From positions 282,297 to 346,296 of the forward strand of contig BPGL01000001.1 in assembly GCA_026003015.1 (NCBI GenBank): 64,000 nucleotides of DNA, written 5' to 3'. This DNA is from Actinomycetota bacterium (GTDB lineage Bacteria; Actinomycetota; UBA4738; HRBIN12). The first letter of the stretch is position 1; every line of letters starts with the position of its first letter. The position numbers and the translations under genes were made by a program. Below the pieces are notes generated by a model. That model saw only the letters and a program-made list of their open reading frames with translations. It did not search any database and was not told the DNA's origin. This document shows positions 1 through 64,000 of the stretch, one piece after another.

Positions 1-105
1 AAGGCCCTCGACGCGCCGCTGTGCTACGCGTGCGGGTCGAAGATGCAGCCGGCTGGCTCGTGCTACGTGTGCCCGAGCTGCGGGAGCACGAGCGGGTGCT
101 CGTGA
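1..105 (+). CDS. nrdJ: Vitamin B12-dependent (class II) ribonucleotide reductase, C-terminal end (partial)
   Basis: Frame 1 reads KALDAPLCYACGSKMQPAGSCYVCPSCGSTSGCS-stop, the CxxC...CxxC zinc ribbon plus terminal GCS typical of actinobacterial NrdJ. Confidence 0.85.
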   Translation, partial: KALDAPLCYACGSKMQPAGSCYVCPSCGSTSGCS

Positions 106-110
106 GCGGG

Positions 111-116
111 TAGGCT
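111..116 (+). promoter_or_regulatory. Putative -10 element (TAGGCT) for a leaderless transcript
   Basis: TANNNT hexamer 6 nt upstream of GTG 123, with no SD. Confidence 0.45.
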
Positions 117-122
117 GCCGGG

Positions 123-587
123 GTGCGATCGGAGGGACGAGCCAAGCTCCTTCGGCTGCACCACGTGCAGCTCGCGATGCCGCCCGGCGAGGAGGAGGCA
201 GCGGTCCTGTTCTACGGCGCCATCCTGGGGCTCACCCAGGTCGAGAAGCCGCCGGAGCTCGCGCCCCGCGGCGGGGTGTGGTTCCGCGAGGGCGAGCTCG
301 AGGTGCACCTCGGGGTCGAGGAGCCGTTCACGCCGGCCTACAAGGCCCACCCGGCGTTCCTCGTGCGCAACCTCGAGACGCTTCGGGAGCGGATCGAGGC
401 GGCGGGCTACCGGGTGACCGACGACGTGCCGCTCGAGGGGTACCTCCGCTGCCACGTGCGCGATCCCTTCGGCAACCGGATCGAGCTCGTGGAGCCGGTC
501 GGCCCCGGCGGCCGGGACGACCGCGACGAGAGCGCCGCCGTCTCGGAGCACGGCCCCGGGGCCAACGGCGCGGCCGAGCCGCCGTGA
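123..587 (+). CDS. VOC/glyoxalase family protein
   Basis: LHHVQL...FYG.ILGL...WF...EVHLG...HPAF.V...RDPFGNRIELVE motifs. Confidence 0.85.
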   Translation: MRSEGRAKLLRLHHVQLAMPPGEEEAAVLFYGAILGLTQVEKPPELAPRGGVWFREGELEVHLGVEEPFTPAYKAHPAFLVRNLETLRERIEAAGYRVTDDVPLEGYLRCHVRDPFGNRIELVEPVGPGGRDDRDESAAVSEHGPGANGAAEPP

Positions 588-591
588 GGCC

Positions 592-1026
592 ATGGACCTG
601 CCGTTCCTGCGCCTGAGGCCCGATGCGGAGCTCCCGCGCCCGCAGCACCCGGGCGACGCCGGACTCGATCTTCGCGCCGCGGAGGGGGTCACCGTCGGCC
701 CGGGGGAGCGGGCGATGGTCCCTACCGGGGTGGCCGTCGAGATCCCCGATGGGCACGCCGGGCTCGTCCTGCCACGCTCGGGCCTCGCGGCGCGCCGCGG
801 CCTCACCCTCGCCAACGCCCCGGGGTTGATCGACGCGGGCTACCGGGGCGAGGTGATCGTCGCCGTCGTGAACCTCGACCGAGAGGAGCCGGTCGTGATC
901 GAGCCCGGCGACCGGATCGCCCAGCTCGTCGTCGTGCCGGTCACCTCGGTGCGGCCCCGCTGGGCCGAGGTCCTGAGCGCCACCCGCCGGGGCGACGGGG
1001 GGTTCGGGTCGACGGGGATCTCGTGA
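592..1026 (+). CDS. dut: dUTP diphosphatase
   Basis: dUTPase motifs GDAGLDL, PRSGLA, GLIDAGYRGE, GDRIAQL, RGDGGFGSTG. Confidence 0.97.
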   Translation: MDLPFLRLRPDAELPRPQHPGDAGLDLRAAEGVTVGPGERAMVPTGVAVEIPDGHAGLVLPRSGLAARRGLTLANAPGLIDAGYRGEVIVAVVNLDREEPVVIEPGDRIAQLVVVPVTSVRPRWAEVLSATRRGDGGFGSTGIS

Positions 1027-1589
1027 GCGGCGACGTCGAGGGCGAGCCCTCCGTGGTGGCCGGCGCGCCGGCGGGGCTCGTTCGGATCGAGCGGAACGCC
1101 GACCGCGCCCGGATCGAGGTCGTCCTGGCCGACGCCTTCGGCACGCGCGAGGTCGGGGCGTTCGTCGACGGCCTGCGCGCGGCGGGGGCCCTCGTCCCGG
1201 GCCTCGTCGCCGAGGTCGACGGCCGCGTCGTCGGCGCGGCGCTCCTCGCGCGGGGCAGCCTGCGGGCCGAGCCCGCTCGGCCGGTCGGCTGGCTCGTGGT
1301 GGTCGCGGTGGAGCGGACCCTGCAGCGCCTCGGGATCGGGACCGCGCTGATCGAGCGGGTGCTCGCGCTCGAGCCCGACGCCCCGATCCTCGCGGCCGGC
1401 CCGCGGCGGCTGCTCGAGCGGTTCGGGTTCGTGCCGCTTGCGCGGGTGGGCCTGGAGCTGCCCGACCCGCCCATCGCCGGGCCGTGGCTCGCGCACGTCC
1501 CCCGCAGCCCGTCGCCCGCCGGCGTCGTGGAGCTGCCGCGGCCCCGCGCGGAGGCGACGCCGGTTGAAGGGGGCGCGGGCGCTGCCTAG
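1023..1589 (+). CDS. GNAT family N-acetyltransferase (divergent)
   Basis: LVAEVDGRVVG and the acetyl-CoA motif VAV...QRLGIGTALI, then RFGF; GTGA overlap with the dut stop. Confidence 0.7.
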   Translation: MSGDVEGEPSVVAGAPAGLVRIERNADRARIEVVLADAFGTREVGAFVDGLRAAGALVPGLVAEVDGRVVGAALLARGSLRAEPARPVGWLVVVAVERTLQRLGIGTALIERVLALEPDAPILAAGPRRLLERFGFVPLARVGLELPDPPIAGPWLAHVPRSPSPAGVVELPRPRAEATPVEGGAGAA

Positions 1590-1601
1590 GATGGGATGCG
1601 C

Positions 1602-1677
<76 letters not shown>

Positions 1678-1846
1678 GGTCAGGGGGGTTGCCGGGCCCT
1701 CTGGGGCGCCGCCGGTCACACGGCGCGTCACGGTCGCTCCGCCGCCGCTGGCGGGTGGCGAGCCCGCCACGATCGCACCTGTAGGGAGCGGGCGTGCTCA
1801 GCCGTTCGTTCTTCGAGGGCCCCGACCCCGGCCAAGACCCAACAGC

Positions 1847-2266
1847 GTGACGCCGCTCACGGCGCCCAGGACGGCGAGCAGGGCCAACCGCGTGCTGCTG
1901 CTCGGTGGAGCCTTCGATGGCGAGGTGCGTGAGACGACCGGCCCGATGGTGATCCAGCAGATCCAGCGGTTCCACGCCGACCATGCGTTCATCTGCATCG
2001 GTGCGATCAGTGCGGATGGGGTCCTGAGCGACTTCAGCCTGGAGGAGGCGCACGTCGCCGCAGCGATGGTCGAGCGCGCAGGGAGCACGACGGTCCTGGC
2101 CGATAGCTCGAAGCTGGGCAAGCTCTCGCTGGTCGAGGTGTGCCGAGCCGAGGACATCGATCGGCTCATCACGGATCGCGCGCTCCCGCCCGACATGGCG
2201 CGCCGCTTCGAGCGGGCGGGTGTCGAGGTGCGCGTGGCGTCGGTCGGCGAAGCGCTGAGCGCTTGA
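1847..2266 (+). pseudogene. Truncated DeoR/GlpR-family regulator (C-terminal sensor-domain fragment only)
   Basis: VLLLGG...TTGP...RFHADHAFI...ADSSKLG...IDRLITD match the DeoR C-terminal domain; no HTH and no first half of the sensor domain upstream. Confidence 0.7.
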
Positions 2267-2381
2267 TCGACAGCCCAGCCCGAACCCGCACCGCAGCGCG
2301 ATCCCCTCGCTCGGTCGCGGTCCTCGCCTCCGGTGACTCGGCGCTAGACTCTGTTGGCGTGCCGGGCGACCGGCGAAGCCC

Positions 2382-2453
2382 GGCGGGGTGGCCGAGTGGT
2401 TGAGGCAGGGGCCTGCAAAGCCCCGCACACCGGTTCGATTCCGGTCCCCGCCT
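2382..2453 (+). tRNA. tRNA-Cys(GCA)
   Basis: GGCGGGG/CCCCGCC acceptor stem, U73 discriminator, anticodon loop CTGCAAA, GGTTCGATTCC; TAGACT at 2345-2350. Confidence 0.95.
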
Positions 2454-2495
2454 CGAGGTGCCCACGCGCTGGGCCCTGCGTAGAATCTGGTCACC

Positions 2496-2567
2496 GGGCG
2501 CTTAGCTCAGGGGGAGAGCGCTTCCTTGACGCGGAAGAGGTCGGAGGTTCAAATCCTCCAGCGCCCA
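2496..2567 (+). tRNA. tRNA-Val(GAC)
   Basis: GGGCGCT acceptor stem, anticodon arm CTTCC-TTGACGC-GGAAG, GGTTCAAATCC; TAGAAT -10 at 2481-2486. Confidence 0.96.
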
Positions 2568-2681
2568 CCGGGAACCGCGACGGCCCCGGATCGTAGGCCG
2601 CGCGGCCTTGCATAGGTTCTCCGCCAGGTCTCCTCCCCGCGCCCTCGTAGCATCCTCGCGGTGGGGTTCACGGCTCGGGGT

Positions 2682-2728
2682 ACGGAAGCGAGCAGGCGCA
2701 CGGAAGCAACCAGCACGGAAGCGACCAG
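2682..2728 (+). repeat. Three imperfect 14-bp direct repeats ACGGAAGC(G/A)A(G/C)CAG immediately upstream of ATG 2729
   Basis: Copies at 2682-2695, 2700-2713 and 2715-2728. Confidence 0.85.
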
Positions 2729-3853
2729 ATGTCGATCGCGCTCACGGAGATCCGCCGCAGCCCCCTTCGGTTCGGCCTGCTGACCGCAGCCGTGGGGCTG
2801 CTGCTCGCGCTCGTGCTGTTCCTCGCCACCGTGGGGGGCGCGCTGCTCAGCCGGATCACCGGCGCGCTCGAGCGTCAGTCGGCTCCGGTGCTCGTGTTCG
2901 CCGTCGAGGCTCGGCGCAACGTCCAGGCGAGCCTGATCGCACCGGGCGTCGCGGAGCGGGTCGCGGCGGTGCCGGGGGTCGCGGCGGTCGCTCCCTGGGT
3001 GACGCGGGGGTTCACCCTGCGAACCGGTGCGGGCCTGCGCGACGGGACCTTGATCGGCTACGAGCCGGGAGGTCCCGGTGCGCCGACGGACATCGTGGAG
3101 GGACGTTTGCCGCGCATGAACGGCGAAGCGGTGCTGAGCGCGCTCGACGCCGAGGCAGGGTTCGAGGTGGGGTCCACCGTGCGCGTGCTCCCCGGAGGAA
3201 GCCCGCTCGAGATCGTCGGTCTCGCCGAGGGCGCCAGCTTCGCCGTGCAGCCGACCCTGTTCACCCCCTACGAGGGCTTCACCGCGATCGCCCGGCGCGC
3301 CTTCCCGGACGCGGGCCCCGTGCTGCCATCGGTCCTCGCGGTGGCGCCGGCGCCGGGCGAGGATCCTGTGGCTCTCGCGCGCCGGATCACCGAGGCGGTC
3401 CCCGGCGTGGAGGCGCTCGATCGTCAGACGGCCGTGGCCTCGGTCCCCGGCACCGACGCGATCCGGTCGTCCCTCGGGCTGCTGCTCGGGCTGGCGTTCG
3501 TGGTGGTCGTCGTCGTGATCGGGTTCTTCTTCCTGATCTTCGCGGTGCAGAAGGCCGACGTGTTCACCCTCCTGCTGGCGATGGGAACGCCCGCTCGGAG
3601 CCTCGTCGGAGGCCTCGCCCTGCAGGTCGTGCTGGTGGTCGGCGTCGGGTCGCTGCTCGCGACCGGCCTGCTCGCCGCGCTCGCGACGACGGGCGACCGC
3701 GCGTTCCCGATCTCCGTCGATCCCGGCCTCGCGCTCGGGACCGGTGCCACGGCCGTCGCGCTGTCGCTGCTCGCGGCCCTGGGCGCCGTCCGGAGGATCG
3801 TGCGGATCGATCCCGCGGCGGCCGTCCGCGGCGGAGGGGGTGAGCTCGCATGA
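2729..3853 (+). CDS. ABC transporter permease (FtsX/MacB-like)
   Basis: N-terminal TM, large extracytoplasmic loop (EGRLP...GEAVL), three C-terminal TMs, ending RIDPAAA. Confidence 0.85.
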   Translation: MSIALTEIRRSPLRFGLLTAAVGLLLALVLFLATVGGALLSRITGALERQSAPVLVFAVEARRNVQASLIAPGVAERVAAVPGVAAVAPWVTRGFTLRTGAGLRDGTLIGYEPGGPGAPTDIVEGRLPRMNGEAVLSALDAEAGFEVGSTVRVLPGGSPLEIVGLAEGASFAVQPTLFTPYEGFTAIARRAFPDAGPVLPSVLAVAPAPGEDPVALARRITEAVPGVEALDRQTAVASVPGTDAIRSSLGLLLGLAFVVVVVVIGFFFLIFAVQKADVFTLLLAMGTPARSLVGGLALQVVLVVGVGSLLATGLLAALATTGDRAFPISVDPGLALGTGATAVALSLLAALGAVRRIVRIDPAAAVRGGGGELA

Positions 3854-4950
3854 GGCCCGCGCGGATCGGCGCGACGGAGGTGCTGCGTCGACCCGGGCGG
3901 TTCGCGATCACGGCGGCGGTGCTCGCTCTGCTCGTCGCGCTGCAGGTGGTGCTGTGGGGGCTGCTCGATGGCCTGACGGGCTCGACCACCGGCGCTTACC
4001 GGGCCCTCGGGGCGGACCTGCTCGTCTACGGGCCGGCGAGCCGCGCCGCCCTGCTCCGTTCGCAGGTGTCCCCCGAGCTGCGGGCCCGCGTCGAGGCCGC
4101 GGACGGTGTCGCGGCGGTCGGCGGCCTGGGGGTCACGCTCACGTGGGGGCGGACCGACGGAGCCCCGGTTCCGACGGATCTGGCGGTGTTCGGCTACGAA
4201 CGGTCGACCGGCCGCCTCCCCGCGCCGCCGCCTCCGGGCGACGGCCTCGCCGACCGCTCGCTCTCGCAGGAGGGGGTCGCGATCGGGGACGTGCTCGCCG
4301 TGGGGCCGCAGGGGGTGCCGATCCGCGTGAGCGGCTGGGTGCAGGACGCGAGCTACCTCGGCCAGCCGGGGCTGTGGGTGGCCCCGGCGACCTGGCGGCG
4401 TGTGCTTGCGACCGCGGCACCCGATCGGGTGCTGCCCGAGGGAACCTGGCAGGCGCTCGTCGTGGACGCCGAGGGCGACGCGGCCGCCGTCGCGGCCCGG
4501 ATCGCCCGTGCGACGGGGGCCGAGGCCCTACCGCTGGACGAGGCGATCTCACGCCTGCCCGGGGTGGAGGCCCAGCGCGCGTCGTTCCTGCAGTTGATCG
4601 GCGCGACGACCCTCGTCGCGGGGCTCGTCGTGGCGCTGTTCTTCGCCCTCATCACGCTGGAGCGGGTGCGGCTGTTCGGCGTGTTGAAGGCGGTCGGGGT
4701 GTCCTCGGCCCAGCTGCTCGGCGCGCTCGCCCTCCAGGCGCTGACCGTGACGGGGGCCGCCTACGCGGTCGGGGTCGCCGCCGCCGTCGCGCTCGCCCGC
4801 GTCGCGCCCGAGGAGGTGCCGATCCGACTCACGGGAGGCCGCGTGCTGTGGGTGGCGCCGGTCCTGGTGGGCACCGCCCTGCTCGGGCTCGCGACGTCGC
4901 TCCGCCGCGTGGTTCGGATCGACCCGGCGACCGCCGTGGTGGGGAGGTAG
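3850..4950 (+). CDS. ABC transporter permease (FtsX/MacB-like), paralogue of the upstream gene
   Basis: Same topology; ERVRLFGVLKAVG motif; ends RIDPATA; ATGA overlap. Confidence 0.85.
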   Translation: MRPARIGATEVLRRPGRFAITAAVLALLVALQVVLWGLLDGLTGSTTGAYRALGADLLVYGPASRAALLRSQVSPELRARVEAADGVAAVGGLGVTLTWGRTDGAPVPTDLAVFGYERSTGRLPAPPPPGDGLADRSLSQEGVAIGDVLAVGPQGVPIRVSGWVQDASYLGQPGLWVAPATWRRVLATAAPDRVLPEGTWQALVVDAEGDAAAVAARIARATGAEALPLDEAISRLPGVEAQRASFLQLIGATTLVAGLVVALFFALITLERVRLFGVLKAVGVSSAQLLGALALQALTVTGAAYAVGVAAAVALARVAPEEVPIRLTGGRVLWVAPVLVGTALLGLATSLRRVVRIDPATAVVGR

Positions 4951-4952
4951 GC

Positions 4953-5624
4953 ATGCCCGCGCTGATGATGGATGAGGTCCGCAAGGTCTACGGTTCGGGG
5001 GAGCAGGCGGTGGTGGCCCTCGACGGGGTCTCGCTCGAGGTCGGCGACGACGAGCTCCTCGCCCTCGTCGGTCCCTCGGGGTCGGGCAAGACGACGTTGC
5101 TGTCGATCGCCGGTGGGCTGCTCCGCCCGACCGATGGAGCCGTCCAGGTGGGCCCGCACCGGATCGAGTCCTACGGTCCCCGGGAGCTCACGCGCTTCCG
5201 TCGCACGGCGGTCGGGTTCGTCTTCCAAGGGGTGAACCTCGTGCCCTTCCTCACCGCGCGGGAGAACCTGCTCGTCGCGGCCGAGATCGCCGGGGTCGAG
5301 CGACGCCGCGCCCGCGCCCGGGCCGAGCAGCTCCTGGGGGAGCTGGGGTTGGCCGGCAAGGAGGACCGGTTGCCGGCGCGGTTGTCGGGCGGGGAGCGCC
5401 AGCGCGTCGCGATCGGTCGGGCGCTCATGAACGAACCGGCGCTCGTGCTGTTCGACGAGCCGACATCGTCGCTGGACAGCCGCCTCGGCGCCCAGGTGAT
5501 GGAGCTGATCCGGGCCGAGGTCAAGGGGCGGGGGACCGCGGCGGTGGTCGTCACCCACGACCTGCCGATGACGCGCTATGCGGACCGGGTGGTCGAGATC
5601 CACGACGGGCGCCTGGTGACCTGA
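4953..5624 (+). CDS. ABC transporter ATP-binding protein (LolD/MacB-like)
   Basis: Walker A GPSGSGKT, signature LSGGERQR, Walker B LFDEPT, VTHD; SD GGGAGG before ATG 4953. Confidence 0.93.
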   Translation: MPALMMDEVRKVYGSGEQAVVALDGVSLEVGDDELLALVGPSGSGKTTLLSIAGGLLRPTDGAVQVGPHRIESYGPRELTRFRRTAVGFVFQGVNLVPFLTARENLLVAAEIAGVERRRARARAEQLLGELGLAGKEDRLPARLSGGERQRVAIGRALMNEPALVLFDEPTSSLDSRLGAQVMELIRAEVKGRGTAAVVVTHDLPMTRYADRVVEIHDGRLVT

Positions 5625-5794
5625 TCCGCGGTCGGCCGCCCTCCGGGCGCCGGGCCTGTCGGTCCGTTGACGAGACCCGCTCAAGCTGCGCCTTTGCATC
5701 GACGGCCATGTCGTGCTGACGGACCCCTGGCGGGCCTTCTCGAGGCGGTGGGAACCAGCCGTCGGGCCCGGTGGAGGCCGGAGGGGGGTGTCCG

Positions 5795-6671
5795 ATGCGT
5801 CGCTTCGTGATCACGTCCGCGGCGGCATCGCTGATCGTGACGCTGCTCGTGCCCGGGTCCGCGCAGGCGGTCGGGGGTGGGGTCGTGGGCGGTCCTGAAG
5901 TGCAAGCTCGCCCACCACGCCTCGGACGACCCGATCGTGTTCCCGGGCCAGCCCGGGGGGTCGCACCTGCACTCGTTCTTCGGTGCCCGCGACGCCAACG
6001 CGTTCTCCACGTACGAGTCGATGCGCGCCGGGGGGACGACCTGCCCGCTCTCAGCCGACACCGCCGGCTACTGGGTCCCGACCCTGCGCGCTCCGACGGG
6101 TGAGCCCGCCCACGTGAAGGTGCTGAACGTCTACTACCGCGCGCCGACCGGCGTCTCGGTGCGGCCCTTCCCGCCGGACCTTCGGATCGTCGCGGGGGGC
6201 GATACGTTCAACCCGCCGGATCCCACGGCGTCGCAGCGCTCGCTGTCGTGGAGCTGCGTCGATCGCGGTCCGTTCTTCACCTCCCCGCCAACGTGCACGC
6301 AGGGCGCCGTGCGGGCGCACATCCACTTCCCGAGCTGCCTCGCGGCCGACCTGCCGACCGACTCGCCCGACCACCGTTCCCACATGGTGTACGGGTCGCG
6401 CGCGCTCTACGGGACGACGTGGTGTCCCTCGGGCTACGTGCCCGTGCCGAGGGTGACGTATCACGTCGTGTACGGGATCACCGACGGCGCCGGGTACCGG
6501 CTCTCCTCGGACATGGACTCCGTCGAGGGCGGACGGACCCTCCACGCGGACTTCTGGAACACCTGGGACCAGGCCGTCCTGGAGTTCCTGGTGGAGCGCT
6601 GCCTGAACGCGGGCGAGAACTGCAAGTCGATGACGGACGACGAGCTCGTCGCTCTCGGCTGGACGGGGTGA
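5795..6671 (+). CDS. Secreted DUF1996-like protein (one frameshift near 5875)
   Basis: Signal peptide MRRFVITSAAASLIVTLLVPGSAQA in one frame; DDPIVFPGQPG.SHLH.FFG, D..GYWVP, FP.C, LHADFWN.W in the next frame; the shift falls in a G-rich run. Confidence 0.8.
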
Positions 6672-6699
6672 GGGGCGCGACCCACCGGGTCGCGGCCCT
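6671..6699. terminator. Hairpin between convergent genes (possible bidirectional terminator)
   Basis: CGCGACCC-ACC-GGGTCGCG stem extended by AGGG/CCCT, lying between the stop codons at 6671 (+) and 6698 (-). Confidence 0.55.
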
Positions 6700-6817
6700 A
6701 CGCCTCCTCGCCGCGCCGACCCTGGAGCGCGACCACGGCCGCGGTCCACAGGGCGAGCGGCACGGCGGATAGCACGCCGAGGAACACCAGGTAGCCGAGC
6801 AGCTCGATCACGACCAT
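6698..6817 (-). CDS. Small 39-aa single-pass membrane protein
   Basis: MVVIELLGYLVFLGVLSAVPLALWTAAVVALQGRRGEEA; strong SD GAGGGAGGAGG 7 nt upstream of the ATG. Confidence 0.55.
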   Translation of the reverse strand: MVVIELLGYLVFLGVLSAVPLALWTAAVVALQGRRGEEA

Positions 6818-7062
6818 CGCGCGGCCTCCTCCCTCGTCGGGACGTCGTCGGGCATCGTAGCGCCCCTTGCGCGGTGCGCCTCGGCCGTGCGACACTCGAG
6901 CCGGCTCCGGGTCGACGCCCGGGGTTGGACGGCGGCGCGACGCGGGCACGCGCCGCCGTCGCCTTGTTCGAGCGGCGCACGCCGTCTCGCCCGAGCGCGC
7001 GCTCGTGTTCCCCGTGCGGCCGAGCCCGCGCAACCTGGCGCTTGCTATCGTGGTCGCACCTC

Positions 7063-7134
7063 GGGCGCGTAGCTCAGCGGGAGAGCGCTCGCCTCACACG
7101 CGAGAGGCCGCTGGTTCGATCCCAGCCGCGCCCA
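7063..7134 (+). tRNA. tRNA-Val(CAC)
   Basis: GGGCGCG acceptor stem, anticodon arm CTCGC-CTCACAC-GCGAG, GGTTCGATCCC; extended -10 TGcTATCGT at 7043-7051. Confidence 0.95.
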
Positions 7135-7194
7135 CCCGCGACGACTGCGCCCCGGGCCGTGACCGTCGACGCCCAGGACGAGGAGGAAGGCAGC

Positions 7195-7935
7195 ATGACC
7201 GTGGCGATCACGCGCGCCGCCGCGCGCGCGGCATCGGTCCGCAAGGTCTACGGCCGGGGCGACGCGGCGGTGGAAGCGCTGCGGGACGTGACCGTGGCCT
7301 TCGGGGAGGGTGAGTTCACCGCGATCATGGGGCCGTCGGGTTCGGGCAAATCGACGCTGCTGCACTGCCTCGCAGGCCTCGACCGGCCGACCTCCGGGCA
7401 GGTGTTCATCGGCGACGTCGACCTCACCACGCTCTCGGACCGCGCGCTCACCGATCTCCGTCGCGACCGGGTCGGGTTCGTCTTCCAGGCGTTCAACCTG
7501 ATCCCGACGCTGTCGGCCGAGGAGAACATCACGCTGCCGGTCGATATCGCCGGACGCAAGGTCGACCGCTCGTGGTTCGACCGGATCGTCGACACGGTCG
7601 GCCTGCGCGACCGGCTCCACCACCGACCGGCGGAGCTGTCCGGGGGCCAGCAGCAGCGCGTCGCGGCGGCTCGGGCCCTCGTGTCGCGCCCGACGATCGT
7701 GTTCGCCGACGAGCCGACCGGCAACCTGGACTCGCGCAGCGGCGAGGAGCTCCTCGGGTTCCTGCGCTCCGCGGTCGACGAGCACGGGCAGACGATCGTG
7801 ATGGTCACCCACGACGCCCGTGCGGCGAGCCACGCCGACCGGGTGGTGTTCCTCGCCGACGGCGACGTGGTCGGCGAGATGCGGGAGCCAACGACCGAGC
7901 GGGTCCTCGACCACCTGAAGTCCCTCGGAGCCTGA
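7195..7935 (+). CDS. ABC transporter ATP-binding protein (LolD/MacB-like)
   Basis: GPSGSGKST, LSGGQQQR, ADEPTGNLD, VTHD; SD GAGGAGG before ATG 7195. Confidence 0.93.
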   Translation: MTVAITRAAARAASVRKVYGRGDAAVEALRDVTVAFGEGEFTAIMGPSGSGKSTLLHCLAGLDRPTSGQVFIGDVDLTTLSDRALTDLRRDRVGFVFQAFNLIPTLSAEENITLPVDIAGRKVDRSWFDRIVDTVGLRDRLHHRPAELSGGQQQRVAAARALVSRPTIVFADEPTGNLDSRSGEELLGFLRSAVDEHGQTIVMVTHDARAASHADRVVFLADGDVVGEMREPTTERVLDHLKSLGA

Positions 7936-7937
7936 GG

Positions 7938-10487
7938 GTGTTCCGGGCCACCTGGCGGAGCCTGCTCGCGCGCAAGCTGCGGCTCCTGCTCACCGCAGGC
8001 TCGATCGTCCTGGGCGTCGGGTTCGTCGCCGGCACCTACGTCCTGACCGACACGATGAACGCGGCGTTCGAGGAGCTGTTCGCGCGGGCCGCCTCCGGCG
8101 CCGACCTCGTCGTGCGCTCGCGCCAGGCCTTCGAGGACATCGCGGCCGGGCCGGGGACCGGGGCCACCGAGGAGCGCCGCCCGATCCCCGAGGCGCTGCT
8201 CGAGGAGATCGCCTCCGTCCCCGGCGTCGAGATCGCGGCCGGCGACGTGAGCGGCGCCGCCTCGATCGTGGACCCCGACTCCGACGAGGTGCTGGGCGGT
8301 CTCGGTCCGCCGACGATCGGGACGAACTGGACGGCTCTGGCCGACGCGGTCCTCACGGTGCGCGAGGGCCGGCCGCCCGACGGCCCCGGCGAGGTGGCGA
8401 TCGACGCGGGCAGCGCCCGCACGGGGGAGATCGGGATCGGGGATCGCGTGCCGATCCTCACGGGGACCGGGCGCGAGGTCTTCGAGGTCGTGGGGATCCT
8501 CGGGTTCGGCCCGGCTGACAACCTGGGCGGTGCGACGCTCGCCGTCTTCGACACCGAGACGGCGCAGCGGCTCCTCGACAAGGAGGGCGTCTACGACACG
8601 ATCACGGTCAAGGCCGAGGAGGATGTCGACCCGGTCGCTCTCCGTGCCGCGATCCAGGCGCGCCTGCCGAAGGGCCTGGAGACCGTGAGCTCGACCGACG
8701 TCGCCGACGAGAACGCGCAGGCGCTCCGCGAGGGACTCGGGTTCTTCCGCACCGCGCTTTTGGTCTTCGCCGCCGTCGCCCTGTTCGTCGGGGGCTTCCT
8801 GATCCTCAACACCTTCTCGATCATCGTCGCCCAGCGGACCCGCGAGCTCGCGCTGCTCAGGACGCTCGGCGCGACGCGCGCGCAGGTCCTGGGCTCGGTC
8901 GTCGTCGAGGCGGCGATCGTCGGGGTCCTGGCCTCGGCCGTCGGGGTCGGCGCGGGCGTGGGGATCGCGATCGGGCTTCGGGGGCTCCTCGGCGCGTTCG
9001 GGATCGACCTGCCGACCACGGCGATCCAGCTCGAGCCCCGCACGGTCGTCGTGTCGATCGCGGTCGGGCTGGGGGTGACGATCCTCGCCGCCGTCTTGCC
9101 CGCGCGCCACGCCGCGCGGGTCGCGCCGCTGCAGGCGCTGCGCGACACCGCGGCCGAGGCGTCCGGGAGCCTCGCGCGCCGAGCCCTCCTCGGGGGGGCG
9201 GCCGCGCTCGCGGGCGTCGGGGCGCTCGCCGTCGGGCTGTTCGGGTCGCCGTCGAACCCGGCCGTGGTCGTTGGCGTCGGGGCGGCGCTCACGTTCGCCG
9301 GGGTCGCCGTCTGGTCGCCGTTCCTCGCCCGGCCGGTCGCCGGGGCCCTTGGCGCGCCGTTCGAGCGGCGCAGCGTGCCGGCGCGCCTGGGGCGGGAGAA
9401 CGCACGGCGGAACCCCCGTCGCACGGCCGCAACGGCCTCGGCGCTCATGATCGGGCTGGGGCTCGTGTCGATGGTGGCGATCCTCGCAGCGTCGCTCAAG
9501 GCCTCGCTCGACGAGGCCCTTCGCAAGACGCTCAAGGCCGACCTCACGCTCTCGACGACCTCGTTCACGCCGTTCTCGCCGGCGGTCGCCCGGCGCGTGG
9601 CGGCCCTCCCCGAGGTCGGGGCGGTCGGGACCTTCCGCCAGGCCGGGTTCAAGGTCGACGGCGACACGAGTTTCCTCACCGGACTCGACCCCTCGACGGT
9701 GGAGGCGGTGACCTCGCTGGGCGTGTCGGCGGGGTCGCTCGCCGATCTGCGCGGCGACGCGATCGCGGTCGCCAGCGACGTGGCCACCGAACGCGGCTGG
9801 TCGGTCGGGGATCGCGTCCCGGCGGCGTTCCCGTCGGTCGGGGAGCGCCCCCTGCGGATCGTGGCGATCTACGACGAGGATCGGCTCGTCGGCGACTACG
9901 TCGTCCCGCTCGAGACCTACGAGGACCTCTACGTCGAGCAGCTCGACGCCTTCGTGCTCGTTCGCGCGGCCGAGGGGGTCGCGACCGACGAGGCGCGCCG
10001 AGCGGTCGAGGCGGCGGTGGTGGGGTTCCCCAACGTCGACGTCCAGGACCAGGCGGCGTTCCGGGAGAAGCAGGCGGCCTTCATCGACCAGCTGCTCGGG
10101 CTCGTCACCGCGCTGCTCATGATGGCGATCGTGATCGCGCTGTTCGGCATCGTGAACACCCTCGGTCTGTCGATCTACGAGCGCACGCGGGAGCTCGGGC
10201 TGCTGCGGGCCGTGGGGATGAGCCGGGCCCAGGTCCGACGGATGATCCGCTGGGAGGCGGTGATCATCGCGGTGTTCGGCGCGCTGCTCGGGCTCGCCGT
10301 GGGGATCGGCTTCGGCTGGGCCCTGCGCCGGGCCCTCGAGCCGGAGGGCGTCACGAGGCTCGCGCTGCCGGCGGCCCAGCTGGGCGCCTACCTCGCCGCC
10401 GCGGCGCTCGCCGGCGTGCTCGCCGCGGTGTGGCCGGCGCGGCGGGCCTCTCGGCTGGACGTGCTCGCCTCGATCGCCTACGAGTGA
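7938..10487 (+). CDS. ABC transporter permease with duplicated FtsX/MacB modules
   Basis: Two repeats with NTFSIIVAQRTRELALLR and NTLGLSIYERTRELGLLRAVG; GTG start 7938. Confidence 0.9.
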   Translation: MFRATWRSLLARKLRLLLTAGSIVLGVGFVAGTYVLTDTMNAAFEELFARAASGADLVVRSRQAFEDIAAGPGTGATEERRPIPEALLEEIASVPGVEIAAGDVSGAASIVDPDSDEVLGGLGPPTIGTNWTALADAVLTVREGRPPDGPGEVAIDAGSARTGEIGIGDRVPILTGTGREVFEVVGILGFGPADNLGGATLAVFDTETAQRLLDKEGVYDTITVKAEEDVDPVALRAAIQARLPKGLETVSSTDVADENAQALREGLGFFRTALLVFAAVALFVGGFLILNTFSIIVAQRTRELALLRTLGATRAQVLGSVVVEAAIVGVLASAVGVGAGVGIAIGLRGLLGAFGIDLPTTAIQLEPRTVVVSIAVGLGVTILAAVLPARHAARVAPLQALRDTAAEASGSLARRALLGGAAALAGVGALAVGLFGSPSNPAVVVGVGAALTFAGVAVWSPFLARPVAGALGAPFERRSVPARLGRENARRNPRRTAATASALMIGLGLVSMVAILAASLKASLDEALRKTLKADLTLSTTSFTPFSPAVARRVAALPEVGAVGTFRQAGFKVDGDTSFLTGLDPSTVEAVTSLGVSAGSLADLRGDAIAVASDVATERGWSVGDRVPAAFPSVGERPLRIVAIYDEDRLVGDYVVPLETYEDLYVEQLDAFVLVRAAEGVATDEARRAVEAAVVGFPNVDVQDQAAFREKQAAFIDQLLGLVTALLMMAIVIALFGIVNTLGLSIYERTRELGLLRAVGMSRAQVRRMIRWEAVIIAVFGALLGLAVGIGFGWALRRALEPEGVTRLALPAAQLGAYLAAAALAGVLAAVWPARRASRLDVLASIAYE

Positions 10488-10563
10488 TGCCGGGGCGCCC
10501 CGGGAAGGCAGGCCGAGCCCGCACCGGCACCGCGCGCTCGCGGGCTCCTATGATGGTCGCCCC

Positions 10564-12492
10564 ATGCCGCGCGTCCAGCTCCCCGACGGCCCGGTCGAGC
10601 TCCCGGACGGGGAGCCGGTCGGCTCCGTGCTGCCGCCGACCTCGATCGCGGCCCGCGTCGACGGGGTGCTGCGGGACCTCGCGTTCGTGCCGACCGGGGA
10701 GGCCATCGTCGAGCCCGTGCGGCCCGAGGACCCCGACGGCCTGCGGATCCTGCGTCACTCGAGCGCGCACGTGCTCGCGCGGGCCTGCTGTGACCTGTTC
10801 CCCGGCACCCGCTACGCGATCGGACCGCCGACCGACGACGGCTTCTACTACGACCTCGAGCTGCCGACGCCCGTAGGGGTCGAGGACCTCGCGAGGATCG
10901 AGGCCCGGATGCGCGAGCTCGTCGCGGCGGACGAGCCGTTCGTGCGCGAGGACGTCTCCCGGGCCGAGGCCCGCGAGCGCCTCGCCGCCCAGCCCTACAA
11001 GGTGGAGATCCTCGAGAAGATCGGGCAGGAGGCCGGGGAGGTCGGCGCCGGCGAGACGGTGTCGCTGTACCGGAACGGCGACTGGGTCGACCTGTGCGAG
11101 GGGCCCCACGTCCCCTCGACCGGGCGCCTCGGAGCGTTCCGACTGACGAAGCTCGCCGGGGCGTACTGGCGGGGCGACGAGTCGCGCCCGATGCTCACCC
11201 GGATCTACGGGACCGCCTGGGCGAGCGACGACGACCTCGCTCGGCACCTCGAGCGTCTGGCCGAGGCCGAGCGCCGCGACCACCGCAAGCTCGGCCAGCA
11301 GCTCGACCTCTTCTCGTTCCCCGAGGAGCTCGGGCCGGGCCTGGCCGTGTGGCACCCGCGCGGGGGGATCGTGCGCAAGGAGCTCGAGGACTTCGTGCGC
11401 GAGCTGCACCTCGCCCGCGGCTACGAGCTGGTCGTCACGCCGCACCTGGCCCGTCGGACGCTGTGGGACACGAGCGGCCACACGGCGAAGTACGCCGAGA
11501 CGATGTTCCCCGAGATGGTCCGCGACGAGGCCGCGTACTTCGTCAAGCCGATGAACTGCCCGTTCCACGTGCTGATCTACAAGTCCGCGGTCCGCTCCTA
11601 CCGGGAGCTGCCGATGCGCCTGTCCGAGCTCGGGACGGTCTACCGCTACGAACGGGTGGGAACGCTGCACGGGCTGCTGCGCGCCCGCGGGCTGACGCAG
11701 GACGACTCGCACATCATCTGCCGCGAAGATCAACTCGTCGAGGAGATCCTGGGCGTGTTCGATCTCACCCTGGAGATCCACCGGACGTTCGGGTTCGTCG
11801 ACCCGGTCGTGAACCTCTCGACCCGGCCGGGACAGGCGATCGGGGACCAGGCGATGTGGGCCAAGGCGATCGAGGCGCTCACCGCGGCCTTGGACCGAAG
11901 CGGCCTCGCCTACACGGTCGCGGAGGGAGAGGGGGCGTTCTACGGGCCGAAGGTGGACTTCCACTTCCACGACGCGATCGGTCGGCTGTGGCAGCTCACG
12001 ACGGTTCAGTGCGACTTCGCGCTGCCCGAGCGGTTCGACATGACCTACACGGGGGAGGACAACGAGCGCCACCGGCCCGTGATGATCCACCGCGCGATCC
12101 TGGGATCGCTCGAGCGGTTCTGCGGGGTCCTGATCGAGCACTACGCGGGAGCCTTCCCGCTGTGGCTCGCGCCCGAGCAGCTGCGCCTCGTTCCCGTTGC
12201 CGACCGACACGTCCCCGCCTGCCGCGAGCTGGCCCAGCGGGCGCGCGCTGCGGGGCTGCGCGCCCACGTCGACGAGACGAGCGCGTCGGTCGGCAAGAAG
12301 ATCCGTGCCGCGCAGCTGCTCCGCTCGCCCTACGTCGTCGTCGTCGGCGACCGCGACCTCGAGGCCGGCACGTACACCGTGCGCGACCGCGAGGGCACCG
12401 AGTGGCCCGGCGTGGACTTCGACCGTCTGGTCGATGCGCTCGTCGAGGAGGTCGCCTCGCGACGGCTCGAGCAGACCCGCTTCGGGGGCTGA
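10564..12492 (+). CDS. thrS: Threonine--tRNA ligase
   Basis: HSSAHVLA and DLCEGPHV editing motifs, RDHRKLG, KPMNCPFH, YRYE, GAFYGPK, HRAILGSLERF; TATGAT -10 at 10549-10554. Confidence 0.98.
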   Translation: MPRVQLPDGPVELPDGEPVGSVLPPTSIAARVDGVLRDLAFVPTGEAIVEPVRPEDPDGLRILRHSSAHVLARACCDLFPGTRYAIGPPTDDGFYYDLELPTPVGVEDLARIEARMRELVAADEPFVREDVSRAEARERLAAQPYKVEILEKIGQEAGEVGAGETVSLYRNGDWVDLCEGPHVPSTGRLGAFRLTKLAGAYWRGDESRPMLTRIYGTAWASDDDLARHLERLAEAERRDHRKLGQQLDLFSFPEELGPGLAVWHPRGGIVRKELEDFVRELHLARGYELVVTPHLARRTLWDTSGHTAKYAETMFPEMVRDEAAYFVKPMNCPFHVLIYKSAVRSYRELPMRLSELGTVYRYERVGTLHGLLRARGLTQDDSHIICREDQLVEEILGVFDLTLEIHRTFGFVDPVVNLSTRPGQAIGDQAMWAKAIEALTAALDRSGLAYTVAEGEGAFYGPKVDFHFHDAIGRLWQLTTVQCDFALPERFDMTYTGEDNERHRPVMIHRAILGSLERFCGVLIEHYAGAFPLWLAPEQLRLVPVADRHVPACRELAQRARAAGLRAHVDETSASVGKKIRAAQLLRSPYVVVVGDRDLEAGTYTVRDREGTEWPGVDFDRLVDALVEEVASRRLEQTRFGG

Positions 12493-12498
12493 GGCCGC

Positions 12499-12990
12499 GT
12501 GGAGCGCCTCTGGAGTCCCTGGCGGATGGCCTACATCCAGCAGGCCAAAGAGGAGCCGTCCCCCGACGCGGGGTGCCTGTTCTGTCGGATCGCGGACGGT
12601 TCGGAGGGCGAGCGCGTGCTCGCGCGCGACGAGCTCGCCTACGTCGTCGTGAACCGCTACCCCTACAACCCGGGGCACCTGCTCGTCGTGACGGTGCGCC
12701 ACGTGGGAGCCCTCGAGGAGGTGACCGACGCCGAGCACCTCGCGCTGATGCGCCTGGTCGCGCGGTCGGTCTCGGCGCTCGAGCGGGCCTCGGAGCCGCA
12801 CGGGTTCAACCTCGGGATGAACCTCGGGCGCGTCGCCGGCGCCGGCGTCCCCGATCACCTGCACTGGCACGTCGTTCCTCGTTGGAGCGGCGACACGAAC
12901 TTCATGCCGGTGCTGGGCCAGACACGCGTGTTGCCCGAGCTCGTCGAGGAGACGTGCGCCCGGCTCGCTCCCTACTTCGAGGGCGCCTGA
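12499..12990 (+). CDS. HIT family protein (Ap4A phosphorylase-like)
   Basis: RLWSPWRM, CLFC, NRYPYNPGHLL, HLHWHVVPRW.GD.NFM; usual position after thrS. Confidence 0.92.
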   Translation: MERLWSPWRMAYIQQAKEEPSPDAGCLFCRIADGSEGERVLARDELAYVVVNRYPYNPGHLLVVTVRHVGALEEVTDAEHLALMRLVARSVSALERASEPHGFNLGMNLGRVAGAGVPDHLHWHVVPRWSGDTNFMPVLGQTRVLPELVEETCARLAPYFEGA

Positions 12991-13005
12991 GCCGGCCGCG
13001 CCGCC

Positions 13006-15093
13006 TCAGCGCTTCTGCGCCTCCTCCCGGGCCTGACGGTATTCGGCGATCACCTTCTCGGCCAGGTGCGCCGGCATCTCCTCGTAGTGGGAGAACGTCA
13101 TCGTGAACGCGCCGCGCCCGCCGGTCATCGAGCGCAGGTCGATCACGTAGCGTGCGACCTCCGCCTGCGGGACGAGCGCATCGATCCGCTGCTTGCCTCC
13201 GCCGATCGGCTCCATCCCCTGGATCTTGCCCCGCTTGGCGTTGAGGTCGCCCATGACGTCGCCGGTGAACTGCTCGGGAACGACGACCGACAGCCTCACG
13301 ATCGGCTCGAGCAGCACGACGCCCGCCGCCTCGGCGGCCTCCTTCAGGGCGAGGGAACCGGCGATCTGGAACGCCATGTCGGAGGAGTCCACGGAGTGGA
13401 ATTTGCCGTCGACGAGGGTGACCTTCACGTCGACCATCGGGTTCCCGCTGATCACGCCCTCGGCCATCGTGCGAACGATCCCCTTCTCGACCGAGGGGAT
13501 GAACTGCTGGGGGATCGCTCCGCCGAAGATCTTGTCCTCGAAGACGAAGCCCTCGCCGCGCGGCAGCGGCTCGACCTCGATGTCGCAGATCGCGTACTGC
13601 CCGTGGCCGCCGGTCTGCTTCACGTGGCGACCGTGCCCCTTCGCCTTGCCGCGCAGGGTCTCTCGGTAGGCGATCTTCGCCGGGCGGTGGTCGACCGCGA
13701 CCCCGAACTTCCGCTGGAGCCGCTCGATCTGCACGCCGAGGTGCGCCTCGCCCATCCCGTAGATCACGGTCTCGTGGGTCTCCTCGTTGCGCGCGACCCG
13801 GAAGCTGGGGTCTTCGTCGCGCAGGCGCGCGAGCCCCGTGGCCAACTTGTCCTCGTCCCCCTTCGTCTTCGGCGCGATGGCGTAGGCGAGCAGCGGCTCG
13901 GGCAGCTCGATCGGCGGGAGCTGGACCGGTCGATCCTTCGTGCACAGCGTGTCGCCTGTGCGCGCGTGTTGGAGCTTCGCGACCGCCCCGATGTCGCCGG
14001 CAGGGACCTCGGGGACGGGCTCGTGCTCCTTGCCCACGAGCGTGAACAGCTGTCCGATCCGCTCGTCGGCGCCCTGGGTCGCGTCGTGCACGCTCGAGTC
14101 CGGGCGCATCCGTCCGCTGAACACCCGGAACATCGTGATGTGCCCGACGAAGGGGTCCGACACCGTCTTGAACACGTAGGCGGTGAGCGGCCCGTCGGGG
14201 TCGCAGGCACGCTCCTCGTCGCCGTTCGGCCCTGTCACCCTGATCGGGGGGCGCTCGAGCGGCGAGGGGAACTCCTCGACGATGAAGTCGAGCAGACGGT
14301 CGACCCCGATCGCGCGCGCCGCGCTTCCGACGATCACGGGGGCCAGACGGGCTCGTGCGAACCCCTCCTTGGCCCCGCGGACGATGTCGTCCTCGGGCAG
14401 CGTGCCCTCCTCGAGGTAGCGTTCGATCAGCGCGTCGTCGGACTCGGCGACCGCCTCGATCAGCTTCTCCCGGGCCGGGTCCGCGACGGCGTGCAGTTCC
14501 TCGGGCCAGGGGGACTCCTGCGCGATCGGGCCGGAGGGGTATCGATCGGCCGTCTCGTGGAGCAGGTCGGCCACGCCCTCGAACGCGTGCTCGGCGCCGA
14601 TCGGAAGCTCGAACGGCGCGACCTGGGTGCCGAAGGTCGCGACGAGCTGATCGAGCGTCGCCTGGAAGTCGGCGCGCTCGCGGTCGAGCTTGTTCACGAA
14701 GATGGCGCGGGGCAGGCCCTCCTCGACGGCGAGCTCCCACGCGTACTCGGTCTGGACCTCGACCCCGTCGACCGCGGACACGACGATGATCACCGCGTCG
14801 GCCGCGCGCACGGCCATCCGAAGATCCCCGACGAAGTCGGCGGTCCCCGGGGCGTCGAGGACGTTGATCTTCACGCCCTTCCACTCGACCGGCGCCATCG
14901 CGAGCGACACCGAGATCTGGCGCTTCTGCTCGTCGGGGTCGTGGTCGCTCACGGTCGTGCCGTCCTCGACCGTCCCCATGCGGGTGATCCGTCCCGAGGC
15001 GAAGAGCATCGCCTCGAGCAGCGTGGTCTTGCCGGCACCCCCGTGGCCGGCGAGCAGGACGTTGCGGACGTTCCTGGCCTCGTACGTGTTCAC
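13006..15093 (-). CDS. Elongation factor G-like protein (EF-G2)
   Basis: GHGGAGKTT, DAPG, NKLD, GMGEAHL, KQTGGHGQY, HSVDSS, LRSMTGGRG; located between HIT and pgsA as in other actinobacteria, not in the str operon. Confidence 0.93.
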   Translation of the reverse strand: MNTYEARNVRNVLLAGHGGAGKTTLLEAMLFASGRITRMGTVEDGTTVSDHDPDEQKRQISVSLAMAPVEWKGVKINVLDAPGTADFVGDLRMAVRAADAVIIVVSAVDGVEVQTEYAWELAVEEGLPRAIFVNKLDRERADFQATLDQLVATFGTQVAPFELPIGAEHAFEGVADLLHETADRYPSGPIAQESPWPEELHAVADPAREKLIEAVAESDDALIERYLEEGTLPEDDIVRGAKEGFARARLAPVIVGSAARAIGVDRLLDFIVEEFPSPLERPPIRVTGPNGDEERACDPDGPLTAYVFKTVSDPFVGHITMFRVFSGRMRPDSSVHDATQGADERIGQLFTLVGKEHEPVPEVPAGDIGAVAKLQHARTGDTLCTKDRPVQLPPIELPEPLLAYAIAPKTKGDEDKLATGLARLRDEDPSFRVARNEETHETVIYGMGEAHLGVQIERLQRKFGVAVDHRPAKIAYRETLRGKAKGHGRHVKQTGGHGQYAICDIEVEPLPRGEGFVFEDKIFGGAIPQQFIPSVEKGIVRTMAEGVISGNPMVDVKVTLVDGKFHSVDSSDMAFQIAGSLALKEAAEAAGVVLLEPIVRLSVVVPEQFTGDVMGDLNAKRGKIQGMEPIGGGKQRIDALVPQAEVARYVIDLRSMTGGRGAFTMTFSHYEEMPAHLAEKVIAEYRQAREEAQKR

Positions 15094-15173
15094 CCCGCGC
15101 TCCTTCAGGACGCACGAACCGACGGCTCCGGCAAGGGGGCCATCCTACCGAGTTGCTAGGCTCGCGCCGTTCG

Positions 15174-15707
15174 ATGGTCCGCTTCCAACGCCAGCCGCCG
15201 GGCACCGCGCTCACCCGTTCGCTGCTGCTCATCGGCGGAGCGGCGGCCGTCGTGGCCGGGGCGGCGGTCATCGCGGGGCGCGGCCGGGCCGGGGGCGCGG
15301 CCGCGCTGGCCTCGGGCGCGATGCTCCTCCTCGGCACCCACCGCGCGAACCACGGGGCCGGCGGACCGGTCGACCGCATGCTCGGAGAGCTCCTCGACCG
15401 CGCCTGGGACGCCGCGGTGCTCGGGCCGATCGCCTGGGTCACCCGCTCCGCGGCGCCGTCGATCGCGGCCGCGGCGCTCGTCGCGCTGTCGGGGAGCTTC
15501 CTGTCCTCGTACATCCGCGCGCGCGGCGCTGCCCTCCAGTACTCGGTCGAGGAGAGCCACGTGACGCGCGGCCTGCGCTACGGCCTCGTCGGCGCCGGCC
15601 TGGTCGCCGACCGGCCGGCCGCGACGGTCTGGGCGACGGCGATCCTCGTGGTGCTCGCCGCGGTCGTTCGCACCGCGCAGGTGGCGCGGGAAGAGCGGGC
15701 CACGTGA
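15174..15707 (+). CDS. CDP-alcohol phosphatidyltransferase (PgsA/PIP synthase) homologue with a degenerate active-site motif
   Basis: First gene of the pgsA-patA-pimA operon; hydrophobic; retains LDR..D and SYIRAR but lacks DxxDG and the third Asp. Confidence 0.7.
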   Translation: MVRFQRQPPGTALTRSLLLIGGAAAVVAGAAVIAGRGRAGGAAALASGAMLLLGTHRANHGAGGPVDRMLGELLDRAWDAAVLGPIAWVTRSAAPSIAAAALVALSGSFLSSYIRARGAALQYSVEESHVTRGLRYGLVGAGLVADRPAATVWATAILVVLAAVVRTAQVAREERAT

Positions 15708-16624
15708 GCGCCGCCGTCGCCGCGCGTGACCGGGCCCGTGCGACCGGTGGGGCGCTGCGGGAGCTCGTCGGCTACCTGACGTACGCGACGATCGCCCGCG
15801 CGGGTCGGGTGCTGCCGACCGGGCTCGGGCGGCGTCTGTTCACCTGGGGCGGCACGCTCGCGTGGCACCTGCTGGAGCGGCGCCGGCGCGTCGTCGCGGA
15901 CAACCTCGCCAGGGTGCTGGGGCGCAGCCCGGACGACCCGCTCGTCCAGGCGACGACGAGGGAGGCGTTCCGTCGGTACGCGCGCTACTGGTTCGACGCC
16001 TTCGACGTCGCCACCTGGCCGGCGGACCGCGTCCTCGCGGCGTTCCGGTTCGAGGGGCTCGAGCGCATCGAGCGCGCGCTGGCGACGGGCCGCGGCGCGA
16101 TCGCGGTGATCCCCCACATCGGCAACTGGGACGCGGCCGGCCGGGCGCTCTCGCTCCGCGGGGTCCCCGTGCTCGCCCCGGCCGAGCGGCTGCGCCCCGA
16201 GCCGCTGTTCGAGCTGTTCTGCGCGCATCGGCGCTCCCTGGGGATGGAGATCGTGCCGGCCGACGAAGGGGTCGGCCGCGCGCTCGCCGCCGCGCTCGCG
16301 CGCGGCCGGCTCGTGGCGCTCGTGGCCGATCGCGACCTCGCGGGTCGCGGGGTCGAGGTCGAGATGTTCGGCGCGCGCCGTCGCCTGCCGGCCGGGCCGG
16401 CGCAGCTGGCGCTGCAGACCGGGGCGCCGCTGTTCCCCGCCGCGATCTACGAGGTCCCCGGGGGCTGGCGCGCGGTGATCGGGGAGCCGCTCGAGCCCAC
16501 CCGCAGCGGTGATCGCCGAGCCGACGTCGAAGCGCTGACGCGCCGGATCGCCCGCGCCTTCGAGCGCGCGATCGCCGCCTCACCGGCGGACTGGCACCTG
16601 TTCCAGCCCGGGTGGGGGCCGTGA
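15704..16624 (+). CDS. patA: Phosphatidylinositol mannoside acyltransferase
   Basis: YARYWFDAF, PHIGNWD (HxxxxD), AERLRPE.LF, LVADRDL, P.DWHLFQP; GTGA overlap. Confidence 0.9.
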   Translation: MSAAVAARDRARATGGALRELVGYLTYATIARAGRVLPTGLGRRLFTWGGTLAWHLLERRRRVVADNLARVLGRSPDDPLVQATTREAFRRYARYWFDAFDVATWPADRVLAAFRFEGLERIERALATGRGAIAVIPHIGNWDAAGRALSLRGVPVLAPAERLRPEPLFELFCAHRRSLGMEIVPADEGVGRALAAALARGRLVALVADRDLAGRGVEVEMFGARRRLPAGPAQLALQTGAPLFPAAIYEVPGGWRAVIGEPLEPTRSGDRRADVEALTRRIARAFERAIAASPADWHLFQPGWGP

Positions 16625-17796
16625 ACCTCGACGCGGACGCATGGCGGGTGGCGCTCGTGTGTCCCTACGCCTGGGACGCGCCGGGCGGGGTCCAGGTGCA
16701 CGTGGCGGAGCTGGCCGAGCACCTGCGTCGCGCGGGCCACGAGGTGCTCGTCCTCGCACCGCGGCTGCCAACGGTTCCCGGCGAGCCCGCACGCCCGGCG
16801 CTCCGGCCGCTCGGTGTGGAGGTCGAGCACGCCGGGCGGGCCTGCCCGATCGCCTACCGGGGGACGGTCGCGCCGATCGCGCCGTCGCCGGTCGCGATCG
16901 CGCGGTTGGGCGCCCGGCTGCGGCGCTTCGACCCCGACGTCGTGCACGTGCACGAGCCGTTCGTGCCGAGCACCGCGATGTGGGCGGCGATCGCCTCCCC
17001 GGCCCCCGTCGTCGCGACGTTCCACGCGGCCCTGGACCGCTCGGGGCTGCTGGAGGCGGCGGCGCCCCTGCTGCGCCTGCTCGCCCGCCGGCTCGCCGCG
17101 AGGATCGCGGTCTCGCGCGCGGCCGCCGAGTTCGTCGGTCGAGCCCTCCCGGGCCTGCCGGTGGAGATCGTGCCCAACGGGATCGACCTCGATCGGTTCA
17201 CCGGCGTGGTGCCGGAGTCCCTGCCGCCGGGGCGACGGATCGTGTGGGTGCATCGGCTGGACCCCCAGAAGGGGTTCCGCGTGATGCTCGCGGCCCTCGA
17301 GCGCATCCACGAGCTCATGCCCGAGGTGCGACTGATCGTCGCGGGCGACGGACCGGATCGAGGGGCCGTCGACGAGCTGCCCGGGCCGGTGCGCGAGCGG
17401 GTGACGATGCTCGGCACGGTCGATCACCGACGCGTGCCGCGGCTGTTCGCCGCGGCCGAGGTCGCGGTCGCGGCCGCGATCGGCCAGGAGAGCTTCGGGA
17501 TCACCCTCGTGGAGGCGATGGCGTCGGCCGTCCCGGTCGTGGCGACCGACATCGACGGGTACCGAGAGGTCGTGCGCGACGGCGTCGACGGGATCCTCGT
17601 CCCACCGAACGATCCCGACGAGCTCGCCGCGGCGATCGTGCGGCTCCTGCGGGACCACGGCGCCGCGCTGTCGCTCGCGGCGGCGGCCCGCGAGCGCGCG
17701 ACGGGCTACGCCTGGCCGAGGATCGTCGGGCGACTCGAGCGGATCTACGCCGACGTCGTCCGCCTCCCCGGCCGCGATCGCCCGTCGCTACGATGA
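16621..17796 (+). CDS. pimA: GT4 phosphatidyl-myo-inositol alpha-mannosyltransferase
   Basis: VCPYAWDAPGGVQ.H, HVHEPF.PS, ATFH, ESFGITLVEAMA; operon position. Confidence 0.9.
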   Translation: MNLDADAWRVALVCPYAWDAPGGVQVHVAELAEHLRRAGHEVLVLAPRLPTVPGEPARPALRPLGVEVEHAGRACPIAYRGTVAPIAPSPVAIARLGARLRRFDPDVVHVHEPFVPSTAMWAAIASPAPVVATFHAALDRSGLLEAAAPLLRLLARRLAARIAVSRAAAEFVGRALPGLPVEIVPNGIDLDRFTGVVPESLPPGRRIVWVHRLDPQKGFRVMLAALERIHELMPEVRLIVAGDGPDRGAVDELPGPVRERVTMLGTVDHRRVPRLFAAAEVAVAAAIGQESFGITLVEAMASAVPVVATDIDGYREVVRDGVDGILVPPNDPDELAAAIVRLLRDHGAALSLAAAARERATGYAWPRIVGRLERIYADVVRLPGRDRPSLR

Positions 17797-18758
17797 GCGC
17801 CGTGACGAGGAGCCGCGCGAGGGGCGCGGTGGCGAGCGCAGCTCGCCCGCCGCGGGGGCCGACGGCCTCGTCGGCCTCGGGGGGCGTGGCCCTCATCGGG
17901 CGACCGGCGACCGACGAGGGGGCCAAGGCCCTCAACCGTCGGCGAGCCCTGGCGCTCGTCGCGGGGATCGTGGGCGCCGGGGGGGCGGTCGGGGCCGCCC
18001 TCGGCGCGCTCCTCGGCCGCCCGGTCTTTGGTCTGCTCGTCGGGCTCGTCCTCGTGGGGGCCTGGACGGGTGTGGCGAGCGCGTTCGGAGATCGCCTCCT
18101 GCTGGCCGCCGCCGGGGCCCGGCCGGTGGTGTCCGCCGAGGCGCCCAGGCTCCACAACCTGCTCGACGGGCTCGCCGCGGCGGCCGGGATCCCGGTGCCC
18201 CGGGCCTTCGTCCTGCCCGAGGGGGCGCCGAACGCCTTCAGCGTCGGTCGCGGTCCCGAGCGCGCCGCGGTGGCGGTGACCGAGGGGCTCCTCACGCGCC
18301 TGAACCGCATCGAGCTCGAAGCGGTGCTCGCGCACGAGCTCGTCCACATCCGCGACGGCGACGTAGGCCCCGCCACGCTCGCCGCGGCGCTGGCGCTGCC
18401 GGCCCGCCCCGCCGCCGACCGGCGGTGGGGTCCCGCGCGGGGGCGCGCTCGAGCTCGGGCGGCGGGCTGGGTCCTCGCGCCGCTGCTCGCCGCCGTCGCG
18501 CTCGCGATCCGGCTCGCGGTGCCGGTCGAACGGGAGCTGCGGGCCGACGCCGCCGCCGCGCTGCTCGTCCGCTACCCGCCGGGGTTGTCGGCGGCGCTGC
18601 GGCGGGTCGCGGCCCCCGGGCCCGTGCTGGAACGGGCGAGCGCCGCGACGGCGCTGCTGTGGTTCGCGCCTCCCGAGCTCGGGACCGGGAGGCTCGCTCG
18701 GTGGCTGCGGGCCCATCCGCCGCTCGCCGAGCGCCTGCGGCTGCTGGCGGAGATGTGA
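17793..18758 (+). CDS. M48 family zinc metalloprotease (HtpX-like)
   Basis: Two TMs, PNAFSVGR, VAVTEGLL, AHELVHI (HExxH), RELRAD, HPPLAERL; start uncertain. Confidence 0.85.
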   Translation: MSAVTRSRARGAVASAARPPRGPTASSASGGVALIGRPATDEGAKALNRRRALALVAGIVGAGGAVGAALGALLGRPVFGLLVGLVLVGAWTGVASAFGDRLLLAAAGARPVVSAEAPRLHNLLDGLAAAAGIPVPRAFVLPEGAPNAFSVGRGPERAAVAVTEGLLTRLNRIELEAVLAHELVHIRDGDVGPATLAAALALPARPAADRRWGPARGRARARAAGWVLAPLLAAVALAIRLAVPVERELRADAAAALLVRYPPGLSAALRRVAAPGPVLERASAATALLWFAPPELGTGRLARWLRAHPPLAERLRLLAEM

Positions 18759-18785
18759 CGATCGCATCGAGACCGCCCGACGTGT

Positions 18786-18814
18786 TGGACATCGGCCCGC
18801 TCGCCACCTAGCCT
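18786..18814 (+). promoter_or_regulatory. Putative housekeeping-sigma promoter TGGACA-N17-TAGCCT
   Basis: -35 and -10 hexamers with 17-bp spacing upstream of ATG 18890. Confidence 0.5.
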
Positions 18815-18889
18815 CGGAGCGCCGCGGGCGCCCTCGTCGCACGGCGACCGACGCCCGCGCCGTCCGCGATCCAGGAGGTTCCTGAACCC

Positions 18890-19936
18890 ATGGCGATCAC
18901 CTCGCGGGGCAAGCGCGCCCTCGCCGGCCTCGGGATCCTCGCCCTTCTGGGGGTGGGGGCGTTCGCGTTCTCCGGACGGGCTCCCGAGCCGATCCGTCGC
19001 GCGGTGCAGGCGGTCACCGGCGACGAGCCCGAGCCGCCGACCTGTCCCCTCACCGGGGAGCCGACCTCCGACGGGCGAGCGGTGCCGGATCGACCGATGC
19101 TCGCGGTCAAGGTCGAGAACACCGACGCCGCCTATCCGCTGGCCGGCCTCGATCGCGCCGACCTCGTGTACGAGGAGATCGTGGAGGGCGGCATCACCCG
19201 GTTCGTCGCGCTGTTCCACTGCCGCGAGGCCGAGCGGATCGGCCCGGTCCGAAGCGCCCGCACCACCGACCCGAAGATCCTCGGACCCTTCCAGGATCGC
19301 CCGGTGCTCGCCTACTCGGGAGCCGCCCGCAAGGTCGTCAAGCAGCTCCAGGAGGCCCGCATCATCGAGCTCACCGAGGCCAGCGCCCCCAGCGCGTTCG
19401 AGCGCGACGCCGCGCGGGTGTCCCCGCACAACCTGTTCACCGCGACGGGGCGGCTGTGGGCGGCGGCCCGCAAGGCCGGCGCGCGCGGGACCCCGACGCC
19501 GGTGTTCGAGGTGAGCGAGGAGCCGCTCCGCGGCGCCCGCAAGGCCCGCGAGGTGCGGATCGTGTTCTCCCCGCTGTCGGAGACCGGCTGGGTCTGGCGT
19601 CGGGACGGCTGGACGCGCCTGCTCGAGGGCGCGCCGATGACGCTGGAGAACGGGCGGCCGATCGTCGCGGCCAACGTCGTCATCCAGATCGTGCGGGTCC
19701 GCCAGGACACGATCATCGACGCCTCGGGCGCCCCATCTCCCCTCGTCGAGATGACGGGGACCGGGCGGGCGTGGGTGCTTCGGGACGGGCGGGCGATCCG
19801 CGCGACCTGGGAGCGCGCGGACGAGGGCGATCCCACCGTGTTCCGTACGAAGGACGGCGAGCCGATCGCGTTGGCGCCGGGGGTCACCTGGGTGGAGCTC
19901 GTGCCGACGACCGGCGAGGTGACGCTCGGACGCTGA
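18890..19936 (+). CDS. DUF3048-like membrane-anchored protein
   Basis: N-terminal [48 protein letters not shown]. Confidence 0.85.
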
Positions 19937-20054
19937 GCGCTCGCCGGGCGGCGGTCGTCAACGCGGCCGGGGCCGGCGGTACACTCGAGGCGACCGGAGT
20001 CGCGCGCCGGCCGGCGCGGCCCCGGCGATCGAGCGTGCGAGGAGGCGAGCAGCC

Positions 20055-20955
20055 GTGACACCTGCTGGACCCGCGGAACGCGAGACCGGCACCTTCACCG
20101 TGAAGGCCGGGCTGGCGGAGATGCTCAAGGGCGGCGTGATCATGGACGTGACGACCGCCGAGCAGGCGCGGATCGCCGAGGACGCCGGCGCCTGCGCCGT
20201 GATGGCGCTCGAGCGCGTTCCCGCCGACATCCGCCGCGAAGGCGGGGTCGCCAGGATGGCCGACGCGACGAAGATCGAGGAGATCAAGGCCGCCGTCTCG
20301 ATCCCCGTCATGGCCAAGGCCCGGATCGGCCACTTCGTCGAGGCGCAGATCCTGCAGGCCCTCGGCGTCGACTACATCGACGAGTCCGAGGTGCTCACGC
20401 CTGCCGACGAGGAGTTCCACATCGACAAGTGGGCCTTCACCGTCCCGTTCGTGTGCGGGGCCCGGAACCTGGGCGAGGCGCTGCGGCGGATCGCGGAGGG
20501 CGCGGCGATGATCCGCACGAAGGGCGAGGCGGGGACCGGCAACGTCGTCGAGGCCGTGCGGCACCAGCGCACGATGCTGCGCGAGATCGGGCGAGCTCAC
20601 CCAGCTGCGGCCGGAGGCGTTCGTGACGAAGGCCAAGGAGCTCGGCGCGCCCGTCGAGCTCGTGCGGCTCGTGGCCGAGCGCGGACGGCTGCCGGTGGTC
20701 AACTTCGCGGCCGGTGGGATCGCGACCCCCGCGGACGCCGCGCTCATGATGCAGCTCGGGGTCGACGGCGTGTTCGTGGGTTCGGGCATCTTCAAGTCGC
20801 AGGACCCCGCCACGATGGCGCGCGCGATCGTCGAGGCGACGACCCACTACCAGGACCCGGACGTGCTCGCGAAGCTCTCCCACGGGCTCGGCGAGCCGAT
20901 GCCGGGCGAGGAGATCGGAACGCTCGCGACGCGCCTGGCCGAGCGCGGCTGGTGA
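20055..20955 (+). CDS. pdxS: Pyridoxal 5'-phosphate synthase lyase subunit (frameshift near 20592)
   Basis: [30 protein letters not shown] in one frame; [34 protein letters not shown] in the next. Confidence 0.95.
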
Positions 20956-20971
20956 TCCGGAGGCGGCCCCG

Positions 20972-21538
20972 GTGAAGGCCGGCGTCCTTGCGCTGCAGGG
21001 GGACTTCCGCGAGCACGCGCGAGCGTTCGCGGACGCAGGGGCGACGCCCGTGGAGGTCCGCACGCCCGAGCACCTCGTGGACGTCGACTGCCTGGCGATC
21101 CCGGGAGGGGAGTCGACGACGATCAGCCGCCTCGCCCGCGCCTACGGGCTCGTCGAGCCGATCCGCGAGCGCGCGCGAGCGGGGATGCCGATCCTGGGGA
21201 CCTGCGCGGGGTTGATCACCCTGGCCGAGCGGGTGATCGGCGGCGAGCCGCTGTTCGGTCTGCTCGACGTCACGGTGCGGCGCAACGCCTACGGACGCCA
21301 GGTCGACTCGTTCGAGGTCGATCTCGACGTCGAGGGCATCGACCACCCGGTCCGGGGCGTGTTCATCCGCGCCCCCCGCGTCGAGGAGGTCGGGCAGGGG
21401 GTGCGTGTCCTGGCGAGCCACGAGGGCGCGCCGGTCGTGGTCGCGCAGGGCTCGGTGGTGGCAGCGGCGTTCCATCCCGAGCTCGTCGGGGAGACGGGGC
21501 TGCACCGCTACGTGCTCGGCCTCGTGGCGGGGAGGTGA
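20972..21538 (+). CDS. pdxT: PLP synthase glutaminase subunit
   Basis: [42 protein letters not shown]. Confidence 0.96.
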
Positions 21539-21544
21539 GGCCGC

Positions 21545-22297
21545 GTGTCCGGGCACTCGAAGTGGGCGACGATCAAGCGGAAGAAGGCGGCCAACGACGC
21601 GAAGCGCTCGAACGTGTTCGCGAAGCTCCTGCGGGCGGTCGAGGTCGCGGCGCGCGAGGGCGGCAGCGGCGACCCGGCGGCCAACGCGACGCTCGCCTCC
21701 GCGATCGAGAAGGCGCGCTCGTTCAGCGTGCCGGTCGATGCGATCGAGCGCGCGGTTCGGCGTGGGACCGGTGAGGAGGCCGGGGCCGGGCGGTACGACG
21801 AGGTCATCTACGAGGGGTACGCACCCGGTGGGATCGCGCTGATCGTGCGGGCGCTCACGGACAACCGCAACCGCACGGCCCAGGAGGTTCGCCACGCCTT
21901 CACCCGCCACGGCGGGAACCTCGGGGAGAGCGGGTCGACCCTGTGGATGTTCCAGCGCAAGGGCGTGATCGCGATCGAGAAGGCGCTCGCGCCGCCGGAG
22001 GAGCGGGTCCTGGAGCTCGCCCTGGAAGCCGGCGCGGAGGACCTCCGCGACGCCGAGAGCACGTGGGAGATCGTGACGGCGCCCCAGGACCTCGCGCGGG
22101 TCGAGCGCGCGCTGCGCGCCGCGGGGCTCGCGATCGACAACGCGGAGCTCACGATGCTGCCGACGACGACGATCCCGGTGGACGGCGCGGAGGCCCGTCG
22201 CGTGCTCCAGCTGATCGAGGCGCTCGAGGAGCTCGACGACGTGCAGGCCGTCTACGCGAACTTCGACATCCCCGAAGACGTCATGACCTCCCTGTGA
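21545..22297 (+). CDS. yebC: YebC/PmpR family protein
   Basis: MSGHSKWATIK, YEGYAPGG, TDNRNRT, DDVQAVYANF. Confidence 0.96.
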   Translation: MSGHSKWATIKRKKAANDAKRSNVFAKLLRAVEVAAREGGSGDPAANATLASAIEKARSFSVPVDAIERAVRRGTGEEAGAGRYDEVIYEGYAPGGIALIVRALTDNRNRTAQEVRHAFTRHGGNLGESGSTLWMFQRKGVIAIEKALAPPEERVLELALEAGAEDLRDAESTWEIVTAPQDLARVERALRAAGLAIDNAELTMLPTTTIPVDGAEARRVLQLIEALEELDDVQAVYANFDIPEDVMTSL

Positions 22298-22344
22298 GGC
22301 CTCAGGCGTCGTTGCTCCGGCCCCGGGTCGGCCCTAGACTGCAG

Positions 22345-22358
22345 CGAACGGATGTTCG
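22345..22358. promoter_or_regulatory. LexA (SOS) box CGAAC-GGAT-GTTCG overlapping the ruvC start codon
   Basis: Perfect match to the Gram-positive/actinobacterial GAAC-N4-GTTC consensus, 4 nt downstream of the -10 TAGACT (22335-22340). Confidence 0.85.
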
Positions 22359-22864
22359 AGACGTGCGTCCTCGGCGTAGACCCCGGCGTGGCCCGGTTGG
22401 GGCTCGCGGTGCTCGCGCTCGGGCGGCACGGCCCGCAGCTCCGGTGGTCCGCGACCGTCCGGACCGCTCCCGGCATGCCCGAGGCCGAGCGGCTGCTCGT
22501 GCTCGCCTCGGCGGTCCGTCGCGCGATCGCCGAGCACGGGCCGGGGGCCGTCGCGCTCGAGCAGGTGGCCTGGAACCGCAACCGCGTGAGCGCCCTCGCG
22601 GTCGCTCGGGCGACGGGCGCCGTGATGGCGGCCGCCGCCGAGGCCGGCCTGCCGGTTCGCACCTACGGCCCCTCGGAGGTTAAGCGCGCGGTCGCCGGGG
22701 CGGGCGACGCGACGAAGCCGCAGGTGGCGCGCGCGCTCGTGCGCGTGCACGGGCTGCGGGGAGTCCCGGCCGAGCCCGACGCGGCCGACGCGGTGGCGGT
22801 CGCTCTGACGCACCTGGTCGGCGCGCCCCTGCGCGGGGCGGTGGCACGGGCGGCCGCGCGATGA
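22352..22864 (+). CDS. ruvC: Holliday junction resolvase RuvC
   Basis: LGVDPG, ALEQ, PSEVK.AV.G.G.A.K.QV, DAADA. Confidence 0.95.
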
Positions 22865-23427
22865 TCGCGTTCCTCGAGGGGGAGGTGGTCGCGCGCGGGG
22901 CCGACCGGCTCGTGCTCGCGGTGGGCGGGGTCGGCTACGAGGTGATCGTGCCCACGAGGCTCGTGGCCGACCTTCCGGGCGCCGGGCGCCGGGCGCGGAT
23001 CCACACACGGATGGTCGTGCGCGAAGACGCCATGACCCTCTACGGCTTCGGCTCGGTCGAGGACCGGGCGTTGTTCGATCTCCTCACGGCGGTGAGCGGC
23101 GTCGGGCCGAAGGTCGCCCTCGCCTTCCTGTCGACCCTTCCCGCCGAGGGGCTCCGTCGCGCGATCCTCGACGGCGACGTCGCGGCCCTCGCCGCCACCC
23201 CCGGGGTCGGGCCGAAGCTCGCCCAGCGGGTGATCGTCGATCTGCGGGATCGTCTCGGCGGCGAGCCGGACCAAGCGCTCGACGGTCCGCTCGCCGACGT
23301 CCGCGAGGCGCTGCTCGCCCTCGGGCTCACGCCGCAGGAGGCGAGCCTGGCGCTCGCGGGGCTCGGCGATGCGGACCTCGGCGCGGAGGAGCTGCTCCGC
23401 GAGGCGCTGCAGCGCGTGGGGCGGTGA
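22861..23427 (+). CDS. ruvA: Holliday junction branch migration protein RuvA
   Basis: [36 protein letters not shown]. Confidence 0.96.
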
Positions 23428-24491
23428 CGGACGTGACCGAGGGCACGGGTCCCGTCGAGGAGCGCCTGATCGAGGCCGCCTCGTTGCCCGAGGACCTCGA
23501 GTTCGACGTCGCGCTGCGCCCACGGACGCTCGCGGAGTTCGTCGGCCAGGAGCGCATCAAGGAGCAGCTGGGGCTCCTGATCGACGGCGCGCGTCGGCGC
23601 GGCGAGCCGGTCGACCACGTGCTGTTCAGCGGGCCGCCCGGCCTCGGCAAGACGACCCTGGCCCAGATCGTCGCCCACGAGATGGCGGCGGGGTTCCAGC
23701 CGACGAGCGGGCCGGCCCTCGAGCGTCCGAGCGATCTCGCGGCGATCCTCACGAACCTCGGCGAGGGCGACGTGCTGTTCGTCGACGAGGTCCACCGCAT
23801 GCCGCGCGCGGTGGAGGAGGTGCTGTACCCGGCGCTGGAGGACTTCCGCCTCGACGTCGTGATCGGCAAGGGCCCGACGGCGCGGAGCATCCGTCTGGAG
23901 CTCCCGCGGTTCACGCTCGTGGCGGCGACGACCCGCCCGGGGCGGATCACGCTGCCGCTGCGAGAGCGCTTCGGGTTCTCCCCGCGCCTGGACTACTACG
24001 GGGTGGAGGACCTCGCCCGGATCGTGCGGCGCTCGGCCGGGATCCTCGGGGTGCGCCTCGACGAGGGCGCGGCGCGCGAGATCGCTCGGCGCGCCCGCGG
24101 CACCCCCCGGGTGGCGAACCGCCTGCTTCGTCGCGTGCGCGACTTCGCGGAGGTCCGGCGCGACGGAGCGATCGACGAGGAGGTCGCGCGGGCGGGCCTG
24201 GAGCTGTTCGAGGTCGACGCCGAGGGACTCGACCGCCTCGACCACGCCGTCCTGGAGGCCGTCGTCGAGCGGTTCGGCGGAGGGCCGGTCGGGCTGTCGA
24301 CGCTCGCGGCCGCGGTGGGGGAGGAGGCCGACACCGTCGAGGATCTCGTGGAGCCCTACCTGTTGCAGCTGGGGTTCCTCCAGCGGACCCCGCGCGGACG
24401 GGTCGCGACGGACCGCGCGTTCGGCCATCTCGGCGTCGAGCGACCGGGGACGCTCCCGCTACCGGGACCCGGGACGGGCGGCCGCGGGTAG
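23424..24491 (+). CDS. ruvB: Holliday junction helicase RuvB
   Basis: [42 protein letters not shown]. Confidence 0.98.
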
Positions 24492-24524
24492 ACTCCGGGG
24501 CTGTCGCCGACCTCGAGGGAGCCG

Positions 24525-24860
24525 ATGATCGAGATCCTCGCCCAAGACGCCGCCGGCGGATCCGGCGGGCCTCTGTCCTTCCTCATCCTGCTCGTCCCGC
24601 TCGCGCTGCTGTTCCTGCTCATGCGGGGGCAGCGCAAGCGCATGGCGGAGCAGCAGGCGATCCAGCGCTCGGTCGCCGCCGGCGACGAGGTCCTCACCAC
24701 CTCCGGCATCTTCGGCCGGGTGGTGGGCGTCGAGGACGACGACGACACGCTGTGGGTGGAGATCGCGCCGGGCACGAGGGTTCGCATGGTCCGCGGTGGG
24801 ATCGCACGGCGCCTGGCCGAGGAGAGCGAGGGGGAGGGGGAGGCGACGGGGTCGGCGTGA
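24525..24860 (+). CDS. yajC: Preprotein translocase subunit YajC
   Basis: Single TM then Q.KR, GDEVLTTSGIFG.V, VEIAPG; SD GAGGGAG. Confidence 0.92.
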   Translation: MIEILAQDAAGGSGGPLSFLILLVPLALLFLLMRGQRKRMAEQQAIQRSVAAGDEVLTTSGIFGRVVGVEDDDDTLWVEIAPGTRVRMVRGGIARRLAEESEGEGEATGSA

Positions 24861-25627
24861 GCACGACCGGCCCGGTGGACCCCGTGGTCGACGGCGCCGC
24901 CGAGCGCGCGCCGGTCGTCCCGCCCCCCCACCCGGCTCAGCCCCACGAGCCGGGCGAGGAGGGCGTCGCCTCCATCACGCTCGAGCAGGTCCAGGCCGAC
25001 GAGCGGCTATCCCTGTACATCGCGTCGGCCGACCGCGTGACCGAGGCGATGGGCTACACCGAGCACGGGTTCCGCCACGCGAACCTCGTCGCGAGGATCG
25101 CCTACCAGGTCCTCCGGCGTCTCGGCTACTCCGAGCGCGAGGCCACGCTCGGGTGCGTCGCCGGGTACCTGCACGACGTCGGCAACGCCCTGGCCCGCGA
25201 CGCCCACGGGCAGACCGGCGCGATCCTCGTCCACCAGGTGCTGCGCGACCGCGTGGAGGGCCGGGATCTCATGCCGATCCTGGCCGCGATCGCCAACCAC
25301 GAGGAGGCCGAGGGCACGGCCGTGTCGGCGATCTCGGCGGCCGTGATCCTGGCCGACAAGTCCGACGTCCACCGCAGTCGCGTTCGCCGCAGCGGTCGCG
25401 TGGAGCACGACATCCACGACCGCGTCAACTACGCGGTGCAGCAGTCGTTCCTGCGCGTGGACGGCGAGGCCCGCACCGTGAGCCTCGAGCTCACCATCGA
25501 CACGGAGATCAGCCAGGTGATGGAGTACTTCGAGATCTTCTTGGGCCGGATGCAGATGTGCCGCTTCGCCGCGGAGATGCTCGACAGCCGCTTCCGGCTC
25601 GTGATCAACGGTGCGGAGCTGGCGTGA
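24857..25627 (+). CDS. HD-domain metal-dependent phosphohydrolase
   Basis: TEHGFRHA, LHDVGN, AH, ANH, ILADKSD, DIHDRVNYAV; GTGA-coupled to yajC and to secD. Confidence 0.88.
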   Translation: MSTTGPVDPVVDGAAERAPVVPPPHPAQPHEPGEEGVASITLEQVQADERLSLYIASADRVTEAMGYTEHGFRHANLVARIAYQVLRRLGYSEREATLGCVAGYLHDVGNALARDAHGQTGAILVHQVLRDRVEGRDLMPILAAIANHEEAEGTAVSAISAAVILADKSDVHRSRVRRSGRVEHDIHDRVNYAVQQSFLRVDGEARTVSLELTIDTEISQVMEYFEIFLGRMQMCRFAAEMLDSRFRLVINGAELA

Positions 25628-27768
25628 GGAACGCGCGGGCTCTGTGGGCCTCGGTCGTGTTCGTCGCCGTGCTCACCGCCGGGGCGACCGCAGGCCTGGC
25701 GACCGAGCGGCTGCGTCCCCTCCTCGGGCTTGACCTGCAGGGCGGGGTGGCGGTGATCCTGTCGGCTCCCGGCGGCACGCCCCCCGACGTGATGGAGCGG
25801 ACCCTGGAGACGATCCGCAACCGTGTCGACGCCTTCGGCGTGGCCGAGCCCGACATCTTCCTGGCGGGCACGACGATCGAGGTGCAGATCCCGGGGTCTT
25901 CGCAGAGCACGGTGGAGCGCCGGGCGGCGCAGGAGGTCTGCCTCGTGGGACGGGATGCCGAGGGCGCCCTGGTCTCCTACGGCTGCGCGCCGGACGCGGC
26001 CACCGCTGAGCAGGCGCTCACCGCCCTGAGGATCCGGCCCCAGCCGGACGAGGTCTGCCTGGAAGCGGAGGGCCGGCGCCTGCAGTGCTACGGCAGCCGC
26101 GCCGAGGCGCGCTTCGCGCAGGCGGGTCTGAGCGTCGCCGCGACCTCGAGCCCGACCCCGAGCGCCGTCGCGAGCCCCGGTCCGACCGCCGGCCCGGCGC
26201 CCCTGGGCGGGTCGGCGTGCATCGTCGATCCCCTCGGGACCGAGCTGGCGTGCTTCGGGTCTCGCTCGGCGGCCGAGCAGGCGCTCGAGGCGGTCGAGGC
26301 GGTCGTGACGCGCCGATCCTGGTGTGTGGTCGACGCGGGCGCGCGGGCCGCCTCGCCGACCCCGACCGCTACCCCCACGAGCTCGCCCGACGCCTCGCCG
26401 AGCCCGGCGCCGGCGGGGCTCGCGCTCCTGGACCGCACCGGGGCGGTCGATCTGCCGTGTGGGCTCGCGAGCGAGCAGGAGGCGACACGGGCGCTGGGGC
26501 AGATCCAGGCCCGGCCCGTCACCGAGCGCTTCTGCGTCGTGAGCGGAGCCGGAGAGGACCTCGGGTGCTTCCTGGACCGGCTGTCGGCCGAGCGCCGGCA
26601 GCGCGAGACGGGCCAGCAACGGCTGATCGAGGTGATCGGGGAGACGGCTCGGTTGGAGGAGCGACCGGTCCTCGAGATCGTCGGGCGAGGTGATCCGCGC
26701 TGGGCGGGGCTCGCCGTCACGTGCCCGACCCCGGAGGAGCAGCGAGAGCCCCGCTGCTCGTTCGAGGCCCTCGCCGACCAGGAGGTCGTCTACCTCGCCG
26801 AGGATCAGACGAAGTACCGCCTGGGGCCCGTCACGATCAGCGGGGCCGACTTCCGGGAGGCCACCGCGACGTTGCAGCCGTCCGGCTCGACGGGGGTCGT
26901 GACCGAGTGGGTCGTGCGGTTCGTGCTCGACGGCGACGGCGCGCGGCGCTTCGCCGACGCCACAACCCGGGCGGTCGCCGAGCCTGCGCCGCGCAACCAG
27001 ATCGCGATCGTCGTCGACCGGGTCGTCATCTCCGCCCCGGTCGTGAACGAGCCGATCACCCAAGGGGAGGGTGTGATCACCGGCGGTTTCACGGAGCAGG
27101 AGGCCAAGGATCTCGCGACCCAGCTGAACGCCGGCGCGCTGCCGGTGGAGCTCACGCGCCAGTCGGTGCGAACCGTGAGCCCGACGCTCGGGGAGGAGTC
27201 GCTGCGCCAAGCGGTGGCCGCCGGGCTCGGAGGGCTGGCGCTGCTGTTCGTCTACCTGTTGCTGTACTACCGGATGCTCGGCGTCGTCGCGAGCCTGGGG
27301 ATGGCGATCTGGGCGGCCCTGGCGGTCGCGCTCGTCGCCCTGGCGGGCAGCTCGGTCGGTTACGCGCTGAGCCTGGCCGGCGTGGCCGGCCTGCTCATCT
27401 CCCTGGGGGTCACCGCCGACTCCTACATCGTCTTCTTCGAGCGGCTGAAGGACGAGATCCGGGCCGGCCGATCGCCGCGCGCCGCGGTGCAGCCGGCGTT
27501 CAAGCGGGCGTTCCGAACCCTGATCGCGGCCGACATCGTGACGTTGATCGCCGCGGGGGTCCTGTACCTCACCGCGGTGAGCTCGGTGCGGGGCTTCGCC
27601 CTGACGCTCGGGGTGGCCACCCTCCTGGACGTGTTCGTGATCTGGTTCTACAAGCGCCCCGTGGTGTTCTTGCTCGCCCGCAGCCGCAGGATCGTCGAGC
27701 TGCCCGGCATCGGGCTGCTGTCGTCCGTCGCGGCCGAGCGCCCGGGTCGGCGATCGGAGGTGTCGTGA
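25624..27768 (+). CDS. secD: Protein translocase subunit SecD with a large Cys-rich insertion
   Basis: LGLDLQGG, IRNRVDAFGVAEP, IAIVVD..VISAP, LNAGALP, VSPTLG, GVTADSYIVFFER.KDE, VRGFALTL. Confidence 0.96.
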   Translation: MRNARALWASVVFVAVLTAGATAGLATERLRPLLGLDLQGGVAVILSAPGGTPPDVMERTLETIRNRVDAFGVAEPDIFLAGTTIEVQIPGSSQSTVERRAAQEVCLVGRDAEGALVSYGCAPDAATAEQALTALRIRPQPDEVCLEAEGRRLQCYGSRAEARFAQAGLSVAATSSPTPSAVASPGPTAGPAPLGGSACIVDPLGTELACFGSRSAAEQALEAVEAVVTRRSWCVVDAGARAASPTPTATPTSSPDASPSPAPAGLALLDRTGAVDLPCGLASEQEATRALGQIQARPVTERFCVVSGAGEDLGCFLDRLSAERRQRETGQQRLIEVIGETARLEERPVLEIVGRGDPRWAGLAVTCPTPEEQREPRCSFEALADQEVVYLAEDQTKYRLGPVTISGADFREATATLQPSGSTGVVTEWVVRFVLDGDGARRFADATTRAVAEPAPRNQIAIVVDRVVISAPVVNEPITQGEGVITGGFTEQEAKDLATQLNAGALPVELTRQSVRTVSPTLGEESLRQAVAAGLGGLALLFVYLLLYYRMLGVVASLGMAIWAALAVALVALAGSSVGYALSLAGVAGLLISLGVTADSYIVFFERLKDEIRAGRSPRAAVQPAFKRAFRTLIAADIVTLIAAGVLYLTAVSSVRGFALTLGVATLLDVFVIWFYKRPVVFLLARSRRIVELPGIGLLSSVAAERPGRRSEVS
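25930..26610 (+). repeat. Five protein-level repeats with paired Cys inside SecD
   Basis: Cys pairs at codons 25939/25984, 26056/26086, 26218/26251, 26323/26458 and 26533/26566, each followed by an A-x-x-A type helix. Confidence 0.8.
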
Positions 27769-28847
27769 ACCTCCACAGGGCGATCGCGGTCTACCGCGGT
27801 CAGCGGGTCCCCACGTTCCGGTTGATCGAGCACCGGCGGCGGTGGTTCCTCTTCTCCGGGGCGATCGTCGCCCTCTCGCTGGTGGGGCTGGTCGTGGGGG
27901 GCCTCGCGTACTCGATCGACTTCGTCGGTGGCGCGCAGGTGACGGTGCCGCTCGCTCGTCGGGTCTCGGTCCAGCAGATCACGAGCCTGCTCGCCGAGCG
28001 CGGCCTCGACCAGGCCGAGGTCCAGATCGTCGACGGCCGGGCGGCGAGCATCCGGACCGGCTCGCTCTCAGACGAGGGGCGCGACGCGGAAGCGATCCTC
28101 GAGGACCTGGCGCGCCTCGCGGGGGTGGATCGGGCCGACATCAGCGTCGAGGACGTCGGCCCGACGTGGGGATCGGAGATCTCGCGCAAGGCGATCCAAG
28201 GGCTCGTGATCGTGCTCGGGCTCATCCTGCTGTACATCGCCTACCGGTTCGAGTGGGCGATGGGGATCGCGGCGATCGTGGCGCTCGTGCACGACATCGT
28301 GGTCACCGCGGGGATCTACGCGCTCGTGGGACGTCCGGTGACGCCCGAGACGGTGATCGCGGTCCTCACGATCATGGGCTTCTCCCTCTACGACACCGTC
28401 GTGATCTTCGACAAGGTGCAGGAGAACCTCGAGTCCCCGACGCTGATCGGGCGGTACGGCTACGACGGGGTCGTGAACCTGTCGCTGAACACCGTGCTGA
28501 TGCGGTCGGTGAACACCTCGCTCGTCGTCCTGTTGCCGATCACCGCGATGCTGCTGTTCGGCGGCGAGACGCTCAAGGACTTCGCCTTCGCGATGCTCGT
28601 GGGCACGGCCGCGGGAACGTACTCGTCGATCTTCGTCGCCGCCCCCCTGCTCACCGTGCTCAAGGCGCGCTCGGAGCGCGTCCGCGTCGTCGAGCGTCGA
28701 CGGGCCCGCGACCGCCGACCGGTCCCGGCCGGGGCCGCGACGAGCGCCGACGAGCGCACCCCCGAACCCGAGGCCCGCCCGGCGAGCCCCCGCTCGCGCC
28801 GATCGGCGTCGAAGCGGCGCCCGCCGGCCAAGCGCAGACGGAGGTAG
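27765..28847 (+). CDS. secF: Protein translocase subunit SecF
   Basis: SIDFVGG, VGPTWG, RFEW, ALVHD, GFSLYDTVVIFDK..EN, RSVNTS, GTYSSIFVA. Confidence 0.96.
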   Translation: MNLHRAIAVYRGQRVPTFRLIEHRRRWFLFSGAIVALSLVGLVVGGLAYSIDFVGGAQVTVPLARRVSVQQITSLLAERGLDQAEVQIVDGRAASIRTGSLSDEGRDAEAILEDLARLAGVDRADISVEDVGPTWGSEISRKAIQGLVIVLGLILLYIAYRFEWAMGIAAIVALVHDIVVTAGIYALVGRPVTPETVIAVLTIMGFSLYDTVVIFDKVQENLESPTLIGRYGYDGVVNLSLNTVLMRSVNTSLVVLLPITAMLLFGGETLKDFAFAMLVGTAAGTYSSIFVAAPLLTVLKARSERVRVVERRRARDRRPVPAGAATSADERTPEPEARPASPRSRRSASKRRPPAKRRRR

Positions 28848-28851
28848 GTGC

Positions 28852-29373
28852 GTGGACATCGACCAGATCAAGACCCTCGTCCGCGACGTCCCCGACTTCC
28901 CGGAGCCGGGGATCGTGTTCCGCGACATCACACCGGTGCTCGCCGATCCGATCGCGTTCTCCACGATCATCGACCTGATCGTCGTGCACTTCGGACGCGG
29001 GAACGTCGACAAGGTGGTCGGGATCGAGGCTCGGGGCTTCCTGCTCGCCGCGCCCGTCGCGTACCACTTCGGCGCCGGGGTCGTGCCGGTCCGCAAGAAG
29101 GGCAAGCTCCCCTTCGAGACCCTCGACGAGGAGTACGCGCTCGAATACGGCACCGCCGCCCTCGAGATCCACCGCGACGCCGTGGTCTCGGGCGAGCGCG
29201 TCCTCGTCGTGGACGACGTCCTCGCGACCGGGGGCACGGCCCGGGCTGCCGCGAACCTCGTCGAGCGGGTCGGCGGGCAGGTCCGCGGCATCGCCTGTCT
29301 GATCGAGCTCGACGCGCTCGGGGGTCGCGAGCGCGTCTCGGGCTACGACCTGTTCACCCTGATCCACTACTGA
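28852..29373 (+). CDS. apt: Adenine phosphoribosyltransferase
   Basis: PDFPEPGIVFRDITP, GIEARGF, RKKGKLP, YALEYG, VDDVLATGGT. Confidence 0.97.
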   Translation: MDIDQIKTLVRDVPDFPEPGIVFRDITPVLADPIAFSTIIDLIVVHFGRGNVDKVVGIEARGFLLAAPVAYHFGAGVVPVRKKGKLPFETLDEEYALEYGTAALEIHRDAVVSGERVLVVDDVLATGGTARAAANLVERVGGQVRGIACLIELDALGGRERVSGYDLFTLIHY

Positions 29374-29429
29374 CGGTCGCGGACCTCGAGCCGTTCGCCT
29401 CCGCGCGAGCCGGCGGCCGTAGACTGGCC

Positions 29430-31697
29430 ATGAGGACCGTGGAGGGCACGCGCGACGACGTCCGCACCGAACCGCCGCAACGGCGGGGTGGGCGCCTGCC
29501 GCTGCCCCGCCTGCGCCGGGGGGAGCCCGAGGTCGCCTCGGCCCGACTCCGTCCGCTCCTACGCCAGGTCCGCGCCTACAACCCGAAGGCCGACGTGCGG
29601 GCGATCGAGCGCGCCTACACCATCGCGGAGCGGGTGCACGAGGGCCAGAAGCGGCTGTCGGGGGAGGACTACATCGAGCACCCGCTCGCCGTCGCCACGA
29701 TCCTCGCCGATCTGCGGCTCGACACGACGACGCTCGTCGCCGCGCTGCTGCACGACACCGTGGAGGACACCGAGCTCACGCTCGAGGAGGTCGAGCGGAC
29801 GTTCGGCGCGGAGGTCGCCGGGATCGTCGACGGGCTGACGAAGCTCGATCGACTCGAGTTCCGAACGCGCGAGCTGGCGCAGGCGGAGAACGTCCGCAAG
29901 ATGATCGTCGCGATGGCGGGCGACATCCGCGTCCTGCTGATCAAGCTCGCCGATCGTCTCCACAACATGCGCACCATCGCGCCGCTGCCGGCGCACAAGC
30001 AGCGGCGGATCGCCACCGAGACGCTGGAGATCTACGCCCCGCTCGCGAACCGACTCGGGGTGCAGGAGATGAAGTGGGAGCTCGAGGACCTCTCGTTCAA
30101 GACGCTGCACCCGGGCCCCTACCGCGAGATCGCGAGCCTCGTGGAGGCACGTCGAGGCGAGCGCCAGGAGCTGATCGCGGAGCTCACCGCGACGCTGCGC
30201 CAGAAGCTGAAGGAGCTCGGGATCAGGGCCGACGTGGAGGGGCGCCCGAAGCACCTGTACTCGATCTACGAGAAGATGGTGATCCGAGGTAAGGAGTTCA
30301 ACGAGATCTACGACCTCGTCGGGATCCGGATCCTCGTGGAATCGCTACGGGACTGCTACGGGGCGCTCGGCGCCGTGCACGCGCTGTGGAAGCCGGTGCC
30401 CGGACGCTTCAAGGACTACGTCGCGATGCCCAAGGCGAACATGTACCAGTCGCTGCACACGACCGTCGTGGGACCCGAGGGCAAGCCGATCGAGATCCAG
30501 ATCCGCACGCGCGAGATGCACCGGACGGCGCAGTTCGGGATCGCGGCGCACTGGCGCTACAAGGAGGGCCGTGCCAAGGACGGTGACCTGGCCTGGCTCG
30601 GCCAGATGATGGACTGGCTGAAGGACATGGCCGATCCGCGCGAGTTCATGGAGGGGCTGCGGATCGACCTGTCGGGCGGCCGGGTCTTCGTGTTCACGCC
30701 GAAGGGCGATGTGGTGAACCTGCCGCAGGGCGCGACGCCCGTCGACTTCGCCTACGCGATCCATACCGAGGTGGGGCACCGCGCGATCGGCGCGAAGGTG
30801 AACGGCAAGCTGGTCCCCCTCGACTACGAGCTGCGCACCGGTGATGCCGTCGAGATCCTGACCTCGAAGGCGCACGGGGAGGGTCCGTCGCAGGACTGGC
30901 TGCGGTTCGTCAAGACCCCTCGAGCTCGCTCGAAGATCCGGCAGTGGTTCGCGCGCGGGCGGCGCGAGGACGCGCTCGACCAGGGCAAGGAGCTGCTCAA
31001 GCAGCAGATGCGCAAGCAGAACGTGTCGTTCAAGCGACTCGCCACCGAAGAAGCGCTGCAGCAGGTCGCCGACGATCTGCGCTATCCGGACCTCGACGCG
31101 CTGTACGTGGCGATCGGGGAGGGGCACGTGTCTCCGCAGTCGGTCGTCGCCCGCCTCGCCCGCCTCGTGTCGGGCTCGGTCGACGAAGACGTCACGACCG
31201 ACGTCCCCCTCGCGCGCCCGGTGCGGATCGGGGGACGGGAGGACATCTCGAAGGGGGTCGTCGTCCGGGGACTCCCCGACGTGTGGGTGCGGCTCGGACG
31301 CTGCTGCACGCCGGTGCCTGGCGACGAGATCGTGGGCTTCGTCACGCGGGGTCAGGGCGTGTCCGTGCACCGCAGCGATTGCCCGAACGTCAAAGCCCTG
31401 CGGCGCGAGCCCGAGCGGATCATCGACGTCACGTGGGCGGGGGGCAAGCCGACGTCGTTCGTCGTCGCGATCATGGTGGAGGCGCTCGACCGCACTCGCT
31501 TGCTGTCGGACCTGGCGACGCTGCTGTCCGACCACCACGTCAACATCCTGTCGGCCACCTCGACGACGGGGAAGGATCGGATCACCCGCCTGCGCTTCAC
31601 CTTCGAGCTCGCCGACATCGCGCACCTGTCCTCGATCCTGGCGGCGGTCAAGCGGGTGGAGAGCGTCTACGACGCCTACCGGGTGACGCCGAGCTGA
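29430..31697 (+). CDS. relA: Bifunctional (p)ppGpp synthetase/hydrolase Rel
   Basis: HD hydrolase motif LLHDTVED, KLADRLHNMRT, synthetase RFKDY/YQSLHT, TGS (DFAYAIHT), CC motif, ACT; start ATG 29430 or GTG 29439. Confidence 0.97.
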   Translation: MRTVEGTRDDVRTEPPQRRGGRLPLPRLRRGEPEVASARLRPLLRQVRAYNPKADVRAIERAYTIAERVHEGQKRLSGEDYIEHPLAVATILADLRLDTTTLVAALLHDTVEDTELTLEEVERTFGAEVAGIVDGLTKLDRLEFRTRELAQAENVRKMIVAMAGDIRVLLIKLADRLHNMRTIAPLPAHKQRRIATETLEIYAPLANRLGVQEMKWELEDLSFKTLHPGPYREIASLVEARRGERQELIAELTATLRQKLKELGIRADVEGRPKHLYSIYEKMVIRGKEFNEIYDLVGIRILVESLRDCYGALGAVHALWKPVPGRFKDYVAMPKANMYQSLHTTVVGPEGKPIEIQIRTREMHRTAQFGIAAHWRYKEGRAKDGDLAWLGQMMDWLKDMADPREFMEGLRIDLSGGRVFVFTPKGDVVNLPQGATPVDFAYAIHTEVGHRAIGAKVNGKLVPLDYELRTGDAVEILTSKAHGEGPSQDWLRFVKTPRARSKIRQWFARGRREDALDQGKELLKQQMRKQNVSFKRLATEEALQQVADDLRYPDLDALYVAIGEGHVSPQSVVARLARLVSGSVDEDVTTDVPLARPVRIGGREDISKGVVVRGLPDVWVRLGRCCTPVPGDEIVGFVTRGQGVSVHRSDCPNVKALRREPERIIDVTWAGGKPTSFVVAIMVEALDRTRLLSDLATLLSDHHVNILSATSTTGKDRITRLRFTFELADIAHLSSILAAVKRVESVYDAYRVTPS

Positions 31698-32147
31698 TGC
31701 GGGTCGTGTGCCAACGCGTCCTCCGCGCCAGCGTGCGCGTGGGCGAGGAGCTGGTCGACGCGATCGGACCTGGGCTGCTCCTGCTCGTCGGGGTGGCCCG
31801 TGGCGACCCCGAGCACCAGGCGATCTGGCTCGCCGACAAGCTCGCCGAGCTTCGGGTCTTCCCCGACGAGCGCGGGGTGCCGAACCGCTCGCTGCTGGAC
31901 GTGGGCGGGGAGGCGCTCGTCGTGTCCCAGTTCACGCTCTACGGGGACGTGCGCAAGGGGCGTCGCCCGTCGTGGGCCGCCGCCGAGGAGCCGGAGCGCG
32001 CCGCCGCCCGGATCGAGTCGCTCGCGCGGGCGCTCGAGGCCCGCGGCGTGAGGGTCGGACGCGGGCCGCTTCGGTGCCCACATGGCGGTCGAGCTCGTGA
32101 ACGACGGGCCGCTCACCCTCGTGGATCGACGCGCCCCAGGATGCTGA
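31697..32147 (+). CDS. dtd: D-aminoacyl-tRNA deacylase (frameshift near 32065; 3' end approximate)
   Basis: MRVVCQRV..ASV.V, SQFTLYGD..KGRRPS, then FGAHMAVELVNDGP in the shifted frame. Confidence 0.9.
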
Positions 32148-32201
32148 GCCCGGGCCCGGCGTCCGGTGTCCGGACCTCGGGTCCGGTACCATGGCGCCCC
32201 G

Positions 32202-32820
32202 ATGTACCTCGACGCCTTCGCCGACAACCCCTGCGGGACCAACTGCTGGCTCCTCGGCGCCGACGGCACCGACGACGCCGTGGTCGTCGATCCCGGCTTC
32301 TCCCCGGACCGGGTCCGCCGCCCTGCTTGAGAGCGCGGGGCGGACCCCGGTGGCGGTGCTCGCGACCCACGGGCACTTCGACCACGTCGGGGCGGCCGCG
32401 GCGATCTGCGGCGAGGAGCTCCCCTTCTACATCCACGAGGCCGACGCCCTCGCGCTCTCCGATCCCGAGGCGTGGGGGGCCGGCTACGAGGCGCCACCGG
32501 TGCCGGTGAAGGACGTGCGCACCGTCGTCGACGGCGACGTCCTCACCTTCGCGGGGTTCCGGATCGAGGTGCTGCACACCCCCGGCCACACCCCCGGCAG
32601 CGTGTGCTACCGTACCGACGGGTGGGTCCTCTCGGGCGACCTCGTCTTCGCCGGAGCCATCGGTCGCAGCGACTTCCCGAACTCCGACCCCGCGGCGATG
32701 CGGCTCAGCCTGCGCCGGTTCCTCACGCTGCCGGACGAGCTCCCGGTCCTCCCCGGCCACGGGCCCCGCACGACGGTCGGCCGGGAGCGGCGGCGCAACC
32801 CGTTCCTCGTGGGGCTGTAG
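32202..32820 (+). CDS. MBL-fold metallo-hydrolase, glyoxalase II-like (frameshift near 32322)
   Basis: TNCWL...VVDPG, then THGHFDHVG, HTPGHTPGS, GDLVFAG.IGR.D, PGHG, NPF. Confidence 0.9.
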
Positions 32821-32823
32821 ACG

Positions 32824-34083
32824 GTGGACCTCGCGCCACCCCGGGGAACCCTGGATCTCCTTCCGCCGGAGGGCGGGCGGATGCGGGCCCTCTACGACCG
32901 GGCCGCCGAGCTCGCGCGGCGGTACGGCTACCGCTACGTCGAGACCCCCGGGTTCGAGCACACCGAGCTCTTCGCCCGGACGTCGGGCGAGACGAGCGAC
33001 GTCGTGACGAAGGAGATGTACACGTTCACCGATCGCGGCGGACGCTCGCTCACCCTCAGGCCGGAGGGCACGGCGCCGGTCATGCGCGCGTACCTCGCCC
33101 ATCGCGCCGAGCTCCCGAGCCCCTTCAAGGCCTACTACCTCACCCGGATGTACCGGTACGGGCGCCCGCAGGCCGGCCGCTACCGCGAGCACCGGCAGTT
33201 CGGGGTCGAGATCTTCGGGGTGGCGGACCCCGCCGCGGACGTCGAGGTCATCGTCCTCGGGGAGGAGTTCCTCCGGAGCCTCGGGCTCCGGCGGTACGAG
33301 ATCCAGATCAACTCGATCGGCGACGGGGCCTGCCGTCCCGCGTACCGCGAGGAGCTCCTGGCCTACCTGCGCGCGAGCGTCGGTCGCCTGCGCGACGAGC
33401 ACCGCACGGGGTTCGAGGCGAACCCCTTGCGCGTGCTCGACTGCAAGGACGGGGCCTGCCGAGCGGTCGCCGCGGCGGCGCCTCGGATCACCGAGCGGCT
33501 GTGCGGGCCGTGCCGCGAGCACTTCGAGGGTGTGCTGACGGGCCTCCGCGAGCACGGCCTCGAGCCGATCGTGACGCCCACCCTGGTCCGGGGTCTCGAC
33601 TACTACACGCGCACCGCGTTCGAGTTCGTGAGCCTCGTGCTCTCGGAGGCGCAGGCCACGCTGTTCGGCGGGGGTCGCTACGACGGCCTGGCCGAGGCCC
33701 TCGGGGGGCCGGCCGTCCCCGGCGTGGGGTTCGGGATGGGGCTCGAGCGCGTGCTGCTCGCCTGCCGGGACGAGGGGATCGAGCCGCCCTCGGAGCCGGG
33801 GCTCGACGCCTTCGTGGTCGGGCTCGGCGAGGCCGGCCGCAGGGCCGCGGCAGGGCTCCTGCGGGAGCTCCGCGCCGGCGGGCTGTCGGCCGACGCCGCG
33901 TACGAGGAGCGGCCGCTGAAGGCGCAGCTCCGGATGGCCGATCGCGCGGGGGCCGCGTACGCGGCGATCGTGGGCGAGCGGGAGGCCGCCGAGGGGCGCG
34001 TGACGCTCCGGCGTCTCGCCGACGGGACCCAGACGGAGGTCGCACGGGCCGATGTGGTGAACTGGCTGCGGGGCGAGCGATGA
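32824..34083 (+). CDS. hisS: Histidine--tRNA ligase
   Basis: KEMYTF.D, LRPEGTA, RPQAGRYR, LVRGLDYY, GGRYDGL, G.GLER. Confidence 0.97.
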   Translation: MDLAPPRGTLDLLPPEGGRMRALYDRAAELARRYGYRYVETPGFEHTELFARTSGETSDVVTKEMYTFTDRGGRSLTLRPEGTAPVMRAYLAHRAELPSPFKAYYLTRMYRYGRPQAGRYREHRQFGVEIFGVADPAADVEVIVLGEEFLRSLGLRRYEIQINSIGDGACRPAYREELLAYLRASVGRLRDEHRTGFEANPLRVLDCKDGACRAVAAAAPRITERLCGPCREHFEGVLTGLREHGLEPIVTPTLVRGLDYYTRTAFEFVSLVLSEAQATLFGGGRYDGLAEALGGPAVPGVGFGMGLERVLLACRDEGIEPPSEPGLDAFVVGLGEAGRRAAAGLLRELRAGGLSADAAYEERPLKAQLRMADRAGAAYAAIVGEREAAEGRVTLRRLADGTQTEVARADVVNWLRGER

Positions 34084-35892
34084 GCGTGATGCGGACGGCG
34101 ATGCGCACCCATGCCTGCGGCGAGCTCCGTGCCGAGCACGTCGGGCAGGAGGTGGCGCTCTGCGGGTGGGTCTGGCGCGAGCGCGACCACGGCGGCGTGA
34201 CCTTCGTCGACCTGCGCGACCGGGAGGGCCTCGTCCAGCTCGTCATCCACCCGGAGGAGGCGCCCGAGGCCCACGCGGTCGCGAAGGGCTTCCGCAGCGA
34301 GTCGGTCGTCCGGGTCGTGGGCGAGGTGCGGCGGCGGCCGCCGGGGACCGTGAACCCGAACCTCGCGACCGGCGAGATCGAGGTGGCGGTGCGATCCGCC
34401 CAGGTCCTCGCCGCGGCGGAGACCCCGCCCTTCCCGATCGACGACCGGATCGAGGCCTCGGAGGAGCTGCGGCTGCGCTACCGGTACCTGGACCTCCGTC
34501 GTCCGGAGATGACCCGGATCCTCCGCCTCCGGCACCGGATCAACCGGATCATCCGGGACCACATGGAGTCCCTGGGCTTCCTCGAGGTGGAGACGCCGTA
34601 CCTCACGCGGAGCACCCCGGAGGGGGCCCGGGACTTCCTCGTGCCCTCGCGCCTCTGGAAGGGCTCGTTCTACGCCCTGCCCCAGTCCCCGCAGCAGCTG
34701 AAGCAGCTGCTGATGGTGGCGGGGCAGGACCGCTACTACCAGATCGTCCGGTGCTTCCGGGACGAGGACCCCCGGGCCGACCGGAGCTTCGAGTTCACCC
34801 AGCTCGACGTGGAGATGTCCTTCGTGGACGAGGAGGACGTGTTCGGCGTCATCGAGCCGCTCATGGCGCGGATCGTCCGCGAGACCCAGGGGGTGGAGGT
34901 GCCCACCCCGTTCCCGCGGCTCACGTACCGGGAGATGCTCGACCGCTACGGGACCGACAAGCCCGACCTCCGCTACGGGATGGAGCTCGTCGACCTCGGG
35001 CCGGCTTTCGCGGGAACCTCGTTCCGGGTGTTCGCCGCGGCCCTCGCGGACGGCGGGGTGATCAAGGGCTTCGCCGCCCCCGGGGGCGCCGCCCTCTCGC
35101 GGAAGGAGCACGACCAGCTCACGCAGATCGCTCGGGAGACCGGGGCGGGAGGGCTGGTCACGTTCGCCGTGCTCCCGGAGGGGGTGCGCTCGCCGGTGGA
35201 GAAGCACGTGTCCCCGGGTGAGGTCGAGGCGGTCCTGCAGGCCACCGGCGCGCGGGAGGGGGACCTCGTCCTCGTCGTCGCCGACCGTCCGGATCGAGCG
35301 AACGTCGCCCTGGACGCGCTGCGGCGACGGCTGGCCGAGCGCCTGGGGCTGATCCCCGAGGGGGTCTGGGCGTTCTGCTGGATGGTCGAGCCGCCCCTGT
35401 TCGAGTGGAGCGAGGACGAGGGCAAGTGGGTGAGCGTCCACCACCCCTTCACGGCCCCCGCCGACCCCGAGGACCTCGACCCGCCGGCCGCGCGCAGCCG
35501 GGGCTACGACCTCGTGCTGAACGGGTTCGAGCTCGGCGGGGGGAGCATCCGGATCCACGACCCCGAGATCCAGCGCCGGGTCTTCGAACGGCTGGGACTC
35601 ACCCCCGAGCAGACCGAGGAGCAGTTCGGACACCTGATCCGGGCCTTCCGCTACGGGGTGCCGCCGCACGGGGGCATCGCCTTCGGGATCGATCGGATCG
35701 TGATGCTCATGGCCGGCAAGGAGGCGATCCGCGACGTGACCGCGTTCCCCAAGGCGCAGTCCGGACAGGACCCGCTGACCGGGGCGCCGGCGCCCGGTCT
35801 CCGAGGAGCAGCTGCGGGAACTGGGCCTGCGGCTGGTCGAGCCGCCGCGGCGCCGCGATCGGACCGCCGACCGAGAGGGAGGTGATGCCTGA
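34080..35892 (+). CDS. aspS: Aspartate--tRNA ligase, probably non-discriminating Asp/Asn type (frameshift near 35795)
   Basis: MRTHACG, RDHGG (His signature of ND-AspRS), TPEGARDF, ALPQSPQ, CFRDED, HHPFT, GGGSIRIH, PPHGG.A.G.DR. Confidence 0.96.
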
Positions 35893-36281
35893 TGGCGCAG
35901 CTCACGCCGGGCGACGTGGAGCTGCTCACCGGCCCCCACTACGCCACGGTCGTCACGCTGAACCCCGACGGCACGCCCCACGCCACCGTGACGTGGATCG
36001 AGCGCCGAGGACGGCCACGTGCTGGTGAACACGGCCGAGGGCCGCCGCAAGGCGCGGAACCTGCGTCGGGACCCGCGCTGCCGCCGTGCTGGTGCAGGCC
36101 GATCCCTACCGGTGGATCTCGATCACCGGGACCGCGGTCGCCGCGGAGACGGGCCCCGCGGCCGAGGCGCACATCGACGCGCTCTCGCGTCGGTACGACG
36201 GCAGACCATGGACGCCCGTCGACGGGTCAGGTGCGCGTACGGTTCCGGATCCGGCCCGACCGGATCGTGCGCTACGGCTGA
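35892..36281 (+). CDS. PPOX-class (putative F420-dependent) oxidoreductase (several indels)
   Basis: [54 protein letters not shown] across frames. Confidence 0.8.
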
Positions 36282-36289
36282 GGGGCGCC

Positions 36290-37535
36290 GTGACCGAGGT
36301 GCCGCTCGCCGCCCGGATGCGCCCTCGGACCTTCGACGAGTTCGTGGGGCAGCCGCACCTCATCGGGCCGGGACGGGCCCTCACCAAGCTGCTCGAGGCC
36401 GGGCACCTGCCCTCGCTGCTCCTCTGGGGCCCCGCGGGGACCGGGAAGACCACGCTCGCCTACCTGCTGGCCGACGCCGTCGGGGCCGAGCTCGTGCAGC
36501 TGTCGGCGGTGTCCTCCGGCGTGGCCGACGCCCGCCGGGTGATGGAGCGGGCCAGGGCGGCCTGTTCCGGACGGTCCTCTTCGTGGACGAGGTGCACCGG
36601 TGGTCCAAGGCCCAGCAGGACGTGCTCCTGCCCGCGGTCGAGGACGGGACGATCACGCTGATCGGGGCGACCACCGAGAACCCCTACTCTCCCTCGTGAC
36701 GCGCCGCTCCTCTCGCGCTGCCTGCTCCTGCGCCTCGAGCCCCTCGCGCCCGAGGAGGTCCGCACGGCTGCTCGAGCCGGGCCCTCGCCGACGAGGAGCG
36801 GGGGCTCGGCGAAGCTCGGGCGTCCGCGTCCGCCCCGAGGCCCTCGACCATCTCGTCGAGGTGGCCGGGGGCGACGCGCGGATCGCGCTCACCGGGCTGG
36901 AGGCGGCCGTGGTCGCGGCGCGCGCGGCCGGCGAGCGCGAGGTCACGCTGGAGCGCGCGGCCGGGACGCCGTGCAGAAGAAGCGCGATCGTGTACGACCG
37001 GCAGGGGGACGCCCACTACGACGTGATCTCGGCCTTCATCAAGTCGATCCGCGGCTCGGACCCCGACGCCGCCCTGTTCTGGCTGGCGAGGATGCTCGAG
37101 GCGGGGGAGGACCCGCGCTTCATCGCCCGCCGGATGGTCGTCCATGCGAGCGAGGACATCGGCCTCGCGGACCCCCGAGCGCTCCTCGTCGCCGTGGCGG
37201 CGGCCCAGGCGGTGGAGTACGTGGGACTGCCCGAGGCCCGACTGAACCTGGCGGAGGCCGCGATCTACCTGGCCCGGGCGCCGAAGTCCAACAGCGTCCT
37301 CGTGGCGCTCTCGCGGGCGCAGGAGGACGCCGCCTCCTCGGACCCGGTGCCGCTGCACCTCCGCGAGCCCGGGCACCCGGCCCTGCGCGAGCACGGGTAC
37401 GGCGAGGGCTACAAGTACCCCCACGACTTCCCCGGACACGTGGTGGAGCAGGAGTACCGGCCGGCCCGCTTCAGCGGGCGGCGGTACTACGAACCCTCGG
37501 GGCAGGGGGAGGAGGGATCGGAGGAGCGGGCCTGA
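36290..37535 (+). CDS. rarA: Replication-associated recombination protein A (AAA+, MgsA/RarA), several indels
   Basis: [74 protein letters not shown]. Confidence 0.93.
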
Positions 37536-37646
37536 CCTCGGCCCTCGCCGGCCCGAGCTGCTGCGCACGGCAGGCTGGTGGCGCGGGGTCGAGGGCGCGG
37601 CCGGTATGATGCCGCCATCCGACCTTCGACCCCGAGGAGACCCATC

Positions 37647-38036
37647 ATGCTGGTGATCGGTGCGCTCGACGGAGGGGATGTCGCCCTCATCGTCCTGTCC
37701 GGCGTTCTGGGGCCTGCTCGTGCTCGCCCTGTGCGTGGTCCTGCTGAACGCGTTCCGCGTCCTCGAGAGCCACGAAGATGATCGATCGACGCGATGCGCG
37801 AGGAGACCGTGCCCGCTGCTGCGCGAGGTCAAGGGCTCCGTGGAACGGGCGAACCGGCCTGCTCGACCGGGCGGAAGCGTGCTGGTCGCGACGCGGCGCT
37901 GGAGCAGGTCTCCGAGCGCTGGTGGAGCAGGCGGCCTCGGGTCCCCTCGTGAAGGTCCTCTGCGCCTCGGGGCGGGGCTGCGCCCGGCGGCCAAGCGGTT
38001 CCGCGCGCGGCGGCGGGAGGTCCGCGAGGGCGATGA
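37647..38036 (+). CDS. DUF948-like membrane-anchored coiled-coil protein (frameshifted, approximate)
   Basis: SD GAGGAG; TM VALI..AFWGLLVLALCVVLL, then ETVPLLREV..SVE.AN; usual position before alaS. Confidence 0.6.
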
Positions 38037-38285
38037 GGCGCTGTTCTGGCTCGCGGTGGGGCTCGGCGCGGGGGCGGCCGGCGCGGTGCTCGACGTGCGC
38101 CTGGCGCGTCGGCAGGCCGAGCGCGTGGCGCCCGCGCGCCTCGCCCGGGAGGCCGGGGCCGGGTCATGGACCTCGCGAAGCTGGTGGCCGAGTCCCTGGA
38201 GGAGGGGCGCGCGCGATGCGCGAGCGCGAGGAGGGCGAGCTCGCGGCCGAGCGCAGGCCCGGGACGCCGGAGGCCCCGGGGCTAG
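38033..38285 (+). CDS. Small conserved membrane protein upstream of alaS (frameshifted, approximate)
   Basis: MR.LFWLAVGLGAG...R.AERVAP...EG..AMREREGEL reconstructed across frames. Confidence 0.55.
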
Positions 38286-38297
38286 ACTCGCTCCGCC

Positions 38298-40950
38298 GTG
38301 GACGGCCGCCGGATCCGGGAGACGTTCCTCGCGTTCTTCGAGGCGCGCGGGCACCGGCGCGTGCCCTCGTCGAGCCTGATCCCCCCGCCCGAGTCCGGGC
38401 TCCTGCTCACGAACGCCGGGATGAACCAGTTCATCCCGTACTTCCTCGGCAAGGCCGGACCCGCCGTTCCGGCGCGCGACGACCGTGCCAGAAGTGCTTC
38501 CGTGACCAACGACATCGACAACGTCGGGCACACCGCCCGACACCTCACCTTCTTCGAGATGCTCGGCAACTTCTCCTTCGGCGACTACTTCAAGGCCGAG
38601 TCGTGCGCCTGGGGCCTCGAGCTCGTCACGCAGGGGTTCGGGATCGACCCCCAGCGGCTGTGGGTGACGGTCTTCGAGACCGACGAGGAGACCGCCGGGA
38701 TCTGGCAGGACCTCGGGATCCCCGCGCGCCCGGATCGTCCGCCGCGGCAAGGCCGACAACTACTGGTCGACCCACGCCGCGGGCCCCGGCCGGCCCCTGC
38801 TCGGAGATCTACGTCGATCGGGGGCCGCGCTACGGGCCGGAGGGCGGCCCGGCCGTCGACGAGGACCGGTTCCTCGAGATCTGGAACCACGTGTTCATGC
38901 AGGACCTGGTGGACGAGCACGGCGAGGTCGTCGGGGAGCTCCCGGCGAAGAACATCGACACCGGCGCGAGCGTCGAGCGGATCGCGCGTGGTGCTCCAGG
39001 ACGCCCCGACGGTCTTCGAGACCGACCTGTTCCGTCCGCTCCTCGAGGTGGCGGAGTCGCTCTCCGGCCGCCGGCTACGGCGAGGACGACCGGCGGCGAC
39101 GTCTCGTCCGGGTCGTCGCCGAGCACGGCGCGGGCCACGACGTTCCTCATCGCCGACGGGGTGCAGCCCTCGAACGAGGGCCGCGGCTACGTGCTGCGCC
39201 GGATGCTCCGGCGCCTGGTCGTCGCCACGCCCGGCGGCTCGGGATCGAGCGGGAGGTCATGGCACCGGCTCGTGGCGCGTCGACGGTGGAGTCCGTTCGG
39301 CGACGCCTACCCGGAGCTCGTGGAGAACCGGGCGTTCGTCGAGCAGGTCGACGCTCCCGAGGAGGAGCGCTTCGCGCGCGACGCTCCGCCAGGGGATGGC
39401 CCTGTTCGCGGAGGCGGCGGGCCGGCTCGGGCGCGCGGGCGCCTGCCCGGCGACGTCGTGTTCAAGCTCCACGACACGTTCGGGTTCCCGCCGGAGCTCA
39501 CCCGGGAGCTCGCCGGGGACGCGGGCCTCGCGGTCGACGGGAGCGGTTCGAGCGCGCTCATGGCCGAGCAGCGCGAGCGGGCCCAGCGCGGCCGCCAAGC
39601 GCGGCGGTGGGGGAGGACCTCGGCGCCGTGCCCGGTCGGCCGCACCGAGTTCGTCGGCTACGAGACGCTCGAGGCGGAGGCCCGGATCGGGCGTCGCTCG
39701 ACGCGAGGCCGGCCGAGGTCGCGGTCGCCGAGGAGGGCGCGCAGGTCCGCGGTCGTCCTCGGACCGGACCCCGTTCTACGCGGAGGCCGGCGGCCAGGTC
39801 GGGGACCGGGGCGAGATCCGTACCTGCGACGCGGGGCGGCGTGCGGGTCGACGACGCCCAGTGGGCCGGGCCCACACGATCGTCCACCTGGGCACGGTCG
39901 TGAGCCGGCGAGGTGCGCGGGGCGAGGACGGCCACGCCGAGGTGGACCGCGAGCGGCGGGAGGCGACCGCGCGGGCCCACACCGCGACCCACGTCGTCCA
40001 CTGGACCCTCCGCCACGTGCTCGGCGAGCACGCCCGGCAGGCGGGCTCGCTCGTGGCGCCGGGGCGGCTGCGGTTCGACTTCCCCCACCCACTCGCCCGT
40101 GCCGCGCGACGCCTCGAGCGCGCCGAGGAGCTCGGCGAACCGCCGCCTGGCCGAGGACCAGCCGGTCACGGTCTTCGAGACGACCTTCGACGAGGCCCGG
40201 CGCTCGGGCGCGATCGCGCTCTTCGGCGAGAAGTACGGCGACCTCGTGCGCGTCGTCGAGATCGGGGACTACTCGCGGGAGCTGTGCGGGGGGACCCACG
40301 TGCCGCACACCGGCAACGGGTCGCGGTCGTGCGGTTCCTCGGGGGCGTCGATCGGCGCCGGGATGCGCCGGATCGAGGCGCTCGGTGGGGCCCGACGCCC
40401 TGCGGAGATCAACGCTGGAGCGCGAGCTCCTCCGAGGCCTCGTGCGAGGCCCTGGGCGCCGGCGACCCCCAGGCGGCCCCGGAGCGGGCGCGGCAGCGGT
40501 CGTGCAGGTGCAAGCGCCTGCAGCAGCGAGCTCGGCAGGCTCCGCCGCCAGGACGCGCGAGGCGGGATCGCCGCCCTGGCGGAGTCCGCGCAGCCCGTGG
40601 CGGCGTGGCGCTGGTGGTCTCGGCGGCTCCCCCGGGGGCCGAGGACCCGGCGGGCCTCGCCCGGGAGCTGGCGCAGCGCGTCCTCGACGGCTCGCGGCGC
40701 GGGCGGCGGCGTCGTGCTCGGCAGCGCCGCGGGCGGCAAGGCGCCTCGTCGCGGCGGCCTGCAGCAAGAACCTGGTGGCCCGCGGGGTGACGGCGCCCGC
40801 GCCTGCTCGAGCCCGCGGCCAAGGTGATCGGCGGGGGCGCCGGCGGCAAGCCGATCCTCGGGTTCGCGGGCGGGCCGCAGGGCCGGCCGCCGTACGGGAC
40901 GCGCTCGGCGCCGATCCCCGCTCGCCTCCGAGGAGCTCCTCGGGACTCCG
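38298..40950 (+). CDS. alaS: Alanine--tRNA ligase (many indels; end approximate)
   Basis: IRETFL.FF...GH..VPSSSL, TNAGMNQF, HLTFFEMLGNFSFGDYFK, EIWN.VFMQ, SNEGRGYVLRR, TPFYAE.GGQVGD, HTATH, ELCGGTH, GGGGKP. Confidence 0.95.
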
Positions 40951-40958
40951 GAGCTGCG

Positions 40959-41399
40959 GTGCCCGAGCGGCAGGCCCCGCGGGCGGGTCCTCGGCCTCGA
41001 CCTCGGGGAGGCCCGGATCGGCGTCGCGATCTCCGACGACGAACGCCGCCGGGTCGCCGTGCCCCTCGGCACCGATCGCGGACGGGAGCGCCCCGGGACC
41101 TCCGCCGCCATCGCCGAGCTCGTCCGCGGAGCGCGGCGTCGTCGCTGGTGGTCGTGGGGCACCCGCTCTCGCTCTCGGGGCGAGCGCGGGAGAGGCCGCG
41201 CGGCAGGCCGAGGCCTTCGCCGAGGCCCTCCGGGAGGTCCTGCCGTCCCCGTGGCCCTCCACGACGAGCGCCTGACCACGGTCGAGGCCGAGCGCGCCCT
41301 CGGGCGAGGCCGGGGCACGGCGGCCGGCGGCGCCGGCGAGCGGTCGGACGCGCTCGCGGCGGCGGTGATCCTCCAGGCCGCTGGACCGGTCGACGCTGA
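40959..41399 (+). CDS. ruvX: Holliday junction resolvase-like RuvX/YqgF (indels)
   Basis: RVLGLDLGEARIGVAISD, VVG.P.S, HDERLTT.EA, D.LAA.VILQ across frames. Confidence 0.88.
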   Translation: MPERQAPRAGPRPRPRGGPDRRRDLRRRTPPGRRAPRHRSRTGAPRDLRRHRRARPRSAASSLVVVGHPLSLSGRARERPRGRPRPSPRPSGRSCRPRGPPRRAPDHGRGRARPRARPGHGGRRRRRAVGRARGGGDPPGRWTGRR

Positions 41400-41437
41400 G
41401 CGTGCGGCCGCCGGGCCCGGCTATGCTCTCGGGCCGG

Positions 41438-42520
41438 ATGGCGGGGGTCGACCGCCCCGGGCGGGCCGACGGAGCCCCGCCGCCCCCGCCGGCGTGCGCG
41501 GCGCCCTGGCCGCGGTCGGCGGCGCTCGCGGGCGCTGGCCGTCCTCGGTGCCGGGGGCGCGGCCGCCCTACTACGAGCGGTGCCGCGAGGCCCGCGTCCC
41601 GAGGACGCCGTCACGGTCGACGGTGCCCGAGGGCGCCACGGCGGCGAGGTCGTGCGCCGCGCTGCACGAGGCGGGTCGTGCTCCGCTGCGGCGGGCTCGT
41701 CGGCGCCTGCTCCTGCGCCGGAGCGGGCGGGCCGGCGCGATCCGCCGGGGACCTACGAGCTCACGACGAACATGCGCCTCGACGAGGCCTCCTCGACGTC
41801 CTCACGGCCCGCCGCCGAGCCCCGACGGTGCGGCTCACGATCCCCGAGGGCTACCGGCTCACGCAGATCGCGGCAGAGCGCGTGCGACGGAGGCGCTCGG
41901 GTCTTCCCGGGCGCGGTTCCTGGCCGTGGCCGAGAGCGGCCGGCTCGCCCTCCCGCCCTACCTGCCGCCGGGGACGCCGACGCGTGGAGGGGTTCCTGTT
42001 CCCCGAGACCTACGAGTTCCTGCGCGAGGGCTCGACGGCGCGCGACGTGATCCGCGCGCTCCTCGACCAGTTCGCGGGGAGGCCGACGCAGCTGCCCTGG
42101 GGGAACGCCGAGCGGCTCGGCCTCACGCCCCTACGAGGTCGTCGTCGTGGCCTCGATGGTCGAGGAGGAGGCCGAAGCTCGCCGAGGAGCGGCCGCTGAT
42201 CGCCGGGGTGATCCACAACCGGCTCGGCGCGGGGATGCCGCTCGGGATCGACGCGACGCTGCTGTACGACGACCCGACCCCCGACGGCGAGCTCTCCACC
42301 GCCGACCTCGAGACCGACAGCCCGTACAACACGCGGCTGCGCGCCGGGCTCCCGCCGACCCCGATCGCGAGCCCCGGGCTCGCGTCGCTCGGTGGCGCGC
42401 TCGCACCCGGCGCGAGACCGACGTCCTCTACTACGTCCTGTGCCGGGCGAGGCGGTCCACACGAGTTCGCGCGTGACGCTCGCCGAGCCACGAGCGCAAC
42501 GGCGGGCGTGCCTGCGGTGA
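41438..42520 (+). CDS. mltG: Endolytic transglycosylase MltG (many indels; approximate)
   Basis: LTIPEGY, EGFLFPETY, ASMVEEEA, IAGVIHNRL..GMPLGIDAT, DSPYNT...GLPPTPI.SPG. Confidence 0.9.
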
Positions 42521-43378
42521 GCGACGGCGCTCCCGCGCGGTCCGCATCCGCGGGTCGACCCGCACCGTCGGTGGTGATCGGCTGGCCGGTCGCCCACAGC
42601 CTGTCGCCGGAGATCCACAACGCGGCCTTCGCGGCGCTCGGGCTGGACTGGGTCTACGTCCCGCTCCCGGTGCCGCCGGGGCGGTCGCGCGGCGCCCTCG
42701 CGGGCTGGTGGCGCTCGGGTTCTGCGGGGGCGAACGTGACGATGCCGCACAAGACCGAGGCGGCGGAGCTGGTCGACGAGCTGTCGGAGGAGGCGGGCGC
42801 CTGCCGCGGTGAACACCGTGATCGTGCGCGGGGGCCGCCGGGTCGGGGCACAACACCGACGCCGCCGGGTTCGACCGGTTCCTCCGACGGCGACGCGGGG
42901 TGCGACCCCGCGGGCCGCACGCGCGCTCCTGTCTCGGGGCGGGCGGGGCCGCCCGGGCGTGCGCCCTCGCCCTCGCGCGGGCGGGCTCGCGCGGCTCGTC
43001 GTGGCGGCCCGCGACCCCGCGCGGGCGAGCCTCGTGCGGGCCCTCGAGGGCGCCCGCGGAGCTCGAGGTCGAGGTGCGTGCCGTTCGAGCGGGCCGCCGA
43101 GCTCGGGTGGACCGTCTCGTCGTGAACGCCACGCCCCTCGGCGCCGCCGGCGAGAGCCGTCCCGCTCCCGCCGCTCGGCCCGGCGATGCTCGTCGTCGAC
43201 CTCCTGTACCGGCCGGCACGCCGCCGTCGCCCAGGCGGCCCGGCCGGCGGGGGCCGACGCGCTCGGGGGCCTGGGGCTCCTCCTCGCACCAGGCGGCCCT
43301 GTCGTTCGAGCTGTGGACGGGCGGGATCGCCCCGCCGCTCGAGGCGATGTCGGCGCGCCGCGCTGCACGGCGGATGAG
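42517..43378 (+). CDS. aroE: Shikimate dehydrogenase (many indels; approximate)
   Basis: IGWPVAHSLSP.IHNAAF, GANVTMPHK, VNT, NTD, GAGGAARA, VNATP, DLLY, QAALSFELWTG. Confidence 0.92.
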
Positions 43379-43428
43379 CCGGACGCCCCCGACGACCGGC
43401 CCGTCCGTAGCGCTCCGCGGGACCCAGT

Positions 43429-43458
43429 CTCAAGCGTCTCCCACGCGCCCGGTCCGAT
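43429..43458 (+). promoter_or_regulatory. Putative sigma28/WhiG-type promoter CTCAAG-N18-TCCGAT
   Basis: Same -35 hexamer as the pilin promoters, 15 nt before ATG 43474; the spacer is longer than in those promoters but lies in an indel-rich region. Confidence 0.4.
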
Positions 43459-43473
43459 GCCTGGGTCGAGGCC

Positions 43474-44235
43474 ATGGACGACCTCACTCGGCGCTGGCGC
43501 AGCGCGTCGCCCTCAGCGGTCGGTGACGTGCGCGGGGCTGTCTCGTGCTCTCACGGGACGGCCTGGTGCTGGGCTCCTTCCCCGACGACGACGCGGAGCA
43601 CCTCAAGCCGGCCTGGTTGCGCTTCGCGACGCTGGGCGACGCCCGCAAGAGGCTTCGTCGAGTTCGGCGGCGAGGTCTGGGCGTTCGTCCGTCGCGGGCC
43701 CTACGCCGGCCTTCGTCGTCGCCGGGACCTCGGTCCGCCCGGGGGTCGCTCATCGATCTCATGGAGCAGGCGCTGCTCACCGCCGAGGAGGCCCGGCCGA
43801 AGCGGGAGCCGCTCCGCGTCGCCCGAGCCGGGCCGCGCGGCGCCCTCCGGCAAGCCCCGGACCTCCGCTCCACGCGGAGCCTCCGAGCGCGTCCCCGAGG
43901 TCGTCGCCGCCCCGGAGAGCCCCGCGCCGGCCGACCGCCGGGCGTGGCGGCGCACGACCGCCCGCGGCGGCCGGGGCCGGGGCGACGCCGGCGTGACCGA
44001 CGGGCCGAAGGCCCCCGCGCCGCAGGACGCGGCAGGGCCCGCCGCGGACGCCCCCGCGGGGGACGCCGGCCCGGCACCCGCCCCGACCCGTGAGGAGCCC
44101 CAGCCGACGGGGCGGCGCACGCCCGCCGCGAGCGCCTGCCGTCGGCGCGGGCGGCCGGAGGAGGACGCGGAGATCGACCGGGTCCTCCTCGCCAAGGAGT
44201 TCTCCCGGCTGCTTCAGCTCGAGCCCGGACGGTGA
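43474..44235 (+). CDS. Roadblock/LC7 (MglB)-like N-terminal domain, Pro/Ala-rich linker and short C-terminal helix (indels)
   Basis: Reconstructed ...DVRGCLVLSRDGLVLGSFP...LKPAWLRF..LG...GFVEFGGEVWAFVRRGPY..FVVA...PG.LID.MEQAL; ends EIDRVLLAKEFSRLLQ. Confidence 0.5.
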   Translation: MDDLTRRWRSASPSAVGDVRGAVSCSHGTAWCWAPSPTTTRSTSSRPGCASRRWATPARGFVEFGGEVWAFVRRGPYAGLRRRRDLGPPGGRSSISWSRRCSPPRRPGRSGSRSASPEPGRAAPSGKPRTSAPRGASERVPEVVAAPESPAPADRRAWRRTTARGGRGRGDAGVTDGPKAPAPQDAAGPAADAPAGDAGPAPAPTREEPQPTGRRTPAASACRRRGRPEEDAEIDRVLLAKEFSRLLQLEPGR

Positions 44236-44296
44236 CGAAGATGGTGCCTGACGTGGGCTGGGATCGACCACGAGGACCGTCGGGCGAGTGACCACC

Positions 44297-45971
44297 GTGA
44301 GGCGGAAGTCCAAGCAGCTCGGGCAGATCCTGATCGAGCAGGGGCTCATCACCCCGGAGCAGCTCGAGGCCGCCCTCGAGGAGCACCGCCGACCCCGAAG
44401 TCCCTCGGCCGGGTCCTCATCGACATGGGCATGATCAAGGAGCCCGACCTCGTCCGGGCCCTCGCCGAGCAGGTCGGGCTGGAGTTCGTGGACCTCTCCG
44501 AGCCCAGATCGATCCCGGCCGCGCGCCTCGCTCCCCGAGCCCCTGGCCCGCCGCTACCGCGCGCTGCCGATCGGGGAGCGCGACGGGAAGCTCCTGGTCG
44601 CGATGTCCGACCCGGCGAACGTCTACGCCCTGGACGACATCCGGGCTCACGACCGGGCGGGACGTCCAGCCCGTGGTGGCCACCGCCAGCGACGTCGAGC
44701 AGGCGATCCAGCGCTTCGCCAGGGGGACCAGGTGGAGGCAGCCTCGCGATCGAGGCGCGAGGCCGCTGGAGGCCGAGGCGAGACCGAGGATCGAGGCCGC
44801 CGTCGAGGACGCGCCGATCGTGAAGCTCGTGAACGCGATCATGACCCAGGCCGTCGCCGATCGCGCCTCCGACGTCCACATCGAGCCGACGGAGAAGGAC
44901 GTGCGGATCCGGTTCCGCGTGGACGGCGTGCTCCACGAGGCGATGCCCCGCCCCGAAGAACATCCAGAACGGGCTCATCAGCCGCCTCAAGGTCATGGCC
45001 GACCTGAACATCGCCGAGAAGCGGGTGCCCCAGGACGGCCGGATCAGCATGAAGGTCGGGGGCCGGCAGCTCGACCTCCGGGTCGCGACGCTGCCCACCG
45101 TGTACGGCGAGAAGGTCGTGATCCGGGTCCTGGACAAGAGCAACGCCCTCCTCAAGCTCGAGGAGCTGGGCTTCCTGAGGACGCCTACGAGCGCTTCGAG
45201 CGGTCCTTCCGCAAGCCCTACGGCGCGATCCTCGTGACCGGGCCCACCGGGTCGGGCAAGTCGACCACGCTGTACGCGACCCTCAACATCCTCAACAGAT
45301 CGACCGGAACATCATCACGGTCGAGGACCCGGTCGAGTACCGGCTCCCGGGCGTGAACCAGATCCAGGTCAACCCCAAGGCCGGGCTCACGTTCGCCTCG
45401 GCCCTCCGCTCGATCCTGCGGGCCGACCCCGACATCGTCCTGATCGGGGAGATCCGCGACCGCGAGACGGCGATGATCGCCGTCGAGTCCGCCCTGACCG
45501 GCCACCTCGTGCTCTCCTCGCTGCACACGAACGACGCGCCCGAGCGCGATCACGCGCCTCACCGAGATGGGGGTGGAGACCTTCCTCGTGGCCTCCGCGA
45601 TCGACTGCGTGGTCGCCCAGCGCCTCGCCCGGCGGCTGTGCGACCGGTGCAAGGAGCCGTACGTCCCGCGACGCCGCAGGAGCTCCGCGAGGCCGGGTTC
45701 CCCGACGGCAGTGCCCGGATCCACCAGCTCTACCGGCCCGGTCGGGTGCGAGGCGCTGCTGCCCGGACCGGCTACCGGGGACGCTTCGGCCTGTACGAGG
45801 TGATGCCGATGTCGCGAGGAGATCGAGCGGCTGACCGTGGAGCGCGCGTCGTCCGAGGCGATCCGGGCGGTCGCGCTCGAGCAGGGGATGATCGACCTGC
45901 GCGCCGACGGCCTGATGAAGGCGATGCAGGGACTCACGTCCATCGAGGAGATCGCGAGGGTGGTGAAGTGA
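44297..45971 (+). CDS. pilB: Type IV pilus assembly ATPase PilB with N-terminal MshEN-like domain (indels)
   Basis: [54 protein letters not shown]...GEIRD, TGHLV.S.LHTND, C..C, GYRGR. Confidence 0.93.
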
Positions 45972-47142
45972 TGATGAGCATCGCGAGCGCCGGACGAGCA
46001 GGAGGTGGCGATCCCGATCCCCGAGCTCCTCGAGGTCGTCCTGGAGCGAGGAGCGTCGGACCTGCACCTCACGGCAGGGGCTCCGCCGACGATCCGTCTC
46101 CACGGCGACCTCGTCAGGCTGGACGAGTACCCCGTGATGACCCCGCAGGGCCTCCAGGGGATGATCTACGCGATCCTGCCGCAGCGGATGCGGGAGCGCT
46201 TGGAGCAGGACCTCGAGCTCGACATGTCGCTACTCGCTCCCCGGGAAGGCCCGGTTCCGCGTGAACGTGTACTTCCAGCGGGACTCGATCGGGGCCGCGT
46301 TCCGCCTGATCCCCTACGAGATCAAGACCATCGAGGAGCTCGGGCTGCCGCAGCGTGGTGGCGGACCTGGCCCGCTACCCCCGCGGGTTCGTGGTCGTGA
46401 CCGGGCCCACCGGGTCCGGGAAGTCGACGACCCTCGCCGCCATGGTGGACATCGTGAACCGCGAGCGCCGGCCCACATCATGACGGTGGAGGACCCCATC
46501 GAGTTCCTCCACAAGCACCAGAACTGCATCGTGAACCAGCGGGAGGTCGGCGCCGACACGCACAGCTTCGCCGCCGCCCTCAAGCACGTCCTGCGCCAGG
46601 ACCCGGACGTGATCCTCGTGGGCGAGATGCGCGACCTGGAGACGATCTCCACGGCCATCACCGCGGCCGAGACGGGGCACCTGGTCTTCGCCACCCTGCA
46701 CACGCAGGACGCCCCGCAGACGATCGACCGCATCATCGACGTCTTCCCGCCGCACCAGCAGCAGCAGGTCCGGGTGCAGCTCGCCACGACCCTCCAGGGC
46801 GTCGTGACCCAGCAGCTGCTCCAGACGGCGGACGGTCGGGGGCGGGTGGTGGCGGTCGAGGTCCTCGTGTGCACCCCCGCCGTCCGGAACCTGATCCGCG
46901 AGGGCAAGACCCACCAGATCTACTCGATCATGCAGGCCGGCGGCCGGTTCGGGATGCAGACGATGGACCAGGCCCTCGCCAACCTGGTGAAGGCGGGCAA
47001 GATCACCCAGCAGCTCGCGTACGAGCGCTGCCACGATCCCGAGGAGCTGAACCGGCTGATCGGCGGGGCGAGCGCCGGCTACCAGGCCGGCGCCGGGGCC
47101 GCGGCGGCCGTCGGGCTGTCCGTCGGCGGGTACCAGTACTGA
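45971..47142 (+). CDS. pilT: Type IV pilus retraction ATPase PilT (indels; start approximate)
   Basis: [68 protein letters not shown]. Confidence 0.95.
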
Positions 47143-47162
47143 GGCCGAGGAGCGCGAGCGCC

Positions 47163-48378
47163 ATGCCGACCACGTTCGAGTACAAGGTCCGGGACCGCGC
47201 CGGGAACCTGGTCACGGGGCAGCTCGTCGGGGACAGCGAGCTGATCGTCCTCCAGAAGCTCCGCGAGCAGGGCCTGACCCCCATCGAGGTCCGGAAGGCG
47301 AACGCCGGGCTCCGGATGGAGATCAACCTCCGCCCGGGCCGGGTGAAGCTGAAGGATCTGGCGGTCTTCTGCCGCCAGTTCGCCACCATGGTGAACTCCG
47401 GGCTGCCGATCCTGCGCGCGCTCGCGATCCTCGCCGAGCAGACCGCGAGCAAGGAGCTGCAGAAGATCCTCACCCAGGTCCGGACCGACGTCGAGCAGGG
47501 CTCCTCCCTCTCGGGGGCGCTGGCCAAGCACCCCAAGGCCTTCAGCGACCTGTTCGTCGCGATGGTCCGGGCCGGGGAGACCGGGGGCGTGCTCGACGAC
47601 GTCCTCCTCGACGGCGGCCGAGACGATCGAGAACGAGGTCGAGCTGCGCCGGAAGATCAAGTCGGCGATGACCTACCCGGTCGTGGTCGTGGTCCTCGTC
47701 GTCGCTGATCATGGCGGCCATGCTCCTCTTCATCGTGCCGCAGTTCGAGGCGATCTACGCCAGCCTGGACAGCCCGCTGCCCCTGCCGACGCGGATGCTC
47801 CTCGGCGCCTCGCGGCTCGTCCGCACGTTCTGGTGGCTCGTGCTCCTCGGGGCGATCGGCGGTCGGTTCGCGTTCCGCCGCTACAAGCGGACGCCGGCCG
47901 GGCGGGCCCAGGTCGACGCGCTGAAGCTCCGGGTCCCCGTCTTCGGTCCGCTGTTCCACAAGGCGGCCCTGGCCCGGTTCTCGAGCACCTTCGGGATGCT
48001 GCTGCAGCTCCGGCGTCCCCATCCTCCAGGCCCTGGAGATCGTGAAGGACACGGTGAACAACCAGGTCATCGCCCGGGCCGTGGCGGACGTCAAGGGGAG
48101 CGTGCGGGAGGGCGAGTCGATCGCCAAGCCCCTCGCCAAGCACGCCGTCTTCCCCCCCATGGTGGTGCAGATGCTCGCGGTGGGGGAGGAGACCGGCGCC
48201 GGTCGACACCATGCTCGACAAGGTCGCCCAGTTCTACAACTCGGAGGTGGAGGCGACGGTCGACGCCCTCACCTCCCTCATCGAGCCGCTGCTGATCGCG
48301 GTCATCGGCGGGGCGGTCGGTGCCGCCGTCATCGCCCTCTACATGCCGATGTTCAACATCATCAACCTGATCCAGTGA
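47163..48378 (+). CDS. pilC: Type IV pilus platform protein PilC (T2SSF family; indels)
   Basis: F.RQFATMV.SGLP, G.SLS.AL.KHPK.F, AGETGG.LD, KSAMTYP, LP.PT, FPPMVVQM.AVGEETG, IEP.L, MPMF. Confidence 0.94.
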
Positions 48379-48389
48379 TCCGCCCTCGC

Positions 48390-48416
48390 CCGGCCCCGGA
48401 GCGATCCGGGGGCCGG
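48390..48416 (+). terminator. GC-rich hairpin after pilC
   Basis: CCGGCCCCGGA-GCGA-TCCGGGGGCCGG, with a GNRA loop. Confidence 0.55.
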
Positions 48417-48420
48417 CCGG

Positions 48421-48448
48421 CTCAAGGAGCGGCCCGAAGCGGCCGAAA
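48421..48448 (+). promoter_or_regulatory. sigma28/WhiG/FliA-type promoter upstream of the major pilin
   Basis: CTCAAG-N15-GCCGAAA. Confidence 0.7.
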
Positions 48449-48505
48449 CCTTGAGGCGACGCGCATCACGGGGATGCGCGCGGACCTTCCTGGAAGGAGG
48501 GAGAC

Positions 48506-48991
48506 ATGCTCAAGGGGCTCTTGAAGCGGGTCCGCGAGGACGAGGGCTTCACCCTGATCGAGCTGATGGTGGTCGTCCTGATCATCGGCATCCTGGTCGC
48601 CATCGCTCTGCCCACGTTCCTCGGGGCTCGCGAGCGCGCCCAGAACCGGGCCGCGCAGTCGTCGCTCCGCAACGCCCTCGCGGCCGCGAAGACGGCGTTC
48701 ACGGACACCGACGACTACAGCGGCGCGACCGACGCCGACCTGGACGCGATCGAGCCGTCCCTCACGTACGTCGACGGCACCACGGCCTCTACCGGGCCGA
48801 CCGAGGTGAGCGTCTCGGTCTACAACTCGGACGCCAACTGGGCCGCGGCCGCGATGTCGGAGTCCGGGACGTGCTTCTGGATCGACGACGTGTCCGCCGG
48901 CACCGGCGCCGGGACCTTCTACGGGTCGACGACGACCGCCGCCGACTGCACGGGCGCAGACGCCCAGGGCGCGAGCGCGAGCAGCTGGTAA
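48506..48991 (+). CDS. pilA: Major type IVa pilin
   Basis: Class III signal EDEG|FTLIELMVVVLIIGILVAIA.P; C-terminal Cys pair; strong SD AAGGAGG; own promoter and terminator. Confidence 0.93.
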   Translation: MLKGLLKRVREDEGFTLIELMVVVLIIGILVAIALPTFLGARERAQNRAAQSSLRNALAAAKTAFTDTDDYSGATDADLDAIEPSLTYVDGTTASTGPTEVSVSVYNSDANWAAAAMSESGTCFWIDDVSAGTGAGTFYGSTTTAADCTGADAQGASASSW

Positions 48992-49043
48992 GCCGACGGC
49001 TTACCGGCGCAGCATGGAGGGGCGGCCTGCGGGCCGCCCCTCC
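48985..49043 (+). terminator. Two tandem hairpins after pilA
   Basis: GGTAAGCC-GAC-GGCTTACC (48987-49005) and a perfect 12-bp stem GGAGGGGCGGCC-TGCG-GGCCGCCCCTCC (49016-49043). Confidence 0.7.
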
Positions 49044-49070
49044 GCCGTTCCCCGGTCGGTCGAGGAGAGG

Positions 49071-49098
49071 CTCAAGGGGGTCCCCCGACCGACCGAAA
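49071..49098 (+). promoter_or_regulatory. sigma28/WhiG/FliA-type promoter upstream of the minor pilin operon
   Basis: CTCAAG-N15-ACCGAAA; same spacing and CCGAAACC core as the pilA promoter. Confidence 0.7.
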
Positions 49099-49113
49099 CC
49101 CATGGGGAGAGCC

Positions 49114-50389
49114 ATGCGGAACCCGCGCGCGCACCCGCACCGCCTCCGCCGTGAGGAGGGCTTCACGCTGGTCGAGGCGATGGCCTCGCTCACGATCCTC
49201 ACCGTGGCGGCCTTCGCGATCGCCCAGGCGATCGCCTTCGGTCTGAAGACGAGCGGCATGTCCCGCCAGCGCCTCGCGGCCCGGGCGGCGGCCGAGCAGC
49301 AGATGGAGCTCGCCCGCGCGCTCAACTACGACACCCTGGTGCTCAACGACGCGGCGCCGATCCCCCATGAGAGCGACCCGAGCCACCCCGACCACTGGGT
49401 GAACGAGGCGGCGCAGACGTTCGACCCCGACGGCGCCGGCAGCCTCGCCGCGGAGCCGATCATCCGCCAGGCGGGCGCCTCACCGGCCCTGCAGCACGTC
49501 CAGGCCCCCTTCGAGGCGGGGAACACCTCGTTCGAGGTCTACCTGTACGTGACGTGGGTGGACGCGCCCGGGGACGGGTTGGGGGTCGGCCGACGCGGCC
49601 GACGGTGACGGCGACGGCGTCTCGGACGCGAACGGCCAGGACCACAAGCGCGTGACCGTGGCGGTCCGTTGGCGCGACGGCGCGACCGGCGACTGGCGCC
49701 TCGAGCGGATGAGCTCGCTGTTCTCGCGAGGCGTCGTGCCCTACCACGCGACCTCGGGCACGCCCTCGCCGAGCCCCTTGGGATCCCCGAGCCCCTCGCC
49801 CTCGCCGAGCCCGTCGCCCCTCGCCGAGCCCGTCGGGATCCGGGCCCGCCTGCAGCGTGACGATCGCCGGCGGCGCCGCCTACACGACGCAGACCGTCGT
49901 CACGCTCACGCTCTCCTCGAGCCAGAGCCCGACCCACATGCAGTTCTCGAACGACGGCTCGACCTGGGGGACGAAGGAGGCGTACGCGACCTCGACGATC
50001 TACACGCTGCCCTCGGGGGGGAGGGGACGAAGACGGTCTACGTCCGGTGCTGGACGAACGACACCGTCGGGCCGGTGGCGAGCGACACGATCATCCTCGA
50101 CTCGACGCCGCCGGGTGCCCCGACGAACCTGCAGGCCTCCTCGAGCGTGTCCGGGTCGACGAGGTACGTGACGCTCACGTGGTCCGCGCCCTCGCCGCTC
50201 GGCGACGTCGTCGGCTACCGCGTGTACCGGAGGCTCACGACCTCGAGCACGTGGACCCAGGTCGCGTGCAGCGGATCGGGAACGACCTGCTCCGACAGCT
50301 TCAAGAAGCAGGACCACTACGAGTACTACGTCGTCTCCTACGACGCGGCCGGCAATGAGAGCGCGCACAGCAACCACGTCACGGTCTAG
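49114..50389 (+). CDS. Large minor pilin (PilV-like) with acidic DxDGDG loop, Pro/Ser linker, Ig-like and fibronectin type III domains (indels near 49590, 49850, 50020)
   Basis: EEG|FTLVEAM; DGDGDGVSD; PSPSPSPSP; TIAGGAAYT...FSNDG..W...GTKTVYV...DTIILD; PGAPTNL...LTWSAP...YRVYR...YYVVSYDAAGNES. Confidence 0.75.
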
Positions 50390-50871
50390 CGAGCAGGGCT
50401 TCACCCTCGTGGAGCTCCTGGTCACCTTCGCGCTGCTCGGCATCGTCGCGACGGCGGTGATCGGGATCGCGATGCGGGCGTTCTCCGACACCGCGACGAT
50501 CGTCGATCGCCGCGACGTGTTCGCCGACGGGCGGCTCGCGCTGGACCGGCTGAGCAAGCAGCTCCGGCAGGCCGAGTCGATCGACACCGCCTGGAGCACC
50601 ACGAGGCAGGTCAGGTTCACCGGCTACCTCAACGGGGCGAGTCGGGACGTTCGCCTGGCGCGTCGTCGGCTCAGCGCCTCCGTACCGCCTGCAGGAGTCC
50701 CGCAACGGCGGCACGACCTACACGACGGTCGTCTCGTCGCTCGCGAGCCCGGATGTGTTCACGCTGACGACGCACGGCGGGGTCGCCGACCAGGTGACGA
50801 TCGACCTGACGCTCACGACCCGCACGACGACCGTCGCCCTCAGATCCGACGTCTTCTTGCGCAACGCCTGA
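50355..50871 (+). CDS. Minor pilin (PilW-like; frameshift near 50645)
   Basis: EQG|FTLVELLV, R.ALDRL.KQLRQA, C-terminal V.LRN. Confidence 0.85.
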
Positions 50872-50884
50872 GAGGAGTTCATCG

Positions 50885-52355
50885 ATGCGCGCGTTCGACC
50901 GACTCCAGCGAGACGAGGGTGGGTACGCCCTCGCGATCACCGTCCTGCTCGTGGCGGTGATGATGGTCCTGATGGTGGTGTCGCTCGACGCGGGGTCGTC
51001 GGCGCTGCGCCGGAGCCAGGAGGGGCTGCGCTGGGCCCGCACGCTGACGGTGGCGGAAGCGGGGATCAACCAGGCGATCACCCAGCTCTCGCAGAACCGG
51101 ACGGCCGCGTCCCCGTGCCCGCTGGGATCCACGAGTGTGTGCACCGGTGAGGGCGGACAGTTCCAGGTGAGCTGGACCGGCCAGGCCGACGGGAGCCTCG
51201 TCGTGAACGCGCGCGGCTACTACCCGTCGCTCGCCTCGCCGCGGGTACCAGCGCGAGGTACGCGTCGTGCTCGAGCCGGTGCCGACCTTCCGCTACGCGC
51301 TGTTCTCCCTGGACACCCTCACGGTGAAGAACAACGCGGTGATCGTCGGCGACGTGTACTCGGCTGCGAGCGTGGCCGTCGACCAGAACCAGGTGATCTG
51401 CGGCAGCGTGATCGCCGCCGGCGGCAACGTCTCGATCGGGAACAACACGCAGATCGTCAGGTCGCACGCGTCCTCGGGATGCTCGGGGAAGGACGGCAGC
51501 GTCTGGGCGAACGGATCGATCAGCCTCGGCACGACCGCGACGGTCGGCGGGGACGCGAAGGCCTCGGCGCCGAGCGGCACCACGTGCAACGCGACGTCGA
51601 CGAGCTACCAGATCACCGACGGGCAGGTCCAGGGCAACGCGACCGCCTGCGGCCGGATCACCTCGACCGTCGGGGGGACGCGCTCCCCGGGCACGAACAC
51701 GACGCCGCCGGCGGTGGAGCCCCTGCCGACCTTCACGTTCGACGTGAACAACTACCCGAGCCTGCAGTGCTACCCGAGCACCGGGACCTGCGGCCCGAGC
51801 AACACGTCGACGACCGCGGTCTCCTCCTTCAACACCTACGTCTCGGCGAACAAGACCTCGCTGCGGGGCACCTTCGCAGTGTGGCAGTCGAGCCCCTCGC
51901 AGTCGACGAAGGTCAACCTCGACGGGATCCGGCTCGGCGGCGACCTCACGATCATCACGAACGCGCCGGTCGACTTCGGCAACACCTCGGACGTGACGCT
52001 CGCGCCGGGGGTGAGCTCGGCCGAGCTCGTGATCGTTTCGTTGTACGTGCCGCCGGTGAACACGACGTGCGATACGAACGGGGGCGAGTGCAGCATCTAC
52101 GCGAAGAACTCGGTCACGTTCGACGACGGGGTCGACGCGGACCCCAACGACGGGATCGCCGCCCTGCTGTACACGCCGGGGAAGATGGCCTTCAAGAACT
52201 CGGGCGGCTCGAACAGCAACGGCGAGGGCGCCCTGTACGCGGGCGGGATGGACCTGAAGAACGGGTTCCAGATCGAGTACAACGGGCGCATCCAGAAGGT
52301 CCTGGGGTTCGGCGTCGGGCTCGAGCAGACCCTCTGGCAGGAGCTGAACGTCTGA
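50885..52355 (+). CDS. PilX-like minor pilin with a large Cys-containing, beta-rich C-terminal domain (frameshift near 51250)
   Basis: DEGG|YALAITVLL (no Glu5), VAEAGINQA PilX motif, F.YALFS, repeated V.GD/G.V.A.G.V.I units, ends WQEL. Confidence 0.8.
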
Positions 52356-52397
52356 GCTTCCCCGATCCCGAACCGTGTCGGCGGTAGGGTGCCGCCG

Positions 52398-53177
52398 ATG
52401 AGCGACGCGTGGGTGCGAGCGCTGGTCGCGCTCCCGTTCGGCCTGGTGATCGGCAGCTTCATGACCGTCGTCGTCGCCCGCGTGCCGACCGGGGCATCGG
52501 TCGTGCGCCCCCGCTCGCGGTGCCCGTCGTGCGGGGGGCCGGTCCGCGCGCGCGACAACGTCCCGGTGCTGAGCTGGGTGCTGCTGCGCGGTCGGTGCCG
52601 CGCGTGCCGCGCCCCGATCTCGGTGGCCTACCCCCTCCTGGAGCTCTCGACGGCGGTGCTGTTCGCGGGGTCGTTCGCCGCGCACGCCGATCCCTGGGCC
52701 GGTGCGCTCGTCGCCGCGCTCCTGTCGCTCATGCCGGCGATCGCCGCGATCGACCTTCGCCACCGCATCATCCCGAACCGCCTCATGTACCCGGCGCTTG
52801 CCGCCTTCCCGCTCTTCGTGCTCCTCGGGTGGCTCGCAGGAGGGACCCCGGATCCGGTGCGGGCGGCGATTGGGTTCGCGGCCTTCGGGGGAGGCCTGTT
52901 CCTGGTCGCCATCGTGAGCGGCGGGATGGGGATGGGCGACGTCAAGCTGGCCGCCCTGGAGGGCGTCGCCCTCGGGGCGCTGGGCCTTGCCCGGGTCGGG
53001 GTCGCCGCGGGGGTCGCCGTCGCGGTGGGTGGCCTGGTCGCGATCGCGGCCCTGCTCGCCGGGCGTGGACGGCGGGCCGCGATCCCGTTCGGCCCGTCGC
53101 TCGCCGCCGGGGCCGTGGCGGCCGGCCTGTGGGGTCCGCAGCTCGCCGACCTGTACCTCCGGGCGCTGCGCGGCTAG
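52398..53177 (+). CDS. pilD: Prepilin peptidase/N-methyltransferase (A24)
   Basis: GSF..VV..RVP, RSRCPSC, DNVPVLSW..LRGRCRAC, IDL....IPN, GMG.GDVKL, IPFGP; TAGGGT -10 7 nt upstream. Confidence 0.95.
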   Translation: MSDAWVRALVALPFGLVIGSFMTVVVARVPTGASVVRPRSRCPSCGGPVRARDNVPVLSWVLLRGRCRACRAPISVAYPLLELSTAVLFAGSFAAHADPWAGALVAALLSLMPAIAAIDLRHRIIPNRLMYPALAAFPLFVLLGWLAGGTPDPVRAAIGFAAFGGGLFLVAIVSGGMGMGDVKLAALEGVALGALGLARVGVAAGVAVAVGGLVAIAALLAGRGRRAAIPFGPSLAAGAVAAGLWGPQLADLYLRALRG

Positions 53178-53314
53178 GGCGAGGGCGACGCCGCCCGATC
53201 CCGACCGTCTCGGGCTGCAGCAGCTGCCGGTCCAGAAAGTCCCCGGAGGTGTTTGACTCGGCCCTCGCCGCGGTGTTCCCTGAGCGCGCTCGTGACGGCC
53301 GATGCGCCGAGACG

Positions 53315-53350
53315 AGCCACATGTTGAACACGAGGCACATGGAGCACATC
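53315..53350 (+). repeat. Four tandem imperfect 9-bp direct repeats
   Basis: AGCCACATG/TTGAACACG/AGGCACATG/GAGCACATC, with ACA at the same register in all four, overlapping the start of the HTH gene. Confidence 0.6.
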
Positions 53351-53587
53351 CACTTCCCCGCTCCGCTCCGTGAGGCGACGGACCCCGGCCGCGAGCCCGG
53401 CCGCCCCGGGGTCCTGCTCACCGTCGCCGAGGTCGCGGCGATCCTTCGCGTCTCGACGATGACGGTCTACCGCTTGATCCGCACCGGGCAGCTGGCCGCG
53501 GTGCGCGTGGGCCACGGCTGGAGGATCCCGCAGGACGCCGTCGAGCGCTACCTCGCGTCCCGCACGGTCGGCGTGGAGGAGGCCTGA
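53339..53587 (+). CDS. Excisionase/BldC-like MerR-type winged-HTH DNA-binding protein
   Basis: LLTVAEVAAILRVSTMTVYRLIRTGQLAAVRVGHGWRIP...V..YL; TGATG-coupled to pilM; start ATG 53339 or 53321. Confidence 0.88.
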   Translation: MEHIHFPAPLREATDPGREPGRPGVLLTVAEVAAILRVSTMTVYRLIRTGQLAAVRVGHGWRIPQDAVERYLASRTVGVEEA

Positions 53588-54654
53588 TGGCCCGCGGCAG
53601 GATCGGCCTCGACATCGGCTCGACCGCCGTGCGCGCGGCCGAGGTCGCCTGGACCGCGGCCCCCGCCGTCGTACGCGCGGCCCAGGTTCCGCTGCCCGCC
53701 GGCGCCGTGGAGAGCGGGGAGGTCCGCGACGCCGAGGCCGTGGCGGCGGCTCTCAAGGAGCTGTGGCACGAGGGCGGCTTCAAGGCCCGCCAGGTCTGGA
53801 TGGGGATCGGGAACCAGCGGGTCTTCGTGCGGGAGGTGGTGATCCCCTGGCTCCCGGACAAGGAGCTCCGCGCGTCGCTGCCGCTGCAGGTTCAGGAGTT
53901 CCTGCCGATGTCCGCCGACGAGGTCGTCCTCGATCACGTCCCGGTCGCGGAGTTCGAGCAGGAGGACCGCCGGATGCTGCGGATCCTGCTCGTGGCGGCC
54001 CAGCGGACCGCGGTCGACGCGGCGGTGCGCGCGGTGCAGGCGGCGCGCTTGGAGCCGCTGGGCCTCGATCTCGTCCCCTTCGCCCTCGTGCGCGCCGTGG
54101 GGACCGACGACGGCGCCCTGGGGCTCGAGGAGCAGGGGGAGGAGGCGATCGTCGACATCGGCGCGCACGTGACGAACATCGTCGTCCACGCGCGCGGCAC
54201 GACCCGGTTCGTGCGGATCGTCCCGGCGGGCGGACGCGACATCACGACCGCGGTCGCGCGAGCCTTCGGGGTCGACGACGAGCTCGCCGAGCGACTGAAG
54301 CGCGGCGAGCCGGTGGGCGACCAGGAGGCCGCCGAGCCCCCGGCGCCAGACGAGGTCCGCTCCGTGGCGTTGACGCGTGCCGCGGCCTTCGTCGACGAGA
54401 TCCGTTCCTCGCTCGAGTTCTACACGGCGCAGGCCAAGGACGCTCGGATCGGCAGGCTCCTGGTCACCGGGGGTGGATCGAAGCTCGACGGGCTCCTGGA
54501 CGTGATGCGCGAGCGGATCCCCCTGCCGGTGGACCCAGCCCGCGTCTTCGAGCACGTCGCCTCCCAGCTCAGCTGGAGCCCCGAGGAGGCGGCCGACCAC
54601 GAGCCGCTGCTCACCGTCGCGGTCGGCCTCGCGATCCCGGGGAGGGACGCGTGA
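53587..54654 (+). CDS. pilM: Type IV pilus assembly protein PilM
   Basis: Actin-like fold: IGLDIGSTAVR, LP.GAV..GE, VDIGA..T, EIRSSL.FY, VTGGGS, AVGLA. Confidence 0.94.
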   Translation: MARGRIGLDIGSTAVRAAEVAWTAAPAVVRAAQVPLPAGAVESGEVRDAEAVAAALKELWHEGGFKARQVWMGIGNQRVFVREVVIPWLPDKELRASLPLQVQEFLPMSADEVVLDHVPVAEFEQEDRRMLRILLVAAQRTAVDAAVRAVQAARLEPLGLDLVPFALVRAVGTDDGALGLEEQGEEAIVDIGAHVTNIVVHARGTTRFVRIVPAGGRDITTAVARAFGVDDELAERLKRGEPVGDQEAAEPPAPDEVRSVALTRAAAFVDEIRSSLEFYTAQAKDARIGRLLVTGGGSKLDGLLDVMRERIPLPVDPARVFEHVASQLSWSPEEAADHEPLLTVAVGLAIPGRDA

Positions 54655-55271
54655 GCCAGGTCAACCTGCTGCCGCCCGAGGTCCTCGAGGCTCAGCGCTG
54701 GCGTCGCCTGTCGGGGCTCATCGCGATCGGCGGGCTCGCGGTGATCGGGCTCATCCTCGTCTTCTACCTGATGCAGGTCGTGACGCTGGGGGGTGTGCGC
54801 GACGACATCGACGCGCAGCGGGCGACGAACGCGCAGCTGCAGTCCCAGGTCGCGGAGCTCCAGCGCTTCGAGGACCTGCAGATCCGCGCCCAGGCCAAGC
54901 AGGAGCTCCTCGGCGCCGCCTTCGCCGGCGAGACGAGCCTGTCGGGGCTGCTGATGGACCTGTCGCGGGTGATCCCCTCCGACGCCGCGTTGGACTCGCT
55001 CACGGTGAGCCTCACGCCGCCGAGCGACGAGGACGAGCCCGCCGAGCCGGGGGCGCCGGTGTTCGTCGGCACGATCTCGACGACCGGGGCCGCCGAGGGC
55101 ATCGACTCGCTCAGCACCTGGCTCACGCGCCTCGAGCAGGTCGAGGGCTGGGTCAACCCGTGGATGAGCTCGATCTCGCGGCGGGAGGCGGGCGATGACG
55201 TCTTCACGTTCACCTCGGGCGTCGACCTCACCTCCGACGTCCTCACGAGCCGGGGGCGGCAGGTCGGATGA
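54651..55271 (+). CDS. pilN: Type IV pilus assembly protein PilN
   Basis: QVNLLPPE N-terminal PilM-binding motif, TM, coiled coil, L..LS..IP. Confidence 0.9.
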   Translation: MSQVNLLPPEVLEAQRWRRLSGLIAIGGLAVIGLILVFYLMQVVTLGGVRDDIDAQRATNAQLQSQVAELQRFEDLQIRAQAKQELLGAAFAGETSLSGLLMDLSRVIPSDAALDSLTVSLTPPSDEDEPAEPGAPVFVGTISTTGAAEGIDSLSTWLTRLEQVEGWVNPWMSSISRREAGDDVFTFTSGVDLTSDVLTSRGRQVG

Positions 55272-55873
55272 GGGGCCGGCGCGGTCCGCTGCTCGTCGTG
55301 GCCGGCGTGCTCGGCCTCGCCCTCCTGCTCGTCGTCGTGCTCGTGCTCCCGAAGATGAGCGAGGTCTCCGCGGCCAGGGCCGAGCTGGAGGAGGCCGAGC
55401 GCGAGCAGGTCACGCTCGAGTCGCGCCTGCGCGCGCTCGAGGAGGCGCGGGACCAGGCGCCGACGTCGCGCGAGATCATCCGGGAGATCGAGCGGCAGAT
55501 CCCGCCGACCGCCGACCTTCCGGGCTTGATCCTCCTGCTGCAGAACGCCGCGGTCGGGTCGGGCCTGGATCTGGTGACCCTCACGCCCGGCACGCCTGCG
55601 TTCGACGAGACGACGGGGCTGTCGACGATCGACGTGGCGATCACCGCCGAGGGCTCGTACTTCGACGTGGCGGAGTTCATGTTCCGGATCGAGACGCTGC
55701 CGCGGGCCGCGCGGGCCACGAGCCTGTCCCTGTCCCCGGCCGGGGAGTCGGACACGGCCGGGTCTCCGACGCTGTCCTTCGCGGGCAACGTCACGTTGTT
55801 CACGAGCGACACGAGCGCCGGCCCGGGCTCGATCCCCGGTCCGACGACCGAGGTCCCCGAGGAGGAGGGCTGA
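55268..55873 (+). CDS. pilO: Type IV pilus assembly protein PilO
   Basis: TM, coiled coil, IP...DLP.L, I...GSY.....F...IE.LPR. Confidence 0.88.
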   Translation: MRGRRGPLLVVAGVLGLALLLVVVLVLPKMSEVSAARAELEEAEREQVTLESRLRALEEARDQAPTSREIIREIERQIPPTADLPGLILLLQNAAVGSGLDLVTLTPGTPAFDETTGLSTIDVAITAEGSYFDVAEFMFRIETLPRAARATSLSLSPAGESDTAGSPTLSFAGNVTLFTSDTSAGPGSIPGPTTEVPEEEG

Positions 55874-55876
55874 GGG

Positions 55877-56433
55877 ATGCGGCTCAGCGACCGCGACCGA
55901 CGCACCCTTCGGATCGGCGGGATCGTCGCCGGCGCCCTCCTGGTCCTCGCGTTGGCGGTGAACCTGCTGATGGGCGGCGGCGAGGAGGAGGTCGCGGCGC
56001 CGACCCCGACCGCGACGGTCGGCCCGACGGTCTCGCCGACCCCGACCCCCAGCCCGCCGCCGCCCCGGTCGCCGTGTTCACCGGCCGCGATCCGTTCTCC
56101 CAGCCGCCGGCGCTCGCGCCGCCCTCGACGACCCCGACCTCGCCGACGACCTCGCCGACCGGATCGCCGACCGGATCGCCGACGGGATCCCCGACAGCGC
56201 CGGGAGGAGACCAGAGCCACCAGGTGGGGGGCGACACGATCGTGCTGCTCGACGTCTTCACGGTGAGCGGCGTCGAGCGGGTCCAGGTGGAGGTGAACGG
56301 CCGCGTCTTCGACGTGGCGGAGGGCGAGACCTTCGCCGGCGGGCGATACCGGCTGCGGTCGATCACCGGGCGGTGCGCGACGTTCGTCCGCGGCGACGAG
56401 GCGTTCACCCTCTGCGTGCAGCCGCAGAAGTAG
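55877..56433 (+). CDS. Membrane-anchored pilus-associated protein in the PilP position (frameshift near 56065)
   Basis: LSDRDRR plus TM, P/T linker, GRDPF motif, beta domain V.V.G..FDV..GETFA with a Cys pair. Confidence 0.65.
56137..56196 (+). repeat. Five 12-bp coding tandem repeats (TSPT/GSPT)
   Basis: ACCTCGCCGACG ACCTCGCCGACC GGATCGCCGACC GGATCGCCGACG GGATCCCCGACA. Confidence 0.8.
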
Positions 56434-56573
56434 GCGAGCTCGAGGCCCCGGCGATCCGCCCACGGGGGGAGCGGTCGCCGGCCGCGAGGGCGGTCCCCCA
56501 GCGGGGCCGCCCTCGCACCGTCCTGGGGCGGGATCGGGCCGGTCCCGATGCGCCGGTCCCTATGATGGGCGCC

Positions 56574-57725
56574 ATGCTGCGCTACCTCACGGCCGGCGAG
56601 TCCCACGGCAAGGGACTCGTGGCCATCCTCGAGGGGCTCCCGGCCGGGGTTCCCTACCGGTCCGAGGACCTCGACCACGAGCTCGCACGGCGCCGGACGG
56701 GCTACGGGCGCGGCGGCCGGCAGAGGATCGAGCGCGACCGGTTCGACGTGGTGAGCGGGGTTCGCCACGGGCGGACGCTCGGCACGCCGATCGCCGTGAC
56801 GATCCCCAACGTGGAGTGGGAAACGCGGTACCGCGACCTGATGGCCACCGAGGGAGAGCCCGATCCCGGCGCGCGCCTCACGCGGCCGCGGCCGGGCCAC
56901 GCGGACCTCGTCGCGGTCCTGAAGTACGGCCTCGACGACGTGCGCGACGCCCTGGAGCGGGCGAGCGCGCGCGAGACCGCCGCACGCGTGGTGGTCGGCG
57001 CGTTCTGCAAGGCGTTCCTGCGGGAGCTCGGCGTGCGGGTCGTCTCCCACGTCGTGCGCATCGGCCGCGCCGCGGCCCCCGCCCGCTCGCGGCCGACGCC
57101 CGAGGACCTGGAGCGGGTCGACGCCTCGCCGGTGCGCTGCCTCGACCCGGAGGCGTCGGAGCGGATGGTCGCCGAGATCCAGGCCGCCCGTCGGAACCGC
57201 GACACGGTCGGGGGCGTGTTCGAGGTCCTCGCCTACGGGGTCCCGGTGGGGTTGGGCTCCCACGTCCACTGGGATCGCAAGCTCGACGCGCGCCTGGCGG
57301 CCGCGCTGATGTCGATCCAGTCGGTCAAGGGGGTCGAGGTCGGCGACGGCTTCGCCCTCGCGACCCGTCCGGGGTCCCGCGCGCACGACGAGATCGTGGT
57401 GCGAGGCGGACGCCTGGCCCGGCGGACGGGCCGAGCGGGCGGGATCGAAGGGGGGATCTCGACGGGTCAGCCGATCCGCGTGCGCGCCGCGATGAAGCCG
57501 TTCTCGACCGTGCCCCGACCGCTGGCGACGGTGGACCTCGCGACCGGGGAGCCGGCCACGGCGATCCGTCAGCGCACCGACGTGTGCGCCGTCCCCGCCG
57601 GCGCGGTCGTCGGGGAGGCCGTGGTCGCGTTCGTGCTGGCCGAGGCGATGCTGGAGAAGTTCGGCGGGGACTCCCTGCCCGAGACGCGCCGCAACCTCGA
57701 GGCGTACGTGGAGGGGCTCCCGTGA
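56574..57725 (+). CDS. aroC: Chorismate synthase
   Basis: [35 protein letters not shown]; TATGAT 7 nt upstream (leaderless). Confidence 0.97.
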
Positions 57726-58219
57726 TCGTCTACCTCGTCGGGATGCCGGGGTCGGGCAAGTCGACCGTCGGACGGGAGCTCGCCGGTCGGCTCGGCGTCC
57801 CGTTCGTCGACCTCGACGCAGAGATCGAACGGGAGGCGGGCCGAGGGGTCACCGAGATCTTCGAGGCGGAAGGGGAGGCGGGCTTCCGCGCCCGGGAGGC
57901 TCGGGCGCTGCTCGAGGCCGGACGCCACGACCCCTCCGTCGTCGCGTGCGGGGGTGGCGTCGTGCTCGAGCCAGCGAACCGGATCACGCTTCGCAACACC
58001 GGGATCTGCGTCTTCCTCGACGTCCCCCTCGAGATCCTGCGCCGCCGCGTCGAGCCCTCGGCCGCCCGGCCGCTGATCCGCCGAGAGGGGGACCTGGAGC
58101 AGTTGCTCGCGGCCCGCGAGCCCCTGTACCGGGAGTTCGCCGCCCACGTCGTGGACGGCAGCGGCTCGCCGGGGCAGGTCGCCGAGGCGATCATCGAGGA
58201 GCTGCGTTGGAGCGCGTGA
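57722..58219 (+). CDS. aroK: Shikimate kinase
   Basis: [31 protein letters not shown]. Confidence 0.96.
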
Positions 58220-59292
58220 GCGTTCCGGTTCCGGGGCGCCCCTACGAGGTCGTCGTCGGAGCCGGGGTCCTCGATCGGATCGGCGAGCTGCTCCCCGACC
58301 TGCCGGGAGCCGAGGTGGCCTTCGTCGTGACCGACCCCGCGGTCGCCGACCGGGTGCCGGCCCTCGCGAGCGGCCTGGAGCCTCGGCGGCTCCGAGCGGT
58401 GCCGCTGCCGGTGCCCGCCGGGGAGGAGGCGAAGACGCTCGACGTCTACCGCGCCGTGGTCCAACAGCTCGCGGCGCGGGAGGCCCACCGCGACGACCTC
58501 GTGGTGGCGCTCGGCGGGGGAGCGGTGGGGGACCTGGCGGGCTTCGCCGCCTCGACCTACATGCGGGGGATGCCCCTCGCGCAGGTGCCCACGACACTCA
58601 CCGGGCAGGTGGACGCCGCGATCGGCGGCAAGACGGCCGTCAACCTGCCCGAGGGCAAGAACCTCGTCGGGACGTTCCACCAGCCGCGGCTCGTCCTGGC
58701 CGACGTCGAGACGCTCGCGACCCTGCCGGAGCGGCACCTGCGCTCGGGCCTCGCGGAGGTGGCGAAGGTCGCGCTCACGCTCGACCCCGAGCTCCTCGAG
58801 CGGCTCGAGCGCGATCCCGTGCCCGTCGTCGCCCGCGACCCCGAGGCCCTCACCTGGGTCGTCGCGCGCTGCGCAGCGGCCAAGGCGCGGGTCGTGGCCG
58901 GCGACGAGCGGGAGGCGGGCCCGCGGATGGTCCTGAACTACGGCCACACGCTCGGCCACGCGATCGAGCGGCTGGAGGCGTACGCGGGGCGAACCCACGG
59001 GGAGGCGGTCGCGGTGGGGATGGAGTTCGCCGCGCGCCTGGCCGTCGCCCACGGCCTGGCGGCCGCCGACCTCGTCGGGCGGACCCGGCGGCTGCTCGCG
59101 TCGCTCGGCCTGGATCCCGACGGCGCGCTCCCGAGCGTCGGCGCGATCGAGCAGGCGCTCCGGCTGGACAAGAAGTTCCGCGGCGTGGTGCGCTTCGTCC
59201 TGCTGGCCGGGGTCGGTCGCCCGGTGGTGGTCGACGACGTGCCGATGACGCGGGTCCGCGAGGTCCTGCTCGAGATGGGGGCGCCGCCATGA
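58207..59292 (+). CDS. aroB: 3-dehydroquinate synthase
   Basis: GE..K, ALGGG.VGDLAGF.A..YMRG, PTTL..QVDAAIGGKT.VN, KNLVG.F, LNYGHT.GHA.E, HGEAV, DKK. Confidence 0.96.
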   Translation: MERVSVPVPGRPYEVVVGAGVLDRIGELLPDLPGAEVAFVVTDPAVADRVPALASGLEPRRLRAVPLPVPAGEEAKTLDVYRAVVQQLAAREAHRDDLVVALGGGAVGDLAGFAASTYMRGMPLAQVPTTLTGQVDAAIGGKTAVNLPEGKNLVGTFHQPRLVLADVETLATLPERHLRSGLAEVAKVALTLDPELLERLERDPVPVVARDPEALTWVVARCAAAKARVVAGDEREAGPRMVLNYGHTLGHAIERLEAYAGRTHGEAVAVGMEFAARLAVAHGLAAADLVGRTRRLLASLGLDPDGALPSVGAIEQALRLDKKFRGVVRFVLLAGVGRPVVVDDVPMTRVREVLLEMGAPP

Positions 59293-59723
59293 AGGTGCTG
59301 TACCTGTTCGGACCGAACCTCGGAGCGCTCGGACGGCGCGATCCGGCCCTGTACGGCAGCGCGACGCTCGTCGAGATCATGGCGGGCGTCGAGCGGCGGG
59401 CCGAGGAGCTCGGCCACGAGGTCGTCTGGCGCCAGTCCGACCACGAGGGCGAGCTGGTGGCGTGGCTGTTGGGGGCGGCGGACGAGGGCGCCGGGGCCGT
59501 CGTGCTCAACCCCGGGGCCCTGGCGCACTACTCCTACGCCCTTCGCGACGCGATCGAGGCGTGCGGTCTGCCGGTCCTCGAGGTGCACATGTCGAACGTG
59601 CACGCGCGGGAGCCGTTCCGGCGGCGCTCGGTGACCGCCGAGGCGTGCCGGGGCTCGATCATCGGGCTCGGAGCCGGTGGCTATCATCTGGCCCTGGAGG
59701 CGATGGCGTGGATCACGGGCTGA
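59289..59723 (+). CDS. aroQ: Type II 3-dehydroquinate dehydratase
   Basis: GPNL..LG.R....YG, QS..EG, NPGA..HYS.A..DA, EVH.SN..ARE.FR. Confidence 0.95.
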   Translation: MKVLYLFGPNLGALGRRDPALYGSATLVEIMAGVERRAEELGHEVVWRQSDHEGELVAWLLGAADEGAGAVVLNPGALAHYSYALRDAIEACGLPVLEVHMSNVHAREPFRRRSVTAEACRGSIIGLGAGGYHLALEAMAWITG

Positions 59724-60781
59724 GGCGTCGGACGCTCGCCGCGCGCCTCGAGGAGCTCGAGATCGACGCCCTCGTCGTGCGCGCGCCGGTGAACGTCCGC
59801 TACCTGACCGGCTTCACGGGCTCCTCGGCGGCGATCGTCCTCGATGCGCAGGAGGCCGTGTTCCTGACCGACGGCCGGTACACCGAGCAGGCGCGCCACG
59901 AGGTGCCGGACCTCGAGCGGCGTCCGCTCGGCGAGGACCCGGCCGCGACGATCGCGGGCCTCGTCGCCGAGCGCGGGCTCGCCCGACTCGGGATCGAGGC
60001 CGAGCACACGAGCGTCGCGGCGCACCGGCGCCTCGCCGAGCAGCTCGCCGGGATCGACGTGGTGCCCGTCGAGGGGGCCGTCGAGGAGCTCCGCGAGGTC
60101 AAGGACCCCGAGGAGCTGGACGCGCTCGCCCGCGCGCAGACCGCGACCGACGCCGCGTTCGACCGGCTCCTGGAGGTGATCGAGCTCGGGGTCTCGGAGG
60201 CGCGCCTGGCCGACCTGCTCGCCGAGGAGCTTCGGCAGGCCGGCGACCGCGAGCTCGCGTTCGAGCCGATCGTCGCGTTCGGGGAGCAGGCGGCCGAGCC
60301 ACACCACCGTGCCGGCCACCGGCTGCTCGAGGAGGGGGACGTGATCGTGCTCGACTTCGGGGCGACCTGGGCCGGGTACCGGACCGACATGACCCGTACG
60401 GTGGCGTTCGGGTCGCCCGCCGCCGAGCTGCGCAAGATCCACGACGTGGTCCGGCAGGCGCAGCAGGCGGCGATCGACGCGGTGCGGCCGGGCGCCGCGG
60501 CCGGCGACCTCGACGAGGTGGCCCGGCAGGTGATCGCCGAGGCCGGCTACGGGGAGCGGTTCGACCACGGCCTGGGACACGGGGTCGGGCTCGAGATCCA
60601 CGAGGCGCCGTGGCTGCGGCGGGGGTCGACGCGGACCCTGCGCCCCGGCACGGCGTGCACGATCGAGCCCGGGGTCTACGTGCCCGGCCTCGGCGGTGTG
60701 CGGATCGAGGACGTCGTGGTCGTGACCGACGACGGCGCTCGCGTGCTCGGGACCTCGAGCCGCGAGCTGATCGAGTTGTGA
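59708..60781 (+). CDS. Xaa-Pro aminopeptidase (M24)
   Basis: [18 protein letters not shown]...[31 protein letters not shown]. Confidence 0.93.
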
Positions 60782-60803
60782 GCACGAGGAGCGGGGCCCG
60801 ACG

Positions 60804-61370
60804 GTGAGCGTTTCCACGAACGACCTGAAGAACGGCATGACGCTGGATCTGGACGGCACCTTGTTCCAGGTCCTGGAGTTCCAGCACGTGAAGCCGGGCA
60901 AGGGCGGCGCGTTCGTGCGCACCAAGCTCCGGAACGTGCGCACCGGCGCGGTGGTCGAGCGGACGTTCAACGCCGGGGTGAAGGTGGGCCTCGCGATCGT
61001 GGAGCGCAAGGAGATGCAGTACCTGTACCCCGACGGTGACGCCTCGGTGTTCATGGATCTGGAGACCTACGAGCAGATCCACGTACCGGCCGAGGTGATG
61101 GGCACGGCGCGAGACTTCCTCCCCGAGGGCGCCCAGGCGCAGGTCGCGATGCACGAGGGGGTGCCGATCGCCGTCGAGCTCCCCGCCTCGGTGACGCTCG
61201 CGGTCACCGAGACCGACCCGGGCGTCAAGGGCGACACGCGGACCGGCGCGATGAAGCCGGCGACCCTGGAGACCGGGCGGGTCGTGCAGGTCCCCCTGTT
61301 CGTCGAGCCGGGCGACCGGGTCAAGGTCGACACCCGAAGCGGCGACTACATCGAGCGCGTGAAGGCGTGA
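60804..61370 (+). CDS. efp: Elongation factor P
   Basis: [48 protein letters not shown]. Confidence 0.98.
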
Positions 61371-61821
61371 GCTCCCGGCGACGGGATCGCCGGACCGCCA
61401 TCGAGGTCCTGTACCAGGCGGATCTCACCGGCCGGGACCCCGCCGAGGTGCTCGAGGCCTGGCGCCAGGCCGGTCGTGAGGTGGGCCCGTTCGCGCGATC
61501 GCTCGTCGAGGGGGTCGCCGAGCACCGACCGGGGATCGATCTCCTGCTCGAGGAGCATGCCCACGGCTGGACCGTGGCGCGGATGCCGGCGCTGGACCGC
61601 ACCATCCTGCGCGTGGCGCTCGAGGAGCTGCTCCACCGCGACGAGGTGCCGGTCTCGGTGGCGATCAACGAGGCCGTGGAGGCCGCGAACGAGCTGTCGA
61701 CCGAGGACTCGGGCCGGTTCGTGAACGGCGTGCTCGGACAGATCGCCCGTGAGCACGCCGCCGAGCGGCCCCGCGGGCCGGCCGAGCCGGCCGAGGGGGA
61801 CCGGGAGGGCGGAGCGCCTCC

Positions 61822-63740
<1,919 letters not shown>

Positions 63741-63744
<4 letters not shown>

Positions 63745-64000
63745 GCGCGCCCGCGTGGCTGCTGCGCGGCGCCCGGGTCGTCGACCCGGCGCAGGGCCGC
63801 GACGAGCCGCTCGACGTCTTGGTGCGAGGGGGGGTCGTCGCCGAGGTCGGCGTCGGCCTCGACGCGGCGGGGGCGACGGTCCTCGACGTCGCCGGCGCCC
63901 TGCTCGCTCCGGGCCTGGTCGATCTGCACGCCCACCTGCGCGAGCCGGGCGAGGAGCACAAGGAGACCATCGCGACCGGTACGCGGGCGGCGGCCGCCGG
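63741..64000 (+). CDS. pyrC: Dihydroorotase (5' part, runs off the window)
   Basis: [24 protein letters not shown]; ATGA overlap with pyrB. Confidence 0.93.

Follow-up and report, generated by a model that had tools for sequence, protein, structure and literature searches.

The SecD protein encoded in the stretch of DNA analyzed here (64,000 nucleotides, called the window below) carries, within the base of its P1 domain, an insertion of 241 residues that consists of five homologous units. Each unit is about 35 residues long and contains a pair of cysteines, typically in the form C-x10-C. SecDF serves the general export pathway as its proton-driven pulling factor, and the SecD machine itself is well known; what is new is the five-unit insert. 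We are highly confident that it represents a genuine and undescribed repeat domain of the disulfide type. Overall, the insert is probably a structural outgrowth from the P1 base, stapled by disulfides, rather than a catalyst or redox module.

The host protein shows the domain order of its family. The NCBIfam secD model (TIGR01129) matches at 306.6 bits against a cut-off of 244.4, in two stretches that flank the insert, and Pfam finds SecD_1st, SecDF_P1_head and SecD_SecF_C in that order, corresponding to the P1 base, the P1 head and the C-terminal membrane domain. Compared with solved SecDF structures the protein scores E 1e-56, and a Foldseek search of the PDB with its full-length model returned SecDF structures at E 6e-17 and nothing else. 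The extracytoplasmic P1 loop extends from the end of TM1 to about residue 520, the next long helices beginning at residue 521 according to AF2 and an alignment to T. thermophilus SecDF. The main features of the gene are:

25624..27768, + strand: secD coding sequence, 714 aa, with a GTG start that overlaps the 3' end of the HD-domain gene
25636..25701, + strand: TM1 helix, aa 5-26 (AF2 helix; alignment to T. thermophilus SecDF)
25876..25896, + strand: native P1-base strand IEVQIPG, aa 85-91, the last native element 5' of the insert
25897..26619, + strand: insert, aa 92-332, with five tandem Cys-pair units and two low-complexity stretches
26620..26670, + strand: native P1-base helix and strand RLIEVIGETARLEERPV, aa 333-349, leading into the P1 head
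26722..26757, + strand: sixth Cys pair, aa 367/378, C-x10-C, clade-specific, between base and head
26782..27147, + strand: P1 head subdomain, aa 387-508 (Pfam SecDF_P1_head, E 4.9e-27, 94.5 bits)
27148..27678, + strand: C-terminal transmembrane domain, aa 509-685 (Pfam SecD_SecF_C, 54.6 bits, and MMPL; long helices in AF2)

Within the P1 base, the insert occupies the loop that connects the strand IEVQIPG to the base helix, and it is bounded by IEVQIPG and RLIEVIGETARLE. These two motifs are separated by only 5 residues, none of them Cys, in all 31 complete insert-less relatives, in agreement with an earlier reading of this DNA from its sequence alone, which held that they normally lie a few residues apart. 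The Pfam SecD_1st domain (aa 57-93, 44.7 bits, GA 27) is split by the insert, its match (profile positions 1-38) breaking off after position 38 of 60, and the helix of unit 5 (AF2 helix at aa 319-339) runs on into the native base helix; both results place the insert in the P1 base and off the P1 head. The sequence-only reading had described a stalk on P1, taken as the substrate-capturing domain; the assignment to P1 stands, while the capturing part is the head and the insert lies in the base. Its estimate of about 240 residues with five units is confirmed, the units being exactly as quoted, and its span of 25897..26613 begins correctly and ends 6 nt short of the boundary at 26619.

Several lines of evidence bear on whether the insert is real. 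The secD frame runs unbroken between its GTG start (25624) and its stop codon (27766-27768) in the ORF and its translation, as had been claimed, and stops interrupt the insert in both other forward frames. GC3 is 0.93 in the insert, compared to 0.93 and 0.95 in the flanks. All eight close pairs give dN/dS values of 0.15-0.35, and the insert is under purifying selection. Misassembly, which had been raised as one danger to the claim, is unlikely, because the identical SecD protein is on record from three contigs (a cluster of 9 member sequences) and the same architecture occurs in the complete loci of 34 other species-level genomes. The idea that the domain is an artefact, whether of misassembly, of frameshifted read-through or of a decaying gene, draws on the many frameshifted metagenome fragments among the database matches, but it is barely credible, being contradicted already by the open frame and even GC3, by recurrence on three contigs and at 34 other loci, by dN/dS values well under 1 and by the confident fold prediction described below.

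The units and the stretches that interrupt them are as follows:

25918..26046, + strand: unit 1, Cys 106/121, C-x14-C here and x9-x14 across the family
26035..26148, + strand: unit 2, Cys 145/155 (profile comparison and model)
26149..26205, + strand: Pro/Thr/Ser/Ala-rich linker between units 2 and 3, aa 176-194, pLDDT <50 in the full-length model
26197..26313, + strand: unit 3, Cys 199/210 (profile comparison and model)
26302..26520, + strand: unit 4, Cys 234/279, with a Pro/Thr/Ser loop that interrupts the hairpin
26347..26403, + strand: low-complexity loop in the unit 4 hairpin, aa 242-260, pLDDT <50
26512..26619, + strand: unit 5, Cys 304/315, the best-conserved unit

Comparison of unit profiles against one another gave probabilities of 91-98% in nine of the ten pairs, the tenth (unit 4 against unit 5) reaching 39%; reversed-sequence controls stayed at or below 8.8% across 20 comparisons. 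The earlier claim of a tandem-repeat domain is therefore well founded. The repeat period consists of C-x10-C (the median spacing) and then 22-24 residues to the next Cys. We propose a unit of about 35 residues with the pattern C-x(9-14)-C-[FY], a helix with A-x-x-A-L and then a strand, and a repeat family in which five copies lie between IEVQIPG and IGxTARLE; all five are present in the window SecD. Apart from Cys, the conserved positions are occupied by Ala, Gly and Val, which by residue type look like core residues. Mean column conservation is 0.59 in unit 5 and 0.42-0.47 in units 1-4, and the charge of the insert is not conserved (pI 4.05-9.15), with most inserts strongly acidic (median net charge -15). 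One conceivable origin of the repeat, duplication of the native strand-helix-strand of the P1 base, is unsupported, since the unit profile matched the base region of 31 insert-less SecDs with a probability of only 0.7%.

Compact inserts measure 187-229 residues, and loops with up to 64 extra residues are tolerated at two places, the linker between units 2 and 3 and the interior of unit 4. The linker between units 2 and 3 is missing from most compact forms (the C-to-C gap there ranges from 23 to 62 across the family), while the Cys spacing of unit 4 ranges from 10 to 74, with an ordinary hairpin in the compact forms and an expanded loop solely in a 17-row subclade. Because they are missing from the compact forms, the low-complexity stretches appear to be dispensable additions of one subclade. 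They had been called two SPTP-rich linkers, which is accurate for the stretch between units 2 and 3; the other belongs to the hairpin of unit 4, where it forms a loop.

The cysteines are conserved in number and in pairing. Exactly 10 occur in the insert in each of the 35 complete insert-bearing SecDs, as well as in 127 of the 139 database proteins that were parsed. Among 31 orthologues that are 28-50% identical within the insert, 11 of the 12 Cys never vary and the remaining one is conserved to 90% or more, so that the conservation on which the original claim depended is indeed found. Seven intact proteins have 8 Cys, and in all seven both Cys of a single unit have been replaced jointly (unit 1 in protein P0113, unit 4 in the six others), by D/H, G/N, N/N, N/S or N/D; a count of 9 or 12 Cys, and two of the nine cases with 8, trace to predicted proteins that are frameshifted, cut short or carry an internal deletion. 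The sixth pair, noted earlier at 26722/26755, is present as aa 367/378, with both Cys in 35 of 35 insert-bearers; among insert-less relatives a Cys is found in 0 of 31 at position 367 and in 9 of 31 at position 378. This pair was also considered as a degenerate sixth unit, and was rejected at 0.3% against the unit profile.

Extracytoplasmic oxidative folding is usual in Actinobacteria. Exported proteins of aerobic Actinobacteria have a bias towards even numbers of Cys that is indicative of disulfide formation, according to PMC2823432. Considering this bias together with the constant 10 Cys, the loss of Cys in pairs and the extracytoplasmic location assigned by homology, we infer that each unit would contain one intra-unit disulfide. 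No gene for a disulfide-forming enzyme was found among the 59 genes called in the window by a crude GC3-based gene caller.

The predicted fold agrees with the repeat. AF2 models the insert alone with pLDDT 89.7 and pTM 0.74, in a regular strand-strand-helix-strand order, and the hairpin-helix modules that had been forecast for AlphaFold are present, repeated, generally with an added strand. In insert numbering, unit 1 is modeled with strands at residues 5-19 and 25-31 and a helix at 34-42, and unit 2 with strands at 44-57 and 60-65, a helix at 68-76 and a strand at 79-82; long continuous strands join the units. In the model of full-length SecD the units score 85-93 pLDDT, and the overall pTM is 0.39, so that this model would place the module only tentatively relative to the P1 head, P4 and the membrane.

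Searches for known relatives turned up none that was convincing in Pfam, NCBIfam, the PDB, BFVD or the ESM Atlas, and the statement that the insert does not belong to a named family survives. No Pfam or NCBIfam model reached its cut-off in the insert, with CHASE8, SPOR, IF3_N and others below threshold, and profiles of the insert and of the unit gave noise against PDB chain sequences (E 0.18-3.1). The best Foldseek match of the insert model in the PDB, 7b5h_AD (E 9.7e-4), was rejected as a repetitive-sheet artefact on account of its TM-scores of 0.18/0.07 and rmsd of 14 A. Foldseek found no match to the insert model at E <=1e-3 in BFVD, the ESM Atlas gave no usable match for the whole insert or for units 1-2, and literature searches found no description of the SecD insert repeat.

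Is the repeat ever used outside SecD, or in another copy number? A phmmer search with the insert against 1.84 billion representatives gave 44 matches, of which 21 have SecD domains, 14 more match the flanks of the window SecD and 9 are short or frameshifted pieces; none of the 44 contains a foreign domain. A search of longer proteins with the unit profile, which scored only the 8000 candidates with the most shared words, gave 126 matches, and among the 120 listed 119 have SecD domains and one is a fragment. Variation in copy number and use in other proteins, which the sequence-only reading had suggested looking for, were thus not found: copy-number variation was absent from the phmmer matches, from 75 genome loci and from the 120 listed unit-profile matches. 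Every intact insert-bearing SecD has five units at the same site. In the SecD tree a branch with SH-aLRT 100 separates the insert-bearers from all other sequences, and a single change suffices to explain their distribution. The relatives all come from metagenome-assembled genomes, the clade being one of uncultured actinobacteria.

The gene context is a conserved set of housekeeping genes, in the order ruvCAB-yajC-(HD)-secD-secF-apt-relA. The window contains no rRNA gene. The immediate neighbors in the window are:

24525..24860, + strand: yajC (Pfam YajC, E 5e-20)
24857..25627, + strand: HD-domain gene between yajC and secD (Pfam HD, E 8.8e-07), with an uncertain start codon and homology over about 220 aa
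27765..28847, + strand: secF (TIGR00966, 289.8 bits; Pfam), encoding a partner subunit without a Cys-rich insertion

By tblastn, the HD-domain gene co-occurs with the insert in 33 of 34 complete insert loci and in one further locus (L035), and in 0 insert-less loci.

The reading that we favor, a structural outgrowth of the P1 base, can be put as a short series of steps. Each unit would consist of a beta-hairpin with one Cys per strand (C-x10-C), a short helix, and a strand that carries on into the following unit, where it opens the hairpin. Each unit would fold after the P1 loop has reached the outer side of the membrane, and the extracytoplasmic oxidative-folding system of the host would then lock every unit through its intra-unit disulfide. 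The product would be a rigid, protease-resistant outgrowth of the P1-base/P4 platform, beside the hinge of the mobile P1 head. The insert would then act as a buttress or extension of the platform, and its sheet edges may also be available to partners or to chains as they emerge. Its rigidity, and any effect on translocation, are presumed. In the working model outlined in PMC5974789, the P1 head is mobile and the P1-base/P4 platform switches between sheet and barrel; the same source states that engineered disulfides restraining P1 abolish SecDF function in E. coli. A rigid addition to the base is, then, not obviously neutral, and it may play an active part. Moreover, binding fits as well as a scaffold does, given that five units are always kept and that the variable unit surfaces are under purifying selection. 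For the narrower proposal that the insert serves chiefly as structure, and not to bind a ligand, the wall or a substrate, we would put the chances slightly short of even.

One form of binding would be a substrate-holding arm, akin to the chaperone arm suggested by the sequence-only reading, in which preproteins that emerge from SecYEG unfolded, many of them with Cys, would be held by exposed sheet edges beside the P1 head, by analogy with the POTRA array beside BamA. The module directly adjoins the strand leading into the P1 head, long strands run from unit to unit, the number of units is constant at five, and it is the P1 region of SecDF that contacts preproteins, according to PMC5974789. However, the insert is on the base, and the known substrate cavity is in the head; Pfam gave no match to POTRA or to chaperone families; and no conserved surface patch was identified, the low conservation outside unit 5 looking core-confined. 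We consider such an arm unlikely.

A contact with the cell wall is a still more doubtful proposal. Pairs of units would here be SPOR-like domains that bind the glycan strands of peptidoglycan and so anchor SecDF at the wall or where the wall is being made. The period of about 35 residues corresponds to half a SPOR domain, and the AF2 element order, read from the second hairpin strand (strand-helix-strand-strand-helix-strand), would be compatible with the SPOR fold, which has a four-stranded sheet. Pfam SPOR appears below cut-off in 8 of 35 inserts (E up to 1; best E 0.024, 15.4 bits), but every match is under the gathering score of 21 bits and the other 27 inserts have none. Foldseek superimposes about 29 residues on small phage proteins in BFVD, one of them named a SPOR domain protein, at 0.4-1.0 A rmsd; these matches, however, have E >1 and cover one generic strand-helix-strand. 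No SPOR structure emerged from the PDB profile searches or among the 50 Foldseek PDB matches listed, and the acidity of most inserts is unexpected for a glycan binder.

The binding proposals can be combined in a broader and frankly speculative one, which we also regard as improbable. The array would be a set of new disulfide-locked binding modules, forming a second working surface of SecDF that either holds Cys-rich preproteins until they are oxidized or tethers the translocon to peptidoglycan through SPOR-like unit pairs, and it may have co-evolved with the clade-specific HD-domain gene upstream of secD.

A thiol-redox module, in which the Cys pairs would cycle between dithiol and disulfide and pass oxidizing equivalents to Cys-rich exported proteins, was suggested by the sequence-only reading and now seems very improbable. 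Twelve conserved extracytoplasmic Cys do lie near the translocon exit, and the window encodes Cys-containing exported proteins, as that reading remarked (a DUF1996 protein and pilin-like genes are confirmed). Nevertheless, a spacing scan across the family found no CxxC in the insert: the Cys of a unit are 9-14 residues apart across the hairpin (10-74 in unit 4) and never 2, a spacing typical of structural staples. The idea is disfavored by this, by the lack of any thioredoxin, Dsb or VKOR family match in SecD or the insert (Pfam, NCBIfam), and by the replacement of whole Cys pairs in the seven otherwise intact orthologues, which makes such pairs dispensable in some lineages. In addition, the operon has no redox partner gene.

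Returning to the structural outgrowth, a whole lineage carries in its P1-base/P4 platform a domain of about 190-280 residues with what would be five disulfides, kept there by purifying selection. This settles no long-standing question, and it amounts to a natural experiment on the load that the SecDF base can carry and on whether its outside face can gain functions. If the array does consist of binding modules, the lineage would have used the SecD chain itself to link export with folding or with position at the wall. The unit appears to be an undescribed family of small folds, useful to domain databases, and a compact, presumably disulfide-stapled scaffold that tolerates long loop insertions.

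How does the insert compare with known systems? The most frequent weak Pfam signal is CHASE8 (PF17152), a periplasmic sensor domain seen in 15 of 35 inserts (E up to 1; best 24.4 bits), with its positions from about 17 to 87 aligned to the stretch from a helix to the next unit, in units 1-2 or 4-5; this is a comparison by profile alone, covering part of the 102-position profile and falling under the 27-bit cut-off in 35 of 35 inserts. SPOR (PF05036) resembles the SecD unit in being small, extracytoplasmic and alpha/beta, with strand-helix-strand halves of about 35 residues, while the SecD unit has in addition a hairpin strand and a conserved Cys pair that are not known as SPOR features. The POTRA arrays of BamA and TamA are, by analogy, tandem small alpha/beta modules on a translocation machine at the far side of a membrane. 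A POTRA domain has about 75 residues, arranges its elements differently from the SecD unit and is not known for Cys pairs, and Pfam gave no match to link the two. Some SecDs of Acidimicrobiia likewise have an enlarged P1 region, but their expansions are Thr/Pro-rich and unstructured, lie after the ...RPVL strand and before the head, and are without repeats or Cys pairs. The closest comparison is with canonical SecD/SecDF (Thermus thermophilus 3AQP/5YHF, Deinococcus 5XAN), with which the window SecD shares its family, its domain order (TM1, P1 base, P1 head, six-helix C-terminal domain), an adjacent secF and an upstream yajC. The difference lies in the path from base strand to base helix, which takes a few residues in solved and insert-less SecDs and 187-276 residues with ten Cys in the insert-bearers, and in the further clade-specific Cys pair that the insert-bearers have between base and head.

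By every test applied, the product of the window gene is SecD. It scores 306.6 bits against TIGR01129 (cut-off 244.4), carries the Pfam domains SecD_1st, SecDF_P1_head and SecD_SecF_C, matches solved SecDF chains at an E value of 1e-56, and yields a full-length AlphaFold model that matches SecDF structures at 6e-17. The surrounding gene order is one familiar in Actinobacteria (thrS, pdxT, yebC, ruvC-ruvA-ruvB, yajC, an HD-domain gene, secD, secF, apt, relA, hisS, aspS, then a type IV pilus cluster, aroC, efp, nusB, pyrR and pyrB), and the GC content around secD, profiled in 300-base windows, is about 0.64-0.81. The main features are as follows.

24857-25627, + strand: HD-domain gene between yajC and secD, abutting or overlapping the secD start
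25624 (GTG start) to 27766-27768 (stop): secD, 714 aa
25897-26619: insert of 241 residues, between IEVQIPG (aa 85-91) and RLIEVIGETARLEERPV (aa 333-349)
Cys pairs of insert units 1 to 5: aa 106/121, 145/155, 199/210, 234/279 and 304/315
26722-26757: sixth Cys pair, aa 367/378
1602-1674, 2382-2453, 2496-2567 and 7063-7134: the four tRNA genes
5877-6671: DUF1996 protein
46480-55271: type IV pilus cluster

The pilus cluster encodes a T2SSE ATPase, a T2SSF platform protein, an A24 prepilin peptidase, PilM and PilN, along with a pilin bearing an N-terminal methylation motif and several small family-less ORFs; both the pilin genes and the DUF1996 protein to which an earlier, sequence-only reading had drawn attention are thus present. 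No rRNA gene, and hence no direct taxonomic marker, occurs in the 64-kb window. An MgsA/RarA-type AAA+ gene is split into two pieces (36290-36658 and 36861-37532), and the match of the pilus ATPase ORF (46480-47139) is restricted to the C-terminal portion of its profile; frameshifts may account for both, or errors of a crude GC3-based gene caller.

The insertion lies within P1, the extracytoplasmic loop of SecD, as had been proposed, and more precisely in the P1 base, adjoining the strand toward the mobile head, rather than in the head itself: the SecD_1st match stops after profile positions 1-38 of 60, and the TIGR01129 match falls into two stretches. The five units were found as first quoted between the two flanking motifs. 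A genome collection gave 75 secD loci, nine of them cut short or not covering the site, and the 65 that cover both the site and flanking secD were compared together with the window gene (66 genes). The connection between the two motifs is five residues long and free of Cys in all 31 insert-less relatives, which agrees with the expectation that the motifs normally lie a few residues apart; the other 35 genes, including that of the window, have 187-276 inserted residues, exactly ten of them Cys, and no length between 5 and 187 residues occurs among the 66.

The insert behaves as protein-coding DNA. Its GC3 is 0.93 and that of the flanks 0.93 and 0.95, stops interrupt the other two forward frames, and its dN/dS (Nei-Gojobori) is 0.15-0.35 in all eight close pairs. 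A protein identical to the window SecD is on record, in a cluster of nine member sequences (three contigs).

The claim of a five-fold repeat was borne out when the units were excised from an alignment of 35 inserts and their profiles compared pairwise. Probabilities were 91-98% (scores 27-51) for nine of the ten unit pairs, whereas 20 comparisons with reversed units reached no more than 8.8% (scores 8-14); the exception, unit 4 versus unit 5, gave 39%. In the merged alignment of 125 units two Cys never vary and one Ala hardly does; the consensus is C-x10-C-F-x5-A-x2-A-L-x4-V. The period is strict: the median spacing within a unit is C-x10-C, and 22-24 residues separate the second Cys of a unit from the first of the next for 1 to 2, 3 to 4 and 4 to 5. 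The stretch from unit 2 to unit 3 varies from 23 to 62 residues, and the Cys spacing inside unit 4 from 10 to 74. The unit shows no similarity to the strand-helix-strand native to the P1 base (0.7% probability), so that derivation of the one from the other is not supported.

Conservation of the Cys is strong: across 31 orthologues 11 of the 12 are invariant and the last is kept in 90% or more, and every one of the 35 complete inserts has exactly ten. Both flanking motifs could be located in 139 database proteins; of these, 127 have ten Cys in the insert, nine have eight, two have nine and one has twelve. Seven of the nine proteins with eight Cys are intact, and in each both Cys of a single unit have been replaced together (unit 1 in P0113; unit 4 in P0132, P0151, P0153, P0156, P0161 and P0167); the other proteins with deviating counts are predictions with a frameshift, a truncation or an internal deletion. 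Homology to solved SecDF places the region on the outer side of the membrane, and exported proteins of aerobic Actinobacteria have an even-Cys bias that points to disulfide formation (PMC2823432). Conservation, pairwise loss and location all indicate that the Cys are paired within units. The thiol-redox module first suggested is disfavoured, and the insert is not a thioredoxin-type site: it has no CxxC and no such family match, and whole pairs are dispensable. The sixth pair is present where it had been noticed, between a P1 base strand and the P1 head, and is likewise C-x10-C; both its Cys occur in 35 of 35 insert-bearers, against 0 of 31 (position 367) and 9 of 31 (position 378) insert-less relatives. 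It was rejected as a sixth unit (0.3% homology probability versus the repeat unit).

An AlphaFold2 model of the insert alone, built with the 35-sequence alignment, has a mean pLDDT of 89.7 and a pTM of 0.74. It runs long strand, short strand, helix; long strand, short strand, helix, strand; a linker; strand, strand, helix, long strand; a loop; then helix, long strand, strand, helix. In the full-length model the last helix and that of the native P1 base form one continuous helix (aa 319-339). The repeated hairpin-helix order expected from the sequence is therefore modelled, but not as separate modules: each long strand closes one unit and opens the next hairpin, so that the units share strands and are not beads on a string. 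In each modelled hairpin the first strand bears the first Cys close to its end, and the return strand ends with the second; counted from the strand limits, the two would be within one position of facing each other. The full-length model has a pTM of 0.39, which does not give the placement of the module relative to the rest of SecD.

No described family reached threshold in the Pfam and NCBIfam scans, and no convincing relative came from profile searches of PDB sequences, from Foldseek runs on PDB and BFVD, or from the ESM Atlas, in keeping with the first impression that no named family could be recognised. CHASE8 appears below threshold in 15 of the 35 inserts (best 24.4 bits, cut-off 27); since it falls on units 1-2 or 4-5 depending on the protein, the signal reflects the repeat pattern itself. 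It might mark a very remote relationship. SPOR appears, likewise below threshold, in eight of the 35 (best 15.4 bits, cut-off 21). The sole recurrent structural signal is a strand-helix-strand overlap of about 29 residues with small phage proteins (0.4-1.0 Å rmsd, E >1), one of which is named a SPOR domain protein.

The module appears to be confined to SecD. The insert found 33 proteins in a 90%-clustered collection, all with SecD domains, and the few that are source-named come from Actinomycetota MAGs; all relatives are uncultured. A phmmer search with the insert against 1.84 billion representatives gave 44 proteins at E <=1e-3, of which 21 have SecD Pfam domains, 14 more match the window SecD flanks by BLAST, and the last nine, all of them short or frameshifted, carry no other domain. 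A single-unit profile matched 126 longer proteins; among the 120 listed, 119 have SecD domains and one is a fragment. Neither copy-number variants nor non-SecD hosts, both raised earlier as worth seeking, were found in the phmmer search or among the unit-profile matches listed. In one protein (P0023, 1095 aa) an insert-bearing SecD is fused to SecF.

In an unrooted SecD tree of 65 rows, made without the insert columns and without the truncated locus L008, the 34 insert-bearers occupy one side of a branch with an SH-aLRT of 100. A single change therefore suffices, and the unrooted tree is compatible with one gain or one loss. The named insert-less rows are mostly Acidimicrobiia-type; because the loci were retrieved with two peptide patterns, this neighbourhood is biased. 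Inserts of at least 231 residues form one subclade of 17 rows, including the window; in every one of them a Pro/Thr/Ser loop interrupts the hairpin of unit 4, and in nearly all a low-complexity stretch separates units 2 and 3. The remaining 17 rows have compact inserts of 187-229 aa, in which unit 4 forms an ordinary hairpin. Confined as they are to one subclade, the low-complexity stretches are dispensable for the module. Many insert-less Acidimicrobiia-type SecDs have Thr/Pro-rich expansions at another site, between base strand and head after the ...RPVL strand (L043-L045, L050, L053, L058-L062, L064, L069-L074), where some Acidimicrobiales show a further Cys pair (RPVLC ... C-P-T).

The HD-domain gene upstream of secD matches Pfam HD (E 8.8e-07) and, below its cut-off, NCBIfam HDIG. 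By tblastn over L001-L066 it accompanies 33 of 34 complete insert-bearing loci and the broken insert-type locus L035 (67-84% identity), and none of the 31 insert-less loci, of which 28 extend 700 nt or more upstream. The gene may simply mark the clade, or it may have a functional link to this secD. Translation-arrest peptides are reportedly widespread upstream of bacterial Sec/YidC genes (PMC10987492).

What is observed is a conserved, confidently folded, SecD-only extracytoplasmic domain of five units with paired Cys, and we regard it as very probably a genuine, undescribed disulfide-type repeat domain. How does it serve SecD? A disulfide within each unit would lock that unit after export, the shared strands would make the array rigid, and the array would have a mainly structural role, extending or buttressing the platform formed by the P1 base and P4. 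According to PMC5974789, this platform alternates between sheet and barrel, and engineered disulfides that restrain the P1 region abolish activity in E. coli; an addition here may thus tune the cycle. Purifying selection and the constancy of five units would also fit a binding role. Mean conservation is 0.42-0.47 in units 1-4 versus 0.59 in unit 5, charge is not conserved (pI 4.05-9.15), and long loops are tolerated; low conservation outside the core, variable charge and such loops favor a scaffold over a site-specific binder. We put a mainly structural role at slightly below an even chance.

The insert opens no long-standing question. It appears to add a new small fold family, and it provides a natural test of the SecDF platform, both of what this tolerates and of what it might be made to do. 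Searches of the open-access full-text literature yielded no description of such an insertion. Compared with known systems, the window protein is an ordinary SecD as host, and the difference is the inserted domain.

Follow-up and report, generated by a model that had tools for sequence, protein, structure and literature searches.

Our analysis identifies a genuine type IVa pilus cluster in the window (the whole 64-kb stretch of DNA analysed here), whose host comes from an order of Actinomycetota that is uncultured, high in GC and without secretins. The account that we favour as a whole, and hold to be reasonably probable, is that the cluster consists of four transcription units under layered control and that its frameshifts are errors. 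We infer all of the binding and regulation steps in this model from the gene content, conservation, motifs and predicted folds described below. A WhiG (sigma-28) type promoter would drive the first unit, comprising the Roadblock-fold gene, pilB, pilT and pilC; a second one, followed by a conserved 5' hairpin, would serve pilA; and a third would serve the minor pilins, probably together with pilD. The fourth unit would start from a promoter of its own that has a conserved -35 element, TTGAC(T/A), followed by a 9-bp repeat array and a winged-HTH (wHTH) gene whose translation is predicted to be coupled to that of pilM, pilN, pilO and a PilP-like gene. WhiG would activate the motor, pilin and minor-pilin units, PilB would respond to c-di-GMP via its MshE-type N-terminus, and the wHTH protein may bind its own array head to tail in the manner of BldC and thereby determine the amount of PilMNOP assembly platform. 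The Roadblock-fold protein may be a lineage-specific adaptor of the pilus motor rather than an MglB-type GAP.

Every gene listed by an earlier, sequence-only reading of this DNA, from the Roadblock-like gene to the one at the PilP position, is present in the order it gave, all of them on the + strand, as judged by Pfam matches to the ORFs of the window and tblastn with the intact proteins of relatives (Table 1). That reading called the locus complete; the window copy carries frame changes and would need error correction before it deserves that description. Its description of a secretin-less type IVa cluster with PilT is borne out by Pfam, tblastn, the relatives and a genome-wide search: no secretin was found in the host genome (2.2 Mb, 90.5% complete), and one was found in only 2 of 81 genomes of the order. 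PilT and PilA are 63-68% and 61% identical, respectively, to their counterparts in one relative (G011), and PilD is 65-71% identical to those of relatives (tblastn); a relative's PilT scores 480 bits on TIGR01420 (cut-off 319). The minor-pilin regions of relatives carry N_methyl, PilX_N and DUF4900, and pilM is present in 36 of 41 relatives. The hairpin in the pilA leader has seven predicted pairs, three of them with compensatory changes (RNAalifold, 11 sequences), and matches no Rfam family at the gathering threshold.

Table 1. Features of the pilus locus, in window coordinates.
Feature	Position	Strand	Remarks
Type IV pilus locus	43.4-56.4 kb	+	flanked by aroE and aroC
sigma-28/WhiG-type promoter-like site 5' of Roadblock-like gene	43430-43459	+	TCAA ... 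TCCGATG
Roadblock-fold protein gene	43474-44235	+	frameshifted; heads pilBTC operon; tblastn
pilB, extension ATPase	44288-45971	+	at least 3 frames in window; T2SSE fragments, tblastn
pilT, retraction ATPase	45978-47142	+	one frame change near 46231-46241; T2SSE match
pilC, platform protein	47163-48378	+	frameshifted; T2SSF in two ORFs; tblastn in three frames
sigma-28/WhiG-type pilA promoter	48422-48449	+	TCAA-N16-GCCGAAAC
pilA 5' leader hairpin	48460-48480	+	conserved; RNAalifold
pilA, major pilin	48506-48991	+	161 aa, ...EDEGFTLIELMVVV...; ORF and tblastn
GC-rich hairpin 3' of pilA	49017-49042		
sigma-28-type minor-pilin operon promoter	49072-49099	+	TCAA-N16-ACCGAAAC; one mismatch
Minor-pilin region	49114-52355	+	several frame changes; N_methyl and fn3 matches, tblastn
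Minor pilin 1	from 49114	+	pilin-like gene with fn3-like part
Minor pilin 2	50355-50960	+	pilin-like gene
Minor pilin 3	about 50885-52355	+	large PilX-like gene
pilD, prepilin peptidase	52389-53177	+	intact; A24_N_bact and Peptidase_A24 (Pfam)
TTGACT, conserved -35-like element of HTH-pilM operon	53253-53258	+	
9-bp direct-repeat array	53318-53349	.	copies at 53318, 53336, 53345
Excisionase/BldC-like winged-HTH gene	53321-53587	+	HTH_17 59 bits (Pfam)
pilM	53587-54654	+	intact; PilM_2 148 bits, full length
pilN	about 54651-55271	+	PilN Pfam match, tblastn
pilO	55268-55873	+	PilO Pfam match, tblastn
PilP/GspC-HR-like gene	55877-56433	+	after pilO; one frame change; tblastn in two frames

The winged-HTH gene and its repeat array

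The small HTH protein had been called BldC-like; the assignment holds for the excisionase/MerR-like wHTH class but not for the BldC subfamily itself, whose NCBIfam model has a cut-off of 77 bits and gives the protein 27.9. A relative's protein reaches 68 bits on TIGR01764, and the best PDB matches are the BldC-DNA structures 6AMK and 6AMA (E 4.5e-4). Like Streptomyces BldC (PMC5859096), the HTH protein consists of a single MerR/excisionase-like wHTH domain, is about 65-90 aa long and lacks an effector domain. Unlike that of BldC, its gene is coupled to pilM: its stop codon and the start of pilM overlap in TGATG, the next gene downstream is pilM in all 80 loci found with the HTH gene, no more than 20 nt away in 69 of them, and the pairing recurs in 17 of the 30 PilM loci of other actinobacterial families. 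Neither an excisionase/BldC-like wHTH gene abutting pilM nor 9-bp direct repeats in the leader of such a gene was found in the literature searched.

The tandem-repeat site proposed beside this gene proved to be real and specific. Its unit reads CACAT on the plus strand and ATGTG on the minus strand, and the window has only three clear copies, at intervals of 18 and 9 nt. No other array of at least four TGT[GT] units at 9-, 10-, 18- or 19-nt spacing exists in the whole 2.2-Mb genome, and the array is unique within the loci of relatives too. Lag-9 periodicity is present in 39 of 95 HTH leaders, and exact 9-nt spacing occurs 124 times in 94 leaders. TRF at its threshold reported no repeat in the window or in locus L018. 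Upstream of the array, the block GTGTTTGAC around the -35-like element is kept in relatives; a simple consensus scan for a full sigma-70 site upstream of the HTH gene found none.

It is possible, though rather unlikely, that the HTH protein does not act via the array, the repeats serving as an RNA-level leader element or as another protein's operator while the HTH protein acts elsewhere or joins PilM as a partner that does not bind DNA. From its position between the promoter-like element and the start codon, the array would be transcribed; the protein fails the BldC subfamily cut-off; the repeat unit, ATGTGrCAs, is unlike the AATTxxxxC of BldC sites given in PMC5859096; and translational coupling to pilM would fit a protein partnership as well. 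These points are countered by the co-occurrence of the array and the HTH gene across distant families, by the uniqueness of the array in the genome, by the lack of any Rfam match and by the period of the array, which equals the footprint of a BldC protomer: BldC binds 9-bp direct repeats with one protomer per repeat, and the DNA associated with it, as here, carries such repeats in variable number (PMC5859096). We prefer the reading in which the HTH protein binds the array, and the occurrence of the repeat site at a single place in the genome suggests that it may be a local rather than a pleiotropic regulator.

The Roadblock-fold protein and the PilP-position gene

In the protein encoded at the head of the pilBTC operon, an N-terminal domain of about 115 aa is accompanied by a PSGKPRTSLHP motif, a linker rich in Pro and Ala and a conserved C-terminal EIDRVLLAKEFS.LLQ helix (family alignment). 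The earlier identification of a Roadblock-like gene is below threshold in Pfam (18.3 bits, cut-off 23) and is supported by the predicted fold: the model has a pLDDT of about 90 over residues 1-110, and Foldseek returned 85 PDB matches at E<=1e-3, led by Roadblock/LC7, MglB, MglC and LAMTOR. The protein occurs in 174 of the 201 genomes of the class and is restricted to the host's order. Its gene lies 6-18 kb upstream of pilM, on the same strand, in all 18 genomes that have both on one contig. The sequence-only reading had staked itself on the conservation of this gene and the HTH gene in pil loci and on the presence of a sigma-28-family factor; both genes are kept and such a factor is encoded, so the reading stands in this respect.

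The polarity module that it also suggested did not find support. If the Roadblock-fold protein were an MglB-like GAP/GEF working with a small GTPase missed by our searches, the appearance of MglB and MglC among the fold matches would be accounted for, and a small GTPase gene could be missed since the genome is incomplete and error-prone. This is nevertheless improbable: the best genome matches to PF00025 (MglA/Arf-like) and PF03029 (CvnD-like) reach 16.6 and 20 bits, both below cut-off, and no GTPase gene was found in the loci of 14 relatives. MglB, moreover, is not known to have the conserved disordered linker and C-terminal helix. What the protein shares with MglB, MglC and the actinobacterial CvnB is the Roadblock fold predicted for it (alpha-beta-beta-alpha-beta-beta-beta-alpha) and its association with a motility apparatus; what sets it apart, besides the missing GTPase and the sub-threshold Pfam score, is the added PSGKPRTSLHP motif, the long disordered linker and the acidic character of its conserved C-terminal helix, its encoding directly upstream of pilB and its confinement to one order. 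An order-restricted Roadblock-fold protein heading a pilBTC operon, with no MglA-like GTPase found, is not described in the literature searched.

The gene 3' of pilO encodes a PilP/GspC HR-like domain despite the missing secretins. Its product combines a TM helix and a GRDPF motif with a linker rich in Pro and Thr and a C-terminal beta domain modelled with pLDDT >90, and VIA-align against 48,161 chains gave Z 9.0 to a GspC HR and 7.3, 7.2, 6.9 and 6.0 to PilP, although no Pfam PilP or T2SSC match was obtained at E<=0.05. The position after pilO and the order of N-terminal membrane anchor, disordered linker and beta domain are those of diderm PilP and GspC HR (T4aP, T2SS), whereas the anchor here is a TM helix and not a lipoprotein signal, and the usual partner, the secretin, was not found in the host genome. 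A 2019 review considered the absence of PilP in monoderms 'logical', and such a gene after pilO without secretins was not found in the literature searched.

Sigma-28-type promoters and the c-di-GMP motif of PilB

Sigma-28-type promoters, claimed earlier for this locus, are present. The strict pattern T[AC]AA-N15-17-GCCGA has a single match in the window, the pilA site, whose block is conserved across an alignment of 11 pilA upstream regions, with CC-GA invariant. For the site at 43430, the window copy, which lies within an error-rich stretch, has a 19-nt spacer; the equivalent position reads TCAA-N16-[GC][ACT]CGAT in 10 of 10 relatives. Relatives have sigma-28-type sites at all three positions, at a near-constant 111-128 nt from the pilin motif. 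The density of such sites is 2.3 per kb before pilin genes versus 0.11 per kb, the loosened -35 pattern TCA[AG] having been picked after inspection of the data, and another pilin gene of the genome, away from this locus, has the same motif. The genome encodes a WhiG equivalog (NF004935, 350.8 bits, cut-off 343) in the order comM-dprA-xerC-whiG, with rpsB-tsf-pyrH downstream, and no FHIPEP/FlhA was found in it.

That these sites are chance matches, or belong to another sigma factor, is quite improbable: the pattern is short and its strict form has 66 matches genome-wide, most of them within coding sequence, but the three fixed positions relative to the pilin motif, the invariant block, a WhiG without FlhA and the Rubrobacter precedent, which includes mapped start sites (PMC8325347), all argue for WhiG promoters. 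Because WhiG control of type IV pili is published for Rubrobacter (PMC8325347) and predicted in other families (bioRxiv 10.64898/2026.01.14.699351), this layer is not the undescribed system for which the locus had been taken; WhiG-type promoters and a WhiG equivalog are already known in kind. As presented in the main text of PMC8325347, the Rubrobacter radiotolerans WhiG-(c-di-GMP)-RsiG cluster is likewise an actinobacterial pilus cluster with three internal sigma-28-type promoters, in a non-flagellate unicellular lineage with WhiG and genomic GGDEF genes (nine GGDEF matches here). It differs as follows: no RsiG motif was found in our genome, so that control of WhiG by c-di-GMP is unsupported here, and that main text makes no mention of an HTH/excisionase gene, a Roadblock gene or PilM.

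A tandem MshE-type motif is readable across two frames at the start of pilB, as had been suspected from the MshEN-like N-terminus. The PilB proteins of relatives carry PF05157 and PF00437, and one of them passes the NCBIfam model of MshE-related motifs (NF053729, 69.1 bits, cut-off 38). As in the MshE/PilB receptor (PMC5013675), two 24-residue motifs stand five residues apart at the extreme N-terminus of an extension ATPase; unlike it, the first residue is Q or S in place of R in both motifs, and motif I ends in H and not Q. PilB is a putative c-di-GMP receptor of a kind already known.

Frame changes in the window copy

At least seven genes of the window are frameshifted, with frame changes in mltG, aroE, the Roadblock-like gene, pilB, pilT, pilC, the minor-pilin region and the PilP-position gene. 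Contigs of four hot-spring runs are concordant among themselves and against the window over 43.4-48.4 kb, where they differ from it by numerous indels of 1-2 nt and by C<->G swaps; in the interval 48.6-51.4 kb, the contigs of three runs differ from it by six gaps and only 1-3 substitutions. X1 contigs (depth 2-2.8), on the other hand, are identical to the window over 48.6-51.4 kb, indels included, which means that these indels exist in at least one data set, possibly the source of the window.

It is very improbable that the cluster consists of decaying pseudogenes, its frameshifts being real mutations and its pilus no longer made: frame changes on contig C1 peak at the locus (36 events in its 20-kb bin, at most 21 in every other), pilB lies in at least six T2SSE pieces while the other T2SSE genes of the genome are each in one, and X1 reproduces the window exactly, but GC3 is still 0.9-0.99 within fragments, the same alternative letters without the insertions recur in four runs, six indels against 1-3 substitutions with an excess of C<->G swaps is unlike a mutational pattern, and frameshifts also affect two housekeeping genes, mltG and aroE. 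The comparisons indicate that the frameshifts are consensus errors, and the cluster is probably intact in nature. Intact versions of the locus genes are found in relatives, and the Roadblock gene regains a single ORF once five insertions absent from the contigs of the four runs are deleted.

Accessory genes and sequence quality of the pilus locus

The novelty of the pilus locus lies in its accessory genes and a repeat array, not in its sigma-28 or c-di-GMP layers. WhiG control of type IV pili and MshEN-type PilB proteins have both been published, so that our findings on these two layers are confirmatory; the sequence-only reading had observed the locus correctly and was partly right in interpreting it, and its claim to an undescribed system falls where these layers, sigma-28 control included, are concerned. 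A literature search of running text returned no paper on an excisionase/BldC-like gene or a Roadblock gene in actinobacterial pil loci, no HTH-pilM pair with a repeat array, and no PilP-like protein in a lineage that lacks a secretin. Hardly any work exists on type IVa pili in Actinomycetota; the pili studied in the phylum are, by the available text of a 2019 review, of the Tad type. Concrete parts open to testing are at hand in this locus and its relatives, which number several hundred: a small DNA-binding protein whose candidate operator is obvious, a Roadblock protein without a GTPase and a PilP-like domain without a secretin.

The full set of pil genes listed from the sequence alone is present. 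Pfam models applied to the plus-strand ORFs of the locus (G+C of the window, 69-79%) matched T2SSE in three ORFs, T2SSF in two, two N-methylation motifs, an A24 prepilin peptidase, HTH_17, PilM_2, PilN and PilO, thus accounting for the PilC platform, the PilD peptidase, PilM/N/O and the N-methylated pilins; the gene map was drawn by tblastn of proteins from two other genomes (G011 and G002) onto the window. The PilB-type extension ATPase is seen as T2SSE fragments in the window and as PF00437 plus PF05157 in a relative, and scores slightly below the equivalog cut-off of TIGR02538 (664.2 vs 675.65 bits). The retraction ATPase PilT, also anticipated, is matched at 63-68% identity by tblastn in the window and passes TIGR01420 in a relative (480 bits, cut-off 319). 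No secretin PilQ (PF00263) or Omp85 was found in the window's genome (2.2 Mb in 4 contigs, 90.5% complete), and PF00263 occurs in 2 of the 81 genomes of the order, in line with the earlier statement that a secretin is absent; this is expected for the monoderm form of the type IVa pilus. The cluster is flanked on the 5' side by genes for RuvX, YceG and shikimate dehydrogenase, and on the 3' side by that for chorismate synthase (Pfam), the ruvX-mltG-aroE ... aroC string being its place of insertion. Further conserved genes follow aroC, and relatives show the same flanks.

PilM is present in 36 of 41 related genomes. Among 14 loci fetched from relatives, with genes called by GC3, those holding the whole cluster inside the fetched stretch have it intact and in identical gene order; that of G007, for example, encodes by Pfam PilB (MshEN + T2SSE), PilT, PilC, two PilA-like pilins, two more pilin-like proteins, a PilX_N protein, PilD, HTH_17, PilM, PilN and PilO. 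One relative (G038) carries two tandem full-length pilB paralogues upstream of pilT, both with the MshE-type N-terminus. Genomes flagged as unpublished enter the PilM tally (G024, G029, G037), the class-wide Roadblock tally of 201 genomes (G029, G037, G077, G078, G106, G113, G130, G134, G145, G160, G172, G201) and the phylum-wide PilM tally (G029, G205, G221, G249, G281, G316, G341, G365, G411, G422), and likewise the phylum-sample Roadblock tally and the secretin tally. ComEC, for which a search had been suggested, is encoded in the genome together with DprA and ComM, which makes DNA uptake one possible use of the pilus; the data favour none of twitching, adhesion and uptake over the others. 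At the Rfam gathering threshold the window contains four tRNA genes alone, unrelated to the pil locus and all outside it.

Positions of the features discussed (window coordinates unless a contig or locus is named)
Feature	Position	Strand	Remark
tRNA genes	1602-1674, 2382-2453, 2496-2567, 7063-7134		Rfam
ruvX-mltG-aroE	41059-43400		5' flank
pil cluster	43.4-56.4 kb	+	
Error-rich segment	43428-48378		
Sigma-28-type site	43430		5' of Roadblock-like gene
Roadblock-like gene	43474-44235	+	5' of pilB
Five listed insertions	43516-43747		in Roadblock-like gene
Sigma-28-type site	48422		5' of pilA
Segment nearly identical in run contigs	48566-51400		
GC-rich hairpin	49017-49042		directly 3' of pilA
Sigma-28-type site	49072		5' of first minor pilin
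9-bp repeat array	53318-53349		HTH leader
HTH gene	53321-53587	+	5' of pilM
Possible read-through of array	53321-53360; L020 12346-12400		
Last gene	55877-56433	+	3' of pilO
aroC and following genes	56562-58956		3' flank
Tandem pilB paralogues	L021 (G038) 55-3437		
whiG neighbourhood (L032)	G000:C1:211000-223000		G000, window's own genome
Second PilA-like pilin gene	G000:C1:~716445	-	outside window
Sigma-70-family gene	C1:716532-717140		adjoins second pilin gene

In the window copy, alignments are spread over two or three frames for each of mltG, aroE, the Roadblock-like gene, pilB, pilT, pilC, the minor-pilin region and the last gene. By a frame-tracking model the 20-kb bin of the locus contains 36 frame changes, vs at most 21 in any other bin of the contig. 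T2SSE genes elsewhere in the genome read as single pieces. Part of the stretch is contained in 20 sequencing runs from 14 studies, mostly labelled as hot-spring or microbial-mat metagenomes, with no RNA run on record, and contigs from four of these (X1, X2, X5 and X8) were compared with the window. X1, which may be the window's source, is without differences in the nearly identical segment; X2, X5 and X8 have 6 gaps there, with 1-3 substitutions. In the error-rich segment all four depart from the window alike, agreeing with one another against it, with many indels of 1-2 nt and with substitutions that are mostly C<->G exchanges; one piece of 1.28 kb, for example, has 57 substitutions and 44 gaps. 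The assembly seems to lack polishing at this place. Deletion of the five insertions (from the 12 of 99 indels listed in this comparison) makes the reading frame of the Roadblock domain continuous and in agreement with the family consensus. Together with the relatives and the four runs, this restoration points to consensus errors as very probably the origin of the frameshifts.

The HTH gene and the repeat array of its leader

The small HTH protein (63-88 residues) has HTH_17 as its only domain, with no dimerisation or effector domain. The sequence-only reading had called it BldC-like; it passes the domain model of the excisionase family (TIGR01764, 68 vs 28.8 bits) and misses the cut-off of the BldC subfamily (NF033787, 27.9 vs 77 bits), and its best solved relatives are the BldC-DNA complexes 6AMK and 6AMA (E 4.5e-4). 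In the window the HTH stop codon overlaps the pilM start. A scan of species-representative genomes gave 587 HTH-related loci; in every one of the best 80, pilM is the next gene 3' on the same strand, no more than 20 nt away in 69, and pilD lies on the 5' side in 59. Conversely, when the 30 top-scoring PilM loci were taken from the phylum's other families, 17 carried the same HTH gene just upstream, a count that draws on loci of G422, G365 and G221 (flagged unpublished). Conservation of this gene in pil loci, for which a test had been suggested, is supported.

A tandem-repeat site beside the HTH gene, also reported from the sequence alone, is confirmed by several counts. Upstream of the HTH start, relatives have a conserved GTGTTTGAC(T/A) block followed by tandem units, e.g. 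ATGTGGCAG TTGTGACAC ATGTGACAG. By custom periodicity counts, the lag of maximal self-identity is 9 in 39 of 95 HTH leaders and in 38 of 376 control coding segments. Successive TGT[GT] motifs lie exactly 9 nt apart 124 times in 94 leaders (opposite strand, 21), 10 nt apart 26 times (opposite strand, 3) and 18 nt apart 21 times (opposite strand, 2). Of twelve 18-kb loci from relatives, 8 have an array of at least four units, solely at the HTH leader, and the whole genome of the window has exactly one, that of the HTH leader (53318-53348 in this count). TRF reported no repeat in the window or in the relative's locus L018, and period 9 in L024 alone. The 'excisionase' motif of Weinberg et al. (2007) was considered as a match to the array and rejected, as the description available gives a 10-15-bp hairpin and not direct repeats.

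BldC is described as binding 9-bp direct repeats, one protomer on each, in arrays of variable length (PMC5859096). The 9-bp period is common to BldC arrays and the HTH-leader arrays, and in the simplest reading the HTH protein, as a dedicated regulator, would coat its own leader and thereby set PilMNOP expression. If true, this proposal would add a second case of head-to-tail DNA binding in the manner of BldC, and a second class of Streptomyces-type developmental regulator, beside WhiG, tied to pilus control.

Two further features of the leader were seen. Within the genus of the window, a start further upstream could let the HTH ORF read through the array, adding a His-rich stretch to the N-terminus (MLNTRHMEHIHF..., MEHVHHVAHV...); the arrays of other lineages are out of frame with the ORF. 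In four high-GC loci (L016, L018, L022 and L024) an AT-rich near-palindrome of the type AATTACA-n-TGTAATT lies about 60-100 nt upstream of the HTH -35 element and may be a second operator; none was seen in the window.

The Roadblock-fold protein and the product of the last gene

The first gene of the locus had been read as encoding an MglB-like protein. The fold is supported: in an AlphaFold model (pLDDT ~90 for residues 1-110, with a C-terminal helix also predicted), Foldseek returned 85 PDB matches at E<=1e-3, headed by Roadblock/LC7, MglB, MglC and LAMTOR. Membership of the Pfam family is not, the gathering score of PF03259 (23) not being reached by the protein of a relative (14.4 bits) or of the window (18.3). 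The family has 996 matches in a protein collection clustered at 90%, nearly all unnamed or 'hypothetical' and none with a Pfam domain. In the alignment an N-terminal domain of ~115 residues is conserved; it is followed by a PSGKPRTSLHP motif, a Pro/Ala-rich linker that varies, and a C-terminal segment, EIDRVLLAKEFSGLLQ.DSD.DE, that is again conserved. As the proposed conservation test would have it, 174 of the 201 genomes searched in the class match the profile, and the gene lies 6-18 kb upstream of pilM on the same strand in all 18 genomes (G029, flagged unpublished, included) that have both on one contig. A sample of the phylum has it in 17 of the order's 18 other genomes and, outside the order, in 1 of 232, marginally (E 9e-4). 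The mglA gene for which the sequence-only reading advised a search did not appear, since no MglA/Arf- or CvnD-type GTPase scored above cut-off with the two models applied (PF00025, 16.6 bits; PF03029, at most 20). With a gene restricted to the order, syntenic with pil and left without a partner GTPase by these two models, we favour a role as a motor adaptor over that of an MglB-type GAP.

The product of the last gene, in the position of pilP, starts with a short N-terminus and a TM helix; a conserved GRDPF motif and a Pro/Thr-rich linker then lead to a beta domain of ~70 residues, modelled at pLDDT > 90. It has no Pfam or NCBIfam match, and three proteins searched against Pfam gave no family at E<=0.05, PilP and T2SSC included. 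In a Foldseek-independent search of 48,161 chains, the modelled beta domain matched the GspC HR domain first (3oss_C, Z 9.0, rmsd 2.3, 65/65 residues), and then PilP entries (Z 7.3, 7.2, 6.9 and 6.0, among them those of Neisseria at 7.3, Myxococcus at 7.2 and Pseudomonas at 6.0) as well as the HR domains of LspC and PulC. Foldseek gave weak E-values (0.1-0.3) at a probability of 0.98-1.0, and an atlas lead pointed to T2SSC, found in 13% of the members of a cluster scoring 0.88. As modelled, the protein thus has the HR beta-domain fold. In its available text, the 2019 review considers the lack of PilP in monoderms 'logical'.

A single account can be put together from these parts, which we regard as unlikely. 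A BldC-type wHTH polymerising on its private 9-bp-repeat array would be an ancient, phylum-wide governor of the PilMNOP platform in Actinomycetota and would form with WhiG a two-tier pilus regulon, later the source of the Streptomyces sporulation regulators BldC and WhiG, while the PilP-like HR domain and the Roadblock adaptor would function in a pilus machine devoid of both secretin and MglA.

The putative WhiG and c-di-GMP layers

The genome encodes the WhiG factor that the sequence-only reading had proposed to look for (NF004935, 350.8 bits vs a cut-off of 343; TIGR02479, 270 vs 189.6), and FHIPEP/FlhA was not found in it. The whiG gene lies in the string comM-dprA-xerC-whiG-M23 peptidase, with rpsB-tsf-pyrH further downstream, placing two competence-related genes beside the putative pilus sigma factor. 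Predicted sigma-28-type promoters are indeed present. With the pattern T(A/C)AA-N16-GCCGA at most 200 nt from a start codon (bioRxiv 10.64898/2026.01.14.699351), the site 84 nt upstream of the pilA start is the single strict match in the window, and that upstream of the first minor pilin matches with one mismatch. The site of the Roadblock-like gene has a 19-nt spacer in the window and so fails the pattern; the same position passes in 10 of 10 relatives, as TCAA-N16-[GC][ACT]CGAT. Equivalent blocks precede the relatives' minor-pilin operon and pilA, the latter with an invariant CC-GA core in 11 aligned upstream regions. Across 15 loci such sites number 2.3 per kb in pilin-upstream windows vs 0.11 per kb elsewhere, for a pattern loosened after inspection of the data. 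The predicted sites parallel the three WhiG promoters mapped inside the pil cluster of Rubrobacter (PMC8325347). The companion suggestion of an rsiG gene drew a blank, the motif E(X)3S(X)2R(X)3[Q/H](X)3D having no six-frame match in a motif-only search of this 90.5% complete, error-prone genome.

The MshEN-like N-terminus ascribed to PilB is also real. In most relatives PilB starts with two 24-residue MshE-type motifs separated by a 5-residue spacer (positions 10-33 and 39-62), motif I ending ....L..ALEEH and motif II ....LVRALAEQ; in the window they are readable, split over two frames, and the NCBIfam model of the MshE-related motif, NF053729, gives 69.1 bits vs 38. The architecture is that of the MshEN domain in PMC5013675, but neither motif keeps its first-position Arg: where MshEN has Arg first and Gln at position 24, motif I has Q...H and motif II S...Q. 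Changes of Arg9 and Gln32 had an effect of less than fivefold (PMC5013675). Diguanylate cyclases, which had also been asked after, are indicated by 9 GGDEF matches in the genome.

In the pilA leader a hairpin shows compensatory changes in 3 of 7 pairs. A scan for consensus promoters and terminators gave no site between 43 and 57 kb, and so does not list the GC-rich hairpin that directly follows pilA (GAGGGGCGGCC-TGCG-GGCCGCCCCTC, without a T-run), which likely marks the end of a monocistronic pilA transcript. Elsewhere on the contig, a second PilA-like pilin gene, containing ...DEGFTVVELMVVVLIIG..., adjoins a sigma-70-family gene and has a TCAA-N16-GCCGATGG site immediately upstream.
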